Virus record (IMG/VR): IMGVR_UViG_3300009124_000001 | DNA length: 64,000 bases | Direction: 5' to 3' (one strand) | Origin: a virus | Part shown: positions 1 through 64,000 of the stretch, piece after piece | Layout of the letters: the number at the start of each line of letters is the position of its first letter | Numbering within the stretch: position 1 is the stretch's first letter | Position numbers and translations under genes: made by a program | The notes under the pieces: generated by a model | What the model was told of the DNA's origin: nothing | Databases searched by the model: none | The model's input: the letters and a program-made list of their open reading frames with translations, nothing else

Positions 1-247
1 TTTCATCCACCACATAGAAATCTTCATCAGAGAAATTCATCCAACGAATGAATCCCAAAGCAACACGTTGTTGTTCTTCCTCAGGATCCAATTCAACGAT
101 CTTTGTCTTAGCAGGATTCTGAATGAAAATTAAATCTTGCTTGGTATCTGGATCTTCGCTGACTAATACTTCACCAAGGATTTCTTCCCCAGTGATCAAC
201 TTGATAGTACCAAAGAATTGTTCGTCGTGTCGAATGTAATTAATCAT
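1..247 (-). CDS. Conserved cyanophage protein downstream of uvsW (Sm-like fold suspected), partial at window edge
   Basis: Read manually, not in ORF track: ATG at 247 gives MINYIRHDEQFFGTIKLITGEEILGEVLV...GFIRWMNFSDEDFYVVDE, open to position 1; start overlaps the uvsW stop. Confidence 0.75.
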   Translation of the reverse strand, partial: MINYIRHDEQFFGTIKLITGEEILGEVLVSEDPDTKQDLIFIQNPAKTKIVELDPEEEQQRVALGFIRWMNFSDEDFYVVDE

Positions 248-1706
248 TTTTTAATTTGATCTCCTTGATATCGTAATTAAATTTTTCTTCTTGGTAGATC
301 TTGATTCTTTCAGCAAGATGACGAAGGGTATAATTACTTTTGGATCCTCGGGAACAGTTGTCTGCAATGTCATACAACACTGCCTGTGCCTTGTTATCAC
401 CTTTACGAAGGACACGTCCAATAGATTGGAGGTTCCTTACTCTTGATTTGGACGGACTAGCAAAGATTACGTTGTGTAGATTTTTGATGTTGATACCAGT
501 AGAGAAAGTCCCGTAGGAAGCAAGGATGATGGCATCCTTTTCATTCTCACAAATAGATCGTGCTTGTTCACGATCGTAGGCATCAATACCACCGTGTATG
601 AAGAAGATCTTGCGACCATCCTCCACCTTATTATTTAGCAACTCCCACAAAGGGTCTCCGTGCTTCTCGATGTAGTTGAAGAGAATGAGTGTGTTGCCTT
701 TAAGATCACACGCTAGATTGGTGATCAAATTATTTCGTCTGTGGTGAGAGACAAGATAGTCCATCTCCTGTTGATAGTCATCAAAGGGGACAAACCCATG
801 CTTCAACAGAAGGATGTTCACTTTCAATGGGGTGAGATGACCCTGCTTCATTAGGTCCACAGTCTTGGTTACCTGCTCACACCTACCAAACAGACCTTCC
901 AACACCAACTGATGAGTATGCATACCATCCAGAGTGCCTGTCAGTCCAACGCGGTATTTTGCGTCATGGCACTTGGTGAGAATGCCTGACAGACTTTTCG
1001 CTTTGTATAGGTGTGCTTCGTCACCGATGATGGTGTCAAACCTTTGGAAGAACTTACGGGGTTCTTTGTAGATACTCTGCCAGGTAGAGATGACCACAGG
1101 AGCATCTGAATACTTTTCAGTACCACCCATGATCTTGTGGCAATATGCATCTGCCTTCCATCCATACTGTTGGAAGTCCTTATACATCTGCTCAACCAGC
1201 GAGACGGTAGGAACGATGATCAATACATTACGGTCTAGACCCAAGTGCCAACGTACCAGGGCGTAGATGATCAGAGACTTTCCTGATCCTGTCGGGGAAA
1301 GTAGAAGTCTCCGATTGAACCTAAGTGCTTGATAAATTGCTCGTAGTTGGTAATCTCTAACTTTGAAAGGTAGTCCCAATGATCTAACATACCCCGCCAC
1401 TGCCTCAGGAGATACGAGTAGTTCACATTCATTTGGTTTTCCATAGAACTTACTATCCTCTACTTGATATTCGTATCCACGTTCTTCCAGGAACTCACAC
1501 ACATAGTCAAAAAGACCCGCATATATCTCCCCAGTGGCAGGAGAATACAAGCGGATCTTTCCATCCCATTTGAATTTATGATATTGAGGCATGAACTTTG
1601 CCTGAGGGACCTCAAATTGAAAGTGATCGCTCAGTTCTTGATGTACGTGTGGTTCTGCGTTGACCTTAATGTAAACTTCATTCTTTTTACTAATGCTAGT
1701 AATCAC
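240..1706 (-). CDS. uvsW: UvsW SF2 DNA helicase
   Basis: Walker A SPTGSGKS, DEAH box, GLTGT motif III, QSIGRVLR motif VI; N-terminal KWDGKIRLY typical of T4 UvsW; adjacent to uvsY. Confidence 0.97.
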   Translation of the reverse strand: MITSISKKNEVYIKVNAEPHVHQELSDHFQFEVPQAKFMPQYHKFKWDGKIRLYSPATGEIYAGLFDYVCEFLEERGYEYQVEDSKFYGKPNECELLVSPEAVAGYVRSLGLPFKVRDYQLRAIYQALRFNRRLLLSPTGSGKSLIIYALVRWHLGLDRNVLIIVPTVSLVEQMYKDFQQYGWKADAYCHKIMGGTEKYSDAPVVISTWQSIYKEPRKFFQRFDTIIGDEAHLYKAKSLSGILTKCHDAKYRVGLTGTLDGMHTHQLVLEGLFGRCEQVTKTVDLMKQGHLTPLKVNILLLKHGFVPFDDYQQEMDYLVSHHRRNNLITNLACDLKGNTLILFNYIEKHGDPLWELLNNKVEDGRKIFFIHGGIDAYDREQARSICENEKDAIILASYGTFSTGINIKNLHNVIFASPSKSRVRNLQSIGRVLRKGDNKAQAVLYDIADNCSRGSKSNYTLRHLAERIKIYQEEKFNYDIKEIKLKND

Positions 1707-2118
1707 CGTGCTTCCTCAGATCAATAAAATTCTTAATTTGGAACCCACGAGAGGCACACTGTTTAAGAATCATCTCTAAGTAATTTATGCAAGTTTCAAG
1801 GTAGTCAATTTTCTGTTTGTTTCTCAACCACTCGTCATCTGCCCAGATGTATGTGGTGAGGTCTCCTTTGAGTACCTTGTGGTTGAATGGTTTGTCTGCG
1901 TACACCTTAGCAGGTGCCTTGCCTGAGTAGTATTCAAACTTTGCCTTGTAGAGCATCTTGCTCTTTGCTTCGGCATCTGATAACATCAGTTTGAAGTGAG
2001 ACCAGATGTTCAGATACTTCTCATGAATGACGGTACACTTAAAGTTTTCAGTGTCGAGATCGTTCTGGTCTACAACGCAGTCCTCTCTCCACATGTCACG
2101 AATTTCATCTAGTGTCAT
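1696..2118 (-). CDS. uvsY: UvsY recombination mediator
   Basis: 140 aa with the KFEYYSGK...RGFQIKNFIDLRK pattern; position between g3 and uvsW. Confidence 0.93.
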   Translation of the reverse strand: MTLDEIRDMWREDCVVDQNDLDTENFKCTVIHEKYLNIWSHFKLMLSDAEAKSKMLYKAKFEYYSGKAPAKVYADKPFNHKVLKGDLTTYIWADDEWLRNKQKIDYLETCINYLEMILKQCASRGFQIKNFIDLRKHGDY

Positions 2119-2663
2119 TCTAATGCTTTCCTCCGATTGCCATCAATGTCTTGAATTTCGTAGACAGAATATCTAAACTCTACTGTTGCAGTAGCATATT
2201 CTGTACCATCAATTGTAGCATTGAATTCAAGAGCATTCAGCGACACGGGGAACAGGTCTTTGAATACAACGAAGAAATTAGTTTGCATGTTGCTGTTCAT
2301 CACAGCAAGTGATCCATCACAGCGGGGGTTATATTCTTTCTCGAACTCTGATCTTTCCTTGGTAGACTCACCTCGTGCAAGACCACGCATCCAGTTATGT
2401 AAGATCAAATAGTTTTCCAGATCTTCATCAACCAGGAACGTCAGAGTGAACGGTTCATAATTCAAACCAGCAGCATCCCACGGCAAAGGACGACCCAGGG
2501 GAGTCGGTTGATCTACCGTGTTGATACCAATGCCAGGAATGTTGGCAGACTGTGAGAAGTACACAACCTTTGGAAATTGTTCCAACAGCATCTTAAATCC
2601 AATAGGAGACAGGAAGTTCCTATTTTCAATTTGTTTGTTCCAAAGTTCGTACTCAGCCGCCAT
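2115..2663 (-). CDS. g3: Tail completion / sheath stabiliser gp3
   Basis: NRNFLSPIGF, QSANIPGI, FLVDEDLENY, FKDLFPVSL motifs of T4-like gp3. Confidence 0.92.
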   Translation of the reverse strand: MAAEYELWNKQIENRNFLSPIGFKMLLEQFPKVVYFSQSANIPGIGINTVDQPTPLGRPLPWDAAGLNYEPFTLTFLVDEDLENYLILHNWMRGLARGESTKERSEFEKEYNPRCDGSLAVMNSNMQTNFFVVFKDLFPVSLNALEFNATIDGTEYATATVEFRYSVYEIQDIDGNRRKALE

Positions 2664-2844
2664 GTGTCTTGTCTCTAAGGAGATCTTCTATTCTTCTCCT
2701 TATATTTAGGGACTCGTGGTCGTCCTTCTGGAAGTTACGGTAACCACGAATACCCTTAGACACAGAATGACCCTGGTAGACAAATGCCCATGCAAAGGAC
2801 AGTCCCAGGATCATTCCAATTATTTCAATGCTATGTCCATCCAT
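2653..2844 (-). CDS. Small membrane protein, hypothetical
   Basis: 63 aa with one hydrophobic helix; overlaps both neighbours on the coding strand. Confidence 0.6.
   Translation of the reverse strand: MDGHSIEIIGMILGLSFAWAFVYQGHSVSKGIRGYRNFQKDDHESLNIRRRIEDLLRDKTHGG
2703..2708 (-). promoter_or_regulatory. T4-type late promoter (TAAATA) for g3
   Basis: CTAAATAT on minus strand about 40 nt upstream of g3 start. Confidence 0.55.
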
Positions 2845-3008
2845 GGCAGTAACGGCGGTATTACTCCAACGAGTCGAAGAAGACCCTCAGCAAAAAGTGC
2901 AAGAACAACCCAACCAACACACATACTAATAATCGAAGCATTCCTATTGTGACGGCGTATGGCAGCATCAATCATCTCCTGACATTCTTTACGCTGCTCA
3001 TCGTTCAC
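2820..3008 (-). CDS. Small membrane protein, hypothetical
   Basis: GTG start at 3008 overlaps the upstream stop; NDEQRKECQEMIDAAIRRHNRNASIISMCVGWVVLALFAEGLLRL, one TM helix. Confidence 0.7.
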   Translation of the reverse strand: MNDEQRKECQEMIDAAIRRHNRNASIISMCVGWVVLALFAEGLLRLVGVIPPLLPWMDIALK

Positions 3009-3184
3009 GGTTCTTCTCCATACCAGAAGTCGTCCCAATCATCGGCGTCCGCTTCATAGATTGGGCAGGGTTCTTCCATGAGGATGTCGGTCTTCATGCG
3101 AAGAGCAAGTTCTTGTAACTTTTTTAGATCTATGTCGTTCATACCAGCAGGCAGTAGGTTGTCGATAAAATCTAGGTCTTTCAT
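3005..3184 (-). CDS. Small acidic hypothetical protein (59 aa)
   Basis: Manual translation MKDLDFIDNLLPAGMNDIDLKKLQELALRMKTDILMEEPCPIYEADADDWDDFWYGEEP; ATGA/GTGA overlaps with both neighbours. Confidence 0.7.
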   Translation of the reverse strand: MKDLDFIDNLLPAGMNDIDLKKLQELALRMKTDILMEEPCPIYEADADDWDDFWYGEEP

Positions 3185-3345
3185 GAAGAAAACTGGTCCA
3201 GCAACTCTAAGATTCTATTATAGGCATCATGAGCACCATCGTGCCATTGTCCTGGTTTGTCTTTATGTTTGCCGTCGTAAAGTTCAGTCTTCATCTTGTA
3301 AACCCGATGCAAAATGTCGTTCTTTGTCACACGTCCTCTTGGCAT
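3181..3345 (-). CDS. Small hypothetical protein (54 aa) following g23
   Basis: Manual translation MPRGRVTKNDILHRVYKMKTELYDGKHKDKPGQWHDGAHDAYNRILELLDQFSS; preceded by a late promoter; stop overlaps the next ATG. Confidence 0.75.
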   Translation of the reverse strand: MPRGRVTKNDILHRVYKMKTELYDGKHKDKPGQWHDGAHDAYNRILELLDQFSS

Positions 3346-3372
3346 AACATAATACATCGTAAGTATACCTAC

Positions 3373-3378
3373 TATTTA
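3373..3378 (-). promoter_or_regulatory. T4-type late promoter (TAAATA)
   Basis: TTAAATAG immediately after the g23 terminator, about 28 nt upstream of the ATG at 3345. Confidence 0.65.
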
Positions 3379-3382
3379 ACAT

Positions 3383-3406
3383 AAAAAAAGGACCCCATTG
3401 GGGTCC
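3383..3406 (-). terminator. Rho-independent terminator after g23
   Basis: Minus strand GGACCCC-AAT-GGGGTCC followed by T7. Confidence 0.9.
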
Positions 3407-3427
3407 CTGTGTTGATTTGTGAATAAA

Positions 3428-4780
3428 TCACATGAGGTTGTCAACCAGCACACGACGATAGTAGCGGTTCTGGTTAGCGTTAAGAGCGCCACTACCTTGA
3501 CCTGTACCCTCAGCGAAGGGATTAGCGACCATGCCGTAGCGGGTCTTGAAGCCAATCTTGGGCTGGAAGGTGTCCTGACCAACGGCACGAACCATTTGCA
3601 GGGGCACATAGGGGCAGTAGAACAGACCAGCATCATAGGCGCTGCTACCCTTGTAACCAGCAACGTAGAAGTGACGATCACTTACGTTAGCGGAATAAGG
3701 ATCAACGTAGACCTTGATACGACCGTTCAGAGTACCAGCAAGGGTGCTGCTGTTGTCGTCGGGGAGGAGACCGCTGTTGCCGCTCAGGGCAGGGGTGTAA
3801 TCCAGAACGCCAGCCATCGACAGGGCAGATGCCACGTCAGCAGAGCAGATCAGGATGTTACCCTTCCCGCGACGAGTCTCATGACCGATTGCGTTCATGT
3901 CACGCTCGATTTGGAAGAGCAGACCTTTGAACTTTTCAACCGACCAACGACCATTGGAGTCAACGTCCAGGTCGAAGATACCAGCGGAAGCAGTGTTGTT
4001 CTGAGCACCAGGGCGGGCGATACGATAAACGGTACGAACCACCTCACGGTTGATCTCGGCAAGAACCTCAGTGGAGAGGATGTTGGCGAGCTCGGACTCA
4101 GCGTCCAGACCATGAACTGCTTTCAGGTCTTGGGCGAGTTCGAGACTGTACTCAGCTTTCAGAGCACGGGACTTGGCAGTCACGGTGACCTTCTCGATCG
4201 AGAAGTTCATTTCAGCGAAAGCGTTAGTGCCCGCGTCACCCAGAGCTTCGGACTGAGCGGTGCTCATGCCTTCGGCATTGGTGTAAGTGCCACTGTCATT
4301 CAGCAGACCAGGGTTGCTGCCGCTCTGAGCGGTAGCGCCGAGGTTGCTAGCAGCGTTCTCAGCGGAGAACTCGGTATCGGCTTCGTTGAAGAATGCCTCA
4401 GTACCAGCAGTACGGTTGGTGCCATAGCGGGAGCGCATGGCGAAGATCAGTCCAGTAGGACCAGTCATCGGTTGAACGCCAGCGATGTCATAGGCGATCA
4501 GTTTGGGCATCGAGCGGCGGATCAAGCTGATCAGCACGGGGTCGAAACCAGCAACAGGACCAGTAGCACCAGCAGCACCACTGAAACCAGCGGGGCTAGA
4601 ACCAGCACTCATGGTGGGGGCAGCTTCGTGCAGAAGACCTGCTTCCTCTTTGAGGAACTTCTCTTGGTTTTCGAGCAGGATGGAGGTGACAGCCTTTCTA
4701 TACTTATCCGAAATGTTGTTCAGTTCGGAGTGTTCCAGAATGGGTGCCCACTTTTCCTGCAAAGATTCGGAGTTGAACAT
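3428..4780 (-). CDS. g23: Major capsid protein gp23
   Basis: LQEKWAPILEH, GVQPMTGPTGLIFAMR, KSRALKAEYSLELAQDLKAVHGLDAESEL, FQPKIGFKTRYG. Confidence 0.99.
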   Translation of the reverse strand: MFNSESLQEKWAPILEHSELNNISDKYRKAVTSILLENQEKFLKEEAGLLHEAAPTMSAGSSPAGFSGAAGATGPVAGFDPVLISLIRRSMPKLIAYDIAGVQPMTGPTGLIFAMRSRYGTNRTAGTEAFFNEADTEFSAENAASNLGATAQSGSNPGLLNDSGTYTNAEGMSTAQSEALGDAGTNAFAEMNFSIEKVTVTAKSRALKAEYSLELAQDLKAVHGLDAESELANILSTEVLAEINREVVRTVYRIARPGAQNNTASAGIFDLDVDSNGRWSVEKFKGLLFQIERDMNAIGHETRRGKGNILICSADVASALSMAGVLDYTPALSGNSGLLPDDNSSTLAGTLNGRIKVYVDPYSANVSDRHFYVAGYKGSSAYDAGLFYCPYVPLQMVRAVGQDTFQPKIGFKTRYGMVANPFAEGTGQGSGALNANQNRYYRRVLVDNLM

Positions 4781-4815
4781 TTGCTTTTACTTAGGATAGG
4801 TGGATTGTTCTTAGA

Positions 4816-5850
4816 TCACTTAGCCCAGCGGGAAAGTGCTTGGACGTAGGCAGACATAGTGTCGCCAACTTCCTGATTCTCAACCTGTACGTCCTCAGTC
4901 ACAGTGGTGACTTCGGGTTTGGTAGAGAAATATGACTCACGGAGAGTCTGTACCTTCCCACGGAAGGATTCTTCATCATTAAACTCAACTCCCTCAGCAA
5001 GAGATGCCAGCTTCTCGCGTTGCGAGAGGGACAGACCCTCGCTCAGTTCGCTCACAATCCCATTCTTGATATAACCGCCGATCTCCTTAGAAAGATCAAC
5101 ATTCGTCTCGATTTGTTCGTTGAGTTTCTTCTCCATGATATCGAGTTGCTCAGTCATTTCGTCAACCAAGTCAACTTTTTCGTCGGGAAGATCGATGAAA
5201 TTCTCGACAAAAACTTCTTTGAGTCCAGCAAGGACGCTCTCTGCCATCTCGGTCTTGATACCGTGCTCGATAGCGAGAGTGTTGTCCTTAGCCCACTGCG
5301 AGACTGCGAACGAAAGATACTCGTCCACTTGCTCAGCGAGTTCAGACTTAACTGTCTCAATTTCTTCTTCAAGAACCTTGGCGTAATCACCGTGGATACG
5401 ATCCAGTTCTTCGTTCAGGCGGGAAACAACTGCTGCCTCAAAAATGGTAGCAGCCTTCTCCTTGAACTCTTCGCTCAGGTCTTCACCTTCGGTCAGAGCA
5501 GCAACATCAGCAGAAAGGTCGATAGCAATAGTTTCGACTTCTTCTTCCTCAGCAATCACTTCTTCACCTTCATGCTCGGTGTGATCGAAGGTGGGAGACT
5601 TGGACAGGGTGTCCTGCTTGTTACCCGAAGCATCAGAAGGCTTCGTTGTAGGGGCAGAGGCACTCTTGGCGACGACCTTATACTTATTGCTTTCGTCGTC
5701 GGGCTTACTGTTTTGCGGAGTAGGACCACCGAGGTCTTGAACACCAGCGAGACCACTGCCTTCATTGTCAAGTTTACCTTGGGGGTCGGCAGGTTTCGCG
5801 CCAGCGGTTACGCTCGATTCGTCCAGAGTTGTTTCAATTTTGTCAGACAT
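4816..5850 (-). CDS. g22: Prohead core scaffold protein gp22
   Basis: Acidic coiled-coil protein with LSEEFKEKAATIFEAAV; lies between g21 and g23. Confidence 0.95.
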   Translation of the reverse strand: MSDKIETTLDESSVTAGAKPADPQGKLDNEGSGLAGVQDLGGPTPQNSKPDDESNKYKVVAKSASAPTTKPSDASGNKQDTLSKSPTFDHTEHEGEEVIAEEEEVETIAIDLSADVAALTEGEDLSEEFKEKAATIFEAAVVSRLNEELDRIHGDYAKVLEEEIETVKSELAEQVDEYLSFAVSQWAKDNTLAIEHGIKTEMAESVLAGLKEVFVENFIDLPDEKVDLVDEMTEQLDIMEKKLNEQIETNVDLSKEIGGYIKNGIVSELSEGLSLSQREKLASLAEGVEFNDEESFRGKVQTLRESYFSTKPEVTTVTEDVQVENQEVGDTMSAYVQALSRWAK

Positions 5851-5889
5851 TGTGTCTCCTCGTGGTTACGTTGCTGTGATTGCTCTAAT

Positions 5890-5895
5890 TATTTA
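5890..5895 (-). promoter_or_regulatory. Late promoter upstream of g22
   Basis: ATAAATAA in the g21-g22 intergenic gap. Confidence 0.75.
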
Positions 5896-5898
5896 TGT

Positions 5899-6546
5899 TT
5901 ACAGATTTTTCAAGAAGTCGGAAAACGCGGAGATTTTCCTTTCATCGAGTTGACGTGCCGCAGCATTATCAATTCTTTTCTTGATTTGATCAATTTTGGA
6001 CTCGTGGACCAGACCGTTGTTCCAAATCCACTCCTTTCCTTCCATAATTCCATTAACAAAAGCGTCAGGTGCCGAAGGATCTGCTACAATGTCAGCAGCA
6101 GTGGCGAGCATAAAGTCTTCGCCAACAACCTTGATACCATTCTCTTCCTTAATAGAACCAAGTCCGCGTGAAGAAACGCCAAGTTTTACACCCTCATCGA
6201 GGAGTTCTTTGGCGATGCGACCCATGGGTGTTTCCAGAAGTCTTGCTTTGCCGACAAAGTTAGATCCTTCTCTTTTGAGGGAAGTGATCAGGTGGGATGC
6301 ACGATCCAAATTAATTGTCGGACCATCGGGGTGACCAAGTTCACCAAGAGCGCGACCAGATTTAACGAAATTTTCGTTATATTTCTGAACCTCACGTTCC
6401 ATGGTACGCATGGGGTACATACGACCATTACGATTGGTAATGTCTGCTTGGAGGAAAACACCCTCAATATAGGTTTGCTTCTTACCGTTCTTGCCTTCGG
6501 TAATAACTACCCTAGTGTCTTCAATCTTCTCCGTTATCAGTTTCAT
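5899..6546 (-). CDS. g21: Prohead protease gp21
   Basis: Likely start MKLITE (6546); NRNGRMYP, ALGELGHP, GVSSRGLGS, DIVADPSAPDAFV motifs. Confidence 0.97.
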   Translation of the reverse strand: MKLITEKIEDTRVVITEGKNGKKQTYIEGVFLQADITNRNGRMYPMRTMEREVQKYNENFVKSGRALGELGHPDGPTINLDRASHLITSLKREGSNFVGKARLLETPMGRIAKELLDEGVKLGVSSRGLGSIKEENGIKVVGEDFMLATAADIVADPSAPDAFVNGIMEGKEWIWNNGLVHESKIDQIKKRIDNAAARQLDERKISAFSDFLKNL

Positions 6547-6769
6547 CAGAAGGTTCCTCTTGTGTTTCTTGGTCGATTGATGCCTCAGGTTGATCAACTT
6601 CCTCAGGTTCATCAGGGGTAGGTGCAAACATAGTTGCGCCTACTTCTTTTTTCATATCACCAATCTTATCCATGGCGAGAGTTTTCATTTGTGCATCGAC
6701 ATAATCGCTGAGGTCTTTTTTGCCAGCGAACAATGCATTGACGATATCAATCGAAGCTTGGGAAGGCAT
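6521..6769 (-). CDS. Small prohead core protein (gp67/gp68 position)
   Basis: 82-aa acidic protein between g20 and g21; assignment by synteny. Confidence 0.7.
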   Translation of the reverse strand: MPSQASIDIVNALFAGKKDLSDYVDAQMKTLAMDKIGDMKKEVGATMFAPTPDEPEEVDQPEASIDQETQEEPSDETDNGED

Positions 6770-6790
6770 AATGTTATTAAATACTAATAC

Positions 6791-6796
6791 TATTTA
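6791..6796 (-). promoter_or_regulatory. Late promoter overlapping the g20 stop codon
   Basis: CTAAATAG; its TAA is the g20 stop. Confidence 0.65.
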
Positions 6797-8407
6797 GATA
6801 TTTCCTTTTTCGTAATCCTTAGGATCCATACCTTCCTCTTCCTCAGGCACTTCTGGTTCAGGTGGCATGAGGGACATTTCCATCTGCGCCTTTTCCATTT
6901 GTGCCATCTCGGCAGGTGAAACAATCAGACCTGCTTCGATTTCCGCATTCATCTGCTCATCGATCTCGTTGTATTCAGCATCAGACTGACGCAGAATATT
7001 GCGGCGCAGATATTCCAGAGAGAAATACTTGCCAGCAAAAGGATCCATTTGAGCGAGAAGTGCGAGTCTCTCGTTCATGACTTCCTTCTCTTTCATTTCA
7101 GAGAAGTAGTTGTCAGCGATGAAGGAATACTGAATGTGCTCCTTCATCTGATCCCACTCATCAAGAGTGATGACACCTTTCAGGACGAGTTGAGTTCTCA
7201 GAAGATCGTTGAAAAGATCACTAAACTTCTTGCGGAGTCTGGTGACAAACTTCTGGAACTTAACTTCATCTCTTGTGATTTCGGCACTGCGTCCGACATT
7301 GAAACTGCTCTCAGATTCCAATCTAGACTCTGGGACATTCAGAGATCTATACAGTTTCTTCTGGAAGTATTTGACATCTTCCAGTTCTCCAAGGTTTTGC
7401 CCGCCAGGAAGGGTAGAAATTTCTGTGCCGCGCCCACCCTCGCGTCTCGGAAGCCAGAAGTCTTCCAACATAGACATAAATTTCTTATCGTCACGAATCT
7501 CGCCAGTGTCGGCGTTGTACACCAACTTATTACGATAGCGAGACATCACCTCACGGAGGTATTGTTCTGCCTTCTGCTTAGGCAGGTTACCTACATCAAT
7601 GTAGAAGATGCGGCGTTCGGGTGCTCTGCTCAGACGATAAATGACCAGAGAGTCCTCAATCATACGAAGTTGATTGAGTGCCTTAATTGCCTTGTGAAGG
7701 TGTGATAGCACATAGTTGCGTTGCATATCCAACTGCCCAGAATGGCAGTATGTGATAGCATCTGGCGCAATTTTGATGCCATTGTTCTCATAACCTTTCA
7801 GACCTTTGGGTGAGTAGACATAATACTCAACCGATTTGGGAACAATCGATGTGATCTGTGGGTCAATGAGTTGTGCGCGATCCTTAGGTTTGTCGAATTC
7901 AACAACCTTTTTGATCTTGCGTGGATCGATATACCTTAGTTCTGTAATACCAGCACTAGGATTCTTAGTATCGATCATCTTATGATAGAAGAGGCGTCCA
8001 TCGATATACCAGCGACGGAAAATATCGTATGCCTTTCTATCAAAATCTAGAAGAACGAGAACATTTTCAAACTCTTCACGAATTCTATTGCGAAGTGTTT
8101 GAGATACTCTCAAATTTTGAAGGTCAATGTCAACGGGAGAATCATTCAGATCCCCAGCAATTGCTTCATTGACAACATCATTAATTGCAGCATCACACTC
8201 AGGGTGCAATGACATTTCACGGTAACGACCAATCAGGTCTGCTTCGCTTGCTTTGTTAGCAGCGTCACCCATCTCAACATACTGACCAAAATGCCCACCA
8301 GCAACGATGGGTTGGGCAGCGTCATCAGACTCTTTACGAACAAAAGAAGGACCAGTTCCCTGATCCTTCTTCCTTTCTAACGAATAACCAAATAGTTGAG
8401 ACATCAA
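6794..8407 (-). CDS. g20: Portal protein gp20
   Basis: FRRWYIDGR, LRYIDPRKIKKV, IYRLSRAPERRIFYIDVGNLPK, EDFWLPRREGGRGTEI. Confidence 0.99.
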   Translation of the reverse strand: MMSQLFGYSLERKKDQGTGPSFVRKESDDAAQPIVAGGHFGQYVEMGDAANKASEADLIGRYREMSLHPECDAAINDVVNEAIAGDLNDSPVDIDLQNLRVSQTLRNRIREEFENVLVLLDFDRKAYDIFRRWYIDGRLFYHKMIDTKNPSAGITELRYIDPRKIKKVVEFDKPKDRAQLIDPQITSIVPKSVEYYVYSPKGLKGYENNGIKIAPDAITYCHSGQLDMQRNYVLSHLHKAIKALNQLRMIEDSLVIYRLSRAPERRIFYIDVGNLPKQKAEQYLREVMSRYRNKLVYNADTGEIRDDKKFMSMLEDFWLPRREGGRGTEISTLPGGQNLGELEDVKYFQKKLYRSLNVPESRLESESSFNVGRSAEITRDEVKFQKFVTRLRKKFSDLFNDLLRTQLVLKGVITLDEWDQMKEHIQYSFIADNYFSEMKEKEVMNERLALLAQMDPFAGKYFSLEYLRRNILRQSDAEYNEIDEQMNAEIEAGLIVSPAEMAQMEKAQMEMSLMPPEPEVPEEEEGMDPKDYEKGNI

Positions 8408-8430
8408 CGTGAGCGCAATTTCTTCTCTAC

Positions 8431-8436
8431 TATTTA
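8431..8436 (-). promoter_or_regulatory. Late promoter upstream of g20
   Basis: CTAAATAG in the intergenic gap. Confidence 0.7.
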
Positions 8437-8457
8437 GTCAATTCGTAATTATCGATA

Positions 8458-9129
8458 TCACTGCTCCTGTCCGTTACCTTGGTCACGGTCAGTTGCGGGC
8501 ACCCAATACTGAACTTGGAACTCAACGGTGTACTCTTCGGGAGTATCGTTGCTGTCCCATGCCAGGTCGATTGCACTGATGTTCGAGGGCCAAATGCCAA
8601 CAAACTCATATGCAGCGGAGTGGGTGTTTTGACGAGTGAACTGACGAACATAAGCGTTCGACTGATACTCGGCAATGCTAGTAGCGGTCTGGTGGTTAGC
8701 AGGCAGAGACTGCATCAAACGGGACCATGTTTCCAGTTTGCGGCGCAGACGGAAGTTCTCATCGTTGAGGATGGTAACTGTCCAGGGTTCAAAGGTTCTG
8801 TCACCAGCGATTTTCAGAGTACGACCTCTGAAAGGAACCTCAACCACACCCACAGTAGAAGCGGGGAGGTTGGCAGCCTTCACGAGGAAGGTGCTAAGGA
8901 CGGCGGCATCACCAGTAGTAGTGGTGTCGTCATCGATGGTAGCGTTGGTGTCATCGGTTGTCGCTTGGAGCAGTTCTTCCACACGCTGAGGGAAGTACAG
9001 CTCCACCTGAAACTGATTAGGACGTGCAAGTTCTCTGACTTGATTGCGGAAGTTCAGAATTGAGAGTGTTGTTTGTGTTCCCTCAACCTGACCCGCTGGG
9101 CGATTAGGACTATCTTTTGGGGTAGGCAT
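8458..9129 (-). CDS. g19: Tail tube protein gp19
   Basis: ARPNQFQV, LPASTVGVVEVPFRGRTLKIAGDRTFEPWTVT, EEYTVEFQVQYW; carries a short Thr/Asp-rich insertion. Confidence 0.95.
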   Translation of the reverse strand: MPTPKDSPNRPAGQVEGTQTTLSILNFRNQVRELARPNQFQVELYFPQRVEELLQATTDDTNATIDDDTTTTGDAAVLSTFLVKAANLPASTVGVVEVPFRGRTLKIAGDRTFEPWTVTILNDENFRLRRKLETWSRLMQSLPANHQTATSIAEYQSNAYVRQFTRQNTHSAAYEFVGIWPSNISAIDLAWDSNDTPEEYTVEFQVQYWVPATDRDQGNGQEQ

Positions 9130-9187
9130 TAGTAAACTCCGTTATTCGGTAGTGATTGATGTGGATGAGAGAAGGGGGTCGCCCCTA

Positions 9188-11986
9188 TCAAAGGGCGACC
9201 TCAGCGAACGATGCACCAGTTCTGGTGGCAGTAAATTGCAGAGTGATGAAGTTAATCGAGCGTGTCGGCTTCACGAAGATCTCTGCGAAGAACTCTCCAC
9301 GGTCAATGGCATCAGCAGGGTTATTGCTTCTGTCACAAACCACGAGGTAGTCAATGACACCGCGACGGGACTGAACACCTCTAAGATAAGGATCAACGAC
9401 GTTCTTGAATCCTTGACGTGTGAACTCATCGTTGAGTTCAAACAGTTGGGACTTAGCGGCGAGGCTGATTGCTTTCTCGATGACCAGGAACAGACGACGG
9501 ACGTTGATTCTGTCGAATGCAGAGGAAGTTGCGAGAGCAGTCTTATCACCATAGAGGACGATACCTTCGCCAGGGAATGCAACAACAGGGTTGATGCGAG
9601 CGGCATACAGGCGATCTCTATGATCTTTCAGAGGGGAGTATGCAAGTTTTACAGCATTACGGATTTGACCTCTGCTGAAACCAGCGGGGGAGTACCAAGG
9701 CTCTTGGTTGAGAGCGGTGCTCAGGGTCAGACCAGCGATGTCTGCGTTCAGGGGCAGATAACGATACTTGTCATTGTACTTGTCGTAGATGTACTTGTAG
9801 TTGTTATCAAATACAGCGTACGAAGAAGAACTCAGAGAGTTGAAGAAATCAACTGTCTTGTTCACAATCTCATTGGAGTTAGGAACACCGATTACAACAT
9901 CACGCGGAGGCGAGATGAATGCCATGCAGTCCTTGCGAGTTTCAGCAAGGTCAATCATCTTCTGAGCCTTAGCAATAGAGTCAGAGTTGTTGCTCATTGC
10001 GGGACCCATGATGATGTAATCCACTTCCTCAGTCTCAGCGTCGCTGAACAGATCGTAAGAATCGAACAGTTTGTCACGCTGAGCAGTGTAACCATCAACA
10101 CCACCAGCAAGACTGTACTTAACAGTAGCGGTGTTTGTGGAACCTACCAGGGGAATAGCGAGGAGGTTGATGTTAGTAGGATCATCCTGCGAAAGAATTG
10201 CTGTGCTATTCTTGAACAGGTCGAACTTGGTGTTAGCGGCAGCAACACCGAAAGCACCGTTGGCGGTTGAGTTTACGTCGAAGAGGGATGTTACCTCGTG
10301 ACTACCCCACCAGAGATACTGGGAGTTTGCCTTGATGACATCCTTATAGTAAAGGTTGGAACCCTGAGGGGACTTAGCGTCAGATGCCTTAGAAACGTCC
10401 AAGAATTTTTCAAGGATCGAACCAGGAACGCCAGTGATACCACCATCACCATCAATGACGAGGATGTGCATCAGGTCGCGGTGACCACCACGATCAGCGG
10501 CATATGCGGAAGTGCCAGGGCGAGCAGCGATAGATGCCCATCTCTGGTTGTTGCCGTAGATTCTGTTATTCCACTCATCAGCGATGGAAGAGACGTTAAC
10601 GTCAAGACCATTGTTGGTGGTGTTGTTATTAGCGAGGGTAGAAGAATCTTTCACTGTCATGTTGGCAGCGAAAGTCTTAGAACCTTCGTCAAGAGCGACC
10701 ACCAGTTTGCGTTGGATGCTAGTGACTACACCCTCTGCACTGTTGCTACCTGTGACAGTATCGCCAACAGCGAGGATACCAGAAGTTGTGGCGTAGTCCA
10801 GAGTGACTTCCAGTTTGCGGGTGCTTGCGTTATAAGCAACGATGTCGCCTCTAACGGAACCAGACAGGTTACCAACGAATGTACCGCCAGCAGCAAATTC
10901 ACCAACGAGGCTCGAACCAGTAGCGAACTCAACGACGAGTCTGTAATCGTAAACGGTGGAGTATACGTTAGATCCACTAACGTTAACCTTCTTACCAGCG
11001 ATCATCTCCCACTCCGAAACGGAGGGTTGTGCGAGATAAAGAACTTGGTCAGGACCAGCGTCGGTCATTACAATGCGAAGGCTGTTGCCGTATGTACCAG
11101 GAGTACGTGCTGCCCACTTCCAGTTGTTAGCGGCAGTCTCGGTGGTTGCCTCATAAGAATCAAGGTTCTTGATCAGAGGAGCGGTGATACCAGTCGAGGT
11201 CTCTTCGTTAACGGTAGTCTTACCAGCGGTAACCACTTGCAGAGTGATAGCAACGCCATCAGTGTGAGCAGTAGCGGTTGTTCCGAGAACAGCGCGAGTA
11301 ACGGTCAGACGGTCGCTGCTGTTAACTGCACCAGCACCAAGGTTGATGGCAGTAACTTGCAGGATCTCGTCGTCGATTCTAACGTAAGCGTTAGTTGTTA
11401 CACCCAGAGATGTGGCAGAAGAAACGTCAACAGTGGTAGCACTATCGGTCATTGTTCCGTTGTTGTCCAGAACGCTAGCGGTGCTTCCTTCAATCAAAGT
11501 GATAGAGGAACCAGCAGCGTGAGACACAGCAGAGGTGCTCAGTTGACCGCGACTAACGGCGATATCGAGACCAGCGACACCAGTAACGCTCAGAATTTCA
11601 GCGTCGATCAGGAGAAGATCGCCAGCGTCAAAATCGGTAGCGTTAGCAACAGTCAGAGTGGTGTCGGTTGCACTCAGTGTCGTCTGTGTGAAAGTTGCAG
11701 CGTCGATAGAGTTCTTCAATGCAGAGTTGTCTGCACGAACTACCTTGACAGAACCGCCATACAGCAGGAACTGCGCTACGCTGAACCAATATTCGTAGTT
11801 ATAATCATTCGGCTTGCCGAATGTATCGATGAGTTGTCTTTCGTTGGAGATTGTTACAACCTCTTCAACGGGTCCCTTCTCAAAAGATCCAACAATGGCA
11901 CCAATGTTATCAACTGTGGCGTTGACTGTATTGGTAAGATCTCTTTCTAGGACGACAACACCTGGGGAAATTTGAGTAGATGCCAT
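9188..11986 (-). CDS. g18: Tail sheath protein gp18 (932 aa, enlarged)
   Basis: Start MASTQISPGVVVLERDL; F/KGP motif, WYSPAGFSRG, FDRINVRRLF, KPTRSINFITLQF. Confidence 0.97.
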   Translation of the reverse strand: MASTQISPGVVVLERDLTNTVNATVDNIGAIVGSFEKGPVEEVVTISNERQLIDTFGKPNDYNYEYWFSVAQFLLYGGSVKVVRADNSALKNSIDAATFTQTTLSATDTTLTVANATDFDAGDLLLIDAEILSVTGVAGLDIAVSRGQLSTSAVSHAAGSSITLIEGSTASVLDNNGTMTDSATTVDVSSATSLGVTTNAYVRIDDEILQVTAINLGAGAVNSSDRLTVTRAVLGTTATAHTDGVAITLQVVTAGKTTVNEETSTGITAPLIKNLDSYEATTETAANNWKWAARTPGTYGNSLRIVMTDAGPDQVLYLAQPSVSEWEMIAGKKVNVSGSNVYSTVYDYRLVVEFATGSSLVGEFAAGGTFVGNLSGSVRGDIVAYNASTRKLEVTLDYATTSGILAVGDTVTGSNSAEGVVTSIQRKLVVALDEGSKTFAANMTVKDSSTLANNNTTNNGLDVNVSSIADEWNNRIYGNNQRWASIAARPGTSAYAADRGGHRDLMHILVIDGDGGITGVPGSILEKFLDVSKASDAKSPQGSNLYYKDVIKANSQYLWWGSHEVTSLFDVNSTANGAFGVAAANTKFDLFKNSTAILSQDDPTNINLLAIPLVGSTNTATVKYSLAGGVDGYTAQRDKLFDSYDLFSDAETEEVDYIIMGPAMSNNSDSIAKAQKMIDLAETRKDCMAFISPPRDVVIGVPNSNEIVNKTVDFFNSLSSSSYAVFDNNYKYIYDKYNDKYRYLPLNADIAGLTLSTALNQEPWYSPAGFSRGQIRNAVKLAYSPLKDHRDRLYAARINPVVAFPGEGIVLYGDKTALATSSAFDRINVRRLFLVIEKAISLAAKSQLFELNDEFTRQGFKNVVDPYLRGVQSRRGVIDYLVVCDRSNNPADAIDRGEFFAEIFVKPTRSINFITLQFTATRTGASFAEVAL

Positions 11987-12027
11987 CTGGGGGGGTTCTC
12001 CTGATAAGTTCAATCGGATGCTATTAT

Positions 12028-12033
12028 TATTTA
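12028..12033 (-). promoter_or_regulatory. Late promoter upstream of g18
   Basis: CTAAATAA followed by an AGGAG Shine-Dalgarno before the ATG at 11986. Confidence 0.75.
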
Positions 12034-12075
12034 GAAAAACCTACTCTTTCACTGGGGAAACGTGACGTGAACTCT

Positions 12076-12306
12076 CTACCAGTCAGGATATTCCCACCTA
12101 TCGAATACTTTATCTGTCATGCGACTTGTAACTACTCTCAGAATAGTGCAGGTCTTGCATTCGTATGAGTATGCACTAGGAACATGTCCTCTGTCCTTTC
12201 TAGTGAGATAGAAATCATCAAGAAGATCTTTTTGTTTACCACAAGTTCTACATTTCCTCGTAGCAAGGAGTAAATGTTCTAGTTCAAACTCCTGCTCAAA
12301 ATCCAT
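12076..12306 (-). CDS. Small CxxC...CxxC zinc-binding protein between g17 and g18
   Basis: MDFEQEF...RKCRTCG...YECKTC...WEYPDW; start abuts the g17 stop. Confidence 0.8.
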   Translation of the reverse strand: MDFEQEFELEHLLLATRKCRTCGKQKDLLDDFYLTRKDRGHVPSAYSYECKTCTILRVVTSRMTDKVFDRWEYPDW

Positions 12307-13967
12307 TATCGATAATCCCACATATAAGACATGTCTCCATATTCACCAACAGACTCAGCATTACTCCATACCTGACCTTCGGGATCGACAAAAGTTTCCT
12401 CATCTAGACCATCAGAGATGAAACCGAATGGTGCCATGTCTGCCTCAATTTGTTCCTTCTGTTCTAGATACATTCGGGCACGAACATCATTGTCATGCAG
12501 TTCTCGGAAGTAGTCAGACGTTGCCAACCAGGAGAACATGACCAAACACATAGCAAGGTCATCATTACATCCGTCTTCCGCTTCCCACGCTTGTCCTCTT
12601 TGAATAAAGGTGGTTAGTTCTGCAATAACATCGTAGTCGCTGATCAAAAGTTTGTCGTCTTCGATCAACTGTTTCATGTTTGCACACCCAGTCTTCTTGA
12701 CTGTGGTAGACATCTTGACACCCATCTGTGTCTTGTTACCAGAGAACCCTTGACCGATGACCTGACCTGCTCTACCACGCATGGCACACATTAAAAGGTT
12801 ATCGTATTCAAGATCAAACTGTAAGATATCTGCTACCTGTCCACCAATGTCATTGACTTCACAAAGCACATATGCATGGTTGTATGCTGTGGCAACTTGG
12901 TGTATGATATTCGGGAACAACAGAGGTTTGATCTGGTTGTTCCTGTACTTGGCAACCATCTTATATGGGATAGTTGTAGTATCAATTACCGTGAATGCTG
13001 AATAGTCTTTTGTTACACCCCTTGCAACGTCCACAGTAATCACATATTGATGCTCAGGTATAGGTTCTTCAAATACATCGAACCCTTTATTCCTAGTAAT
13101 AGGTTCGTCGTAGACCATCGTTCTCAACTTAGAGGCAGAGATGAGGGTATCAACCGATCCCAGAAACTCGCACTCAAATTCGACCCTGAACTGTTCCTCT
13201 GAGGTGTTCTTGATGGTTTGTTCTTTCCAGTGAGCGTCCCTACCTGGGACCTCTGACCAGTGAACCTCTGTTGTTGTATACTCATTCTTTCCACGCTCTG
13301 CGTCATGCCACAGTTTGTAGAACATGTTCATGCCGTGAGGCGTGGAAATGATAATTACTTTTGTAGACTTACCAGAAGAAATAGTAGGATAGACAGATGA
13401 AAAGAACTGATCAGCAATGTGGTTCGGAATAAACGCGAACTCGTCCAAAAATATGACGTTAAAAGACATACCCCTGACGGCACTAGCAGAAGTAGAAGCA
13501 GCCATGATCTTGCTGCCGTTCTCCAATTCCAAACTGCCCCTGTTCCATTGACTGATGCCTTGTTGCATCCACTTGGGGAGGTTTTCATAAGATAGTTGTA
13601 GACGTTGAAGCATCTCACGAGCAGTCGCTGCTTTGTTAGCGAGGATTGCTACGTTGACATTATCGTTAAACAGCACATACCACAACAGATAGGAGGTCAC
13701 AATAGTAGACTTACCAGACTGTCGTGGTAGTTTTGCGATATTAAATCTTTCAGCATGAAACTTCCTAGTCATATCGACTTGGAAGTCATACATTTCAAAT
13801 GGGATCAGACCTTTGTCCAGTGAGATGATCTTGATGTAATTCTGAATGAAGTACACAGGATCTTTACTACACCGAATATATTCCTCAACCTGATCTGGGG
13901 TGAACGCCTGTGAGACGTTCGCCTTTTTCAGGTTAGGGTTACCAAGATAGATCTGATCTGAACTCAT
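12306..13967 (-). CDS. g17: Terminase large subunit gp17
   Basis: YLGNPNLK, PRQSGKST Walker A, IFLDEFAF Walker B, ISTPHG, DVARG and NDDLAM nuclease motifs. Confidence 0.99.
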   Translation of the reverse strand: MSSDQIYLGNPNLKKANVSQAFTPDQVEEYIRCSKDPVYFIQNYIKIISLDKGLIPFEMYDFQVDMTRKFHAERFNIAKLPRQSGKSTIVTSYLLWYVLFNDNVNVAILANKAATAREMLQRLQLSYENLPKWMQQGISQWNRGSLELENGSKIMAASTSASAVRGMSFNVIFLDEFAFIPNHIADQFFSSVYPTISSGKSTKVIIISTPHGMNMFYKLWHDAERGKNEYTTTEVHWSEVPGRDAHWKEQTIKNTSEEQFRVEFECEFLGSVDTLISASKLRTMVYDEPITRNKGFDVFEEPIPEHQYVITVDVARGVTKDYSAFTVIDTTTIPYKMVAKYRNNQIKPLLFPNIIHQVATAYNHAYVLCEVNDIGGQVADILQFDLEYDNLLMCAMRGRAGQVIGQGFSGNKTQMGVKMSTTVKKTGCANMKQLIEDDKLLISDYDVIAELTTFIQRGQAWEAEDGCNDDLAMCLVMFSWLATSDYFRELHDNDVRARMYLEQKEQIEADMAPFGFISDGLDEETFVDPEGQVWSNAESVGEYGDMSYMWDYR

Positions 13968-14047
13968 TTTCTATTTCTCACTGACCAAGTTAATTCCATT
14001 GCGATCGTTAGCGTTAATACAAATGCAACCACAAATAGTGTGCTCAT
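13964..14047 (-). CDS. 27-aa single-TM microprotein
   Basis: MSTLFVVAFVLTLTIAMELTWSVRNRK; ATGA overlaps with both the nuclease stop and the g17 start. Confidence 0.6.
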   Translation of the reverse strand: MSTLFVVAFVLTLTIAMELTWSVRNRK

Positions 14048-14505
14048 TCTACTAGCGTACCGTGGGCACGACGAATTTCGCGCAACTCTTCAAAGTCTTT
14101 CTGCTTAGTTCCACCATCATATGCCCAGGCATATCCTTCGGTAATCATTTGCTCATTGAGGGAGAGTTCTGCGTCTCCAATGTAGAGCCACCCGAGAAGA
14201 CGCCCATACTTGCCCATACCGCCAACAAGCTCAGTACGGATAACGAGATCATCGTCGCCACTGATAGCACCTTCAAGTTTCTCCGCAAGCCAGTTGGTGG
14301 CATCGTATCCCAATGCTTTCTCCTCAGCATCGCGTGTTCTTTTTTCGGGGGTGTCAACACCAGCAACTCTAACTCTTTCCTTTTTATATAGATCAAAACC
14401 GAGATCAATTGTGACATCGATCGTATCGCCATCGAGCACTCTATCTATGCTCGTCACTCGGAAATTGTAACAACTCTTCCGACTCGGGGGTGTCATCGCT
14501 CCCAT
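14044..14505 (-). CDS. Thermonuclease (SNase-like) family nuclease
   Basis: RVLDGDTIDV, RVAGVDTPE, GKYGRLLG, LNEQMITEGYA motifs; start probably MGAMTPP. Confidence 0.88.
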   Translation of the reverse strand: MGAMTPPSRKSCYNFRVTSIDRVLDGDTIDVTIDLGFDLYKKERVRVAGVDTPEKRTRDAEEKALGYDATNWLAEKLEGAISGDDDLVIRTELVGGMGKYGRLLGWLYIGDAELSLNEQMITEGYAWAYDGGTKQKDFEELREIRRAHGTLVE

Positions 14506-14635
14506 TTTCTCTCTCGTCAATGCCTAATATATAGGCAACAACATAGATAACGCCTGCCAGGAGCATCACTAGCATGATGATGATGCTCCAAGTTACGTCA
14601 TTGACATCTTCTAGGGGACGTAAAAATAAGTTCAT
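14441..14635 (-). CDS. Small single-TM protein
   Basis: 64 aa with a hydrophobic helix (WSIIIMLVMLLAGVIYVVAYILG) and an acidic tail. Confidence 0.65.
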   Translation of the reverse strand: MNLFLRPLEDVNDVTWSIIIMLVMLLAGVIYVVAYILGIDERENGSDDTPESEELLQFPSDEHR

Positions 14636-14808
14636 TCCTTTGGTTTAGAATTTTTGCTAGGTATCATTTGATACGCCAACTTATCCCGTAACTTATTGAT
14701 TCTCTCTTCATCAAAGTGAGCAAAGTTTGGATACTTCTCTACTTTTTTATAGTAATGCAATGCATTTTGTATGATGGTAAAGTCTTCCATCGTTAATTCA
14801 AAGTTCAT
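14632..14808 (-). CDS. Small hypothetical protein (58 aa)
   Basis: Manual translation MNFELTMEDFTIIQNALHYYKKVEKYPNFAHFDEERINKLRDKLAYQMIPSKNSKPKE; ATGA overlaps at both ends. Confidence 0.7.
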   Translation of the reverse strand: MNFELTMEDFTIIQNALHYYKKVEKYPNFAHFDEERINKLRDKLAYQMIPSKNSKPKE

Positions 14809-14951
14809 GGGTTTCTTGGATCAATTCCTAAATCTCTTAAATACTCTATCCACCAGTCAGGATCTCTTTTCATTTTCCATTTAGGGACAGGAAGATCATG
14901 AAGCGAATACCACTCACTAATTGCTTCATCGATAGTCTGTGCGATCTCCAT
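14805..14951 (-). CDS. Small Trp-rich hypothetical protein
   Basis: MEIAQTIDEAISEWYSLHDLPVPKWKMKRDPDWWIEYLRDLGIDPRNP; start uncertain (14951 or 14960). Confidence 0.6.
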   Translation of the reverse strand: MEIAQTIDEAISEWYSLHDLPVPKWKMKRDPDWWIEYLRDLGIDPRNP

Positions 14952-15135
14952 ATTCTTCATCCTCTTCGTCAAGATCTGCATATGCATTTGCCACATAGGG
15001 TCCGTGTGGTCGTTTGGCATCTTCTCTGACATAATCCTGCTCAACATTAACAGCGTCAACCCAGACTGCAAGTTTCATTACTATAAAAAGTATGATGAGT
15101 GGTAAAAAGCATCCGAGTAGAATGACAGATCTCAT
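14926..15135 (-). CDS. Small membrane-anchored protein with acidic tail
   Basis: N-terminal TM helix, GPY...YADLDEEDEEY tail; ATGA overlap with the upstream gene. Confidence 0.7.
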   Translation of the reverse strand: MRSVILLGCFLPLIILFIVMKLAVWVDAVNVEQDYVREDAKRPHGPYVANAYADLDEEDEEYGDRTDYR

Positions 15136-15278
15136 TTGTGTTTCTTACCGAAAGGTTCCCAATGCTCCCATCCATATTTATGTATTGCCCATATCCCGAG
15201 AATAGGTACAACAATAAGTGCATACGCTAGGATACCCAGAGTGAAAGGGTTCTCCATTACATGTCTAACGAATAGCAT
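15132..15278 (-). CDS. 48-aa single-TM microprotein
   Basis: Manual translation MLFVRHVMENPFTLGILAYALIVVPILGIWAIHKYGWEHWEPFGKKHK. Confidence 0.65.
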   Translation of the reverse strand: MLFVRHVMENPFTLGILAYALIVVPILGIWAIHKYGWEHWEPFGKKHK

Positions 15279-15453
15279 ACTTCTCCCTGAAATAGAGATC
15301 TACGTTATGTAAATTGTCTAGGGGTGCATGTTCATCACCCAATGCCCAGTCATAACAGAAATGGTGCATCTGTTCGGTGACGTGTGTAACGCCATACATT
15401 CTTGCGAATGATGATAGTGCAAATTGATACCGCCGATTAGTGGGCGGTTCCAT
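15265..15453 (-). CDS. Small hypothetical protein
   Basis: MEPPTNRRYQFALSSFARMYG...VDLYFREKYAIR; start at the internal Met overlapping the ndhP end. Confidence 0.65.
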   Translation of the reverse strand: MEPPTNRRYQFALSSFARMYGVTHVTEQMHHFCYDWALGDEHAPLDNLHNVDLYFREKYAIR

Positions 15454-15568
15454 TTCCGTTGTAATTATCGGTGTCATAATAATCGCCCTTGCTAGCGCCA
15501 AAATAGATTGTAGTTAAAACAAAAGGCACTGCAATAATGAGCAGTGCCCGACCGAGTAAATGTTCCAT
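15437..15568 (-). CDS. ndhP: NdhP-like subunit of cyanobacterial NDH-1L (43 aa)
   Basis: Manual translation MEHLLGRALLIIAVPFVLTTIYFGASKGDYYDTDNYNGNGTAH; TM helix plus C-terminus matching the NdhP signature FGxxxGFYDTDxYxGNGSAH as recalled. Confidence 0.85.
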   Translation of the reverse strand: MEHLLGRALLIIAVPFVLTTIYFGASKGDYYDTDNYNGNGTAH

Positions 15569-15678
15569 TAAGGATTGTGGTTCTTAGAATCTTTAATTTT
15601 ATTGTAACCCCAGACTGCTAGGGTGCCGATACCTATACCGACGACGCAACAGATAATCATATGTTCAATGTGATGCAT
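15568..15678 (-). CDS. 36-aa single-TM microprotein
   Basis: MHHIEHMIICCVVGIGIGTLAVWGYNKIKDSKNHNP; TAATG junctions with petE and ndhP. Confidence 0.65.
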   Translation of the reverse strand: MHHIEHMIICCVVGIGIGTLAVWGYNKIKDSKNHNP

Positions 15679-16001
15679 TAGTTTACATGTACTGTACCGA
15701 TCATGCCTGCCCCTTTGTGGGGAGCACACCAGTAAGTATAGTCCCCTGCCTCGGGAAATGTCACCTCAAAGTCTTCACCTGGCAACATTGCCAGACCCTC
15801 ATGGGATAACTCAGGATGATCCTCTACCACAACGTTATGGGGAGGAAGCATATTGTTGATAAAGTGAACTGATTCACCAGCAGAAATAGTTACCTCTGCT
15901 GGATCAAATACTAGGTTGCCATTGGCACCCATCTGAACATCTACTGCCCATGCAGGAGCAGCAAGGAAAAGTGTAGCAAGAAGTGCGAAGAAAAACTTCA
16001 T
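15678..16001 (-). CDS. petE: Plastocyanin (auxiliary metabolic gene)
   Basis: Signal peptide ending APAWA, NMLPPHNVV, YTYWCAPHKGAGMIG giving Cu ligands H, C, H, M. Confidence 0.97.
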   Translation of the reverse strand: MKFFFALLATLFLAAPAWAVDVQMGANGNLVFDPAEVTISAGESVHFINNMLPPHNVVVEDHPELSHEGLAMLPGEDFEVTFPEAGDYTYWCAPHKGAGMIGTVHVN

Positions 16002-16022
16002 TAAAGTTTACACGACTACCAC

Positions 16023-16028
16023 TATTTA
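16023..16028 (-). promoter_or_regulatory. Late promoter upstream of petE
   Basis: CTAAATAG 22 nt upstream of the petE ATG, in an intergenic gap. Confidence 0.65.
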
Positions 16029-16046
16029 GATATTAATACCTAATTG

Positions 16047-16313
16047 TTACTGAGTATTATTAGGATCTCCTGGCATTTCTCTATCTAGTTCTGCCAGTCT
16101 TTCTGCCCAGGTTTGCCCACCGTCCATACCTCTACGAGGATTAATGCAACGATTGTCTCCCAACTTATTACAAACAAGTCCCGCCAGGTCAAGTTCGCTA
16201 CCTTTATTGCCTGTGCCAGACCAGTAATGTTCGCCATTAATCCAGATTGCTCCGCACTTGGGGCATTCTTTTCTTTGGAGTGATAGGTCTGAGAATTGTC
16301 TTTCATTTTCCAT
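16047..16313 (-). CDS. Cys-rich hypothetical protein
   Basis: CPKC...WINGEHYW...DLAGLVC...CINP. Confidence 0.75.
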   Translation of the reverse strand: MENERQFSDLSLQRKECPKCGAIWINGEHYWSGTGNKGSELDLAGLVCNKLGDNRCINPRRGMDGGQTWAERLAELDREMPGDPNNTQ

Positions 16314-16530
16314 TTGTGAGGTCCTTTAAGAGAGTTGAGAAATTACTAGGCGGAAGGTCTAGTTGCTTTTCCAACTGTCTCTTCATTTGCCACATCTTGA
16401 ACTTTATACCCATATATCTTATTTGTAAATCGATATATGCGAATACCCGCATAGTTCCTTCAAATCCTGCATACCAGATCATTCCTAGTAAGACCAGGAC
16501 CAAAAAATAAAATGAGAACATAAAGTCCAT
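16303..16530 (-). CDS. Small membrane protein
   Basis: TM helix; GGAG Shine-Dalgarno favours a start at MDFMFSF (16530). Confidence 0.65.
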   Translation of the reverse strand: MDFMFSFYFLVLVLLGMIWYAGFEGTMRVFAYIDLQIRYMGIKFKMWQMKRQLEKQLDLPPSNFSTLLKDLTNGK

Positions 16531-16554
16531 GTGGATACACTCCATTCTACTAAC

Positions 16555-16597
16555 TATTTACCAAAATGAGACATTTTTAAGACTAATGTAAGACATT
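16555..16597 (-). promoter_or_regulatory. Late promoter (16555-16560) preceded by three 11-bp-periodic direct repeats (pho-box-like)
   Basis: Minus strand TGTCTTACATT AGTCTTAAAAA TGTCTCATTTT, then GGTAAATAG. Confidence 0.45.
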
Positions 16598-16623
16598 GGA
16601 AAAAATTATTAAATTTCATCAAT

Positions 16624-16647
16624 AAAAAAGTCTCCCCTAAGGGAGAC
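16624..16647 (-). terminator. Rho-independent terminator
   Basis: GTCTCCC-TTAG-GGGAGAC followed by T6 on the minus strand, just after the 16654 gene. Confidence 0.88.
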
Positions 16648-16653
16648 CTTAAA

Positions 16654-17169
16654 TCAGCAGTTCCAAGCGCGTAGCGACTTATTGATTCTTGAATCAGGAT
16701 CGCCAGCAGTCTTCTTAGAAGTCAACTTACGTTTCATGCCTTTCATTCTGGCACAGAAGGAAGCACGACGTGGGTTGCCTACCTTCTTACTTGGTGCCTT
16801 CAAATCTGATCCTGGGTTCTCTGCTTCGTAAGACTTACGTCCTTTCTCATTCAGACCACCCTCAGAATTCTTACCAGACTTCTTAGTCCAAGCAGCACCC
16901 TCAGTTCTCATGGACATATCTGTGGATGCTTTCTTCGTTACTGCCTTCATTTGCAGTTGAAGTTTTTGCCTGTTGATCATCAGTTGCTTACGAGCAATCT
17001 GTTGCTGTCTATTTTGCATAGACTTATCAGCGCCAGGCGCTGCTGCTTCCGAGACTTTATCCATCTCTTTTTCAGCACATGTCTTAGAGACACAAGACTG
17101 ACACTTATGGCAATACTTGGTGCCCTTCGGGCAATTCTTTTCTTCGTTGAATTGCTTGAATGTTTTCAT
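16654..17169 (-). CDS. Basic protein, putative internal head protein
   Basis: N-terminal MKTFKQFNEE resembles the T4 internal-protein capsid-targeting sequence; C-terminal AWTKKSGKNSEGGLNEKGRKSY...SFCARM...SLRAWNC domain. Confidence 0.75.
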   Translation of the reverse strand: MKTFKQFNEEKNCPKGTKYCHKCQSCVSKTCAEKEMDKVSEAAAPGADKSMQNRQQQIARKQLMINRQKLQLQMKAVTKKASTDMSMRTEGAAWTKKSGKNSEGGLNEKGRKSYEAENPGSDLKAPSKKVGNPRRASFCARMKGMKRKLTSKKTAGDPDSRINKSLRAWNC

Positions 17170-17294
17170 CTTGGTCTCTTAGGGCAATTGTTCTCATGCT
17201 TATCGATCCAAGTCTTAGGACGTTGGTGTCCCTTAGGGGAGGTCACCCCACAAAACTGGCACTTGTATGTTCCGTTAGATTGTTGCTCAGCCAT
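17166..17294 (-). CDS. 42-aa C2HC zinc-finger microprotein
   Basis: AAGGAG Shine-Dalgarno, then MAEQQSNGTYKCQFCGVTSPKGHQRPKTWIDKHENNCPKRPR; ATGA overlap downstream. Confidence 0.65.
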   Translation of the reverse strand: MAEQQSNGTYKCQFCGVTSPKGHQRPKTWIDKHENNCPKRPR

Positions 17295-18849
17295 AATGAT
17301 ACGCTCCTTTGTTGGTCTTCTTGGGAAGTTTACCACCTCTGACTTTGGTGCCAGAAGTTTCACCGTAACCTTCGGGGTGTTTGCCTGCCTTAGTCTTACC
17401 AATGGAGTCTGACTTGGACTTGCTACCCTTCTCAGTGTAGTGCAGTTTAGCAGACTTTTCCTTATCCTTGGTGATCACAGACTCTTGTCCATGCTTACGA
17501 CCAAGACGACGCATCACTTTACCGAAACGACGCTTAGACATCTTATCAGGTTTTGAGGTCTGATAGGACACTTCGCGACCTGTCTCGCCGCTGCCATACT
17601 TATACTCACCAACACCTTTCTTGTGACCGATGCCATGCTTTTTGAGATCCTTCTCCAAGGTCTTACGACCTTCGCGGTTCTTCTTCTCATCATCACCACG
17701 ATCAGCAGAGATGTGCCCAGTGACCTGAGACTTTGACTTCTGCATCATGCGACCAGTGCGGTTACCCTCTTCGAGGAACTGCTTGAAGGACTTACCTTCG
17801 GTGCTCTCTTTTTTCAGACCTAACTTACGCTTGATCTTGTCACGTAGACCCTCTTTGGGAGGTGACAACTTTGCGCCTGCCTTTTGCAGACGCTCACGAG
17901 CAGTGCTACCACTTGACTTATAGGAAGACTTCTGACGCTTGGAATAGTCCATGTAGGACTCACCAGGACGCAGTTTCTTAGGATCTTCCTTGGGTTTGGA
18001 TGCAGCAGCACGATCTTCACGAGCACGCTGGTTGGCACCAGGACCACCCAATTTCTTATCTTTCTCAGGATCGGGATGCCAGAAGTCACCACGCTCAACG
18101 ATGGTCTCCTCTGTATATTCCGAGCGATACTTACCACCAGTCTTCTTGTGGGTATCTTCTAGTTCTGATGCCCTATCAGCAGCATACTTTCTGCTCTTCA
18201 CAGGTTTGCCGATCTTCTTCTCCTTCTTACCATCGGGAGAACCATAGACCTGATAAGGCATTTCATTAACCATCGCAGCCTCTTTCAGGCGTGCCTCACG
18301 CTTTGCTTTGGTCTTGGCAAGGATTCTTGCACGAGCGTCATCCTGCTCTTTCTTAGGAATAGCAGTTACTGCACCAACCTTCTGATCTACATCACCAGGG
18401 GCATAACCTTCGTTTGCCTTCTTCTTTTTGGTGTCCACGATTGCTTTGTCACCATGCTTGGCACGAATCTGTGCCTTCACAATATCGAGAGCAGACTTAC
18501 CTTTGCCGTACTTCTTCTCCGTCTCCTTCTGCGCCATGGTCTTGCCAGGTTTGATACCCAGTTCGGCGTTGCTCAATTTCTTAGCAGGAGGGCGACTATA
18601 ACGATTGTTTCCACCAACGCCACCACGTTCCATACGACGATCTTTCATACGATCGTAGTCTTCTTCGTTAATGAATTCTTCTTTCTTCATTGGTAGACCT
18701 TTATGTTTGGTAGAGGCGAAGTCTTTGGCGTCTTTCTTTTTCATGCTGGCAGCAACTTTGGCAACCTCAGGCGACGCCGCTCCTTCACCCTTTTGAGCAG
18801 CTCGGACCATACCCATGAAACGTTGTTGTTTGATAGATTTGGCAGGCAT
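17287..18849 (-). CDS. Lys-rich modular protein, putative internal virion (poly)protein
   Basis: 520 aa, highly basic segments separated by Glu motifs (EEFINEE, KANEG, LKEAAMVNE, YTEETIVE, KSFKQFLEEG). Confidence 0.8.
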   Translation of the reverse strand: MPAKSIKQQRFMGMVRAAQKGEGAASPEVAKVAASMKKKDAKDFASTKHKGLPMKKEEFINEEDYDRMKDRRMERGGVGGNNRYSRPPAKKLSNAELGIKPGKTMAQKETEKKYGKGKSALDIVKAQIRAKHGDKAIVDTKKKKANEGYAPGDVDQKVGAVTAIPKKEQDDARARILAKTKAKREARLKEAAMVNEMPYQVYGSPDGKKEKKIGKPVKSRKYAADRASELEDTHKKTGGKYRSEYTEETIVERGDFWHPDPEKDKKLGGPGANQRAREDRAAASKPKEDPKKLRPGESYMDYSKRQKSSYKSSGSTARERLQKAGAKLSPPKEGLRDKIKRKLGLKKESTEGKSFKQFLEEGNRTGRMMQKSKSQVTGHISADRGDDEKKNREGRKTLEKDLKKHGIGHKKGVGEYKYGSGETGREVSYQTSKPDKMSKRRFGKVMRRLGRKHGQESVITKDKEKSAKLHYTEKGSKSKSDSIGKTKAGKHPEGYGETSGTKVRGGKLPKKTNKGAYHYG

Positions 18850-18853
18850 GTCA

Positions 18854-19396
18854 TCAACCCGATACTTGTACTTCGTCGATATACATGGTCAGACCATTGT
18901 TGGTATCACCTTTCGCCTGAATCTTGATGCTATTGCACAGTTGTGCAGATCCAGTGAATGCAGCACTCGAAGACTGATCAGAAGTGATTGTGATAGTCGT
19001 GTCAGTAACAGCAGTAACCTCAACGTGACTCACGTTGTAAGCACCAACAGCAGCACCAGTGATAGTAACGTAATCACCAACCACAAAGTTGTGAGCAGGA
19101 GTGCCACCACCACCAACAGTCAAGACGCAAGGTGATGCAGCAGTAGCACCAATGATGCTTGACTTCTTGGGTTTGGCAAGATTAAACAACTCAGCACCAT
19201 TGACAGCAGTATGGATAGCCATGTCAGTGGCGACATTAGGATTCCCACCCCAGGCAAAATGATTGCTATGAGAGTCCGCATTGATGATACGGTAGATTCC
19301 CGTCTTCACAATATGACCAGCAGTTGTCTGTGGGGTTGCTGCGTTGTCAGTCAGGGTACCCAAAGACTGCACTGGTGTTACGACGTTAGATGCCAT
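18854..19396 (-). CDS. Hypothetical beta-rich virion-type protein
   Basis: 180 aa; HNFVVGDYVTITGA module like those in baseplate proteins; own late promoter and AGGAG Shine-Dalgarno. Confidence 0.8.
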   Translation of the reverse strand: MASNVVTPVQSLGTLTDNAATPQTTAGHIVKTGIYRIINADSHSNHFAWGGNPNVATDMAIHTAVNGAELFNLAKPKKSSIIGATAASPCVLTVGGGGTPAHNFVVGDYVTITGAAVGAYNVSHVEVTAVTDTTITITSDQSSSAAFTGSAQLCNSIKIQAKGDTNNGLTMYIDEVQVSG

Positions 19397-19420
19397 GGTG
19401 ATACGTTACTCCTACGATTA

Positions 19421-19870
19421 CTATTTATCTTGTTGCTGTTTTAGAAATTTGGCGAGATCCGCTGTGCTACCTACAAACATAGTGTTGTTTGTGGTATTGA
19501 CCTCTTTGGTCTTCTTGGGATTCTCAATCTCAGCGACTTTCTTTTGAAGGTCTACCAGTTTGTCGGCAACGTCACCGACGTGCTTAATCAACTGACCAGC
19601 AACCTCAAATGCTCTCGGTTGATCTGACTCTTGTGCCAATTCCAAAATGCCATCAACTGCTTCCTGACCTTTTTCAATCAGGGAGTAGAGATTGCCACGA
19701 GTATACTCGTAGTCTTTTTTCAACTGCTCCTTGGTTGAGGCGAACTCTTCCACAGGTGCAATCTCACCTTTGCTCTGTGTTGGCACAATATCTGTGTCTA
19801 CATCAAGGGCATCAGAGATGCCATCAAATTTATTCGTCAACTCCTGTGACTGGGTTTCGTGAGAGTCCAT
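19421..19870 (-). CDS. g16: Terminase small subunit gp16
   Basis: DYEYTRGNLYSLIEKG...PRAFEVAGQLIK...FVGSTADL; start uncertain, overlaps the g15 end. Confidence 0.93.
   Translation of the reverse strand: MDSHETQSQELTNKFDGISDALDVDTDIVPTQSKGEIAPVEEFASTKEQLKKDYEYTRGNLYSLIEKGQEAVDGILELAQESDQPRAFEVAGQLIKHVGDVADKLVDLQKKVAEIENPKKTKEVNTTNNTMFVGSTADLAKFLKQQQDK
19422..19427 (-). promoter_or_regulatory. Late promoter overlapping the g16 end
   Basis: ATAAATAG encodes the last codons and stop of g16. Confidence 0.7.
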
Positions 19871-20669
19871 CTGTAAATTCACTATAAAGTTCATTGAATC
19901 CGAAGTTATCATCAGGATTCAACAGTGCATCATCAAGAGAGTTGATGTTGCCATCGCTGTTGAGATCCTCGGTTGCCTTTGGAGTAACCTGATAACGTAC
20001 TTCCCTGGGAGCAGTGGGTGCAGAGTCGGTAGCGTAATCGACAATTGCTTTCTTGATGATTTCGCCGCTCTTGTCCTGAATAGGACCATACAGGTAAGTC
20101 TTTGCTTGGAACTGCAATGTGTAGATCAAAGTACGACGTGTATCGAAATCACCTTCATATTGATCGTCGTAGTTGATAGATGTCAGAGTTACTGGATAGT
20201 CTCTCTTCTCTCCGAGATCTGGAACCAAGTTCATTGTGATATTGAAACTTGGTTGGAAGAATGGTAGGATCTGCTCAATGATTTGCAGAGCATCATCTTG
20301 CGCTCTGCTCAGGATTGCGAGTTCAAAATTGATGTTATATGGCACAGGCATATAACCCTTATTCGTTGTGTCACCAGTCGTATGTCTGATATACTGAGTC
20401 GGTGAGACTTTTCTTGTCGGGTCATATGTGATTGCTTGAATCTCAAATGCAATTCTAGGCAGTGTGATTTGCGTCTGATCCTTTTGAGTCAGGTCACCAA
20501 CTTGACGTAGACGTGCTAAGAATTTATCCTTAGGACCATATGCCAAAGGAACCTTCATAACCTCTGTCTTAGATCCAGAGGTTCTACGGATCTCGATATT
20601 ATTAAATAGTGTGCCAAAGGCAACGACGGTTTTTTTAATTACGCCGTGGTAAGAGTAGGTTCCTAGCAT
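19830..20669 (-). CDS. g15: Tail sheath stabiliser / completion protein gp15
   Basis: AFGTLFNNI, VPLAYGPK, LPRIAFE, QIIEQILPFFQP, KTYLYGP. Confidence 0.96.
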   Translation of the reverse strand: MLGTYSYHGVIKKTVVAFGTLFNNIEIRRTSGSKTEVMKVPLAYGPKDKFLARLRQVGDLTQKDQTQITLPRIAFEIQAITYDPTRKVSPTQYIRHTTGDTTNKGYMPVPYNINFELAILSRAQDDALQIIEQILPFFQPSFNITMNLVPDLGEKRDYPVTLTSINYDDQYEGDFDTRRTLIYTLQFQAKTYLYGPIQDKSGEIIKKAIVDYATDSAPTAPREVRYQVTPKATEDLNSDGNINSLDDALLNPDDNFGFNELYSEFTDGLSRNPVTGVDE

Positions 20670-21544
20670 TAGAGTGTTCCTCCACTGTTACCGAATTCGC
20701 CAAACGGATTAGACTGAGTGAAGTCTATAATTTGATCCGCTTCGTATTCGATAGCATAGTTTTGATCATATTCTGAGTTCAAATTATTTAGCGTATTATA
20801 AGATGTAGTAGTCCAGACAGCAGAACTGTCGTTTCCTGTATACGTTTCACCAACTGAGAATCGACCACTTCTATTGATAAGAACAAGAGTTCTGGTTGCA
20901 CTATCCCAAGTCTTAACTTCGGCAGTGGTATTGGTTACAGAACCTGTTACCGTCTCACCGACAGTAAAGTCTCCACTGCCACCCTCGGCAAAAATGATAC
21001 CAACAGCATTAGCAAAGTTAGTCTCAACAGCATCAACCTCAGCGATGCCAGTATTGAAGTCTTCGTGACTGTACTCGAACAGTTCACATCGCAGACCCCA
21101 GGTGTAGATCTTCCCTAACTGGAAGAAAGGTTGTTCATGCTCTACATACTGGATCTGGAAAGTTTTACCCACCATAGGGAAGTGAATCAGATCTCCTTCA
21201 TTAGGGCGACCCTCTACAATCAGTTGAGCATTGTCATCTACTGCTGCTGTAAAGCGTCGCTTGGATAGAATGAAGGTAACCTGATCTTGAATTCTGACAC
21301 CAAACTTTGAGAAAATATCGCCATCACCCCTAAAACCGCCAGCATCTTCAAGATAGACTTCCACCTCAAAGGCACCCTCAAACTTGGAGAGTGTGTCCTC
21401 TCCGAAGACACTATCTTCCTTGACAAGTGTCTTGGGGATGTAGTACACGTTCTTGCCGAACATTTTAATTTGCTCATCGACGAGATCTTGTACAAGATCT
21501 TGCTCGCCTGTTGTTCCTTGGGTAAAGTAACTGTTAAGTGCCAT
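20669..21544 (-). CDS. g14: Neck protein gp14
   Basis: EQDLVQDLVDEQIKMFG, FSKFGV, RPNEGDLIHFP, PFFQLGK, CELFEYS. Confidence 0.95.
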   Translation of the reverse strand: MALNSYFTQGTTGEQDLVQDLVDEQIKMFGKNVYYIPKTLVKEDSVFGEDTLSKFEGAFEVEVYLEDAGGFRGDGDIFSKFGVRIQDQVTFILSKRRFTAAVDDNAQLIVEGRPNEGDLIHFPMVGKTFQIQYVEHEQPFFQLGKIYTWGLRCELFEYSHEDFNTGIAEVDAVETNFANAVGIIFAEGGSGDFTVGETVTGSVTNTTAEVKTWDSATRTLVLINRSGRFSVGETYTGNDSSAVWTTTSYNTLNNLNSEYDQNYAIEYEADQIIDFTQSNPFGEFGNSGGTL

Positions 21545-21545
21545 G

Positions 21546-22346
21546 TCATCCGATCATGTCTAGGGGAGGAGTTTCCCAGGTAGTACGAAGTTGCTCATCG
21601 AGGATTTTGAGTTCCTCAACAGCATCGTTATAGATCATCTCACCATTCAAAGTGACACCACCTGGCATTTGGACATTCTGGAACTTGGTGAGATTCTGAC
21701 CCCACTGCTTTTTAATTTTTGCAGTGGCATAGTCCTTCAACCACATCTGGTTATAGATCTCAGTCCATGTGTTAGGATCGAGAGCACGCCAGCACCTGAT
21801 GATCACATATTGATCTTCCAGTGCATCCTCAGACCAGTCGAAGTCCAAATAAAGTTTATCTTGCACCTGATTGTATCTGATAGGTTTCATACCTTCCAGA
21901 AGAAAGTCAATACTTTCCAGGTGTTGTTGAATCATGTAGTAATGATAGAACTGTGTAGACGTGAAGTCGTACAGATCATTCAGTCGCATTTGATAGCGAA
22001 TATCAAACATGCTGCGTGTTCCCTTATCAGTAAAGGCGAACATACCTTCAATAGAGAGAATATGTTCAGGGACTGACAAGAAAGTATTCTGTTCTTTCCA
22101 TATTGTTGTACCATCAACAGCAGTGCTATCGGTATTTCCTTTACCAGCAGCAATCTCAGCAGCAGTGAACTGATGCTTCAAGTACACACGTTCAGCACCC
22201 TCATAGTGGAATTGCTGAAACTTTTGTATAGCATAATCGATAGCGTCATCACACTGATCATCGGATACATTGACCTCCAAGACTGGTTTGCCCAGTCTAC
22301 GGAGGCAGTATTCTTTGAGTTCTGCCTTAGAAGTTGGAGATGCCAT
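21546..22346 (-). CDS. g13: Neck protein gp13
   Basis: LKEYCLRRLGKPVLEVNV, WLKDYATAKIKKQWGQNLTKF, PGGVTLNG. Confidence 0.96.
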   Translation of the reverse strand: MASPTSKAELKEYCLRRLGKPVLEVNVSDDQCDDAIDYAIQKFQQFHYEGAERVYLKHQFTAAEIAAGKGNTDSTAVDGTTIWKEQNTFLSVPEHILSIEGMFAFTDKGTRSMFDIRYQMRLNDLYDFTSTQFYHYYMIQQHLESIDFLLEGMKPIRYNQVQDKLYLDFDWSEDALEDQYVIIRCWRALDPNTWTEIYNQMWLKDYATAKIKKQWGQNLTKFQNVQMPGGVTLNGEMIYNDAVEELKILDEQLRTTWETPPLDMIG

Positions 22347-22352
22347 TGGTTA

Positions 22353-25300
22353 TTAAGCGACCAGGACGTAAGTGTTGGAGGTAGTATTGAAATACATGTC
22401 ACCAGAGGAGAGTCCACCAGCGACTGCTGCAACATCAGTAAGATACTCAGAGATACCCAGAGCAGCACGCAGCAGCGAAGCAGTCAGGTTGGACTGGACG
22501 AATGCTGTGGTAGCAACCTGAGTTGTGTTGGTTGCCTGAGCAGCGGTAGGAGCAGTAGGCGTGCCTGTGAGTGCAGGCGATGCCAGGTCTGCTTTCAGAT
22601 CCAGAGCAGTCTGCTGAGCGGTGCTGACGGGTTTGTTGGCATCGGAAGTGTTGTCAACGTTAGCCAGACCCACATCACCCTTCACCAGAGTGACGGTGCC
22701 AGTCTTACCAGCGACGGACTGAACAGGAGCACCTGATGCATCGATGAAGTTAGAATCATTAGTCAGGGTGCTGATGTTGTCAGCGGGTTGGACAGCGGAA
22801 TCTGCCAGTGTGCCCTGAGAGGCAGTTGCATAGTTCGGAGCAGCAAGAGCGATGCGAGCATCGGCACGAGCATCTGTATAGTACAGATTTGTACCTTCCG
22901 AAAGATTTGTAGTGGACTTCTGAGACAGATCCAGATTTGCACCAACTTGAAGCGCAATGCGAGCATCGGCGCGAGCGTTGGTATAGTAAAGGTTGGTTGT
23001 GCCCTCAGTGATGTCATCAGTATCGAAGTCGGCAGGAACTGCACTCAGAGACAGGATGTTACCTGCATCGTTGTAAGTGGCAGAGATGCCTGTACCAGCA
23101 GAGATCAGAGCAGCAACGCGATCATCAACACGCTCATTGGTGTAGTAGAGGTTAGTGCCCTCTGAGAGGTCCGTGGTGGACTTCTGAGACAGGTCTAGAC
23201 CAGCGCCAGTAGCAGAGGTCAGATTGGATGCATTAGTTTCAACTGCTGCTTCCAACTCACCCAGAGCACCCTTGATGGTGTTGTTGTCAGAGATGGTGCT
23301 ACCAGCGAATGCTGCCAGGTGAGTAGATCCATTAGCACGACCAGTCAAGGTGATGATGTCATCAACATTCAGGGATGCCTGTGTAGGCAGAGTTACACTG
23401 AATACACCCGTGGAGGCGTTATAACCAAGATCACCCGATACACTGAATGCACTACGAGCGCGAGTGTTAGTGAAGAAGATATTAGTAGTACCCTCAGTCA
23501 CATTGTCAGTATTGATGTCCGACTGAGTGACACTCAGAACACCACTACCATCATGCTCAATACCTGTACCGTAAGTGAAGTGGGTGCGGGTGCGAGCAGC
23601 AGTGGTGAAGAGGTTGGTAGAACCTTCGGTGAAGTTATCTGTGTTCAGATCTGCTTGTACTGCACTCAGTGTCAGCAAGTTGCCAACATCATCATAAGTA
23701 GCAGAGATGCCTGTACCACCAGAGATCAGAGCGGCAACACGATCGTCAACACGCTCAGCAGTGAAGTAAAGATTAGTGGTGCCCTCTGCCAGAGCATCGG
23801 TGTTATGGTTCGCGATAGAACCAACCTGAGACTGACCGTAAGTAACATTACCAGTAACGTTCAAGTTACCCTGAACTTCAAAGTTCGTGGTTGACTTGAA
23901 GTTGTTCACCGTCATTGTGTTGGTTGACGGGTTGTAGGTCAGGTTCTGGGAGTCTGTACGAACCTCGGTGTATCCCGTATTCACAGAAACGAAGGGGATG
24001 AAGTAGTTGAGGTTGGAAGTTGCAGTCTCAGTGATGTTGACCAAATCGGTCTTATCAGCAGTACCTGTGAGATCACCAGTGACGTTACCAGTGATCTGAC
24101 CCGTAACGCCCAGGGTGCCACCAATAGTTGTGTTGGTGGTTACATCCAGGGAGTTGGTAGTTGTCAGACCAGCAGCAGTGATGTTACCAGTGGTGGATTC
24201 AAGAGTGATACGGTCCTGAGAAGAACCATTTTGTAGTTTAAGAGTCTTACTAGCACCACGCAGAACGAAGTTATCCTTGAACAAGGATGTGCTGTTTTGT
24301 GTGATTGTGTTGTTGAATGTAGCGGCACCATCAACATTCAGTGTGCTATCAAGATCAGTTGCTGCTTGTACATTCAATGTGCTGATCAGTGTGGTAGCAC
24401 CAGTAACTTCCAGAGTGCCAGCGGTAGTTGTATTACCATTGGTGCTGCTGACGATAAAGTTAGATCCACCAACACTGAGGTTTCCGCCAGATGCAATGTT
24501 ACCAGTTGTAGTTACTGAGGTGGCATTTGTAGTTGTCAGTGTGGTGACACCAGTAACACCGAGAGTTCCACCGAACGTACCGTTACCAGTTACACCATCA
24601 ATAGTGATCGTAGTGGCATTGTTAGCACCCAGGAACAGGGTCTCACCGATATATACGTCTTCCAGGACCGTCATGCCACCATTGGTGACCATAATCGGAG
24701 CATCATCTGTCAGGCTGGTTGGATTCTCACTCTTGGAGAATTCAACCCGACCACGGAATTCCTGGTTACCTTTCTGGACGACGTTACCATCTACCTCAAA
24801 GTCACCATAGACCTTGAAGTCTTCTCCAACTGCCAGATCCCTAGCGATAGATACACCACCTGAAACTTGCAGAGCACCAGAGGCAGAGAAGTTGTTACCA
24901 GTTGATGCGTTAGTGACATTACTGATCGTCTGAATACCATCAACGTTGAGTGTGCTATCCAGATCGACAGCGCCAGTAACATTCAGGGTGTCGTCGATGA
25001 CAGAAGCACCGTTGACATTCAGAGTGCCAGAAATTACTGTGTTGCCATTGTCACTATCAACAGAGAAGACAGTAACAGAAGCGCCAGTTTGAACTGCAAA
25101 CTGTTGATTATCTGCTCTTACAAATACACTGTCGGTGACGATTGTTGTTCCATCAATATCCAGAGTTCCACTGATAGTCAGGTTATCATCAATAACAGTC
25201 TCACCTGTAAAGGAATCCAAAACTAGGTTACCAGCAGTTGTGCTGATTTCGTTATTAGAATCAACACCGATCTTGATGCTGTCAGCAGTCAAGTTGGTCG

Positions 25301-28300
25301 AGGTGATGGCAGCATTGAATGTAGAAACTGCATTAACTGTCAGAGAGTCAGCAGAACTAGAACCAAGAACTGCACTATCGCTAACAGTCAAGTTGTTACT
25401 AACGCCAAGGTTAGCGGTGACCTGAACATTATTGACAGAAGAATCGAGAACCAGTGATCCACCAGTTGCACTGATAGTACGAGTATTAAACGAAATGCCG
25501 TCAATATCGGCACCGCTATTCATGTCAACGAAATTGTTGAACGTAGCGTTACCAGTAATAGTATGGGTATCAGTGCCAGTGTTACCAAGTGTGGTATTGC
25601 CAAGAACTGACAGACTTTGATTTACGGTGTGATTTGCATCGGTATAAACAGTGCCACCAAACGACTGCAATGTGAGGTTGCCAGAGGTAGTGTCAATGAC
25701 GTTGTTAGCAACAACACCGATTGTGATGTTATCGATAGTCACATCAGTTGCCGTCATGGCATTGTTAAACTGGACAGTGCCTGTCACAGTATGGGTGTCT
25801 GTACCAGCGTTGCCGAGAGTTACGTTGCCATCAACAGTCAGAGTACCGTCGATTTGTGCATTACCATCAACGTTCAGATTTACATCAACATCAAGATTGT
25901 CGGTGACGTTGACTGTGCCACCAGCAGAATCCAGAATCAGGTTACCAGTAGTTGTGCTGATTTCATTGCTGGCATCAACACCAATCTTAATGCTGTCAGC
26001 AGTGATGTCTGTTGAAGTGATAGGAGCATTAAATGTAGATGTTGCATTTACTGTCAGAGTATCAGTATTTGCATCACCCAGGGTGGTGTTGCCATCTACT
26101 TGCAGGAATCCATCGATTTCTGCATTGTCAGTGATATGTACTTTGCCACCAGTAGAATCAAGAATCAGGTTACCAGCAAGAGTACCGATTTCATTTGCAG
26201 CATCTGTACCAATTTTCAGGTCGCGAATGTTTGCTCTCTCAGCAACAGTCAGTGCCTGGTTGAATTGAACAGTACCAGTAACGGTGTGAGCATCTGTACC
26301 AGCATTACCGATCGTGGCATTGCCATCAACTGTCAGAGTGCCATCAATTTGAGTGTTACCGTCAACATTCAGATCCAGATCAACATCCAGATTGTCTGTA
26401 ACATTAACTGTACCACCTGTTGAATCCAGGATTAGATTTCCTGCCAGGGTGCCAATCTCATTAGCAGCATCTGTACCAATTTTCAGGTCACGGATGTTTG
26501 CTCGTGCTGCACCAGTCAGAGCATGATTAAACTGGACTGTGCCATTTACTGTATGAGCATCTGTGCCAGCATTACCAATTGTGCTGTTACCGCGAACAAG
26601 GAAAGTGCCATCAATGACAGTGTTACCAGTTTGAGCATCGACTGTAAATTTATTAGTGTTAATTGCAAAGTCATCGGTGACATCCAGGGTTCCTGTAATG
26701 TCAACGTTTCCGCCGAAACTACCAGCATCAGCAACGACCAAATCGTCACCAACATACAGGTCGATACCGACAGAAGCACCACCACCAACGATCAGAGCGC
26801 CAGTGGAGGAAGAGGTAGCGTTAGTTGCATCAAAGAGTTTGATGGAACCAGCGTCAATGCCAGAGCGTGTGCCATTGAATACTTCGGAAGTATTTGTTGC
26901 ATTGTGATAGAAAGCATAACGAGATGCCGACTCATCCCAACCGTAGAAACCAACGCGAGCAGCAGAGTTTGCATAATATCTGAACTCAACACCACGATCC
27001 TTACCATCGTTGCTTACGGGAGCAGTGTCACCGCCCAGAGTAACGATAGGATCATCGAGAGTCACAACAGTGCTATTAACTGTTGTAGTCGTACCATGAA
27101 CTGTCAGGTTTTGGTTGATGATCACATTCTGATCAACTTCCAGATCACCATTAACAGTTACGTTATCAGTGAAGGTGGAAACGGCATTGACAGTCAAGGC
27201 ATCGGTATTTGCATTGCCGATGGTTGTCTGGGAAGCATTGATAGTAACGTCTGTCTCAAACAGAGCGTTACCGTGAACAGTCAGTGTACCTGCCGAAGAA
27301 GTACCCAGACCAGAACGACCAATTACAGTATTACCATTATCATAGTCAACACTGAATTGAGTATTTGCTGATCCGCCTTGGATTTGGAAACTCTTGTTAC
27401 CAGACCTCAGGAGGACATCATTGAAGATGGTGGTTGTGCCATCTACTGTGAGAGTATTATTAAAATCAACAGCACCGTCAACGTTAAGAGTGGAATCAAA
27501 ATCAACGGGCTGATTAACCGTAAGGTTATCCGTAAATGTGACATCGGCATTGACAGTAAGAATATCTGTGTTACTGTTACCGATCGTAGTCTGACTGCCA
27601 TTTACAGTCAAATTATTTGTTAAGGTTACGTTACCTGTAACGCCCAGGGTGCCTTCAATGTTGGTATTACCATTGGTGGACAGTACCGTAAACTTATCAA
27701 CTGAACCATTAGTAATCTTGAAATACTTACCAGTAGTATCAAGAGTAATGTTGTTGTGGAATGTGGAGTCTCCATCAACATCAAGGATGTCATTAAGAGT
27801 AGTAGCAGCATCAACATCCAGTGTGCTGTTGAATGTTACACCACTGTCAACGTCAAGTGTGCCGTCACTGTGGATGTTACCGTTGTCAGTATCAATGACA
27901 AATCTTTCGGTAGTGCCATCGGTGATAGAGAAGACAGTGTTAGGACCAACGATCCTCACATCATCTTCAAACGTGGTGTCAGAGTTGACCAAGACAGTAT
28001 CTGCCGCATCAGTACCAAGAGTTACATTGCTATCGACTTGCAGGTCGCCCTGAGTGTAGATGTTTCCGTTAGCAGCAGTGACAGTAAACTCACCAGAGTT
28101 GATATCAAAGTCATTAGCGATGTCAACTGTACCACCGACATATACGTTCTCGGAGATACCGACACCACCAGTGACTACCAGGGTGCCAGTCGTGGTAGAT
28201 GTGGATCCTGTGTTTGTTGTGAGCCTGAGGTTACCAGCAATGAGAGCAGCGTCAGTGCCAGCATAGACTTCATTCGTGTTGGTGGCGTTGTAGAGGAAGC

Positions 28301-30206
28301 GATACCCGCCAGTGCCATTCCATATGTTAGCGTCTGCATAGTCTTCATCCCAACCAAAGAAACCAAACCTCTCCTGACTATCATAGTATCTAAACTCGAT
28401 ACCACGGTCAAGGTTGTCATCTAATGTAAGGGTATCCTCGCCACCAAGGGTGATAATCGGATCTTGGATAGTCGTTGTTACGCTGTTGACTGTTGTGGTG
28501 GTGCCATCAACTTGAAGGTCGCCACGGATACGCACAAGACCAGTAACGTCGTCGTCATCATTCGGATCCAGCACCATCGTAGAGTTGGTGGTGGACAGGA
28601 CGTTATCTTGGAAGTGATAATCTTCTACGTTGACTCTGCTGTTTACATCAGTAGCGTAGATAGTGATGTCATTATCTGCCGAGATGTCGAGCAGAGCCTG
28701 ACCAGTGCCAGCGTTGGTAGAAGCAATACTGAATACGCGATTGCTTGTAGAGTTTTGTGTGAGGAAAATGTCTAGGTTGCCATCACCATACTTATCAATG
28801 AGTTGATCGAGAGCGCCGTCAAGATCAATATTAGGATCAGAGAAGTACGAGCGTACGTTAACATCAAGTTCGCCAGCTCCGCTGTCCCCTGTATTATTAG
28901 CGCCAACAAGTAGATTGCCGCTCGTATCATTAACTTTGATATAGTTAAGATAATTGAATCCTCTGTATCCAGTGGTTCCAGTAAGTTCTTGATCAAGTTC
29001 AAAATCTTCTTTTGTATTTCCATCGGCAAAAGAGATTCTGTTGTTTTGAAGTTGGAGGTTATCAACACCTCTCTGTGCAATAGTAACGTGACCACCAGCA
29101 ATACCGCTGCCAGAGTCCCACTCAGTTACATCAAAGTCTTCCTGATCAAAAGATGCAAGACCTTTCTGAGGTGTCAGAGCAGATCCGAGATATCTCCAAG
29201 ATCCTGCATCAGAGGTGTCTGTATGTGTAGGTGCGCCGCCGCCAGCGTTAATAGGAAGGATAGCCTCATACAGGCGATCATCTGCATTTTTGACTTTATC
29301 ATAACGAGCGTAGGCAGTAGCGTTATCATATAGAGGTGACAGAGTACCTTCTCTTGCAGTAGAGATAGGTGCAGTAACTGCATAGGTCAGACGACCATAT
29401 CTGTCAACAGTAAACTCAGTTGTGTTAACTGTTTGGTGAATACTGCCAGACTCAGCAACTGAAACCTCAGGTTGATCCAGAGAGACCGATCCAGTGGGGT
29501 TGTAAGAACCAATAACGACAGGAGTGTCAGCGAGGTCAACCAGTGGGTTGCCAGTCTGACCGTTAGCATTAGAGGTAATAATACGACCAGGAGCACCAGT
29601 TACCTGGCGGGTTGCATATGTGCCAGTGCCAGTTCTGGTCAACATACCAATGGTAGTGATACCAGTGATAGCAGTCAGGTCAGAAGACAGTGGTTGAGCG
29701 TCCGCGATGCCATAGTCTGTCAGTGTACTTGGGTTGTCACCCGTCACAACACGACCACGAGAGTCAATTGTCAGTCGAGTATATACACCAACAGCATTTA
29801 GGTCATTCTCATCGTAGTGAGGTAGTCCAGGTTGGTAGTTCAGTTCTGCCGTGATGTTGATGTTGGCAGAACCGTCAAAGGATGCAGAACCCGACATGTC
29901 ACCCGTCAGGGTGAAGTTACGAGCGTTTGCGAGACGAGTTGCAGTAGCAGCGTTACCAATCAGTGTGGCATTGATAGCACCTGCCTCAAAGTTACCATCA
30001 GCATCTCTCTTGACAAGAGTGTTGGCGGTGTTCGATTCCGTTTCCAGTGGTCGCTCATATTTCAATGAGTTCCACGGAGTAACACCGTCTCCGATTTTCA
30101 GACGCGAGGTATCAAGTTCGATACCAAGTTCGCCTTGGGCAAGGACTGGGTTGACGTTTGCCCACTGCTGAGCACCGTCACGTCTTAACTGGATTCTATT
30201 TGCCAT
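22353..30206 (-). CDS. Long fibre / structural protein (2,617 aa) with an Mtd/hyaluronidase-type N-terminus
   Basis: MANRIQLRRD...NPVLAQGELGIELDT...KIGDGVTPWNSL; Gly/Thr/Asn-rich beta repeats; C-terminal EGTTNLYYT and VGLANVDNTSDANKP tail-fibre repeats. Confidence 0.85.
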   Translation of the reverse strand: MANRIQLRRDGAQQWANVNPVLAQGELGIELDTSRLKIGDGVTPWNSLKYERPLETESNTANTLVKRDADGNFEAGAINATLIGNAATATRLANARNFTLTGDMSGSASFDGSANINITAELNYQPGLPHYDENDLNAVGVYTRLTIDSRGRVVTGDNPSTLTDYGIADAQPLSSDLTAITGITTIGMLTRTGTGTYATRQVTGAPGRIITSNANGQTGNPLVDLADTPVVIGSYNPTGSVSLDQPEVSVAESGSIHQTVNTTEFTVDRYGRLTYAVTAPISTAREGTLSPLYDNATAYARYDKVKNADDRLYEAILPINAGGGAPTHTDTSDAGSWRYLGSALTPQKGLASFDQEDFDVTEWDSGSGIAGGHVTIAQRGVDNLQLQNNRISFADGNTKEDFELDQELTGTTGYRGFNYLNYIKVNDTSGNLLVGANNTGDSGAGELDVNVRSYFSDPNIDLDGALDQLIDKYGDGNLDIFLTQNSTSNRVFSIASTNAGTGQALLDISADNDITIYATDVNSRVNVEDYHFQDNVLSTTNSTMVLDPNDDDDVTGLVRIRGDLQVDGTTTTVNSVTTTIQDPIITLGGEDTLTLDDNLDRGIEFRYYDSQERFGFFGWDEDYADANIWNGTGGYRFLYNATNTNEVYAGTDAALIAGNLRLTTNTGSTSTTTGTLVVTGGVGISENVYVGGTVDIANDFDINSGEFTVTAANGNIYTQGDLQVDSNVTLGTDAADTVLVNSDTTFEDDVRIVGPNTVFSITDGTTERFVIDTDNGNIHSDGTLDVDSGVTFNSTLDVDAATTLNDILDVDGDSTFHNNITLDTTGKYFKITNGSVDKFTVLSTNGNTNIEGTLGVTGNVTLTNNLTVNGSQTTIGNSNTDILTVNADVTFTDNLTVNQPVDFDSTLNVDGAVDFNNTLTVDGTTTIFNDVLLRSGNKSFQIQGGSANTQFSVDYDNGNTVIGRSGLGTSSAGTLTVHGNALFETDVTINASQTTIGNANTDALTVNAVSTFTDNVTVNGDLEVDQNVIINQNLTVHGTTTTVNSTVVTLDDPIVTLGGDTAPVSNDGKDRGVEFRYYANSAARVGFYGWDESASRYAFYHNATNTSEVFNGTRSGIDAGSIKLFDATNATSSSTGALIVGGGASVGIDLYVGDDLVVADAGSFGGNVDITGTLDVTDDFAINTNKFTVDAQTGNTVIDGTFLVRGNSTIGNAGTDAHTVNGTVQFNHALTGAARANIRDLKIGTDAANEIGTLAGNLILDSTGGTVNVTDNLDVDLDLNVDGNTQIDGTLTVDGNATIGNAGTDAHTVTGTVQFNQALTVAERANIRDLKIGTDAANEIGTLAGNLILDSTGGKVHITDNAEIDGFLQVDGNTTLGDANTDTLTVNATSTFNAPITSTDITADSIKIGVDASNEISTTTGNLILDSAGGTVNVTDNLDVDVNLNVDGNAQIDGTLTVDGNVTLGNAGTDTHTVTGTVQFNNAMTATDVTIDNITIGVVANNVIDTTSGNLTLQSFGGTVYTDANHTVNQSLSVLGNTTLGNTGTDTHTITGNATFNNFVDMNSGADIDGISFNTRTISATGGSLVLDSSVNNVQVTANLGVSNNLTVSDSAVLGSSSADSLTVNAVSTFNAAITSTNLTADSIKIGVDSNNEISTTAGNLVLDSFTGETVIDDNLTISGTLDIDGTTIVTDSVFVRADNQQFAVQTGASVTVFSVDSDNGNTVISGTLNVNGASVIDDTLNVTGAVDLDSTLNVDGIQTISNVTNASTGNNFSASGALQVSGGVSIARDLAVGEDFKVYGDFEVDGNVVQKGNQEFRGRVEFSKSENPTSLTDDAPIMVTNGGMTVLEDVYIGETLFLGANNATTITIDGVTGNGTFGGTLGVTGVTTLTTTNATSVTTTGNIASGGNLSVGGSNFIVSSTNGNTTTAGTLEVTGATTLISTLNVQAATDLDSTLNVDGAATFNNTITQNSTSLFKDNFVLRGASKTLKLQNGSSQDRITLESTTGNITAAGLTTTNSLDVTTNTTIGGTLGVTGQITGNVTGDLTGTADKTDLVNITETATSNLNYFIPFVSVNTGYTEVRTDSQNLTYNPSTNTMTVNNFKSTTNFEVQGNLNVTGNVTYGQSQVGSIANHNTDALAEGTTNLYFTAERVDDRVAALISGGTGISATYDDVGNLLTLSAVQADLNTDNFTEGSTNLFTTAARTRTHFTYGTGIEHDGSGVLSVTQSDINTDNVTEGTTNIFFTNTRARSAFSVSGDLGYNASTGVFSVTLPTQASLNVDDIITLTGRANGSTHLAAFAGSTISDNNTIKGALGELEAAVETNASNLTSATGAGLDLSQKSTTDLSEGTNLYYTNERVDDRVAALISAGTGISATYNDAGNILSLSAVPADFDTDDITEGTTNLYYTNARADARIALQVGANLDLSQKSTTNLSEGTNLYYTDARADARIALAAPNYATASQGTLADSAVQPADNISTLTNDSNFIDASGAPVQSVAGKTGTVTLVKGDVGLANVDNTSDANKPVSTAQQTALDLKADLASPALTGTPTAPTAAQATNTTQVATTAFVQSNLTASLLRAALGISEYLTDVAAVAGGLSSGDMYFNTTSNTYVLVA
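22850..23820 (-). repeat. About seven TDxxxEGxTNL(Y/F)(Y/F)TxxR repeats in the fibre C-terminal region
   Basis: Repeated units visible in the translation, including two copies of ERVDDRVAALISxGTGISATY. Confidence 0.8.
25130..26600 (-). repeat. About six tandem ~75-89-aa repeats in the fibre
   Basis: Units with (K/T)IGxDxxNEIxTxxGNLILDSxGG; two copies of a 31-aa identical block 267 bp apart. Confidence 0.8.
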
Positions 30207-30248
30207 TGTTTATATGAACGCTAGCGGGGGCAAGGGTCTTCTCTTGTC

Positions 30249-30256
30249 TATTTATA
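30249..30256 (-). promoter_or_regulatory. Canonical T4 late promoter TATAAATA for the fibre gene
   Basis: Exact TATAAATA just after the terminator, 43 nt upstream of the ATG. Confidence 0.85.
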
Positions 30257-30260
30257 CCCA

Positions 30261-30290
30261 AAACAAAAGAGGACCCGAAGGTCCTCTTGC
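30261..30290 (-). terminator. Rho-independent terminator with C(UUCG)G tetraloop
   Basis: Minus strand AAGAGGAC-CTTCGG-GTCCTCTT-TTGTTTT. Confidence 0.9.
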
Positions 30291-30512
30291 TCATTCTTCG
30301 GTTGTTTCTTCTTCCTCAGTGGGTGCTTCTGGAAGATGGGGATTGAGGTATTCCAGGGTCTCAATAGCACCCAGGAGTTTCAGTCCTTGTTGCTCATTTT
30401 CGCGAATTTTTGCTTGCAGTTTGCGGGTCTCATCAGCGAGTGCTTGGTAGCGTTGTTTGAATCCTGCGAGCAGATCTTCGGGGGATTGAGTTTCGGTCAC
30501 ATCAGCGGGCAT
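30291..30512 (-). CDS. Small coiled-coil protein
   Basis: 73 aa; GGAG Shine-Dalgarno; LKLLGAIETLEYL helix. Confidence 0.75.
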   Translation of the reverse strand: MPADVTETQSPEDLLAGFKQRYQALADETRKLQAKIRENEQQGLKLLGAIETLEYLNPHLPEAPTEEEETTEE

Positions 30513-30763
30513 TAGTTCTTCTCCTTATTAACTAATTGTAAAAGTAGACTTTTAATGTCTGACACATCAGATTTTAGGTCATTCACTTGATTTTGTAAAT
30601 CATCGAATGCCTGCTTCTTCTTTTGTCTTTCATTGTAGGACTTCATGTATTTATCATACTCATCTCTGTCCCTAAGGAGGATGGCATTGGATTCAACGTC
30701 CCTAAAAAGACCTCTGTTTTCGTCCCCGACAACGGGGACGTATCTAGGTTTTCCATTCTTCAT
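30512..30763 (-). CDS. Small coiled-coil protein following the VrlC-like gene
   Basis: GLFRDVESNAIL...LKSDVSDIKSLLLQL; ATGA overlap. Confidence 0.8.
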   Translation of the reverse strand: MKNGKPRYVPVVGDENRGLFRDVESNAILLRDRDEYDKYMKSYNERQKKKQAFDDLQNQVNDLKSDVSDIKSLLLQLVNKEKN

Positions 30764-33700
30764 GATGCAAATGCAATGGCTCTCATATCTTTAATCAGTG
30801 GAACTTTCGCTTGGTTGGTAGACTTCATCACAATCTTGATCTGGAAGGCTTGGAACTCCTCACCTTCGACCACATATTCAAAGTCTTCCCACTCTTCCTC
30901 GCCTGCGTTAGTAGAACCAACCTCAGGAACAGGAACTCTCACGAAACCAATGTCAGTCATCTGCTTCTCGGATCCAGGTTTCTGGGTGCGATAGTAGACC
31001 TCAATATTGGAGTCGCCGTATCTCTGCATAGAGATCATCAAGCGGATCGATCTAGAAGTATTTGCAAGTCTAGCAACACGAGTGAGGTAGACAGCATCAT
31101 TCTGATCACCATAGGGCAGAGTGGAAACATCTGCATCGGGATTGATTTCAGATTGCAGACCCAGAACAGAAGCACCACCCGACCAACTATTGACTCTGTT
31201 GGAAGTTGTAATCACCGAGACTCTATCCAAGTCGATAACGGGCGACAGGTTATTAACTGTCGTGTTGACGTTAATCTTCATGGTCATCGACTTACTACCT
31301 TCCAGTTTGTTTGCTTCGTTCAATGCCGAGCAAATGATTCTGGGGTTGTCGAAATAGTTCTCTTCATTCAACTGAATGTCATCATACACACCATTGTTCA
31401 CGAACGATGCTTGGTCAACAATAGTGCTGCCATTACCGATCGATGTGCCAGATGTTGTGTTCAGGGTAGGCGAAACGCCTGTTTCCTTGAATTGCATGAT
31501 CTGGATGGTGGGTGTCAACAGTTCAAACGGAACGTTCTTAGTTGCTGTGACCTGATAACCACCACTTCTGATACCGACGCTAGCAACAGATTGTGTCACC
31601 AGAGCGTAAGAATCAAGTGTGGGATCTTGAATTTGAGTGTGAACCTTATTGATTTCCGTCAGAGGAATACCATCAAGGTTGTAGCATCTCACAATAGAAC
31701 CAGCAGGCCATTCTTGGGCAGCAGTGCCATCTGCTGCACGACCAGAGGGAGCAACAGTAATAGTCTGACCATCATCACTGATAGCAGAATATGCAATGAC
31801 TTCTCTGTTCAGTTCCTCAAACACACAGTTCCAGGCATCTGTGCCGCCATCTGTACCAGGCAGAGCGCCGATAGGACGCTGAACGCTGTCAGAAACTAAC
31901 ACAACATAACCAGGATTGGTTGTGCTCACTTCTCTACCGTTGATAACCTTATGGAACGAGACAGCGTTAGAGACGCTGATGCTAGTTGCTGTACTGGACA
32001 GTGTAGCGGTCAGTTCGGTATCGGGGATCTCGGAAGTAACATTAGAGACCTTGACATTGTTAGATCTGTTATGCATACCATGGTTAGGATGAATAACGAC
32101 GACCTTCTTGTCGGTAGTACGTGCAGAGGGACTTACTGCGGGATAGGCAGTGAACGAGTCACCACTATAAGTAGCAGATGTGATAGTGCCAGATACGCCG
32201 CCAGGTTCAGACAGAGTGTCATTAGCAACGTCAAACTGACTGTCAACATAGCTGGCAGTAATAGTAGACGTACCAGAATCATATGCAGTAACCACAGCAG
32301 TGGCACCAGAAGATGAACCAGTGATCACATCACCTGCTTCAAACACACCGTTGTTGACGGTAGACATTACAATAGTAACAAGAGATTGTGAAGACTTCAA
32401 TGCTTGGAATGGATCTCCATTACCATCAATGAAACCTTGCTGGAACGCACCGACAATAGACGTTACTGTCAGAGTCTGTGGGTTAGATGTGCTATCAAAC
32501 TCTTCGATAGTCGCCTCAGCATTGGAGGGTGTCTGAATGATACGAGCACCAACGGTGAAGTTGTATGTGTTACCAGTGGGTAGAGTGATGACCTGCTTGG
32601 GTTGAATAGTAACCAGAGGGTTGACAGTCAAAGAACTGATACCATCGTTACCAAGACCCAATTCAGCGTTGTTGAATGTTGCTGTACCGATTACATTATT
32701 ATCGAATACTGCACGATACAAGTTAAACTTCAAATCCTCATACTGGTCAGCGGTCCATGTAGATGCGTTCTGCGACTTGAACAGAACACCAGCATACGGT
32801 TGCTCAGAGATCGTTCTTGTACCAGTGATATCGATATCACCCATACGAGAGATCCAGACCTTGTATTCGTTGGAGTCGGAGAACAGCACGAAGCAATGTT
32901 CCTCAGACTCAGGAATGAATACAGGAGCAGGGAAGTTGAATCTGGTAGAGATAGATGCGTTATCAGAGACTTCAACCTCAGATGGCGTTAGAGTAACGTC
33001 AGAGAACGGAAGGATGTCCTTGGTCGGATATCCATTTTCCATTGGACGGATCTGCATAGAGATGGGGATCTTCTGGTCCTTTGTACCAAAGAAGATGTCC
33101 ACACCTGTCACAAATGTACCACCTTGCTCTTCCAGCAAGAAGGATTGTGCCAGAGGGTCCCACCAACCAACCTGTCTGGTGTTGGTACGAACTGTACGAA
33201 CAGTTCTTCTCTGATTGACGGTATCTCTAACAACTCTTGCATTACGAACAGCAAGAATGTTTTCTTGTAGAGTGTTGAGTGTACCTCTTGCTGTGTATTC
33301 TGCCTCAGCAGCAGAGTCAACAGCACCTGGCAGTCTGCTATCTTGCTCAGAAGAAGACAGACGGAACACTCTGGAACCAGTTGCCCAACGTGGGTTGGCA
33401 TCGTTAGATGGATTAGGAATCCAGAAGGCACCCTTAATGACACCGAGAAGGTCAGAAACAAGACGACGATCCTTAACAACGGCACGAGCACCAGATGTTC
33501 TACCAACCAAAACTTCACCAACTGCAAAGTTACCAAAGAAGTTGGGGTTCACAGTAGCAGAGAGAACTTCGGTATTGATGTTCAGGACGGCAGTCTGTGA
33601 TGCATAGGAGTCAGGCAGAACGTCGTTAGTAGGACTATATGGGTTGGTTGTCAAACCATCATTAGGTGCAGCGACACGGAATCTGCAACCAGATCTGAGA

Positions 33701-36700
33701 CCGAACACAGTCTCACCGATAACAAAGGGAGTTTCATTTGTTTGAGGATCTTCACCAGAGTTCTTGATGATCTCAATCAGTTTGGGGATAATATAGTTCT
33801 GTACGTTATCATTATCGAAGAACGCATACATGCGAGTCTTCGGCTTCACACGCTCCACGTCGAAACCGACGTTACGGGAGCGGATCCATGGGATAAATGT
33901 GCTATCGATGACACTATCACCCAAGGAGCGGCGGTCAATTCTAGGTACAACTCTAATACGAGTACCAGATCTCACCTGACGACGTGTCGTAACAGTGGTC
34001 TGAGATGCAAGAACACGACGAGGTACACCACGAGAGAACGAAGTCTCTCTCCATGTTCTACCATTAGTTCTTCTACTACCAGTCCAGGTAGTTCTCCATG
34101 CTCTCCACTGGATAGGTGCAAAACCTCTGTTGTTTGTACCAAATCTTTGACGAGTTGCTTGGAAGTTGCCTTCAATAGTTGTCACACGAGCAGGAACACG
34201 ACGTGTGTCAGTCCAGTCGTCAGAAGCAGGCAGCAGGTCAATACGTCCAATAAATGTAAACACGTTGAACGGGTTCACATTCTCCAAACGAGAAGCGTAT
34301 GGTTGAACAATAACAGCATTCTCTTCGTATGGGAGAGTCAGAATATTGGCACCTATCTTACCACCCAGTGCTGGATTTTCTCTCCAATACACCAAGTTAG
34401 AAGATTGTGATTGGTTATACAGTAGAGCAACGTTGGTTGTGTAGTGAGATGGTCTCAAAACACCCTCGGTGAAGTCAAGAGAACACTTGTAGTCGGAGGA
34501 ACTTAGGTCAGAAGAAGAGTGATCTGTGAAATCATCCACCAGGAATCCATTCTTCAATCTATCAAAACCGTCAGAATCAAGTGCCTTGACGTTTCTAGCG
34601 TCCGATTCCAGCAGTGACAGAGAAGTGTAGTATTCCAGAGACTGCAAGCGGCGGTCCATATTACCGATGTCTTCCATCGTGTAACGACGCTGCTGGTGCA
34701 GTGTAATCAGAATGTCATCCTCTACATCATAAACATATGGTTCATACTGGATCTTCGCCAACAGCATGGCATTGTCGATGTTATCTGCCTCTGGGGGATC
34801 CTCAGCAGGGACACCCATAGAGAGTTTCAGATCACCATCATGTGCCATGAACAGTTTGTCCTGTCTAGGCAGATAGTATTCGTAGTCACAGCGGAACTGC
34901 TCTTCCACCTTAGGAATATTGAAGATGGTAGAACCACCTGCACCACCAGTGGAGGTAAAGACACGAGATGTGAAGTCGAGGGACTTACAATTCACATAGT
35001 ATGGTTGCTCAACCGTGCCAGAACCAGAGGCAAGTTCACCAACAGCAGGACGGAAGTCAATAGTGTCAGTGACATATCTTGTATTACGATCACTACGATC
35101 TCTGGGAATATCAGAGAATCCGATACCAGTGTAGGACTGGTTAGCGAAGTAATCACCAGATGCCTCATGGATGAAGTAGTCAAATACAACTGCCAACTTA
35201 CGCTTGGGTTCAGAAGTGCCTGCCTGTCTCACCATTTTAGACACACTATAATAGAAAGGTGTCTTATTGCTGTCGAGGGCAAAGTTGGAAGTGATGTTCT
35301 TGGATCCTTCTTCCAGAGCATTCTCACCATCATCGACAACGGCGACCAGAGCGTTCAGATCATCATCGAAACCATCGACAGTTTCACCAGTTGTGAAGAA
35401 CTCAGTCGATACAGGAACAACATACAGTCTATTGTTATTAGCATTGAAAGACACAACACGCGCTCTGGCGTTAGAAGTGCGACCAACGATAACAGAACCA
35501 CTGTCGAAGAATACGTTCTCTGTCAGAGTGATGTATGGGACTTTTGCATCGTCATCGTCCTCAGACTCAAACACAGCGTGAAGTTTATATACATCATTCA
35601 GAGCGAATGAGATTTCTTCGTCTTCAATACGAGTGCCGTACAGGTTACCATAGGACAGACCATAGTTAGTAACGTCAGTTTGATTTCTGGTGCGAATGAC
35701 CTTCATGGTCCTCATCTTCGCAGCAGTCTTAATCTTCTTGGTAACTGTGTTCACGGATACAGCAGCAGTCAGAGTCACACGACTGATATCGTTGACAGTA
35801 CCACCAGAACCATTATTCAGACCAGTAATCAGAAGAGACTGACGGTTGGCACCAAATGACACACCAATAGTGGGGGTCTGTTTTTCAGACTCTGCCTCAA
35901 TATCAAGGTTTGTGCCAGGAGACCAACCATACCCAGTGTTGTCGTTAGAACCAACGTTAATTGTGAGGTTATAGTTCTCACCATCGAGAGTTGTGAACTG
36001 TTCGTTTTCGGGCAGCGTGAAGGTCACGTCACCAGAAGACAGCGGTTTGTTTGCAAATGTTTTGACGGAAATGAACGATTCGTCCGAAATGGACTTGATA
36101 GCAACCTTTGGCATATCGATTGCCAGTTCGCCATCACGGTTGACCTTCTCAGAGAAGATAGGACGAAGACGAGTGACCTGAGTTGCAGGATATTCGGCGT
36201 CAGTAACTGATCCCTTAGTTAGACCAGTGTCAATCGATGCTGTTTGAGAACCGAAGTCAAAGACTGGGGACAGACCACTAGACTTTCTATTGTTAGTAGT
36301 ATAGGCAATAGCAGTGGGGTCAATTCTTTCAATACGCAGAGAAGTTGAACCTTTGAAGTCAGTTGCTGTTGGGGAGATAACGTCGCCAGGGCGAAGATCA
36401 TCAGAGAATACTGTATCGAAACCAACAACATCCTGATCGCCTGCCTGATCCACAGTAACAGTCTTACCAACCAAAGAGATAGATTCTCTAAGAGCAAGAG
36501 ATGCAGTGAAGATTACAGTGGCATTTGTGCTGGATTCGTATCCAACGATGGAGCGAACATCCCCTCTATCATATGACCAGACTGCATTACAAACATCAAG
36601 GACTCTACCATCTCTCAGGATGACTTCACCTGTCTGGAAACGACCAGAGACTTGGTGGAGCATTGCATAGTCGCCAGCAGCAGAGTATACATAACCTCTT

Positions 36701-38172
36701 GCGCCAGAAGAACGACCAACAAGAAGTTCGCCATCAATGATGCTCTGAGAAGAAGCAAAGTTGATAGCAGTGAACATCTGAATATCGAACAGGAAGCAAT
36801 TATATCTGTTGCCATCCTTTTCGAGTTGCAGAACTCTTGCTTTACCAATGAGGTTGCCAGTGACAGACTGAGAAGGACCAGTACCCGACCAGTTGTCTCT
36901 CAGGTCAACAGTCTGATAACACTCAGATACGTTTTCACCAGAGATACGAGGCCAACCCCAAACATCATATACTTCAACGGCATTAGACAGATCAATAGGA
37001 ATGATCTGGTTCTGACGACCAACAAAGGTACGAGGTTTCGGTGTGTCTACAAATGTAGGTGCAAGGATTTGAGTTCTATATCCTTTTACATATGCTTTAC
37101 CAGGACCAACTTCCAGGGAAGCATACATTTCGGAAGCAACGTTGCCATCAGCAGATGTTGTACCAGGCTGATATACACCATTGTTAAAGTTATCGTCTAG
37201 GTGCTCTCTGGCACGGACATCAAAGGTATCGACAACATAGTCGCCATGTGTTTCAAACGTACGACGAGCGATCGACTTTTCGATCTCATTGTATTCCGTA
37301 CGGTCAACAAAGTTCTCAACAGACGAGTTCCTGATGCGAAGCAGTTCGATGAAGTTTTTGTCGGTGTCATCATCGATGGGTTTCTTAACAAGTTGAGTCT
37401 TGATTCTGAATCGGTGAGCACCAGGAGCCGAGTAATTGGATGCACCAATGGCGTTGTCTGTGAGAGACGGGTCATCCTCAGGTGTAATAATTGACTCGCT
37501 AATCTCGAATCCAACTCTGTAACTTGGGTTGTTCGTGTATTGATCAAGGATAATGTACTCGGAAGGAATATCAACGAAGTGACCTCTAATGAAGTAAACA
37601 CCTTCGCTGATGTATGCAGTAGAACCAATCTGTGCGGCGTCTACTGGCAGTAATTGTGCAAACGGAGAACCAGTCTCGATCAGGGTGTTACCGAAAGTAA
37701 TCTCCTGTTCAGCAACCAACTGTTCGTTGTTCTGGAATCTCTTAGTTGTGGTGGCAGATGTCGTATCCCCAGATTCGACATACTTAATATACAGTGTGAT
37801 ATAACCACGATCAGATTCTGTGGCAGGAATCGAGTAAAGGACCTTCGCTTTGATGCCCGTCGTTAGACCTTCAACGATCTTACCTGTCAGTTGATTTCTG
37901 TACGTTTCAACGTCAACCCCAAGGAATGCTTGTTGGATAAGGACGCATTCGACGTTCAGGTCATAACCGACCTGACCAGGAATGACCATCGCACCTTCCT
38001 TAAAGAGGTGCTGACCCATTGCTTCGATCTGATTTTGCAAGATCGACTGCATGGTCGTAAGTTCTCTTGCCTGAATCGGGAATCCAGGGCGAAAGAGAAC
38101 TCTGTAAAAGTTCTTGTCCTTATCGAAATCGTCGAAGTAAGGAGCAATATTGAGGTTGGTATTCTGGGGCAT
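30760..38172 (-). CDS. Large virion structural protein (VrlC/DUF4815-like, 2,470 aa)
   Basis: NLNIAPYFDDFD...YRVLFRPG.PIQARELTTMQSILQNQ, APGAHR, GKAYVKGY, RYTMEDIG, NGFLVDDF, DPLAQSF, LFKSQNASTW. Confidence 0.9.
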   Translation of the reverse strand: MPQNTNLNIAPYFDDFDKDKNFYRVLFRPGFPIQARELTTMQSILQNQIEAMGQHLFKEGAMVIPGQVGYDLNVECVLIQQAFLGVDVETYRNQLTGKIVEGLTTGIKAKVLYSIPATESDRGYITLYIKYVESGDTTSATTTKRFQNNEQLVAEQEITFGNTLIETGSPFAQLLPVDAAQIGSTAYISEGVYFIRGHFVDIPSEYIILDQYTNNPSYRVGFEISESIITPEDDPSLTDNAIGASNYSAPGAHRFRIKTQLVKKPIDDDTDKNFIELLRIRNSSVENFVDRTEYNEIEKSIARRTFETHGDYVVDTFDVRAREHLDDNFNNGVYQPGTTSADGNVASEMYASLEVGPGKAYVKGYRTQILAPTFVDTPKPRTFVGRQNQIIPIDLSNAVEVYDVWGWPRISGENVSECYQTVDLRDNWSGTGPSQSVTGNLIGKARVLQLEKDGNRYNCFLFDIQMFTAINFASSQSIIDGELLVGRSSGARGYVYSAAGDYAMLHQVSGRFQTGEVILRDGRVLDVCNAVWSYDRGDVRSIVGYESSTNATVIFTASLALRESISLVGKTVTVDQAGDQDVVGFDTVFSDDLRPGDVISPTATDFKGSTSLRIERIDPTAIAYTTNNRKSSGLSPVFDFGSQTASIDTGLTKGSVTDAEYPATQVTRLRPIFSEKVNRDGELAIDMPKVAIKSISDESFISVKTFANKPLSSGDVTFTLPENEQFTTLDGENYNLTINVGSNDNTGYGWSPGTNLDIEAESEKQTPTIGVSFGANRQSLLITGLNNGSGGTVNDISRVTLTAAVSVNTVTKKIKTAAKMRTMKVIRTRNQTDVTNYGLSYGNLYGTRIEDEEISFALNDVYKLHAVFESEDDDDAKVPYITLTENVFFDSGSVIVGRTSNARARVVSFNANNNRLYVVPVSTEFFTTGETVDGFDDDLNALVAVVDDGENALEEGSKNITSNFALDSNKTPFYYSVSKMVRQAGTSEPKRKLAVVFDYFIHEASGDYFANQSYTGIGFSDIPRDRSDRNTRYVTDTIDFRPAVGELASGSGTVEQPYYVNCKSLDFTSRVFTSTGGAGGSTIFNIPKVEEQFRCDYEYYLPRQDKLFMAHDGDLKLSMGVPAEDPPEADNIDNAMLLAKIQYEPYVYDVEDDILITLHQQRRYTMEDIGNMDRRLQSLEYYTSLSLLESDARNVKALDSDGFDRLKNGFLVDDFTDHSSSDLSSSDYKCSLDFTEGVLRPSHYTTNVALLYNQSQSSNLVYWRENPALGGKIGANILTLPYEENAVIVQPYASRLENVNPFNVFTFIGRIDLLPASDDWTDTRRVPARVTTIEGNFQATRQRFGTNNRGFAPIQWRAWRTTWTGSRRTNGRTWRETSFSRGVPRRVLASQTTVTTRRQVRSGTRIRVVPRIDRRSLGDSVIDSTFIPWIRSRNVGFDVERVKPKTRMYAFFDNDNVQNYIIPKLIEIIKNSGEDPQTNETPFVIGETVFGLRSGCRFRVAAPNDGLTTNPYSPTNDVLPDSYASQTAVLNINTEVLSATVNPNFFGNFAVGEVLVGRTSGARAVVKDRRLVSDLLGVIKGAFWIPNPSNDANPRWATGSRVFRLSSSEQDSRLPGAVDSAAEAEYTARGTLNTLQENILAVRNARVVRDTVNQRRTVRTVRTNTRQVGWWDPLAQSFLLEEQGGTFVTGVDIFFGTKDQKIPISMQIRPMENGYPTKDILPFSDVTLTPSEVEVSDNASISTRFNFPAPVFIPESEEHCFVLFSDSNEYKVWISRMGDIDITGTRTISEQPYAGVLFKSQNASTWTADQYEDLKFNLYRAVFDNNVIGTATFNNAELGLGNDGISSLTVNPLVTIQPKQVITLPTGNTYNFTVGARIIQTPSNAEATIEEFDSTSNPQTLTVTSIVGAFQQGFIDGNGDPFQALKSSQSLVTIVMSTVNNGVFEAGDVITGSSSGATAVVTAYDSGTSTITASYVDSQFDVANDTLSEPGGVSGTITSATYSGDSFTAYPAVSPSARTTDKKVVVIHPNHGMHNRSNNVKVSNVTSEIPDTELTATLSSTATSISVSNAVSFHKVINGREVSTTNPGYVVLVSDSVQRPIGALPGTDGGTDAWNCVFEELNREVIAYSAISDDGQTITVAPSGRAADGTAAQEWPAGSIVRCYNLDGIPLTEINKVHTQIQDPTLDSYALVTQSVASVGIRSGGYQVTATKNVPFELLTPTIQIMQFKETGVSPTLNTTSGTSIGNGSTIVDQASFVNNGVYDDIQLNEENYFDNPRIICSALNEANKLEGSKSMTMKINVNTTVNNLSPVIDLDRVSVITTSNRVNSWSGGASVLGLQSEINPDADVSTLPYGDQNDAVYLTRVARLANTSRSIRLMISMQRYGDSNIEVYYRTQKPGSEKQMTDIGFVRVPVPEVGSTNAGEEEWEDFEYVVEGEEFQAFQIKIVMKSTNQAKVPLIKDMRAIAFAS

Positions 38173-38175
38173 CTC

Positions 38176-39711
38176 TTAGAACTCGATTACGATTTTGATA
38201 TCTTCAATTTGGTCACCAGCACGAGAAATCGCGCCTCTGTTATCTATATAGATGATTTCGCCAGAGTTAGGTTCGATCTCTGGTTTTGCATAACCATTAG
38301 TGAATGACATGCCAAGGTCATACTCAGTATTGTTGATAATACGAGTAGAGACGCCAGACACAACGGGGAAGTTGATGTCGGGGTCAGCGGATGTACCCGA
38401 TGTAGAACCAGTTACAGGGTTACCGCCTTCAAATTCTGTGAGGTTACCAGTAATCTCGGGGAACACACCATCGATTCTGTTCTGGTAGTATTTCAGAACC
38501 TTAGTTGTGTTGTTCCAAGAGATGACGCGACCACGAGCAGTCACTTGCTGACCACCCACCGTTCTGGACTGAGTAATGATCTCGTCAGTTTGGAACTGAC
38601 CAGTGAACGTGGGGGAGAAAATTACTGCCTTTGTTGCTGACAGAGTGATGGCAGATGTCAGTTCTGTTGTGCCGAACTGGTTGGGGTTAATCACCAGACC
38701 AATACGACGATAGTCGTTGTCAGTTGGGAAGTCACCCGAACCTTCATCGTAGGTGAACTTCGTGTTGATCATTACACGATAACCGCCAAGCTCTTTGGTA
38801 GGTTCCGAACCATGACCAGTGTCGGGAGGAATGATAACGTCGATAGCAGCACCAGTACCTGTACCAGCACCAATACCGTTGATCTCATCAATAACGACCT
38901 TACCGAAGGTGTATCCAGAACCACCAGAGGTCACTGTGGCAGATACGATCTTACCACCGTCAACCACCAGAGAAACACGACCACCAACGCCATCGCCTTT
39001 GATGGGTACGTTCTCATAAGTACCGTTGTTGTAACCAGTACCAGATGCTTGGATAACTACACTGTCAATTTCACCACCAACAGCATCACCTGTCACAGCA
39101 ACGTCGCTGAGCACAGGCATGTAATCGTTGGAGAAGAATTTCAGAACCTGACCAACAGGGATCGTATAAAGATACTTCCAACGATAACCATCAGCAGTTG
39201 TGATAATTGAAGTGGAGGTGCCAGTAGGCTCAATAGTAGAAGGTTTACCGTTAGGATCAGAAGGAGAAGTGCCATTGTAGATGCACTTATAGACCTGATA
39301 CTGCGAGTTAACGACGTAGAAATCTGCGTCATATAGTTTCGTAGCACCAGACGATGCTGTCTTCGTGGAAGAATAGTCATGGCGATACATATCATAAACA
39401 TAACCCAAACCACCAGTGGTTTGTTCTGGGGGAGTCCAGTCAATACGACGAACCACCTGAATGGTGTCGGATGCAAGCACACGCTTCAAAGAGATCATAT
39501 CGGAATAGGTATCCGAAAACTCTTGGAACGAGTCCACAGGAGTCGGCGGCGCGTTCTCGTTGTCCCACTCTTGGGGGCGACCGATAAACACATAGAGACG
39601 ATCTCTATTTGCTCCCGCAACGAGGTCAGACTGCGTGGGATCGGCACCCTCCAACGATTTGATGAATCGTTTCGCAGTAAAAATTCTAAATTGATCTGTT
39701 AGAAGTGCCAT
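38176..39711 (-). CDS. g8: Baseplate wedge subunit gp8
   Basis: LYVFIGRPQEW, YDMYRHDY, VYKCIYNG, DGYRWKYLYTI, YRRIGLVINP, SGEIIYIDNR, QIEDIKIVIEF. Confidence 0.93.
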   Translation of the reverse strand: MALLTDQFRIFTAKRFIKSLEGADPTQSDLVAGANRDRLYVFIGRPQEWDNENAPPTPVDSFQEFSDTYSDMISLKRVLASDTIQVVRRIDWTPPEQTTGGLGYVYDMYRHDYSSTKTASSGATKLYDADFYVVNSQYQVYKCIYNGTSPSDPNGKPSTIEPTGTSTSIITTADGYRWKYLYTIPVGQVLKFFSNDYMPVLSDVAVTGDAVGGEIDSVVIQASGTGYNNGTYENVPIKGDGVGGRVSLVVDGGKIVSATVTSGGSGYTFGKVVIDEINGIGAGTGTGAAIDVIIPPDTGHGSEPTKELGGYRVMINTKFTYDEGSGDFPTDNDYRRIGLVINPNQFGTTELTSAITLSATKAVIFSPTFTGQFQTDEIITQSRTVGGQQVTARGRVISWNNTTKVLKYYQNRIDGVFPEITGNLTEFEGGNPVTGSTSGTSADPDINFPVVSGVSTRIINNTEYDLGMSFTNGYAKPEIEPNSGEIIYIDNRGAISRAGDQIEDIKIVIEF

Positions 39712-39733
39712 CTTTAAGCAGTTACCTTCCTTT

Positions 39734-39739
39734 TATTTA
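39734..39739 (-). promoter_or_regulatory. Late promoter upstream of g8
   Basis: ATAAATAA followed by AGGAAGGT. Confidence 0.75.
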
Positions 39740-39745
39740 TGGGAC

Positions 39746-41593
39746 TTATTCTGGTTCAGTTCTGACCAGATTGGTGTATTCTTGCTTGGTGAATAGACCT
39801 GTTGCACCACTAGACTGACCAGCGATGGTATCTGATGTAGTGAATTTGTAAGTGTTGCCATTGTTAGTAATGTTGTTCACAGACAAATATGTGTAACCAA
39901 ACTCGTCTGCTTCACTGATGAACGAAACGACCGTTGCCGTAACACCTGTGCTGCTACCAGAAACAATCTCACCAACACTAAACAAAGTGCTGTTCCAATT
40001 CTTAATCTTCAAGGTAGATTCAGAGATGTGCTCAATACCATCACCCAAAAGACCAGCAACTGCAACAGATGCTGTTAGTGGGATAAGATTGGAGTCATAA
40101 ATCTGATCACCTTGTTGGAACAGAGTTGTGTTCTGTCCACCGACTGTTTCTTCAATACCATACAGTGAAGAAGCAATACCACCATCTAGACTGATAGCAT
40201 TTTCATAATCAGTATCAGTATTTACGAGGTCAATAATGCCATCACCTTCTCCGTCAAGTTCGTCGTTATCCTCAAATACAAATCCTTCCAGAGTGCTGAT
40301 TGGATCAGTAAAGGTGACGATACTACCAGTTTCACTTTCAAGGAGAACGTGAGGTTCAACACCCGTTCCAGAAGAACCAGCAACACCAGCAACAAACTGA
40401 ATAACAGCACTGCTCTCACTGGATCTACCACCGTCAATGAACGCCAGTTCATCAACTTCAAACGTTAAGAACAGTTCTCTGGTTTCGGGTCGCCAGTCAT
40501 ATACGATGGCAACTTTGTTGGTTTTATCTTCTTCGACTCTTCTGATTCTGTCGGCAACACTGAAAGCATATCCAGAGATGCCAGTATCAGGATTAGTTGC
40601 AAGGTTATCAAGAATCACACGCTGGTCATATCGGAAGTTGATACCTCTATCACAACCAGTAAAGGAGATTGCTGTCTTGCCTGTATATCTAATAAGCTCT
40701 CTACCAATCTGGAACTTACCAGATCCAGGGAACGCCTCTGTTGTTTCGACGTATAGAGTGCTATCAGCGGCAGCAGCATTTCTAATCAATGCTGTCATGT
40801 TGTAGAAGTCAGAGACGAGAGACGTTCTGTTTCTCTGTGCTCTGATCAGATTAGTATCACGAGTGAAGATAACCTGAGGAGCAGAAGTATATCCGCCACC
40901 AGGATTGAGTAGATTTATGCTAGCAATTTTACCGAGACTAATATCTGCCTTTGCTTCTGCACCAGATCCACCACCACCAATCAACTGAATAATTGGAGGA
41001 GTTTCAAAGAACTCACCAGCATTGCTAATGTCAATACTTTCAACTACACCAAACTGGTTAACATCAGCAACACCTGTGGCACCCTGTCCACCGCCACCAC
41101 TAATAACCAGAGTGATGTCTTCGCCAGAATAATTTCTACCAGTATTTTCAACTGAAAGACCCGTCACACTTCCAGTGACAGGAACAAGTTCTGCACCAGA
41201 TCCACCACCACCAACTAATCTGGCAGTTGCATTAAAGTAACCATCGCCAGGTTGATTGACTTGCAAAAAGTTGATAGATCCATCTTCTTTGAGATAGATG
41301 TTTGCATCAGCGGGAACAGTACCAGGATCATTACTCTCAATCAAAAGTCTGAGGGGATTGTATCCTTCACCAGGATCAACCACATCCACAGACAAAATTT
41401 CGCCATTATCAGCGATATTTGCTCTAAGAACTGCATCTCTGATTGGCGTACCGCAGTTAGATACAGTTAATCTAGGTGGATTATTGGGGTCATACCCACT
41501 ACCACCTTTAACTACAATAACGTCCTTAACGCCCTGTACGGAATTAAAGACTGGTTCAATTACTGCACCACTTCCAGGAACTGTTCTTGGCAT
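39746..41593 (-). CDS. Baseplate-associated structural protein with gp7-like GxGY repeats
   Basis: Repeated IxxxGxGYxxxPxxxxxGGGGSGA units, same type as in the giant gene. Confidence 0.8.
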   Translation of the reverse strand: MPRTVPGSGAVIEPVFNSVQGVKDVIVVKGGSGYDPNNPPRLTVSNCGTPIRDAVLRANIADNGEILSVDVVDPGEGYNPLRLLIESNDPGTVPADANIYLKEDGSINFLQVNQPGDGYFNATARLVGGGGSGAELVPVTGSVTGLSVENTGRNYSGEDITLVISGGGGQGATGVADVNQFGVVESIDISNAGEFFETPPIIQLIGGGGSGAEAKADISLGKIASINLLNPGGGYTSAPQVIFTRDTNLIRAQRNRTSLVSDFYNMTALIRNAAAADSTLYVETTEAFPGSGKFQIGRELIRYTGKTAISFTGCDRGINFRYDQRVILDNLATNPDTGISGYAFSVADRIRRVEEDKTNKVAIVYDWRPETRELFLTFEVDELAFIDGGRSSESSAVIQFVAGVAGSSGTGVEPHVLLESETGSIVTFTDPISTLEGFVFEDNDELDGEGDGIIDLVNTDTDYENAISLDGGIASSLYGIEETVGGQNTTLFQQGDQIYDSNLIPLTASVAVAGLLGDGIEHISESTLKIKNWNSTLFSVGEIVSGSSTGVTATVVSFISEADEFGYTYLSVNNITNNGNTYKFTTSDTIAGQSSGATGLFTKQEYTNLVRTEPE

Positions 41594-43074
41594 TAGACCA
41601 CCACGATATTACCGACCATAGACGAGTGAATGTTGCACTGATACACATATGTTGTACCAGCAGCAAGACTCTGGGGGACTGTCCAGTATTGGACACCGCT
41701 GATGGAACCTGATGTTCCACTGATCTGAGCACCACCGTTGGATACTCTAATTTCAAGGGGGTGTGAAGATCCTGTCTGATTGTTGAATCTGTATGTGAAT
41801 CCACGATACACATAGATTGTAGGATCTGTTGCTTCACTAATACCAGGACCATTAACTGTGTAGTTAGTGCTATCAGCAGCAGTGAAGTCATAACTCAGAG
41901 TAGGAGATGCTACTCCTTCATATGCGCTCGATCCCCTAATCAGAGACTCACCTTCATTTGCACTGGGGAGTGCAACAGTGTTAGTAATGGTAAGCGTCGA
42001 TCCAGAGACGGCAGTGGTGATTCCAGTGCCACCAGCAATCGTGACAGTAGAATCGGCGGCGGCAGCAGTATACGAACCAGTGTCGCCTGCAAGAGTTTTA
42101 AGGACATCTTGAACGACGTTGGGCGAATCGTTGGTGATGGTAATAGCACCAGCGTTTAGATTGGTGGAAATGCCAGTACCGCCCAGGAAGTTCAGACTGT
42201 CTGTTGTCACAGTAGCAGTGGTACTACCGTTATCAGCGCCAAAGGTGGTGAACACATTCTGGTCTAGGTCACCCAGGGTGCCTGTCATATCAATAGTAAG
42301 AGTATCACCAACCAGAGTAGTGGAGATGTTAGTACCACCTGCAATAATGAGGGTATCGTTAGGAGCAGAAGCAGTACTAGTACCAGTATCGGCATTGACA
42401 GTCTCAAATAAATTCTGAGTAGTGCCTGTACCACCAGTTCCTTGCTCATCATTAGCAGGGGACCACTTACCTGTTGCCGCAACCCATTTCAGGATTTGAC
42501 CATCAGCAGGACCACCATTCACTGTGGTATCTACGTCAGCAAGAACAGTGATGCTCTGAGTTTCGTCTACCAGAGGAATCCACTGAGCATTGTGAGCAAC
42601 ATATGCTTTTCCAGTGCCATGGACATGAGCAAACATACCATGGTGGTTGCTTGCATCAGGAAGATCTACGAGTTCAGCATATGGTGCATACCATTTTAAG
42701 TAACCATCATCACCATCAATATAGGTATATGCAGAACCAGAACCACCTGCCCAGAGTTGGATGTCACCAGTGCCAGTCTGTTTGATTACGATGGCATCTG
42801 TGCCATCAGACTGAATCTCATTACCATTGGTATCTAAGTTGCCAGTCAGCAGATTGAAGTCTGCCCCACGGAAGGCAGGATTAGGAGTGGTGCTCCATTG
42901 GAGAACCTGACCCTCAGTAATACCAGCACCAATATCAATCAGGATATCAGTGTTATTACCGAGACGTTCATACAGTTCGTCAAAGTTTGAATTGTATTTG
43001 ATAGCACCGTCTCTTAGGGTATCACCTGTTCCATCATTTGCCGAAGATCCAATACCGACTAGCTGTTTCGCCAT
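41593..43074 (-). CDS. Structural protein with gp9/gp10-like N-terminus and C-terminal cupredoxin-like domain
   Basis: MAKQLVGIGSSANDGTGDTLRDGAIKYNSNFDELY; internal fibre-like repeats; ends HPL...YVYQCNIHSSMVGNIVVV. Confidence 0.8.
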   Translation of the reverse strand: MAKQLVGIGSSANDGTGDTLRDGAIKYNSNFDELYERLGNNTDILIDIGAGITEGQVLQWSTTPNPAFRGADFNLLTGNLDTNGNEIQSDGTDAIVIKQTGTGDIQLWAGGSGSAYTYIDGDDGYLKWYAPYAELVDLPDASNHHGMFAHVHGTGKAYVAHNAQWIPLVDETQSITVLADVDTTVNGGPADGQILKWVAATGKWSPANDEQGTGGTGTTQNLFETVNADTGTSTASAPNDTLIIAGGTNISTTLVGDTLTIDMTGTLGDLDQNVFTTFGADNGSTTATVTTDSLNFLGGTGISTNLNAGAITITNDSPNVVQDVLKTLAGDTGSYTAAAADSTVTIAGGTGITTAVSGSTLTITNTVALPSANEGESLIRGSSAYEGVASPTLSYDFTAADSTNYTVNGPGISEATDPTIYVYRGFTYRFNNQTGSSHPLEIRVSNGGAQISGTSGSISGVQYWTVPQSLAAGTTYVYQCNIHSSMVGNIVVV

Positions 43075-43097
43075 GGTTTTCTAGTTCTTTACAGTTT

Positions 43098-43103
43098 TAT
43101 TTA
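43098..43103 (-). promoter_or_regulatory. Late promoter overlapping the YHYH gene stop
   Basis: ATAAATAA. Confidence 0.7.
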
Positions 43104-44705
43104 TGTTGCGTCAAAAGAGATACTTGTAGTATCAAACTTAGTATCAGTAGACGAGAAGTCAACGTCTCCTTGACCATCACCAAATCCAGTAACGACAAGT
43201 GTCGCCACATCAGAAGTTAGTGGGGAGTTCTGTGCGGGAGTTACGCCAAGACCCAAAGGTCCACGAATCTCCACTCTATACTTATACCCAGACATATAGT
43301 TCAGGGCAGTAAACTGATATGTAGGATTAGTTGCACCAGTCAACACAGCGTAAGAGAATCCATTATCAGTAGATCTGTACCACTGATATGCCTTGGGACC
43401 ATCTTCGGGACTGACAGCAGCGGTAACACTAAATGTAACAGTCTGACCGACGTTAATGGTAACGTTCTGTGGTTGTAGAGCAATCTGCAAGGTTGCAGGT
43501 GCAGGAGGTTCACCACCACCTTGATCTGGTGGCGGCGGTGCAGCAGCACCATTGTTCGCTGGTTGGTCTAGCGTCTCACGGGTTGTAGAACCAATCAAAT
43601 ATGGAAATCTTGCTTGCAAGTTATTTTCACTGTCAAGTTCGCATGACAAGAAATATGCATAGGTGCCATCTTGAAATTCAGGAGTTATACAAAATCTACC
43701 ATTATGTGTATCTAGAATACCTAGACCCTCAGAATACTCCCAGTCCTGTATCAGAGATCCAGCAGGGGGGTTCTGCTGACTGTCACCGTAGATTGGTCTA
43801 CCAGGCACTTCTTCTGATTTAACTCTATAAGAAGTGCTAGCAATCGTTAGGTCAGAGTCATTGTCCCAAGGATCTGAATAACAATATGGACCATAGATGG
43901 GGAATCCATCAAACGCATAACCAAGAATCTTTGAATGACCATCAGGGTGTCTCAGGTTGTCACCATTGTACTGAGACGAACCATAATAATCATTATATGT
44001 AGACATAACAGAGTTTGCTTTCCAGCAATCAATGAAATGTGTGTCGTGGTAGTGATACTGTCCAGTGTTCTCGGGGTGTCCACCACAGTTGTCATCCCCA
44101 AAACTTACTGGGGATTCTTCATAGTGGGCGTTCCAGTTGAACCCTTGTGGGGGGTTGCCACCTGCCCCTGCGGAGGGATTAAAGAACACAACACCGTTAG
44201 CAGCAATACCAATAGCGCCAAGTGGAGTTTCTGTGCGACCATTACGTTGATCATAATAAGTGTATGTGCCATTATACCCTGATCTGGTGAATTCCATGAT
44301 CAGTTCTAGATACTGATCACTTGCTCTCCAAAACTCACCAGCAGTGGCAGTCTGCTCAGTGCCTCTGTAAACAAACACTTGCTTGTGTTCGTCGGGGGTG
44401 TTTGCGTCGAATACAAAAAGAATTCGATCACCAACTTGAATTTGATTGCCTAGTAGATCATTATCATCTACGGACAATGGGATTTGGATAAAGAATCCTT
44501 CATGCACAAAAGTGTTGTCATCGAAGGTTCTAGTAGTGCCAAATGTACCACCTCTATAATAGAAGTCATGCTCAAAATCCTGCTCAGTAACTTGATTGGG
44601 ATTATTGGCATTCGGGAACGTACCGTAGAGGACGGGATCTGGAAGACCATCGCCATCTACGGTAATAATTCTAGTGCCAGAGTTATATTCAGCGGTTGCT
44701 GTCAT
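43101..44705 (-). CDS. YHYH-domain protein with C-terminal Ig-like domain
   Basis: GAIGIAANGV, GGHP...GQYHYH, HSKILGYAFDGFPIYGP, LDTHNGR, YAYF, FPY; then QPQNVT...YQWY...Y Ig-like module. Confidence 0.9.
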   Translation of the reverse strand: MTATAEYNSGTRIITVDGDGLPDPVLYGTFPNANNPNQVTEQDFEHDFYYRGGTFGTTRTFDDNTFVHEGFFIQIPLSVDDNDLLGNQIQVGDRILFVFDANTPDEHKQVFVYRGTEQTATAGEFWRASDQYLELIMEFTRSGYNGTYTYYDQRNGRTETPLGAIGIAANGVVFFNPSAGAGGNPPQGFNWNAHYEESPVSFGDDNCGGHPENTGQYHYHDTHFIDCWKANSVMSTYNDYYGSSQYNGDNLRHPDGHSKILGYAFDGFPIYGPYCYSDPWDNDSDLTIASTSYRVKSEEVPGRPIYGDSQQNPPAGSLIQDWEYSEGLGILDTHNGRFCITPEFQDGTYAYFLSCELDSENNLQARFPYLIGSTTRETLDQPANNGAAAPPPPDQGGGEPPAPATLQIALQPQNVTINVGQTVTFSVTAAVSPEDGPKAYQWYRSTDNGFSYAVLTGATNPTYQFTALNYMSGYKYRVEIRGPLGLGVTPAQNSPLTSDVATLVVTGFGDGQGDVDFSSTDTKFDTTSISFDAT

Positions 44706-44718
44706 CGGACTTTTTGAC

Positions 44719-44724
44719 TATTTA
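44719..44724 (-). promoter_or_regulatory. Late promoter overlapping the stop of the giant gene
   Basis: ATAAATAG. Confidence 0.7.
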
Positions 44725-47700
44725 TTGGAAGATCTGAGTCGGGTTGAAGTTGCTGATGATAGTAGCACCAGTCTGAACTGTGAGGATCACAGAGTTGGAG
44801 TAGACAGGTGTAGCACCAGCAGCGGTGATAGCAACGCGGAATTCATCACCGTCATCTGCTTGTTCGGCAGGGTTGGAGTCATAGACGTTAGAAGTCTGAC
44901 CCGTGATGTTGTTCCAATCAGTTTCGCCATACTGCTTACGCTGCCACTGATAGTTCAGAGCGGTAGTTCCGATCTGGTTATCAGAGGACTGAATGAAGTT
45001 GGCGACAACGGTGAACTCAGCGGTCTGACCCTGGTTCACAGTCACGTTGGTGGGTTGTGATGCGATCTGGATATATCCAGGAACGATCACAATCGGATTG
45101 CCCTGAGGATCAGTACCCTCGCCAGCGTAGGTATCGAAACCTTGGTTGACGGCAGGACCAGTCGGGGGCACGAAGTCATCATCAACAGTAGTCTCAACTG
45201 CGACTGCTGGTTGTGCATAACCAACGCCACCAGTCTTCACGTCGATTCTTAGAATGCCCATCAAAGCACGAACACGACCATCGAAACCTGTGGCGGAAAT
45301 CACGTCCACGCTCGGGCGCGAGGTGTATCCATCACCAGGAGAAGTGATGATTGCTTCCGTAATCTCACCAGACTTGATGTTAGCGACTGCCTCAGCACCA
45401 CGACCTTTAACCGTGCCTGTGTACTCAAAGGTGATCAATGAGTTGGAAGACTCAATCAATGCAACTTCACGTTCGTCTGCCTCACCTTCGATTTGCAGGA
45501 TGTCGCCTGCTTCAATCGGAGGTACGACAGTTGCCGCGATCACGTCAGCGTCAGAACCGATGTAGGAGAAGGCAACGAACGTAGATCCTGCGCGAGGAAT
45601 CTCAGCGAAGATGATTCTAGAACCAACCAGTTCGTAACCAACGCCAGCTTCCTGAATCACACCATTGAGCGAGACGATAATGTTGTTCTCAGGCAGGATA
45701 GTGTTGGACGATACACCTTCCGTCAGAGTCAGGGAGTAGAAACCGCCCTGATACTTCAAGTTGAAGGACGAACGCAGAGAGTCAAACTCGAAACTGATGT
45801 CATCAAGTTGTCTCAGTTTACCCACGTAGTAACCGATAAATTCAGAACCGATGGTGGGTGGTTCAGTGAACTGAATCGAGTCAGAGAATGCCGTGTAGGC
45901 GTAGTTTGCACCAGGAGGTTGCAGCACACCGTTGACGAAAACGAGCAGGTGACCTGCGGGATCGGGGAAGTATGCTTCACCGTTGCTGACGGTGAGTTTG
46001 AAGGAAGTTGCAGTGCCATCGAAACCACGGAAGTATCTGTCGCAACGTGCGAGCAGGTTCTTCGATTGTGTAACACCAGCAGACCACCCATAGTCGGAGA
46101 TAATTGTCAGGTTAGAGGGGAAGTCGCCCACAACATCTTCCAACCAGATACGACCAGTGTCACCACTGATGGATTTGCCAGAAACCTTACCGTACGAAGT
46201 GTACTCAGTGACGGACACGTTGGAAATATCACACTGGATAACGGGGAAGTTATTCAGGTTTTCAAACTTACCAAGACCGCCCGAAAGGAGTTCATTGGGG
46301 TCTGTGGTCGTGTTGCCATCAGCATCAGCACCATAGGGTTGCAGGTTAGCGATCCAGATCTTGTGGATGCTGTTGTCGGGATCATAGAGATAATCGGTGA
46401 CAACGGCAGTCCAACCAGGAATCTTGGGAATACTTCCTTGCAGCAGGTAAACAAAATCACCCTTCTTGAAGTCGCCCGTGAAACCTTGGTCTCTCAGGAC
46501 AGTGTTGACATCACATTCGATAGTCTTGACCGCGTGTACATACTGATTGAGTTCAATGTCTCTGAAACTATCTCTGGTGATGTTGGCGATGTTGAGGATC
46601 TTGTCGGTGATAGAACCGTAGATGATATCGCCATCAATGAAGTCCTGTTCAAGAGTTTCAATGTCAATCGCAATACGACCGCCAGTGTTGCTAGTCAGAG
46701 AACCAGCAGAGTTTTCATAGGCGACGATATCTGCCTCAGCACCATTGGACTTGTTGAAGAGCATTTCATCAACGCCGAAGGATCCTCGCTCGGTGTTGAT
46801 CAGCATACGATCTCTGGCAGCAGAGGTAATTTCTGCTGTTTGGGCGCTATCAACACCTTCCAGGATATCGCTGACGGAGAAGGAACCAGTGATATTTTCA
46901 ACGTAGATCCAACCCTCATCCTCATTGTCACCCGTGAGGGGCGAAGTTTGAAGGACTGTGCCATAGTTTGTACCAGCACCTTGGACCTGAACTCTTTCAC
47001 CAATGTTGAATCTGCCAGTAGCAACACCAATATCAAATCTCTGATAGATCTTGATGATGTTTGCTTCGTTGTTTCTGGTGCGTACAATTTCAGATGTGGC
47101 GTTAGAGGAAGTACCCACAACCACGTCTGCGAGGCTAAACCCACCGCTTACAGGGTTGTCAATATCTCTGGTGCCATAGGTTGTAGTCGTACGAGTGATA
47201 CCAGAACGAACGTTCAGTTGCAGTTGTTGCTGACCAGTGGTAGCGAGGTTAACTGCAAACGGAGCAAATCTGGCATCGTGACGGATCTCCTTAGTGATCT
47301 CAAAGGCACTTGGAGTTGCGTTGAGCACATAGAAGTATTCCTGATCAGCAAACGCTGCCTCAACATCATTCGATGCAACAACATAGCTAAGGATGTCACC
47401 ACGCGAGTAGAAGTTCGGGCGATTGATAGTGATCTTGTTCTCTCTTCTCTCAAATCCAACTTCAACTGTCGGAGTATTGATAATCAGATCGGGGTCAGTA
47501 TTCCAGTCAAGACCTTCATCGTAAAGGTTCTGATTGTTAGTCGCATGGACGTTATTGGTCCACTGAATCTTGTTTTGAGACGGAGGCGTACCTCTGCTGA
47601 TAGCAAAGTATGCAGCATTCAGAGACGAATCAATCTTGAATTGGGTGGACTCAGGCTCGTACTCGTAACGATTTTCGATCGCATTCGTACCTTGGTGCGT

Positions 47701-50700
47701 GGGGTCAAGATAGATGTCATAACCATACCACTCACCACCAACTAAATTGTCATTGTAATCATCAAGGGCACGCTTGCAGTATTCGCTGATTCTTGTCACG
47801 AACCACAACAGATGTTGCTTTGTTACATCAGGGAACGCGATGAAGTTGCCTTCACCATCGAACCAAGTGTTAACGATTCTCAGAACACCTTGATTGCCGC
47901 CTGTGTTGAGGTCGTAAAGAAGACCACCAAGCAGTGTATCACCAAAAGATTCCTCAGCAGTAGTTGTGGGATATGCAGTCTGCACCTCAGCAAATGCCTT
48001 GGCAGAAATGGCATGTCTGTTGAAAAGGATTCTTCTAGCAACACTTCTGTCAGAATTGCTACCGCCACCAAGAGTGTCAAGCATCAGGTCGAAGAGAGAC
48101 TCGGCAGCAGAACTTACGTCATAGCAAGTGTAGAACTGATACTGGTTGTTGGTGTTGTATCCAACATCACGAGTGATGCCTGCAAGGTGACTGGAATTGC
48201 CAGCAGATGCCTCAGAGATAGTGTTAATAACAATGTCAAACAGTGTCTCAATTGTAGAGGCAGTTTGTGGGCAAGTCTCATTCCAGGCGGAAGCGGCACT
48301 GTCATAGGTAACGGTGGTGTCGCGTACGACCATTTCGGGAGCGTACTTAACAGGCCAGCAGTTGGGTAGAGACTTAGTGATAGTGCCGTCAGTAATGCTT
48401 GCGGGAGTGGTAATCGTATCAGTAACCACAGAGAAGAGATCTGTGATTGCAGATGCAACATCAGCACACTCATTGCCAGGATTCAGTGTATCCTGAGTAA
48501 CAACGTATCCACCTTGGTTATAGGGGAAGAAGTCAAGATCAGCGAAATACTTCTGAGAGAATCCATGAGCACCAGTGATGGTGATTGGTTGATCTCTCAT
48601 CACAGTGATAGCAAGGTCTCTTGCCTTATTAATGATCCAAATGGACTCAGTTGACTGTGAGGTGATGTGTGCAAGACTACCGTTGCTGACATAGAACTCA
48701 GCAGCACGGAACATCTTGTTGTTGCCACCAAAGCGGAGGTTCCAGACCATTGCATGAAGCATGTCAGTCACGTCATGGACGCAATTGATGTTGCCGCCAG
48801 GAATGACAAGACTTGGGAATTGTGCCAGACCCTGAGAAACTGCTTCCTCAGCAATCAGTCTGATGTTTCTCTCAATGATGTGAGAACCATCAATGAATCT
48901 ATCGTCAGTAGCATTCTGCTCGTATGTTGCAACATCAACAGCATCAACCGAGGATGTACCAACACCGCCAGGGTTAATTGCACCACCAGCACCACCTTCT
49001 GCCTGATAGATGTACAGGTTGTCGCGACCGAAACCATTACGCATCGTGAGGATGCAGATCTCCATTGCGATCTTGTACACGTCAATCGCTGCTTCTGCTT
49101 CTTGCTCAATGTGCAGCAAACTATCATCTTCTGGGTTCAGATAGAGGAGAGCAGCGTCATAAGTGGCAGAATTGCCGCCAAATCTTAGGTCATGGATAAC
49201 AGCGTCGATAACGCCCATCACGTCATCCTCACAGTTCTTAGAACCGCCAGGAATTGCCAGATCCAAATACTTGGACAGGTCATTCATTGTGTAAACTGCT
49301 TCCTTAGCAATCACATGCTTGTTCCTTTCAAGCATATTGGCAGCATCGATATTGTAGTTGGAAACAGTGTCCTGATAATCATAACCTTTGCTATCGATAG
49401 TGATAGTGGTGTCTCTGTATGCGGGGATTTCAGTGAACTGAGCAACATAGTAATCATCTTGCAGTTCGCTAGCGACGCCGAGTTCAGAAGAAGTAGTACC
49501 GAAGTTCAGCAGAGTGTTGCTAACTGCATGGAGAACGAGTTTCTTAACATAAGAGAAGGCGTCAAGCATTGCGCCCAGTTCATTCTCAACGTGAATGATT
49601 TCGTTATTGTTATTGATATAGAAATCAATTACATATTGAGTAGCGGAGTTGCCACCAGTGATCAGGTCCGTGATGACAGCGGGCAGGATGTATTCTTTAA
49701 TGTCACGAGCACATACTACATCGCCGTTGTAACCAGGGATATCAAGGAAGTCATACTGAGTATTGTTGATTTCTGCCGAATAGTAATCATTCAACCAACC
49801 GACAGTTTCATATGCGATATAGTCGCGATTCTTCCAGATCAGATCGCCAGCATCGCGGAATCTGTTACCTGTGGGACCGAGGATATCAGCGATAGTGTCG
49901 CAGAGCAGAACGACTTCATCTTGGATTGCCTGAGAGGCAGGAGATGCAAAGTTGTTAGGAATACGAAGGATATCAGTGTATTTGGTTCCGTTATAGTTAA
50001 CCAGATCAGTATCAGTTGTAGTAATAACATAGTTAATTACAACTGCCAGTTCAGTCCAAGTAAAGATGGATTGTAGCAGTTCGTTACCAACATAATTCAG
50101 ACCACCCTGCTTAGTGAGATAACCTCTACCAGCGATAACGCTATTGTAGTTACCACCATAACGCATGTCTTCGATGACTGCTTTGAGGATGTACTCCTTA
50201 GTATCACGCAGACAGAAGTTTGTACCTTGCTGGACGCCAGCACCATCAGCGGTGTCACCAGGCATCACGAAGTCAGGATACTTCTCCTTCATCAGACCAA
50301 CAGCAACCTCAGCAATCCAGTCGAGGTTCAGTTCGATCATATCAGCAGACTTGCGATACTCATCTCGTGCAAGGTTGATGTCTTCGACGATGATAGTCTT
50401 CTCATCGTAGTCAATACTCTTAGCGGTAGCAGAAGAGTTAGTCTGACCAGTGTAAGTTGCATATCTCTCTTCATTGCTGATGATGAGAGGCAACTCCATG
50501 CTCATGGAGAAACTGATATTTTGGTTGTCGGTCGGGAAGGTGAAACCAGGAGTGAATGTCTGACTGTAATCAGAAACACCCTTCTTGATGATGATGTTGT
50601 CCAGGTGACCAACAAATCCGCTAGCACCATTGAGGTCAGCACCAATCGTGAACGCACGTTCCAGATAGTTGTTATTGTCAGTGTAGTCGCCACCAACCTG

Positions 50701-53700
50701 AGATCCATTGACCCAGATCTTAGTGATGTTAGTGGTTCTGGTTACTGCAATATGATGCCAGGCGTTAGTGCCCAGTCCATGAGCAGCAGAGATCTGATCG
50801 CTACCGTTATACCACCATGCAATGTTGGCACCATTCAGGTAAAGAACAGGAGATCCATTCTCGGATGTGCCGCTAGTGCGAGTATCGAAGAGATACTGAA
50901 CACCAGAGATAGTCGTAGGTCTGACCCACATCTCAATGGTGAAGTCCTCAGTACCGAACTTCTGAACATCACTAAGTGTATGACTCAGATATGCACCAGC
51001 GTCAAGTCTGAGAGACTTAGTGCCAGATTTGTACTCCAAACCAGTCAGGACAGCACTACCGTTAGCGGTAAGTCTTGTATTAGTGATGTACTCTCTATTC
51101 TGGAAGATGCCTGTGATCGAATCAGTGAACAACCATTTCAGACCAGCGTTGGTTCCCTTGGCAGTGAAGGTAGCACCAGAGGTTGTGCCACTGATTGTTT
51201 CGCCAGGCAGGAAGAGACCATTAGCACCAGGATCCTTGTAGGAGATCTTGTAAACACGAAGGTTCTCATTCTCTTGGAAAGAACCATCACTAATCACTGC
51301 CAGAGCGTTGATGTTGTTCAGGTTACCTGCATTGATTGCCGTAGTAGCAATCGTGGTCAGAGTATCCAGAGCAGCCTGTACGTCAGCACAGTTGGCAGCG
51401 TCTTGGTTGTTGCCAGAGGCGTAGTTGGGATCATATGTATGACCCTCAGTAGGAGAGGTTAGATAAGGACCAGAATATGTGGTGGGATCGTAGACCAGAG
51501 TCAGATCCTTGTCATACAGCAGGTTGTTGATGGCAAGTTTTGCCATGTCTCTTGCCTTATTGAAGGCAGTGATGGACTCAGCAGTCTCACCAACCAGACC
51601 ATTGCTGATAGGAGCACCGTTAGCGTCGAAGTAGAACTTGGTGAAGGTTACAACACCATAGTTACCATCGCCCTTGATATCCTGAACCAGAGCATCAACG
51701 AAATACCCGATGTCACGACGACACTTGGTCTCATTGCTGCTATATGTGCTGGGTTCAGAGAGTTCGATCAGATCAGACAAGGAACCTGCGAGTAGAACCT
51801 CAGATACATTGTCGAACAGAGTTTGCAGGGCAGACTGAACATCCGAGCAGTTGTTAGCGCCGAAGTTATCAGCGTTGCTACCAGGAGTACCGTAAGGATT
51901 TCCAGGAGAAGGATCAGCAGTGATTCCAGTGCCACTAGAACCACCAGTGCTGCGCTCGTCATACAGGTTGTAGACAACAGCGTCAACGGTATCAGTGCCC
52001 GTCAGCATGTTGGTCAGAGCATTCTTCATGTATCCGAGTGCTTGCTCGAATGCATATTCAGTTGCTTCTGCTTCGTTGTTGATATACAGGAAGGTCAGAC
52101 CATCATCACTGAAATACATCTGCAAGAACTTGCGGGTGTAAACAGTGCCACCTTGGAACATGTCCATAGAGATAGCATCGATGAAGTGACCGATGTCACG
52201 ACGACACTTGGTGGGGGAAGGAATCGGCAAAGAAGGATACTGAACCACCATGTCAGAGTAAGACTTGGCGATGATGTAATCCTTATTGCGATGGATGAGA
52301 CGATATGCATCGGCATATCTGCTGAACTGGTCAGTCTGGTTATCGCCAGGATAGTAGAATCCAGGGTGCTGAACAGCGATTTCAGCATTAGCAAAGTCAA
52401 CAATTTCTTGCTTGTTAGCAGCGATTCTGTTGGCAGCGTCGAACCATCTGTTCAATGCATCAGTTACAGGATTTCCATAAGTAACGGTAATAGAACGAAT
52501 TACATCGCCAACTGCGATAGTGCCACCAGTCAGATTCTCAAATTCAACTTCTGTCGAGCGAACTTCTTCAAAGTCGAGGAAATCAGCGTTAACACGATCA
52601 CTGCTATCAAGAATCTCAACAGGTGTGATTGTGGTCTTAGAAATGTCATCCAGAATGACGTTCTGGTTAGTCAGAGAGATCAGACGCTCAAAGATCATAC
52701 CGAAGAAGGTAGAACCTTTGTTGATCGTCAGAGTATCAACCACGTCACCCAGTCTGACTTCGCCCGACACAGTTTCAGTGGTAGCGGTATAAGTTCTAAC
52801 ACCTGCAAATTCTGTATAGCCTTGAACAGTTTCACCATCGGTTAAATCAGTCTCACTATTCTTCAAGTAGTACAAAACAGGAGGGGATGCCTCAAAGTCA
52901 ATCTTGACAACTTCACCAGTAGCACCAGAGGTGATACCTTCAAACTTATCACCTTCAACCATGGTGGACCATGCACCAGCAGGCACAGGTCTTACCAGAT
53001 TGATGCTAACGATAGGATCTCTGTAAGGTGAGATACTGGTGATTCTTGCAGCAATATTAGATGCAGCAGAATAGAAGATGTCATTCAGGAACAAGTTATA
53101 CTGACCTGTCTCAAACTCAGCAGTACCAGAGGTCTTAGAAAGGACCAGTTTGTCGGAGATATTGCCATCCAGGTCGAGGTTAGATTCTTCAATGACGGCA
53201 GTATCACCAGTCATATTGGTGACAGTCTCGCCAAATTCAAAGATAGTCTTGTAGTTAACACTGTCAATGTTCAGGACATTTGCACCATACCCAGCATTGA
53301 AGAAGTTGATGTCCTCACCACGATCAAAGAATCCGTTGGACATATCTGTCACTTGGATGCTGTTATCAGTCAGATCGATAGAAGTAATAGTTGCTCTTGC
53401 ACCTGTGGTCTGACCGACAATGATGTCACCGATAAGACCTGTATCGAATGTACCACCAATGCTTTGGAGGAACAGTTTGGTGAAGGACTTTTCGATGGTT
53501 CCGATCAGAGCACTAAATCCAGTTCTATTAACATCAACACGCTCGTTCAGAGCAAAACTTCCACTGATATCAACAACATCAATGCTAGTAGCACCTGTTG
53601 CAACAACCTTAGCAGTAGTTTCGGTTTCAAAACCAAAGACATTATCACCGATTGAGGGGAAGATACCAGCAATACTATTCAAATTCAGTCTGGTGATAGG

Positions 53701-56700
53701 CATGAAATCGAAAGCGATATTTCGATATACAACCTTAGAGTCAGGTCTCGGTGGCTCAGAGAAGACAATCTCATTACCAACTACCTGATAGGAACTACCA
53801 GGAGACTGAATAACACCATTAATTGTGATGAGTAGTTGGTTATCCTTAACGATAACTTGCTCTCCCTCAACTCTCAGGGGGAAGTTCTTTTTAAGACCAT
53901 CGAATTGACCAGAGATATCGTCGATCTTCTTAACGATCGAGGTAAGAATTTCCTCAGAGTTGGTCAGTCTCTTCTTACGGAAGAGAACTTCGGAGTTGTT
54001 GAAGGTAGAGTAGATCGGTTGAGCAGCACCGAACGAGGTGATCTCGTTAACATTGGTGTACTCGTTGATGTTAACTTGCTTGGTGAAGTCAGCAGCAACC
54101 TTACGACCAGAGATATCTTTACCACCAGTCAGGGACAACTGACCGAACATATTGAAACCAACAGGGTGGTTATTTTGCAGAATCTGATTCTTCCATCTGT
54201 TGATAGGAATCTCAGACTTAATCACATAGGAGAAGTTCTGATAGAAGAAGGAGTCTTGAATCTTTTGAACAATCTCGGACGGTTTACCAACGTCATCAGT
54301 AAATCTACCAGCAGTCTTAGTAATAGCGTCAATGTTCAACACACCCTTAGCGATGTTGATATTGTCAATAACACCAGATGCACGAGAGATGACACCCTGA
54401 ACCTTGCCACCAACTAAGAAGTCTCCATCGGGGTTGGTAACTTTCAGAATCTTAGGTTCGATCTGCCAACCATCATTAATCGAGACAATACCAGTTGCAG
54501 TTGCGAGTTCGCGAGTCTCACCTTGGAACACTTCCTCACCTTCCAAGAAGCGAGAGGTCTCAACCACTGCTTCTGCTTTACCACCGAACACCTCGGTAAG
54601 AAGCACCTGACGACCAGCACCCTGAGTCAAGAAGGTAATGAAGTTGCCAGACTCGGCGTCAACAGGTGTCAGAGCGAAGCGCAGTTGGTCAGATTCCAGA
54701 CCATTAACTTCACCAGCAATAGCATAGTAGGTCTGAGCAGAAGACAGACTGGTCAAACCAACGCTGCTGGGTTTCGGCAGTTCACCAACGGTAGAACCAA
54801 TAGCATCAGCACGGAACTGAACCTCAGCGCCAGTGGTAATACCATGAGGGAAGTTGAACTGCAAGTAGTTCAGGTCGAGGTTCACAACGTAGGTGAACTC
54901 AGATTTCAGAGTAACATTCGGTTGCGAAGAGTACCCAGCACCAGGGTTCTTGATCAGAATCTCAGACAGTCTGTTGTTCTTAACGACTGCTTCTGCTTCG
55001 GCACCAGTACCGCCACCGCCAGAAATGATAACAGCAGGTGCAGAGGTGTAACCAGCACCAGGATCTGTAATTGTAATCTGAGAGAGGATCGAGGTATTGA
55101 AGAGTTGCAGGTTGATCGGGAATGCGATCTCAGGACGCAGAGTGTAGTCATGAGAGTAACCATAACCAAACTCATTGTTTTTCAGAGTCTTGATCTTACC
55201 GATTTGCTTACCAGTGAGGAACACAGCAGCGCCAGTACCCTCAGCAGGAATGACAACCTGAATCTCAGCACCAGAACCAGACAGGGTGGGACCAAGAATA
55301 CCTTGAATAGCATCAATGTCGATAGAACCGAACGTATATCCCTTACCAGGATCAGTCAGAGCAACCTGAGTAACAGTTCCAGATCCAATAATATCATCAT
55401 TCTCAACGGTGATATTGCAAAGACCACCTTCACCATCACCCAGAATAGAAACCTGAGTATATACGCCAGGTGCATATTCAGTACCACCAGAAAGGATACG
55501 CAGTTTCTCAATCTTACGATCAGATGCAATATCAGAGATGATGGGCAGTTTCTTATAGAATCCACCAGGAGAGATCAACTTAATAGAGTTGATAGGACCA
55601 ATTGCTTTCTTGGAAGTGGTGGAGTAGATAGTATTGGATTTGTCTTGGTCGTCCAGACCGATCTCAGCATTGTTGAACTCAGGCTCATACAGCAGCGGGA
55701 ATCTGAATTCAGTATCGCTAAGAACTTCGCTGATTTGGAATCTACCGTCATACGGAGTCTTGATAACGTCGATGAAGGAGTTAGATCCCACAGGAGACGT
55801 TGCACCAGTTCTGGACGGGTCGAAGTAGTAAGTAATGTTAGTAACTTCACCACCAATCGTGAACTTAACCACAGGTGTTTCTGCGGCAGAAGACAGACCA
55901 GGAGTGCCCTCACGCTCAATTACGTTGAAGGAGTATTCCAGTTTGAATTGGTTATCTTGTGCAAACGACAGATAATAACCAAAGTTGGAAGAATCACTCA
56001 GGTCAAAGATATATGAGTGATTTCTTACCAGCAGGAGTGTTGGGTGCTTGGAAGAGATCTTCACACGAGAAATAGCACCCTGAGCGAATGCAGGTTCGCC
56101 AGTAGCAATTGTTCTCAGTTTATAGGTAAAGTCTCTGGTAGAGAAGACTTCCTTAACGAAGAACGAACCATTAAACTCAGCAGTAGTGAATCCTTCAACA
56201 AACAAAATGTCTTTTGCTTTGAAGTTGTGAGGAGTCAATGCAGAACAATAAATGAGGTCAGTTCTGTTCTCAGCAGTTCTGATAATGTCCTTATTCAGAT
56301 TTACAGTCAAAGTAATTTCTTTGACGCTTGCAAGACCAGAGACCTCAGCAATCTTATTGTCAGTATCTGCCTTAGGTCCAGCATTGATGCTGTTGCCCAA
56401 GGACACAACGTCACCAATAATAAAGTCAGAACCAGCGTATGTATTGACAATGGTTACTCTATAATCTGTCAGCGTGAATGGACGGAATCTTGCATAGTCG
56501 GAAAGTGGATCATATGTACTAACGAAGTTCCAGGTGACGGATCCGTCAGCAGCACTACCCGTGGTGTGAGATGGTCCAACAGTGCCAGATACACCACCAG
56601 TTGCACATGTATACTTATTTCTACCAAAGTAGACAACATCACCAGCAACATATGTAGTTGTTGCAATCCACTCGGGATCAGTAGGAGCAGGCCATGGGAA

Positions 56701-59700
56701 GTCAGCAAGGTTAACTTCAATGTTAGGTGCTGCACTGATGTAGGACCAAAGGACAGCGCCATCGGTTACAATACCAATCTCATGTGTGGGTGCAGTGGAA
56801 CCAGAAGTTGCATTGTTTGTAGCAGAGTAAATCTTACCATCGCTCCAAACTTGATCATTCACAACATATGCCTTACCTGCTTCCCAAGCATTCTGAGCAC
56901 GCTTTACAGTAAAGGAAATTTCGTCAATTGTGTTTTCTTCTTCCTTGTCATTCTTAAAGAGGTCATCATTGTTAAAGGTTCCAAAGATCTTACCAACCTT
57001 ATAGGTTGTACCATAACCAGGAGTGTTAACACTTCCAACAGGAACATCTACAATGGTGCCAAATGCCTGAACAACGCCATTCTCATTGTACTGTTGAAGG
57101 ATAGATCCTTTCTCAAACTTAACTGCCTGATTGAAGACAAACTCCTTAACAGCATCAATCTTCTGATAACCAGCGTCTCTGATGTAATACTTCGGCAGAA
57201 CCACAGGTTCAATTTTGAGTTTTCTACCCAGAGGGGTAGGAATAGTCGATGTCTTAGTTGAGAAGGTATGTCTCTGAGTATTGAATGTATATGTTCCAGG
57301 TGCAAGGGTAGAAACGACATCAGAGAAGTCAAGGATTTGCAGACCCGAAGGACCTTCATTCCAAACGGTAATTACAGGATTGGAGAGTGTATTAACATTG
57401 AGAGTTGTGTTTGCTGTGAAGGAGATACTCTCAGTGTAGTTGCCATCATATCCAGCGAAGGTGGTGTTGTAATCACCTCTCTTGCTGTGCAGACGATCAA
57501 ACTTAACCAAATCGAGCGCAGAATCCTGAGTTGTAATTCTATAACGCTCAGTGGGCACTTGCAGAGAAGAACCACTATAAACTGCACGGGATTCGACGAC
57601 AATATCATCGATGTTGCCGACAAAACTGTTGTTCAGAAGAGGACCTGCTTCTTGACCACCAACAACCAGATCATTCATCGAAATTTCATCGACAACTGTT
57701 GCAGTTGCAACATTTACGCCATCGAAGTAGCAAGAATACACATAGGAACCGAGAGAGGGTTCTTCCTTGACCAAAGCAATATGGTGCCAGTCGCTATCTG
57801 CCAAAGTAGTAGCATAAGTCGAACCAATCGACCAAACAGTAGTGGTGCTACCGCCAGAAGGTGCAATTTCAAGTGCAATCTTACCAAAGTTGCCATCACC
57901 AGAATCAAGGTTCATAATGTACTGAACGGTGCTGCCAGAATCATCTTTGGCAGTAATCATCTCAATTCTGGGATTGTTGGTCCCATGAGTAGGTGCCATA
58001 CGGACCCACATCACATTTGTCCACTGTTCAGTCAAATTCAGGTCGGTCCACTTCAAATAGTTGGCATCTGCAACATTCAACGAATTTGCGCCAAATTTGA
58101 AGATAGAAGAGTCCTGAGAAACGGCACCGCCGTCATATACGCTAATTGTTGACTTATTCTGCTTAGTATCGTCAAAAGTGAGTACAGCGTTCTCAAATCT
58201 ATGTACAACCTCTTGAATGGGGTGTTGGAGGTTCAGTGGGAGAATAATATCACCAGAGTTGTCAACAGCATGAGTATTGGCAGTAAAACCAATGCCAGTA
58301 TCACTGCTGCTGCCATTCCATTGACCACGGGTCACATTTGTAGTATACAGAGAAGTTCCGTCATACTTGAATCCAGAAATGACTGCTTGCTGGTCATTAT
58401 CTTCATATACAACGTTAGTGACAACGTTAACATTGCCAAATACATCCAGAGAGACCCCAGCGTGCTTGATAGACTCAAAAGTGACCGTGGGTGCCATGAT
58501 CTTGGCAAAATCCCACTCAGGAGTCGCAACAGTCAGTCTGATTTGATCCAGGGCGATCTTGAAGAAGGCAACACCATAATTCTTGGTGCCATTCCACATA
58601 TCGCAGACAAAGAACAGATCATTGTACTCATCGAGAACAAATTGAGGTCTTTGAACGTCACCACCAGAAACTGCAAGACGTTTGACATATTTAAGTTCAA
58701 TATTCGCACCGTCATACTCCATGACGCCGAACAGAAGATCATTATTGTCTTCATCAATACCACAGAAGGCAACTTGATTGTCACCAAGGTAATACAGTTG
58801 ATGCATCTGCTCACCTTCGGTTTCAGATGCAAATTTACGCTTTTCAACTACATCACCTTGATTGTTGAGTTGCATGACCCAGATATCATCGGGATCGGGA
58901 GAGTTAGTGTCGGTCCAACCGCAAATATAGACTCTTTGCTCTTCATCCAGGTAGATATCACCAGCATAGTCGCGACGAGTCGTACCAGACACACCAGCAA
59001 TCTCTTTCTGGAATCTTACAATACCTTCGGGGTTGTTAGCATTGTCCAGACCAGACTCATACTTAGCAACCAGGATATCGGGGTTGTAATTAGCAGTTCC
59101 TTGGGATTCAGTTTCACCAATCAGGTAAATGAGATGATTAGATTCGGATGTCTGGTCAAGATACATCTTCTTCCAACGTGCAGTCTTGATGGATGCACTA
59201 GGAAGCAAAGATCTGTCCCAAACGAGACTACCGAGGTCATTATACTTGGCAAGGAATGCTGCACTGTCACCATTCGGTTGAAGGATCTCACCACAAACAT
59301 ACAGATTACGATCATCAGCAACAACTGAGTCGTGAATCTTGATTTGACAGTTTGTCTGAGTCTCAGAGTAGATTGTAGACCAATAATAAGTCTTCTTGAA
59401 CTTCTGGGGATGTGATACGCGAATTTCAGGAGGAATTTCAGTATCGTAGTTGAAACCAGAGTTGATAATATTAACTTTATCGATCTTACCTGTCGTTACA
59501 TCCAAATCAATATCAAGTTCAACGTCTTGACCACTGGTTGTAATGATTTCGTAGGTTGGAGGAATAGATTCGTTGTAACCAACACCAGTTTGCAGGACAT
59601 TGATGGAATCAATGCCTGTGACCACAGACATATAGAATCTCTTGTTGGTATTCTCTGTAATGACTCTGGAACTAACGATAACTTCGTCTTGGGCGATCAG

Positions 59701-62700
59701 TTCGTGATCTGTTTCTGTTGTAATTCTTCCGTAGGGGATGTCGTTGATGACTTCCTTTCTATATTGAGAAATTGCAGCACCTTGAACAGATTCAACTTGT
59801 GCGCTAGCGCCAAAACCATCCGTTCCAGTGTTATCGAAGAAGAGAGTATCAGTAACCTGATAGGATACACCAGGATTCTCAATAACAAATCCATCGATCT
59901 GAGCATTCTCAAATTTCGTTGTTGTCTCAACTTCGATATCGACTCTGGACTCTGTTGAAACTCTTGGGAAGTAATCATAGATTTGAAGTGCTGCTTCCTC
60001 AGTTAACGCCTGATCTGTGGCGATTTCGTTGGGAGAAATGATACCATCATTATCTATATCTTCTGTTTCAAACAGAATCAAGAATCCTTCCTTCTCAGTA
60101 ACCAACTGATCGGACTGTTGGTTGGGTTGACGATCAATATCAATGTCAACATCCTCATAAGGATCTCTATAACGAGAAACGTCAGAAGGAATGTTTTCCT
60201 GAGTGGCATTCAGACTGACGTTCCAAGTGTCAACCACAGAGTTGAATTCGGGACCAATGATATACGGGAACACAGGCAGACCTGCTTCCGAAGCATCAAT
60301 AGTGATGAAGTATGCATAGATGCCATCAGGATACTCAGGAGTCTTACAGAAACGACCATTGTAGGGGTCAAGGTCACCTTCTTGGAAGGTGTACTCATAG
60401 TCATCAATGAACTGACCAGCAGGGTAGTCAGTCAGAGAGGGACCATCGACACGAGCGGGATTTGGGTTGGTGTCAATATCATATACAACGTTTGTTTTCA
60501 GTTTGTAGGAAGAACGCATTCTTCTGATACCACCATTCTGATCGGTGGGATCGATATAACCATAAGGACCATAGATCGGGTTACCATCAAATGCCCAACC
60601 AATAATCGGGGAGTGACTGATGGACGCGCCAGTCTCAGTACCCTCTTCAATAAATTGATTGTTTTCGGGGTTCAGGATAACGTTATCACCGACTACATAA
60701 CGCAGTTCTTTCGGATCGGAAACGTGAGCATATTCGCCACCATACTGGTTGTTGAAACCAGTGAACACATAACCACGAGCAACGTCATACTTGTTACTCA
60801 GTTCATATTCAACGTTCTTGTTCCATCTAAACACAGATGCTTCAAACGTTGCAAGTTGTCCAACTGCTTCCAATCTGACAGTAGTGTTACCTTGGGTGTA
60901 ACCAACACCTCTGTTGGTAATTTGAATAGAGATAACCTTACCCTTATCTTCACCGAGGGTTCCGATAACTGCCTTTGCTTGGGCACCGAAACCATCACCA
61001 TTGATGTATACAGTGGGTGCAGTGGTGTATGCAGTACCAGAGTTAATGATAGCAATCGAAACGATACGACCATTAATAACGATTGGTTGTGCCAGGGCAC
61101 CTTCACCAGAGTTTAACTTAATGTTGGGAATATCAGTGTAACCGCTGCCTCGGGCGGTAAGGGTAACACCCGTGATTGGACCACGAACTTGGGCAGTAGC
61201 AAGGGCACCAGCACCGCCACCACCAGTAATAGAGATAGTGGGTTGTGCTGTATATCCAGTACCAGGGTTACCGACCAAAACACGAGTCACACGACCGTTG
61301 GTAACAACTGCTTGTGCAGTAGCACCAGATCCACCACCACCAACGATGGAGATCAGAGGTTGCGAGGTATAACCACTACCTTCATTAGTAACTTCAATAG
61401 AACTCAGGGAACCATTAACGATTACCTCAGCAGCAGCACCGCTACCACCGCCACCAGTGATTTCTAGTTGTGGTTTGCTACCAGCATCATAGTCAATACC
61501 ACCATTAGTGATGCTAATGCCAGTCACAGGACCATATGTAACAAACTCTTGGTCTTTGTAAGACCATGCTGCAACGCCATTGACCCATGCACCAATCGGA
61601 GTGTTGGGTTTGACAACAGTTCTAGTAGATACAGTATTTACTGTTCTGGGGAATCTCAGCAGTTTGCGCTGGTTACCAGGAATGAGTGCCGATCCACTGA
61701 AAGGACCAATCTTGTAGTTGGGCAGACCAGAGGCAGCAACGTAAACGTAATCGTTATTGAAGAAAGTGTTCTGAATGTTAGAAGTAAACAGAGAGATCAC
61801 TTCATCGATCGTGTCCTGTGTGGACTTACCTCTGTTTAGGTCCACAGACAGCAGAATGTTACCCTGAGGTTCGATGTCAGTAGGAACAGGGATCAGATAC
61901 GAGAAGGTGAACTCATCCAGACGTGCAGTAACTTCAAACGTACCGTTATAAACAGCAGGGTTAGCACCATAGATGGTCACAGCGTCTTCGACGAGCAAAC
62001 CATGAGGATTGGCGCAAGTAACAGTTGCAGTTCTGTTCAGACCGCCTGGTTCAATACGATCAACGCGGATTAGTTTCTTAACGTTGTACAACCAAGACTG
62101 CAAACGTTGATCATCAGCAGTAGAACCCAGAGCAGCAACATTCAGTTTGTCGCCAGGCAGATAATAGGATCCACTGTCTTCGAGAACAGTTGTTGCTGCC
62201 TCAGCAATACCCAGAATACGAAGTTTGACTTCTGTTTCCAGTCCTCTGTTGACATATACAAAGATATCAGAATGGATCGTTGTACCAGGATCCCAATCCT
62301 CTACAATGCCATTTTTGGAACGAGTACACTCGATGAATTGGTTCAGAGACTTATCTTTGTACTGAACAACCTCACTATCATCAATAATGATCGTACCGTT
62401 CTTCTCAGGCCATCCAATAGTGGAGTCAACGGTAATAATGCTCTCGGTAGTGTCCAGAGGTTCAACCAAGACTGTTTTGTAGGGAATCTTAAACTCACCG
62501 CTCAATGTTTCTTCGGAAATGGCGAGTTCGTAGATAACATCAGTACCTTCGATAATCGAAATGACATTTTCGATCAAAACTGACGCATCTTTGATATTCT
62601 GGTCAACAGGATCAGCAATTTGAACCAACTGAGCGTTAGTCAGGTTGACGGGATCACCAGAAATCAACTGAGCACGCAAAATAGTGTCTACGACCCAAGA

Positions 62701-64000
62701 TGCCGCAGACGGAGTGATCATTTCATCCTTAGGATAGAAAACGTCAATCTCTTCACCAAACAGAATCTTAAACAGATACTGTGTAGCAACTTTTGTACCC
62801 TTAGAGAGGTAGAAGTCCTTAATGTCTCTAATAACACGAACAGGATTGACCTGAGAGTAGTCAATCTGGATCGTGGGCATATATTGACGACGGAACTTGT
62901 CAAATACCTCACGAATAATCTGAGAATCGAGGTTATGGACTATTGAACCAGAAGTATGACTTGTTTGTGCAAGTGCAGTCTCGGGTGCATATACCTGATT
63001 GCCATAATCATCAAATTCAACAACATCAGAGACGCCACGAGCACATCCACGCAGTGAAGAAGGTTCATAATTACGACCACCAGAGAGAATGTTGAAACCA
63101 GTGACCTCACCGAAACCAACATCGCAAGATGCCTGTGCAGAAAGAGGTTCAGCGATGTAAACCTTGGGTGGTTGAGTATCAGAATACCCAGAACCGAAGT
63201 TAACGATGTTGATGTCAGTGATTTCTCCGTTAAAGATAGTAGCAACTGCCTCGGCACCAGTACCACCTATGGGTTCGCCCAGAGGTCCCTTACGATCGTC
63301 AACAATATAGACAGAAGGAGCATCGGTGTAACCAGAACCACCTGTCAACAGGTTGATGTTGGTCACATTCCCGTTCGCAACAGTCACGTCGAGCACCTGT
63401 GCGCCCACAGGTTGGATGATACGTGCTCTCGGGGCAGAAGTGTACCCTCTACCTCTATTTGTGATGGTTACGCTGACAACTTGACCATCAGGAGACACAG
63501 AGCAAGTTGCTTCGGCATTGATACCATCCTCAGGAGCAGGATCAATGTAAATTTCGGGAGGATTGCTATAACCAAGACCAGTCTTGACCACAGAAATCGA
63601 ATTAGCAACGAGACGACCCTCAGAATCGATTATAGGATTGCTAATTTCAGCACCATTCGGGTTGATAAACGAAATGGCAGGAATGAAGTCATATCCAGAA
63701 CCAGAGTTAGTGATCTCGATTCCAGAAACTTGACCAGTAGTGTCATCAACAGTAATTCTTGCTGCTGCCTGAGATCCATTGATCAAATCAGACGGAGGAG
63801 TGATGCTGATGACAGGTGGATTATAAGAATTGTAACCCTGACCACCATTAATCAGTTTGGCATCCTTGATACCATTGACAAGAGTACGACCAGCGGCAGC
63901 TTCACCAATACCAGTCGAAGAGAAGATTGAAAGTTTGGGGGCAAAGTTTAGTTCGTACCCTTTACCACCATTTTTGACAATAATTCTATCAATCTCACCA
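44722..64000 (-). CDS. g7: Giant multidomain baseplate wedge initiator (gp7-like), 5'-partial, >6,400 aa
   Basis: Frame stays open from the track start (63786) to the window end. Contains IKDFYLSKGT...LFKILFGE and KIQDSFFYQNFSYVIKS...HPVGFNMFG gp7-type motifs, GxGY repeats, a YHYH-like domain, a propeller-like region, two LamG, two CBM5/12-like and a C-terminal Ig-like domain. Confidence 0.85.
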   Translation of the reverse strand, partial: GEIDRIIVKNGGKGYELNFAPKLSIFSSTGIGEAAAGRTLVNGIKDAKLINGGQGYNSYNPPVISITPPSDLINGSQAAARITVDDTTGQVSGIEITNSGSGYDFIPAISFINPNGAEISNPIIDSEGRLVANSISVVKTGLGYSNPPEIYIDPAPEDGINAEATCSVSPDGQVVSVTITNRGRGYTSAPRARIIQPVGAQVLDVTVANGNVTNINLLTGGSGYTDAPSVYIVDDRKGPLGEPIGGTGAEAVATIFNGEITDINIVNFGSGYSDTQPPKVYIAEPLSAQASCDVGFGEVTGFNILSGGRNYEPSSLRGCARGVSDVVEFDDYGNQVYAPETALAQTSHTSGSIVHNLDSQIIREVFDKFRRQYMPTIQIDYSQVNPVRVIRDIKDFYLSKGTKVATQYLFKILFGEEIDVFYPKDEMITPSAASWVVDTILRAQLISGDPVNLTNAQLVQIADPVDQNIKDASVLIENVISIIEGTDVIYELAISEETLSGEFKIPYKTVLVEPLDTTESIITVDSTIGWPEKNGTIIIDDSEVVQYKDKSLNQFIECTRSKNGIVEDWDPGTTIHSDIFVYVNRGLETEVKLRILGIAEAATTVLEDSGSYYLPGDKLNVAALGSTADDQRLQSWLYNVKKLIRVDRIEPGGLNRTATVTCANPHGLLVEDAVTIYGANPAVYNGTFEVTARLDEFTFSYLIPVPTDIEPQGNILLSVDLNRGKSTQDTIDEVISLFTSNIQNTFFNNDYVYVAASGLPNYKIGPFSGSALIPGNQRKLLRFPRTVNTVSTRTVVKPNTPIGAWVNGVAAWSYKDQEFVTYGPVTGISITNGGIDYDAGSKPQLEITGGGGSGAAAEVIVNGSLSSIEVTNEGSGYTSQPLISIVGGGGSGATAQAVVTNGRVTRVLVGNPGTGYTAQPTISITGGGGAGALATAQVRGPITGVTLTARGSGYTDIPNIKLNSGEGALAQPIVINGRIVSIAIINSGTAYTTAPTVYINGDGFGAQAKAVIGTLGEDKGKVISIQITNRGVGYTQGNTTVRLEAVGQLATFEASVFRWNKNVEYELSNKYDVARGYVFTGFNNQYGGEYAHVSDPKELRYVVGDNVILNPENNQFIEEGTETGASISHSPIIGWAFDGNPIYGPYGYIDPTDQNGGIRRMRSSYKLKTNVVYDIDTNPNPARVDGPSLTDYPAGQFIDDYEYTFQEGDLDPYNGRFCKTPEYPDGIYAYFITIDASEAGLPVFPYIIGPEFNSVVDTWNVSLNATQENIPSDVSRYRDPYEDVDIDIDRQPNQQSDQLVTEKEGFLILFETEDIDNDGIISPNEIATDQALTEEAALQIYDYFPRVSTESRVDIEVETTTKFENAQIDGFVIENPGVSYQVTDTLFFDNTGTDGFGASAQVESVQGAAISQYRKEVINDIPYGRITTETDHELIAQDEVIVSSRVITENTNKRFYMSVVTGIDSINVLQTGVGYNESIPPTYEIITTSGQDVELDIDLDVTTGKIDKVNIINSGFNYDTEIPPEIRVSHPQKFKKTYYWSTIYSETQTNCQIKIHDSVVADDRNLYVCGEILQPNGDSAAFLAKYNDLGSLVWDRSLLPSASIKTARWKKMYLDQTSESNHLIYLIGETESQGTANYNPDILVAKYESGLDNANNPEGIVRFQKEIAGVSGTTRRDYAGDIYLDEEQRVYICGWTDTNSPDPDDIWVMQLNNQGDVVEKRKFASETEGEQMHQLYYLGDNQVAFCGIDEDNNDLLFGVMEYDGANIELKYVKRLAVSGGDVQRPQFVLDEYNDLFFVCDMWNGTKNYGVAFFKIALDQIRLTVATPEWDFAKIMAPTVTFESIKHAGVSLDVFGNVNVVTNVVYEDNDQQAVISGFKYDGTSLYTTNVTRGQWNGSSSDTGIGFTANTHAVDNSGDIILPLNLQHPIQEVVHRFENAVLTFDDTKQNKSTISVYDGGAVSQDSSIFKFGANSLNVADANYLKWTDLNLTEQWTNVMWVRMAPTHGTNNPRIEMITAKDDSGSTVQYIMNLDSGDGNFGKIALEIAPSGGSTTTVWSIGSTYATTLADSDWHHIALVKEEPSLGSYVYSCYFDGVNVATATVVDEISMNDLVVGGQEAGPLLNNSFVGNIDDIVVESRAVYSGSSLQVPTERYRITTQDSALDLVKFDRLHSKRGDYNTTFAGYDGNYTESISFTANTTLNVNTLSNPVITVWNEGPSGLQILDFSDVVSTLAPGTYTFNTQRHTFSTKTSTIPTPLGRKLKIEPVVLPKYYIRDAGYQKIDAVKEFVFNQAVKFEKGSILQQYNENGVVQAFGTIVDVPVGSVNTPGYGTTYKVGKIFGTFNNDDLFKNDKEEENTIDEISFTVKRAQNAWEAGKAYVVNDQVWSDGKIYSATNNATSGSTAPTHEIGIVTDGAVLWSYISAAPNIEVNLADFPWPAPTDPEWIATTTYVAGDVVYFGRNKYTCATGGVSGTVGPSHTTGSAADGSVTWNFVSTYDPLSDYARFRPFTLTDYRVTIVNTYAGSDFIIGDVVSLGNSINAGPKADTDNKIAEVSGLASVKEITLTVNLNKDIIRTAENRTDLIYCSALTPHNFKAKDILFVEGFTTAEFNGSFFVKEVFSTRDFTYKLRTIATGEPAFAQGAISRVKISSKHPTLLLVRNHSYIFDLSDSSNFGYYLSFAQDNQFKLEYSFNVIEREGTPGLSSAAETPVVKFTIGGEVTNITYYFDPSRTGATSPVGSNSFIDVIKTPYDGRFQISEVLSDTEFRFPLLYEPEFNNAEIGLDDQDKSNTIYSTTSKKAIGPINSIKLISPGGFYKKLPIISDIASDRKIEKLRILSGGTEYAPGVYTQVSILGDGEGGLCNITVENDDIIGSGTVTQVALTDPGKGYTFGSIDIDAIQGILGPTLSGSGAEIQVVIPAEGTGAAVFLTGKQIGKIKTLKNNEFGYGYSHDYTLRPEIAFPINLQLFNTSILSQITITDPGAGYTSAPAVIISGGGGTGAEAEAVVKNNRLSEILIKNPGAGYSSQPNVTLKSEFTYVVNLDLNYLQFNFPHGITTGAEVQFRADAIGSTVGELPKPSSVGLTSLSSAQTYYAIAGEVNGLESDQLRFALTPVDAESGNFITFLTQGAGRQVLLTEVFGGKAEAVVETSRFLEGEEVFQGETRELATATGIVSINDGWQIEPKILKVTNPDGDFLVGGKVQGVISRASGVIDNINIAKGVLNIDAITKTAGRFTDDVGKPSEIVQKIQDSFFYQNFSYVIKSEIPINRWKNQILQNNHPVGFNMFGQLSLTGGKDISGRKVAADFTKQVNINEYTNVNEITSFGAAQPIYSTFNNSEVLFRKKRLTNSEEILTSIVKKIDDISGQFDGLKKNFPLRVEGEQVIVKDNQLLITINGVIQSPGSSYQVVGNEIVFSEPPRPDSKVVYRNIAFDFMPITRLNLNSIAGIFPSIGDNVFGFETETTAKVVATGATSIDVVDISGSFALNERVDVNRTGFSALIGTIEKSFTKLFLQSIGGTFDTGLIGDIIVGQTTGARATITSIDLTDNSIQVTDMSNGFFDRGEDINFFNAGYGANVLNIDSVNYKTIFEFGETVTNMTGDTAVIEESNLDLDGNISDKLVLSKTSGTAEFETGQYNLFLNDIFYSAASNIAARITSISPYRDPIVSINLVRPVPAGAWSTMVEGDKFEGITSGATGEVVKIDFEASPPVLYYLKNSETDLTDGETVQGYTEFAGVRTYTATTETVSGEVRLGDVVDTLTINKGSTFFGMIFERLISLTNQNVILDDISKTTITPVEILDSSDRVNADFLDFEEVRSTEVEFENLTGGTIAVGDVIRSITVTYGNPVTDALNRWFDAANRIAANKQEIVDFANAEIAVQHPGFYYPGDNQTDQFSRYADAYRLIHRNKDYIIAKSYSDMVVQYPSLPIPSPTKCRRDIGHFIDAISMDMFQGGTVYTRKFLQMYFSDDGLTFLYINNEAEATEYAFEQALGYMKNALTNMLTGTDTVDAVVYNLYDERSTGGSSGTGITADPSPGNPYGTPGSNADNFGANNCSDVQSALQTLFDNVSEVLLAGSLSDLIELSEPSTYSSNETKCRRDIGYFVDALVQDIKGDGNYGVVTFTKFYFDANGAPISNGLVGETAESITAFNKARDMAKLAINNLLYDKDLTLVYDPTTYSGPYLTSPTEGHTYDPNYASGNNQDAANCADVQAALDTLTTIATTAINAGNLNNINALAVISDGSFQENENLRVYKISYKDPGANGLFLPGETISGTTSGATFTAKGTNAGLKWLFTDSITGIFQNREYITNTRLTANGSAVLTGLEYKSGTKSLRLDAGAYLSHTLSDVQKFGTEDFTIEMWVRPTTISGVQYLFDTRTSGTSENGSPVLYLNGANIAWWYNGSDQISAAHGLGTNAWHHIAVTRTTNITKIWVNGSQVGGDYTDNNNYLERAFTIGADLNGASGFVGHLDNIIIKKGVSDYSQTFTPGFTFPTDNQNISFSMSMELPLIISNEERYATYTGQTNSSATAKSIDYDEKTIIVEDINLARDEYRKSADMIELNLDWIAEVAVGLMKEKYPDFVMPGDTADGAGVQQGTNFCLRDTKEYILKAVIEDMRYGGNYNSVIAGRGYLTKQGGLNYVGNELLQSIFTWTELAVVINYVITTTDTDLVNYNGTKYTDILRIPNNFASPASQAIQDEVVLLCDTIADILGPTGNRFRDAGDLIWKNRDYIAYETVGWLNDYYSAEINNTQYDFLDIPGYNGDVVCARDIKEYILPAVITDLITGGNSATQYVIDFYINNNNEIIHVENELGAMLDAFSYVKKLVLHAVSNTLLNFGTTSSELGVASELQDDYYVAQFTEIPAYRDTTITIDSKGYDYQDTVSNYNIDAANMLERNKHVIAKEAVYTMNDLSKYLDLAIPGGSKNCEDDVMGVIDAVIHDLRFGGNSATYDAALLYLNPEDDSLLHIEQEAEAAIDVYKIAMEICILTMRNGFGRDNLYIYQAEGGAGGAINPGGVGTSSVDAVDVATYEQNATDDRFIDGSHIIERNIRLIAEEAVSQGLAQFPSLVIPGGNINCVHDVTDMLHAMVWNLRFGGNNKMFRAAEFYVSNGSLAHITSQSTESIWIINKARDLAITVMRDQPITITGAHGFSQKYFADLDFFPYNQGGYVVTQDTLNPGNECADVASAITDLFSVVTDTITTPASITDGTITKSLPNCWPVKYAPEMVVRDTTVTYDSAASAWNETCPQTASTIETLFDIVINTISEASAGNSSHLAGITRDVGYNTNNQYQFYTCYDVSSAAESLFDLMLDTLGGGSNSDRSVARRILFNRHAISAKAFAEVQTAYPTTTAEESFGDTLLGGLLYDLNTGGNQGVLRIVNTWFDGEGNFIAFPDVTKQHLLWFVTRISEYCKRALDDYNDNLVGGEWYGYDIYLDPTHQGTNAIENRYEYEPESTQFKIDSSLNAAYFAISRGTPPSQNKIQWTNNVHATNNQNLYDEGLDWNTDPDLIINTPTVEVGFERRENKITINRPNFYSRGDILSYVVASNDVEAAFADQEYFYVLNATPSAFEITKEIRHDARFAPFAVNLATTGQQQLQLNVRSGITRTTTTYGTRDIDNPVSGGFSLADVVVGTSSNATSEIVRTRNNEANIIKIYQRFDIGVATGRFNIGERVQVQGAGTNYGTVLQTSPLTGDNEDEGWIYVENITGSFSVSDILEGVDSAQTAEITSAARDRMLINTERGSFGVDEMLFNKSNGAEADIVAYENSAGSLTSNTGGRIAIDIETLEQDFIDGDIIYGSITDKILNIANITRDSFRDIELNQYVHAVKTIECDVNTVLRDQGFTGDFKKGDFVYLLQGSIPKIPGWTAVVTDYLYDPDNSIHKIWIANLQPYGADADGNTTTDPNELLSGGLGKFENLNNFPVIQCDISNVSVTEYTSYGKVSGKSISGDTGRIWLEDVVGDFPSNLTIISDYGWSAGVTQSKNLLARCDRYFRGFDGTATSFKLTVSNGEAYFPDPAGHLLVFVNGVLQPPGANYAYTAFSDSIQFTEPPTIGSEFIGYYVGKLRQLDDISFEFDSLRSSFNLKYQGGFYSLTLTEGVSSNTILPENNIIVSLNGVIQEAGVGYELVGSRIIFAEIPRAGSTFVAFSYIGSDADVIAATVVPPIEAGDILQIEGEADEREVALIESSNSLITFEYTGTVKGRGAEAVANIKSGEITEAIITSPGDGYTSRPSVDVISATGFDGRVRALMGILRIDVKTGGVGYAQPAVAVETTVDDDFVPPTGPAVNQGFDTYAGEGTDPQGNPIVIVPGYIQIASQPTNVTVNQGQTAEFTVVANFIQSSDNQIGTTALNYQWQRKQYGETDWNNITGQTSNVYDSNPAEQADDGDEFRVAITAAGATPVYSNSVILTVQTGATIISNFNPTQIFQ
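47590..52460 (-). repeat. Array of about seven helical phycobiliprotein-like domains within the giant protein, interrupted by a LamG domain (~50570-51020)
   Basis: Repeated pattern R/N-x-DA..I..N...I...A.........PG...C-x-(R/D/H)-D.....A...D...GGN...C..V.SA...LF. Confidence 0.7.

Follow-up and report, generated by a model that had tools for sequence, protein, structure and literature searches.

Phycobiliproteins (PBPs) bind bilins at a C-x-R-D motif, which is also the bilin-binding motif of the self-assembling BBAGs (PMC10151467). At a second site, the bilin on beta-153 is hydrogen-bonded through its pyrrole nitrogens to beta-Asp39 (PMC6614406), and the T-type lyases act specifically on beta-155 (consensus numbering; PMC2327270). 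The role of the phage gene cpeT has been described as unresolved (PMC3037559), and phage CpeT has also been assigned to the maturation of host phycoerythrin (PMC10452541). A paper describing PBP-like domains in a phage baseplate protein, such as those presented below, was not found in the literature searched.

The giant gp7-like protein and its array

An open reading frame at positions 44722–63999 (minus strand) of the window (the whole stretch of 64,000 nucleotides analysed) is open at its 5′ end and encodes more than 6425 aa of a virion protein. It displays 89% nt identity to S-WAM1, at the position of gp7. The S-WAM1 orthologue has a chain length of 6737 aa and comes after gp25 and gp6 with gp8 downstream, i.e. 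at the position of gp7, the “baseplate wedge initiator”. Parts of the giant protein match PHROG families whose annotation is baseplate wedge subunit, and the relatives of the protein carry the annotation of virion structural protein. The Pfam family Baseplate_wedge gives 18.4 bits, under the 27-bit cut-off. The protein appears to be a gp7-like baseplate protein of a T4-like marine cyanophage. It is a mosaic of YHYH, CBM_5_12, Laminin_G_3 and PBP-like domains.

A profile search shows seven helical domains of about 140 aa at aa positions 3889–5449 (nt 47653–52335), far above chance (Table 1), which confirms the helical repeats that the preliminary description had placed in a baseplate protein. 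The six cysteine codons quoted there are in place (52204–06, 51721–23, 50212–14, 49711–13, 49231–33 and 48781–83), and the phycocyanin sequences given there agree with database sequences. A bilin-type motif had been read in the repeats generally; this is correct for the C-x-R-D of R1–R4, but R5 (NCEDD) and R6 (NCVHD) retain Cys and Asp without the Arg, and R7 is without the Cys.

Table 1. Features of the PBP-like array and the bounds of the copies in the profile search.
Feature	nt positions	Strand	aa positions	Profile-search bounds (aa)	Motif or remark
R0, half-copy, helices A–B only	52336..52467	-	3845-3888		no Cys
R1, PBP-like domain	51910..52335	-	3889-4030	3889-4030	K-C3932-R-R-D, Cys codon 52204-52206
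H-type helix after R1	51772..51861	-	4047-4076		N-N-C4051-S-D-V
R2, partial domain, helices E–G	51481..51735	-	4089-4173	4056-4203 (partial)	K-C4093-R-R-D
H-type helix after R2	51313..51402	-	4200-4229		A-N-C4204-A-D-V
Laminin_G_3 / concanavalin-like lectin domain, between R2 and R3	50593..50979	-	4341-4469		61.4 bits, cut-off 27.6
R3, PBP-like domain	49918..50376	-	4542-4694	4542-4694	F-C4596-L-R-D
Variant helix after R3	49864-49923	-			L-C4700-D-T-I
R4, PBP-like domain	49396..49878	-	4708-4868	4708-4868	V-C4763-A-R-D
R5, PBP-like domain	48970..49371	-	4877-5010	4877-5010	variant N-C4923-E-D-D, Arg replaced
R6, PBP-like domain	48511..48915	-	5029-5163	5029-5174	variant N-C5073-V-H-D
H helix of R6	48391..48480	-	5174-5203		N-E-C5178-A-D-V
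Two more H-kind helices	48049..48288	-	5238-5265; 5288-5317		variant T-C5243-P-Q-T; T-C5292-Y-D-V
R7, PBP-like domain without Cys motif	47653..48069	-	5311-5449	5311-5449	Ala, Glu, Ser replace C, R, D

Relationship to phycobiliproteins

The array region (aa 3800–5500) matches the Pfam family PF00502 with 53.8 bits (E = 2.9e-14; cut-off 22.2 bits). R1 alone also gives a score above this cut-off (32.6 bits, profile positions 32–140 of 155). R3 and R6 alone remain under it (13.6 and 15.9 bits), and the remaining copies enter the array via the family profile and not by PF00502 alone. A phmmer alignment places the phage segment KCRRDIGHF on the nine residues of CpcA at Cys84. Profiles of 133 and of 32 copies match only PBPs in the PDB (E = 8e-7 and 2e-7), with the phage Cys on Cys84/82.

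AlphaFold models were obtained for R1 (pLDDT 81.7) and for R6 with its helix (pLDDT 87.9). The R1 model superposes on PBP residues 28–149 (Z = 13.5, rmsd 1.7–2.2 Å, 102–109 residues) and the R6 model on residues 31–177 of PBP beta chains (Z = 16.9, rmsd 2.2 Å, 137 residues). For each of the two models, the 50 entries listed by VIA-align are all PBPs except 8u0f (“Bacterial fluorescent protein”). The Pfam search, the PDB profile search, the structural alignment of the AlphaFold models and the placement of the phage Cys on Cys84 all agree with the earlier proposal of globin-fold, PBP-derived domains with bilin-type cysteines. The seven domains are homologues derived from PBP beta subunits, with globin-type helices A to G(H), and the resemblance is closer to beta than to alpha subunits.

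The X-Y helical hairpin is absent: matches begin at profile position 30–32 or chain residue 28–33, and no such segment precedes any copy. Pairing of alpha and beta chains as in PBPs is thus not expected, and assembly into the (alpha-beta)3 discs or rods of the phycobilisome is unlikely without the hairpin and within a fused array. This also bears on a possible role as a host-directed decoy or mimic, in which the domains would bind phycobilisome partners (linkers, lyases, NblA-type adaptors) in or at the cell. The domains do derive from host antenna proteins, and cyanophages are known to act on phycobilisomes via NblA (PMC12695635). However, the hairpin is required for PBP assembly, the gene is in the baseplate block and its relatives have the annotation given above. 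In T4-type infection baseplate proteins are expected to remain outside the cell, which also counts against a decoy. Such a role is very improbable.

The two bilin-type sites and cpeT

In 1534 copies from about 150 giant proteins, the C-x-R-D residues are conserved at 92% (Cys), 88% (Arg) and 94% (Asp), compared with a mean column identity of 19% for the family. An explanation to be weighed here is structural co-option, i.e. a captured host PBP beta gene whose compact helical fold has become a spacer or shaft module in the proteins of baseplate and fibres and binds no bilin, with Cys, Arg and Asp serving in folding, packing or contacts between domains. Packing alone hardly explains why the three bilin-contacting residues stand so far above the rest of the sequence; in PBPs they face the chromophore pocket and not the core. 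There are one or two lone cysteines in each extracellular domain, so that disulfide partners are unlikely, and in PBP structures these cysteines are far apart in the fold. On the other hand, R7 and all three copies in P-SSM4 have no Cys82-type cysteine, which shows that the fold can serve without it. The loss of the X-Y hairpin, and of helix H from most copies, is also in line with a spacer function.

A new observation is that many copies have behind them a helix that corresponds to helix H of the PBPs. A profile of this helix built without the Cys column detected 162 helices, and 151 of the 162 (93%) have Cys at the site. In the R6 model the helix lies against the domain in the same way as helix H in PBPs, and Cys5178 aligns with beta-Cys153/158. 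In this superposition the Cys is 19 residues ahead of the aligned end, the same as beta-Cys153 of PC and beta-Cys158 of PE. An hhalign comparison with 74 CpcB sequences puts the phage Cys on the Cys of GDC with a probability of 93.9%, a result of moderate confidence at the sequence level; the register of the second site is based on end-point pairs and on this profile alignment. Cys4051, in the helix after R1, is a candidate equivalent of beta-Cys153.

The position of beta-Asp39 is occupied by Asp in 66 of 67 copies with a Cys helix next to them and in 172 of 839 copies without one. The mean per protein is 0.96 with the helix and 0.17 without, a covariation that lies between protein subfamilies and not among copies inside one protein. 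Packing alone hardly explains this covariation of a second Cys with Asp39. Asp3897 of R1 matches beta-Asp39, and the copies in the window with both features are R1 (Asp3897 and Cys4051) and R6 (Asp and Cys5178). As both attachment sites are kept, the virus particle may carry pigment.

A CpeT-family open reading frame and a Cys-bearing H helix occur together in 30 of 30 genomes, and cpeT is present in S-WAM1. The seven genomes without cpeT and helix need only two changes on the g23 tree, and one is possible. With one or two independent contrasts the link is suggestive only, and shared ancestry could explain it. A phage lyase for the Cys82-type site was not found. Phages of cluster C encode an S-type lyase (PMC10665884), and S-H34, a member of this cluster, is without the PBP-like domain; thus a phage lyase does not need a phage substrate. 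Bilin reductase genes show no link with the domain, being present in 6 of 20 genomes that have it and in 2 of 4 that do not. P-SSM2 makes bilins, yet is without the domain. These points count against the proposal set out below. HO and FDBR genes were not found in S-WAM1.

Distribution, adsorption and possible role

The PBP-like domain is carried by 1130 representative proteins, with up to 28–34 tandem copies. Among phage records it is found in cyanophages only, and it is absent from a close pelagiphage relative. Copies with CxRD are present in S-PM2, P-HM1 and P-HM2, whose adsorption is light-dependent; in P-SSM2, whose adsorption takes place in darkness, the domain is absent. Shared ancestry could account for this relationship, as it amounts to at most one or two independent contrasts on the g23 tree. 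The literature searched contained no experimental indication that any cyanophage virion carries pigment.

The following process may be proposed. Most copies would receive a host-made bilin (PEB or PCB) during infection, on the Cys82/84 equivalent of C-x-R-D, either through an S-type lyase of the host or, as in the BBAGs, by self-assembly. Where an H helix is present (R1, R6 and probably R2), the T-type lyase CpeT encoded by the phage would add another bilin at the beta-Cys153 equivalent. This would give the virion some tens of baseplate bilins. Their likeliest use, and the weakest step in the proposal, would be light-dependent control of the conformation of baseplate or fibres and hence of adsorption.

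We consider the case for a PBP-beta-derived array with bilins attached, phage CpeT serving the second site and light controlling adsorption, to be evenly balanced. The more general statement, that cyanomyovirus virions are biliproteins with bilins bound covalently to beta-type PBP domains of their baseplate and fibres, that cpeT chromophorylates the phage's own virion protein at a beta-153-like site and that the pigments are the photoreceptor of light-dependent adsorption, appears rather unlikely to hold as a whole. The pigmented virion, light-dependent adsorption, photoprotection and mimicry suggested in the preliminary description have a circumstantial basis, composed of strong motif conservation, the beta-153-like site, the T-type lyase of the phage, the occurrence of the domain in no phages but cyanophages and a single phylogenetic contrast in adsorption.

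The distribution is also relevant to the reuse of the fold as a spacer. Tandem copies in such numbers per giant protein resemble spacer modules, pigment on virions has not been reported in the literature searched, and the links to cpeT and to adsorption shrink to the one or two contrasts given above. This explanation is a serious possibility, although it is somewhat doubtful in view of the conserved bilin-contacting residues. A bound bilin could also have a role unrelated to the sensing of light, namely photoprotection or quenching in the baseplate, stabilisation of the fold as in holo-PBPs, or sequestration of host bilin. The evidence for this is the same as for chromophorylation. In addition, PBPs are antennae and not photoswitches, and BBAGs bind bilins but are photo-inert, fluoresce weakly and have no known function (PMC10151467). 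However, the DNA in the head would gain little shielding from a few tens of baseplate bilins. We regard a non-sensing purpose as improbable.

The array makes three questions directly testable: why cpeT alone of the host cpeESTR operon is kept in most T4-like cyanophages, the need of S-PM2, P-HM1 and P-HM2 for light but not for host photosynthesis in adsorption, and the make-up of giant mosaic baseplate and fibre proteins. If the virion does carry bilins, the phage's pigment-attaching enzyme would have a substrate, and the particle would be a biliprotein of a new kind and possibly the first virion to perceive light. Such a virion would bear on the daily infection rhythms of the main primary producers of the ocean. 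With the pigments as photoreceptor of adsorption, it would contain the first light sensor that is part of a virus. Even without pigment, the capture of a host antenna fold and its large-scale tandem expansion into a component of virions is a notable exaptation.

In comparison with known systems, the likeness to T4 gp7 is in gene order, immediately behind the homologues of gp25 and gp6 (S-WAM1); the phage protein is about six times longer than T4 gp7. With PBP beta subunits (CpcB, CpeB, cryptophyte PE/PC beta) the domains have in common the globin-type helices A–H, Cys82-x-Arg-Asp, the G-G that ends helix E, Asn47, Asp39 and the Cys at the N-terminus of helix H (beta-Cys153/158 position). However, PBP beta chains are free subunits of 17–20 kDa, whereas the phage domains are a tandem fusion in a virion protein whose length exceeds 6400 aa. 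The phage domains also have a shorter loop from P-G-G-N to the Cys and extra conserved Asp residues at Cys+9 and Cys+14, and helix H is missing from most family members.

Unlike the literature reading of phage CpeT as the product of an auxiliary metabolic gene, the proposal made here would give it a substrate in the virion. The BBAGs also have the PBP fold outside the phycobilisome, and BBAG-1 and BBAG-3 have C-x-R-D and attach bilin without a lyase (PMC10151467). They are free-standing bacterial proteins encoded beside HO and FDBR genes, in contrast to domains fused in a virion protein. The phage domains score best with true PBPs and not with photoglobins, the BBAGs being compared by description only. 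Among the PDB matches, the chain of smURFP, which was crystallised with biliverdin, aligns with the phage profile from its own residue 3; this suggests that smURFP, as the phage domains, is without the X-Y hairpin.

Phycobiliprotein-like domains in the giant baseplate protein

The window holds a T4-like cyanophage structural block (UvsW-like helicase, g23, g22, g20, g18, g17, gp8 and fibre connectors). Its nearest record is Synechococcus phage S-WAM1, with 89% nt identity across the region, and this phage was used as a stand-in for the genome-wide gene content. The S-WAM1 orthologue of the giant open reading frame, a protein of 6737 aa encoded after gp25 and gp6, carries the annotation baseplate wedge initiator/virion structural protein. 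The giant open reading frame is a mosaic; besides the phycobiliprotein (PBP)-like copies it displays YHYH, Laminin_G_3 and CBM_5_12 matches (Table). A YHYH segment is common to the neighbouring gene at 43101–44705 (PHROG matches). CBM_5_12 is a chitin/carbohydrate-binding family, and the sub-cut-off match may mark a part of the baseplate protein that binds glycans.

Table. Features of the giant open reading frame and its PBP-like domains
Feature	nt positions	aa positions	Strand	Remarks
Giant open reading frame	44722–63999		minus	open at window edge, >6425 aa
YHYH domain (PF14240)	60292–60744	1086–1236	minus	101 bits; within giant baseplate protein
CBM_5_12 match, two stretches	56803–56889	2371–2399	minus	weak, 23.7 bits (cut-off 26.2)
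Half-copy R0	52336–52467	3845–3888	minus	helices A-B only, profile positions 2–38
Laminin_G_3 (concanavalin-like lectin)	50593–50979	4341–4469	minus	between R2 and R3
R1, complete two-site domain		Asp3897 + Cys4051		
Phage-specific helix E residues		3941, 3946, 3952		example of family-wide pattern
R2		Cys4204		helix with Cys; helices A-B absent
R6, complete two-site domain		Asp + Cys5178		
Two extra helices ahead of R7		Cys5243, Cys5292		

A profile derived from the protein itself shows seven helical copies of ~140 aa (termed R1–R7) at aa positions 3889–5449 (nt 47653–52335). In many phages, e.g. S-PM2 (56044–56403), full PBP-like domains are preceded by half-copies comprising helices A-B only, such as R0, sometimes two to three consecutively.

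These domains are homologous to PBPs, as the preliminary description had claimed on the basis of peptides and Cys codons that are all present at the positions it gave. The Pfam family PF00502 matches the region with E = 2.9e-14 (53.8 bits, cut-off 22.2), and R1 by itself scores 32.6 bits. A profile of 133 copies, each from a different protein, matches only PBPs among all PDB sequences (130 sequences, best E-value = 8e-7) and aligns the family Cys with CpcA Cys84. Foldseek alone was weak for the R1 model (E about 7e-3, TM 0.45–0.58) and a second look with VIA-align was therefore required. The R1 AlphaFold model (pLDDT 81.7) superposes on PBP chains with Z = 13.5 and an rmsd of 1.7–2.2 Å over 102–109 residues. 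It spans PBP residues 28–149, i.e. helices A to G, and shows no X-Y hairpin in this superposition.

An exhaustive profile search yielded 1130 representative proteins with E < 1e-3, mostly 2000–7000 aa in length. The maximum is 28 copies per protein among the best 150 proteins, which were re-scored; before re-scoring it was 34 matched stretches. The phage records matching the helical repeats are from Synechococcus/Prochlorococcus phages in 352 of 353 cases, the remaining one being labelled only "Marine"; cyanomyovirus-like records number about 464 by g23. The domains are absent from a Pelagibacter phage with 67% g23 identity. A first tblastn also gave matches in Caulobacter, Pseudomonas and Vibrio phages. 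These were gone with a query restricted to R3–R6, which excludes Laminin_G_3 among other stretches, and thus Laminin_G_3 was probably their source. A full-text literature search found no published description of these domains.

Two bilin-site signatures

The domains retain the signatures of both bilin sites. The first is the C-x-R-D motif, with its Cys of the Cys82/84 type. In 1534 copies (from the 150 best proteins together with the window's own protein), Cys is conserved at 92%, Arg at 88% and Asp at 94%, against a mean column identity of 19%; this site is under strong selection. R1–R4 display C-x-R-D, and R5 and R6 display C-x-[DH]-D, a variant also present in P-HM1 and P-HM2. The motif Cys is absent from R7 and from the P-SSM4 copies (3 of 3). 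The main rival explanation is that the PBP fold has been reused for structure only, which we regard as a real but lesser possibility; the copies without the Cys stand on its side, and the conservation of the motif across the family on the other.

Some conserved residues of helix E are specific to the phage domains and not shared by PBPs: Asp stands at Cys+9 (73%) and Cys+14 (92%), and Asn at Cys+20 (78%). A metal site or a contact between domains is a possible role for them.

The second signature, a helix H Cys together with beta-Asp39, is new in this analysis. About 14 residues downstream of many copies lies a helix of ~28 aa that reads n-x-x-x-C-[AS]-[DN]-V-x-[ST]-A-[IL]-x-T-L. To avoid circularity, the helix profile was rebuilt without the Cys and Asp columns; Cys was then found at the helix position in 151 of 162 helices (93%) from 56 proteins.

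Modelling R6 together with its helix (aa positions 5029–5206) improved the prediction (pLDDT 87.9, pTM 0.85), with the helix packed confidently against the domain. This model aligns with PBP beta chains only (Z = 16.9, rmsd 2.2 Å, 137 residues), covering residues 31–177 of PE beta and 31–172 of PC beta. Since the alignment extends to the end of the beta chain, the helix corresponds to helix H. Cys5178 lies 19 residues ahead of the final aligned residue, and beta-Cys153 lies 19 residues ahead of the C-terminus of the 172-aa CpcB (74 CpcB sequences from cyanobacterial genomes). The spacing of beta-Cys158 in the 177-aa PE beta chain is equal.

An hhalign comparison of the two-Cys subfamily with the 74 CpcB sequences (probability 93.9%, E-value = 1.5e-7) pairs the phage helix Cys with the Cys of the CpcB G-D-C motif at moderate posterior confidence, phage Asp9 with beta-Asp39, and Asn17 with beta-Asn47. 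In the HMMER alignment with PBPs, the two-Cys profile was covered only over its first ~65 positions; the helix H match rests on structure and hhalign.

In PBPs, the bilin at beta-153 is hydrogen-bonded through its pyrrole nitrogens to beta-Asp39 (PMC6614406). Of 67 copies with a downstream Cys helix, 66 have Asp at the corresponding phage position, compared with 172 of 839 copies without one; averaged per protein, the fractions are 0.96 (n = 46) and 0.17 (n = 102), respectively. Covariation at the level of copies was not seen within single proteins, both kinds of copy having Asp at equal frequency in 34 of 39 proteins. The covariation of Asp39 with the helix is thus between protein subfamilies and not among the copies of one protein.

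CpeT and other bilin genes in phages

The T-type lyases CpcT/CpeT act specifically on beta-Cys155 (consensus numbering; PMC2327270). Phage cpeT was reported in 12 of 16 cyanophages, and its role was called unresolved on the ground that cpeE, cpeS and cpeR are missing from the phages (Sullivan et al. 2010, PMC3037559). S-WAM1 has a CpeT-family open reading frame of 165 aa; heme oxygenase and bilin reductase are both absent from its genome.

Thirty complete genomes were scored for domain, helix and CpeT. IMG/VR contigs were left out of the co-occurrence (2 of 80 g23-bearing contigs exceed 150 kb). CpeT and the helix are concordant in all 30 genomes (both present in 23, both absent from 7). CxRD domains occur in ACG-2014f without the helix and without any convincing CpeT, and P-SSM4 has lost the Cys82-type Cys and kept a C-S-D-V helix and cpeT. 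Three further phages given as cpeT-negative in 2010 served as a held-out set. S-SM2 and S-SSM7 are without domain, helix and CpeT. Syn1 (NC_015288.1), for which Sullivan et al. (2010, PMC3037559) give no CpeT-like gene in their Table 3, has a clear CpeT-family open reading frame at 19950–20462 (187 aa, 119.6 bits) alongside helices.

S-SSM4 (HQ316583.1) shows three helix H variants at 49448–50728, in which C-x-N-V replaces C-x-D-V; its CpeT-like open reading frame is very divergent (155 aa, 22.9 bits summed).

In the g23 tree, a single supported clade unites P-SSM2, S-SSM7, S-SM2 and ACG-2014f; the remaining negatives are basal long branches. The CpeT/helix trait needs about 2 changes, which gives only 1–2 independent contrasts. 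Because the tree yields so few independent pairs, the Fisher values for co-occurrence (24 and 30 genomes, p = 0.003 to 5e-7, the 30-genome value worked out by hand) were rejected as evidence of linkage. The co-occurrence is compatible with a functional link and does not demonstrate one. We tentatively propose that CpeT acts on the Cys of helix H, a hypothesis that is specific and new as far as our literature search reached.

Bilin synthesis genes were rejected as partners of the domain (PF05996 in 6 of 20 domain-positive versus 2 of 4 negative genomes, p = 0.58). An S-type lyase occurs in cluster C phages (PMC10665884), and the PBP-like domain was not found in S-H34 of this cluster; thus phage lyases can do without phage substrates. 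The T4-like pelagiphage Mosig (Pelagibacter phage, MT647606.1) has an open reading frame of the ferredoxin-dependent bilin reductase family PF05996 at 39713–40231 (E-value = 1.5e-18); PBP-like domain, CpeT and helix are all absent from it.

Light-dependent adsorption and chromophore binding

One study (PMC6628666) gives light as a requirement for adsorption of S-PM2, P-HM1 and P-HM2, with P-SSM2 adsorbing in the dark; for S-PM2 the requirement is independent of host photosynthesis, and light-sensitive tail fibres are suggested there as the cause. CxRD copies are present in S-PM2, P-HM1 and P-HM2 and number zero in P-SSM2, a pairing that amounts to a single contrast on the g23 tree. Gating of adsorption by light through these pigments appears unlikely.

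Binding of a bilin to the domains is somewhat favoured. This takes in the full explanation, to which we give about an even chance, and a pigment without a sensing role, which taken by itself is improbable. PBPs and the bilin biosynthesis-associated globins BBAG-1 and BBAG-3 share C-x-R-D as their motif for chromophore binding (Rockwell et al. 2023, PMC10151467), and in BBAGs the bilin is attached without a lyase (PMC10151467).
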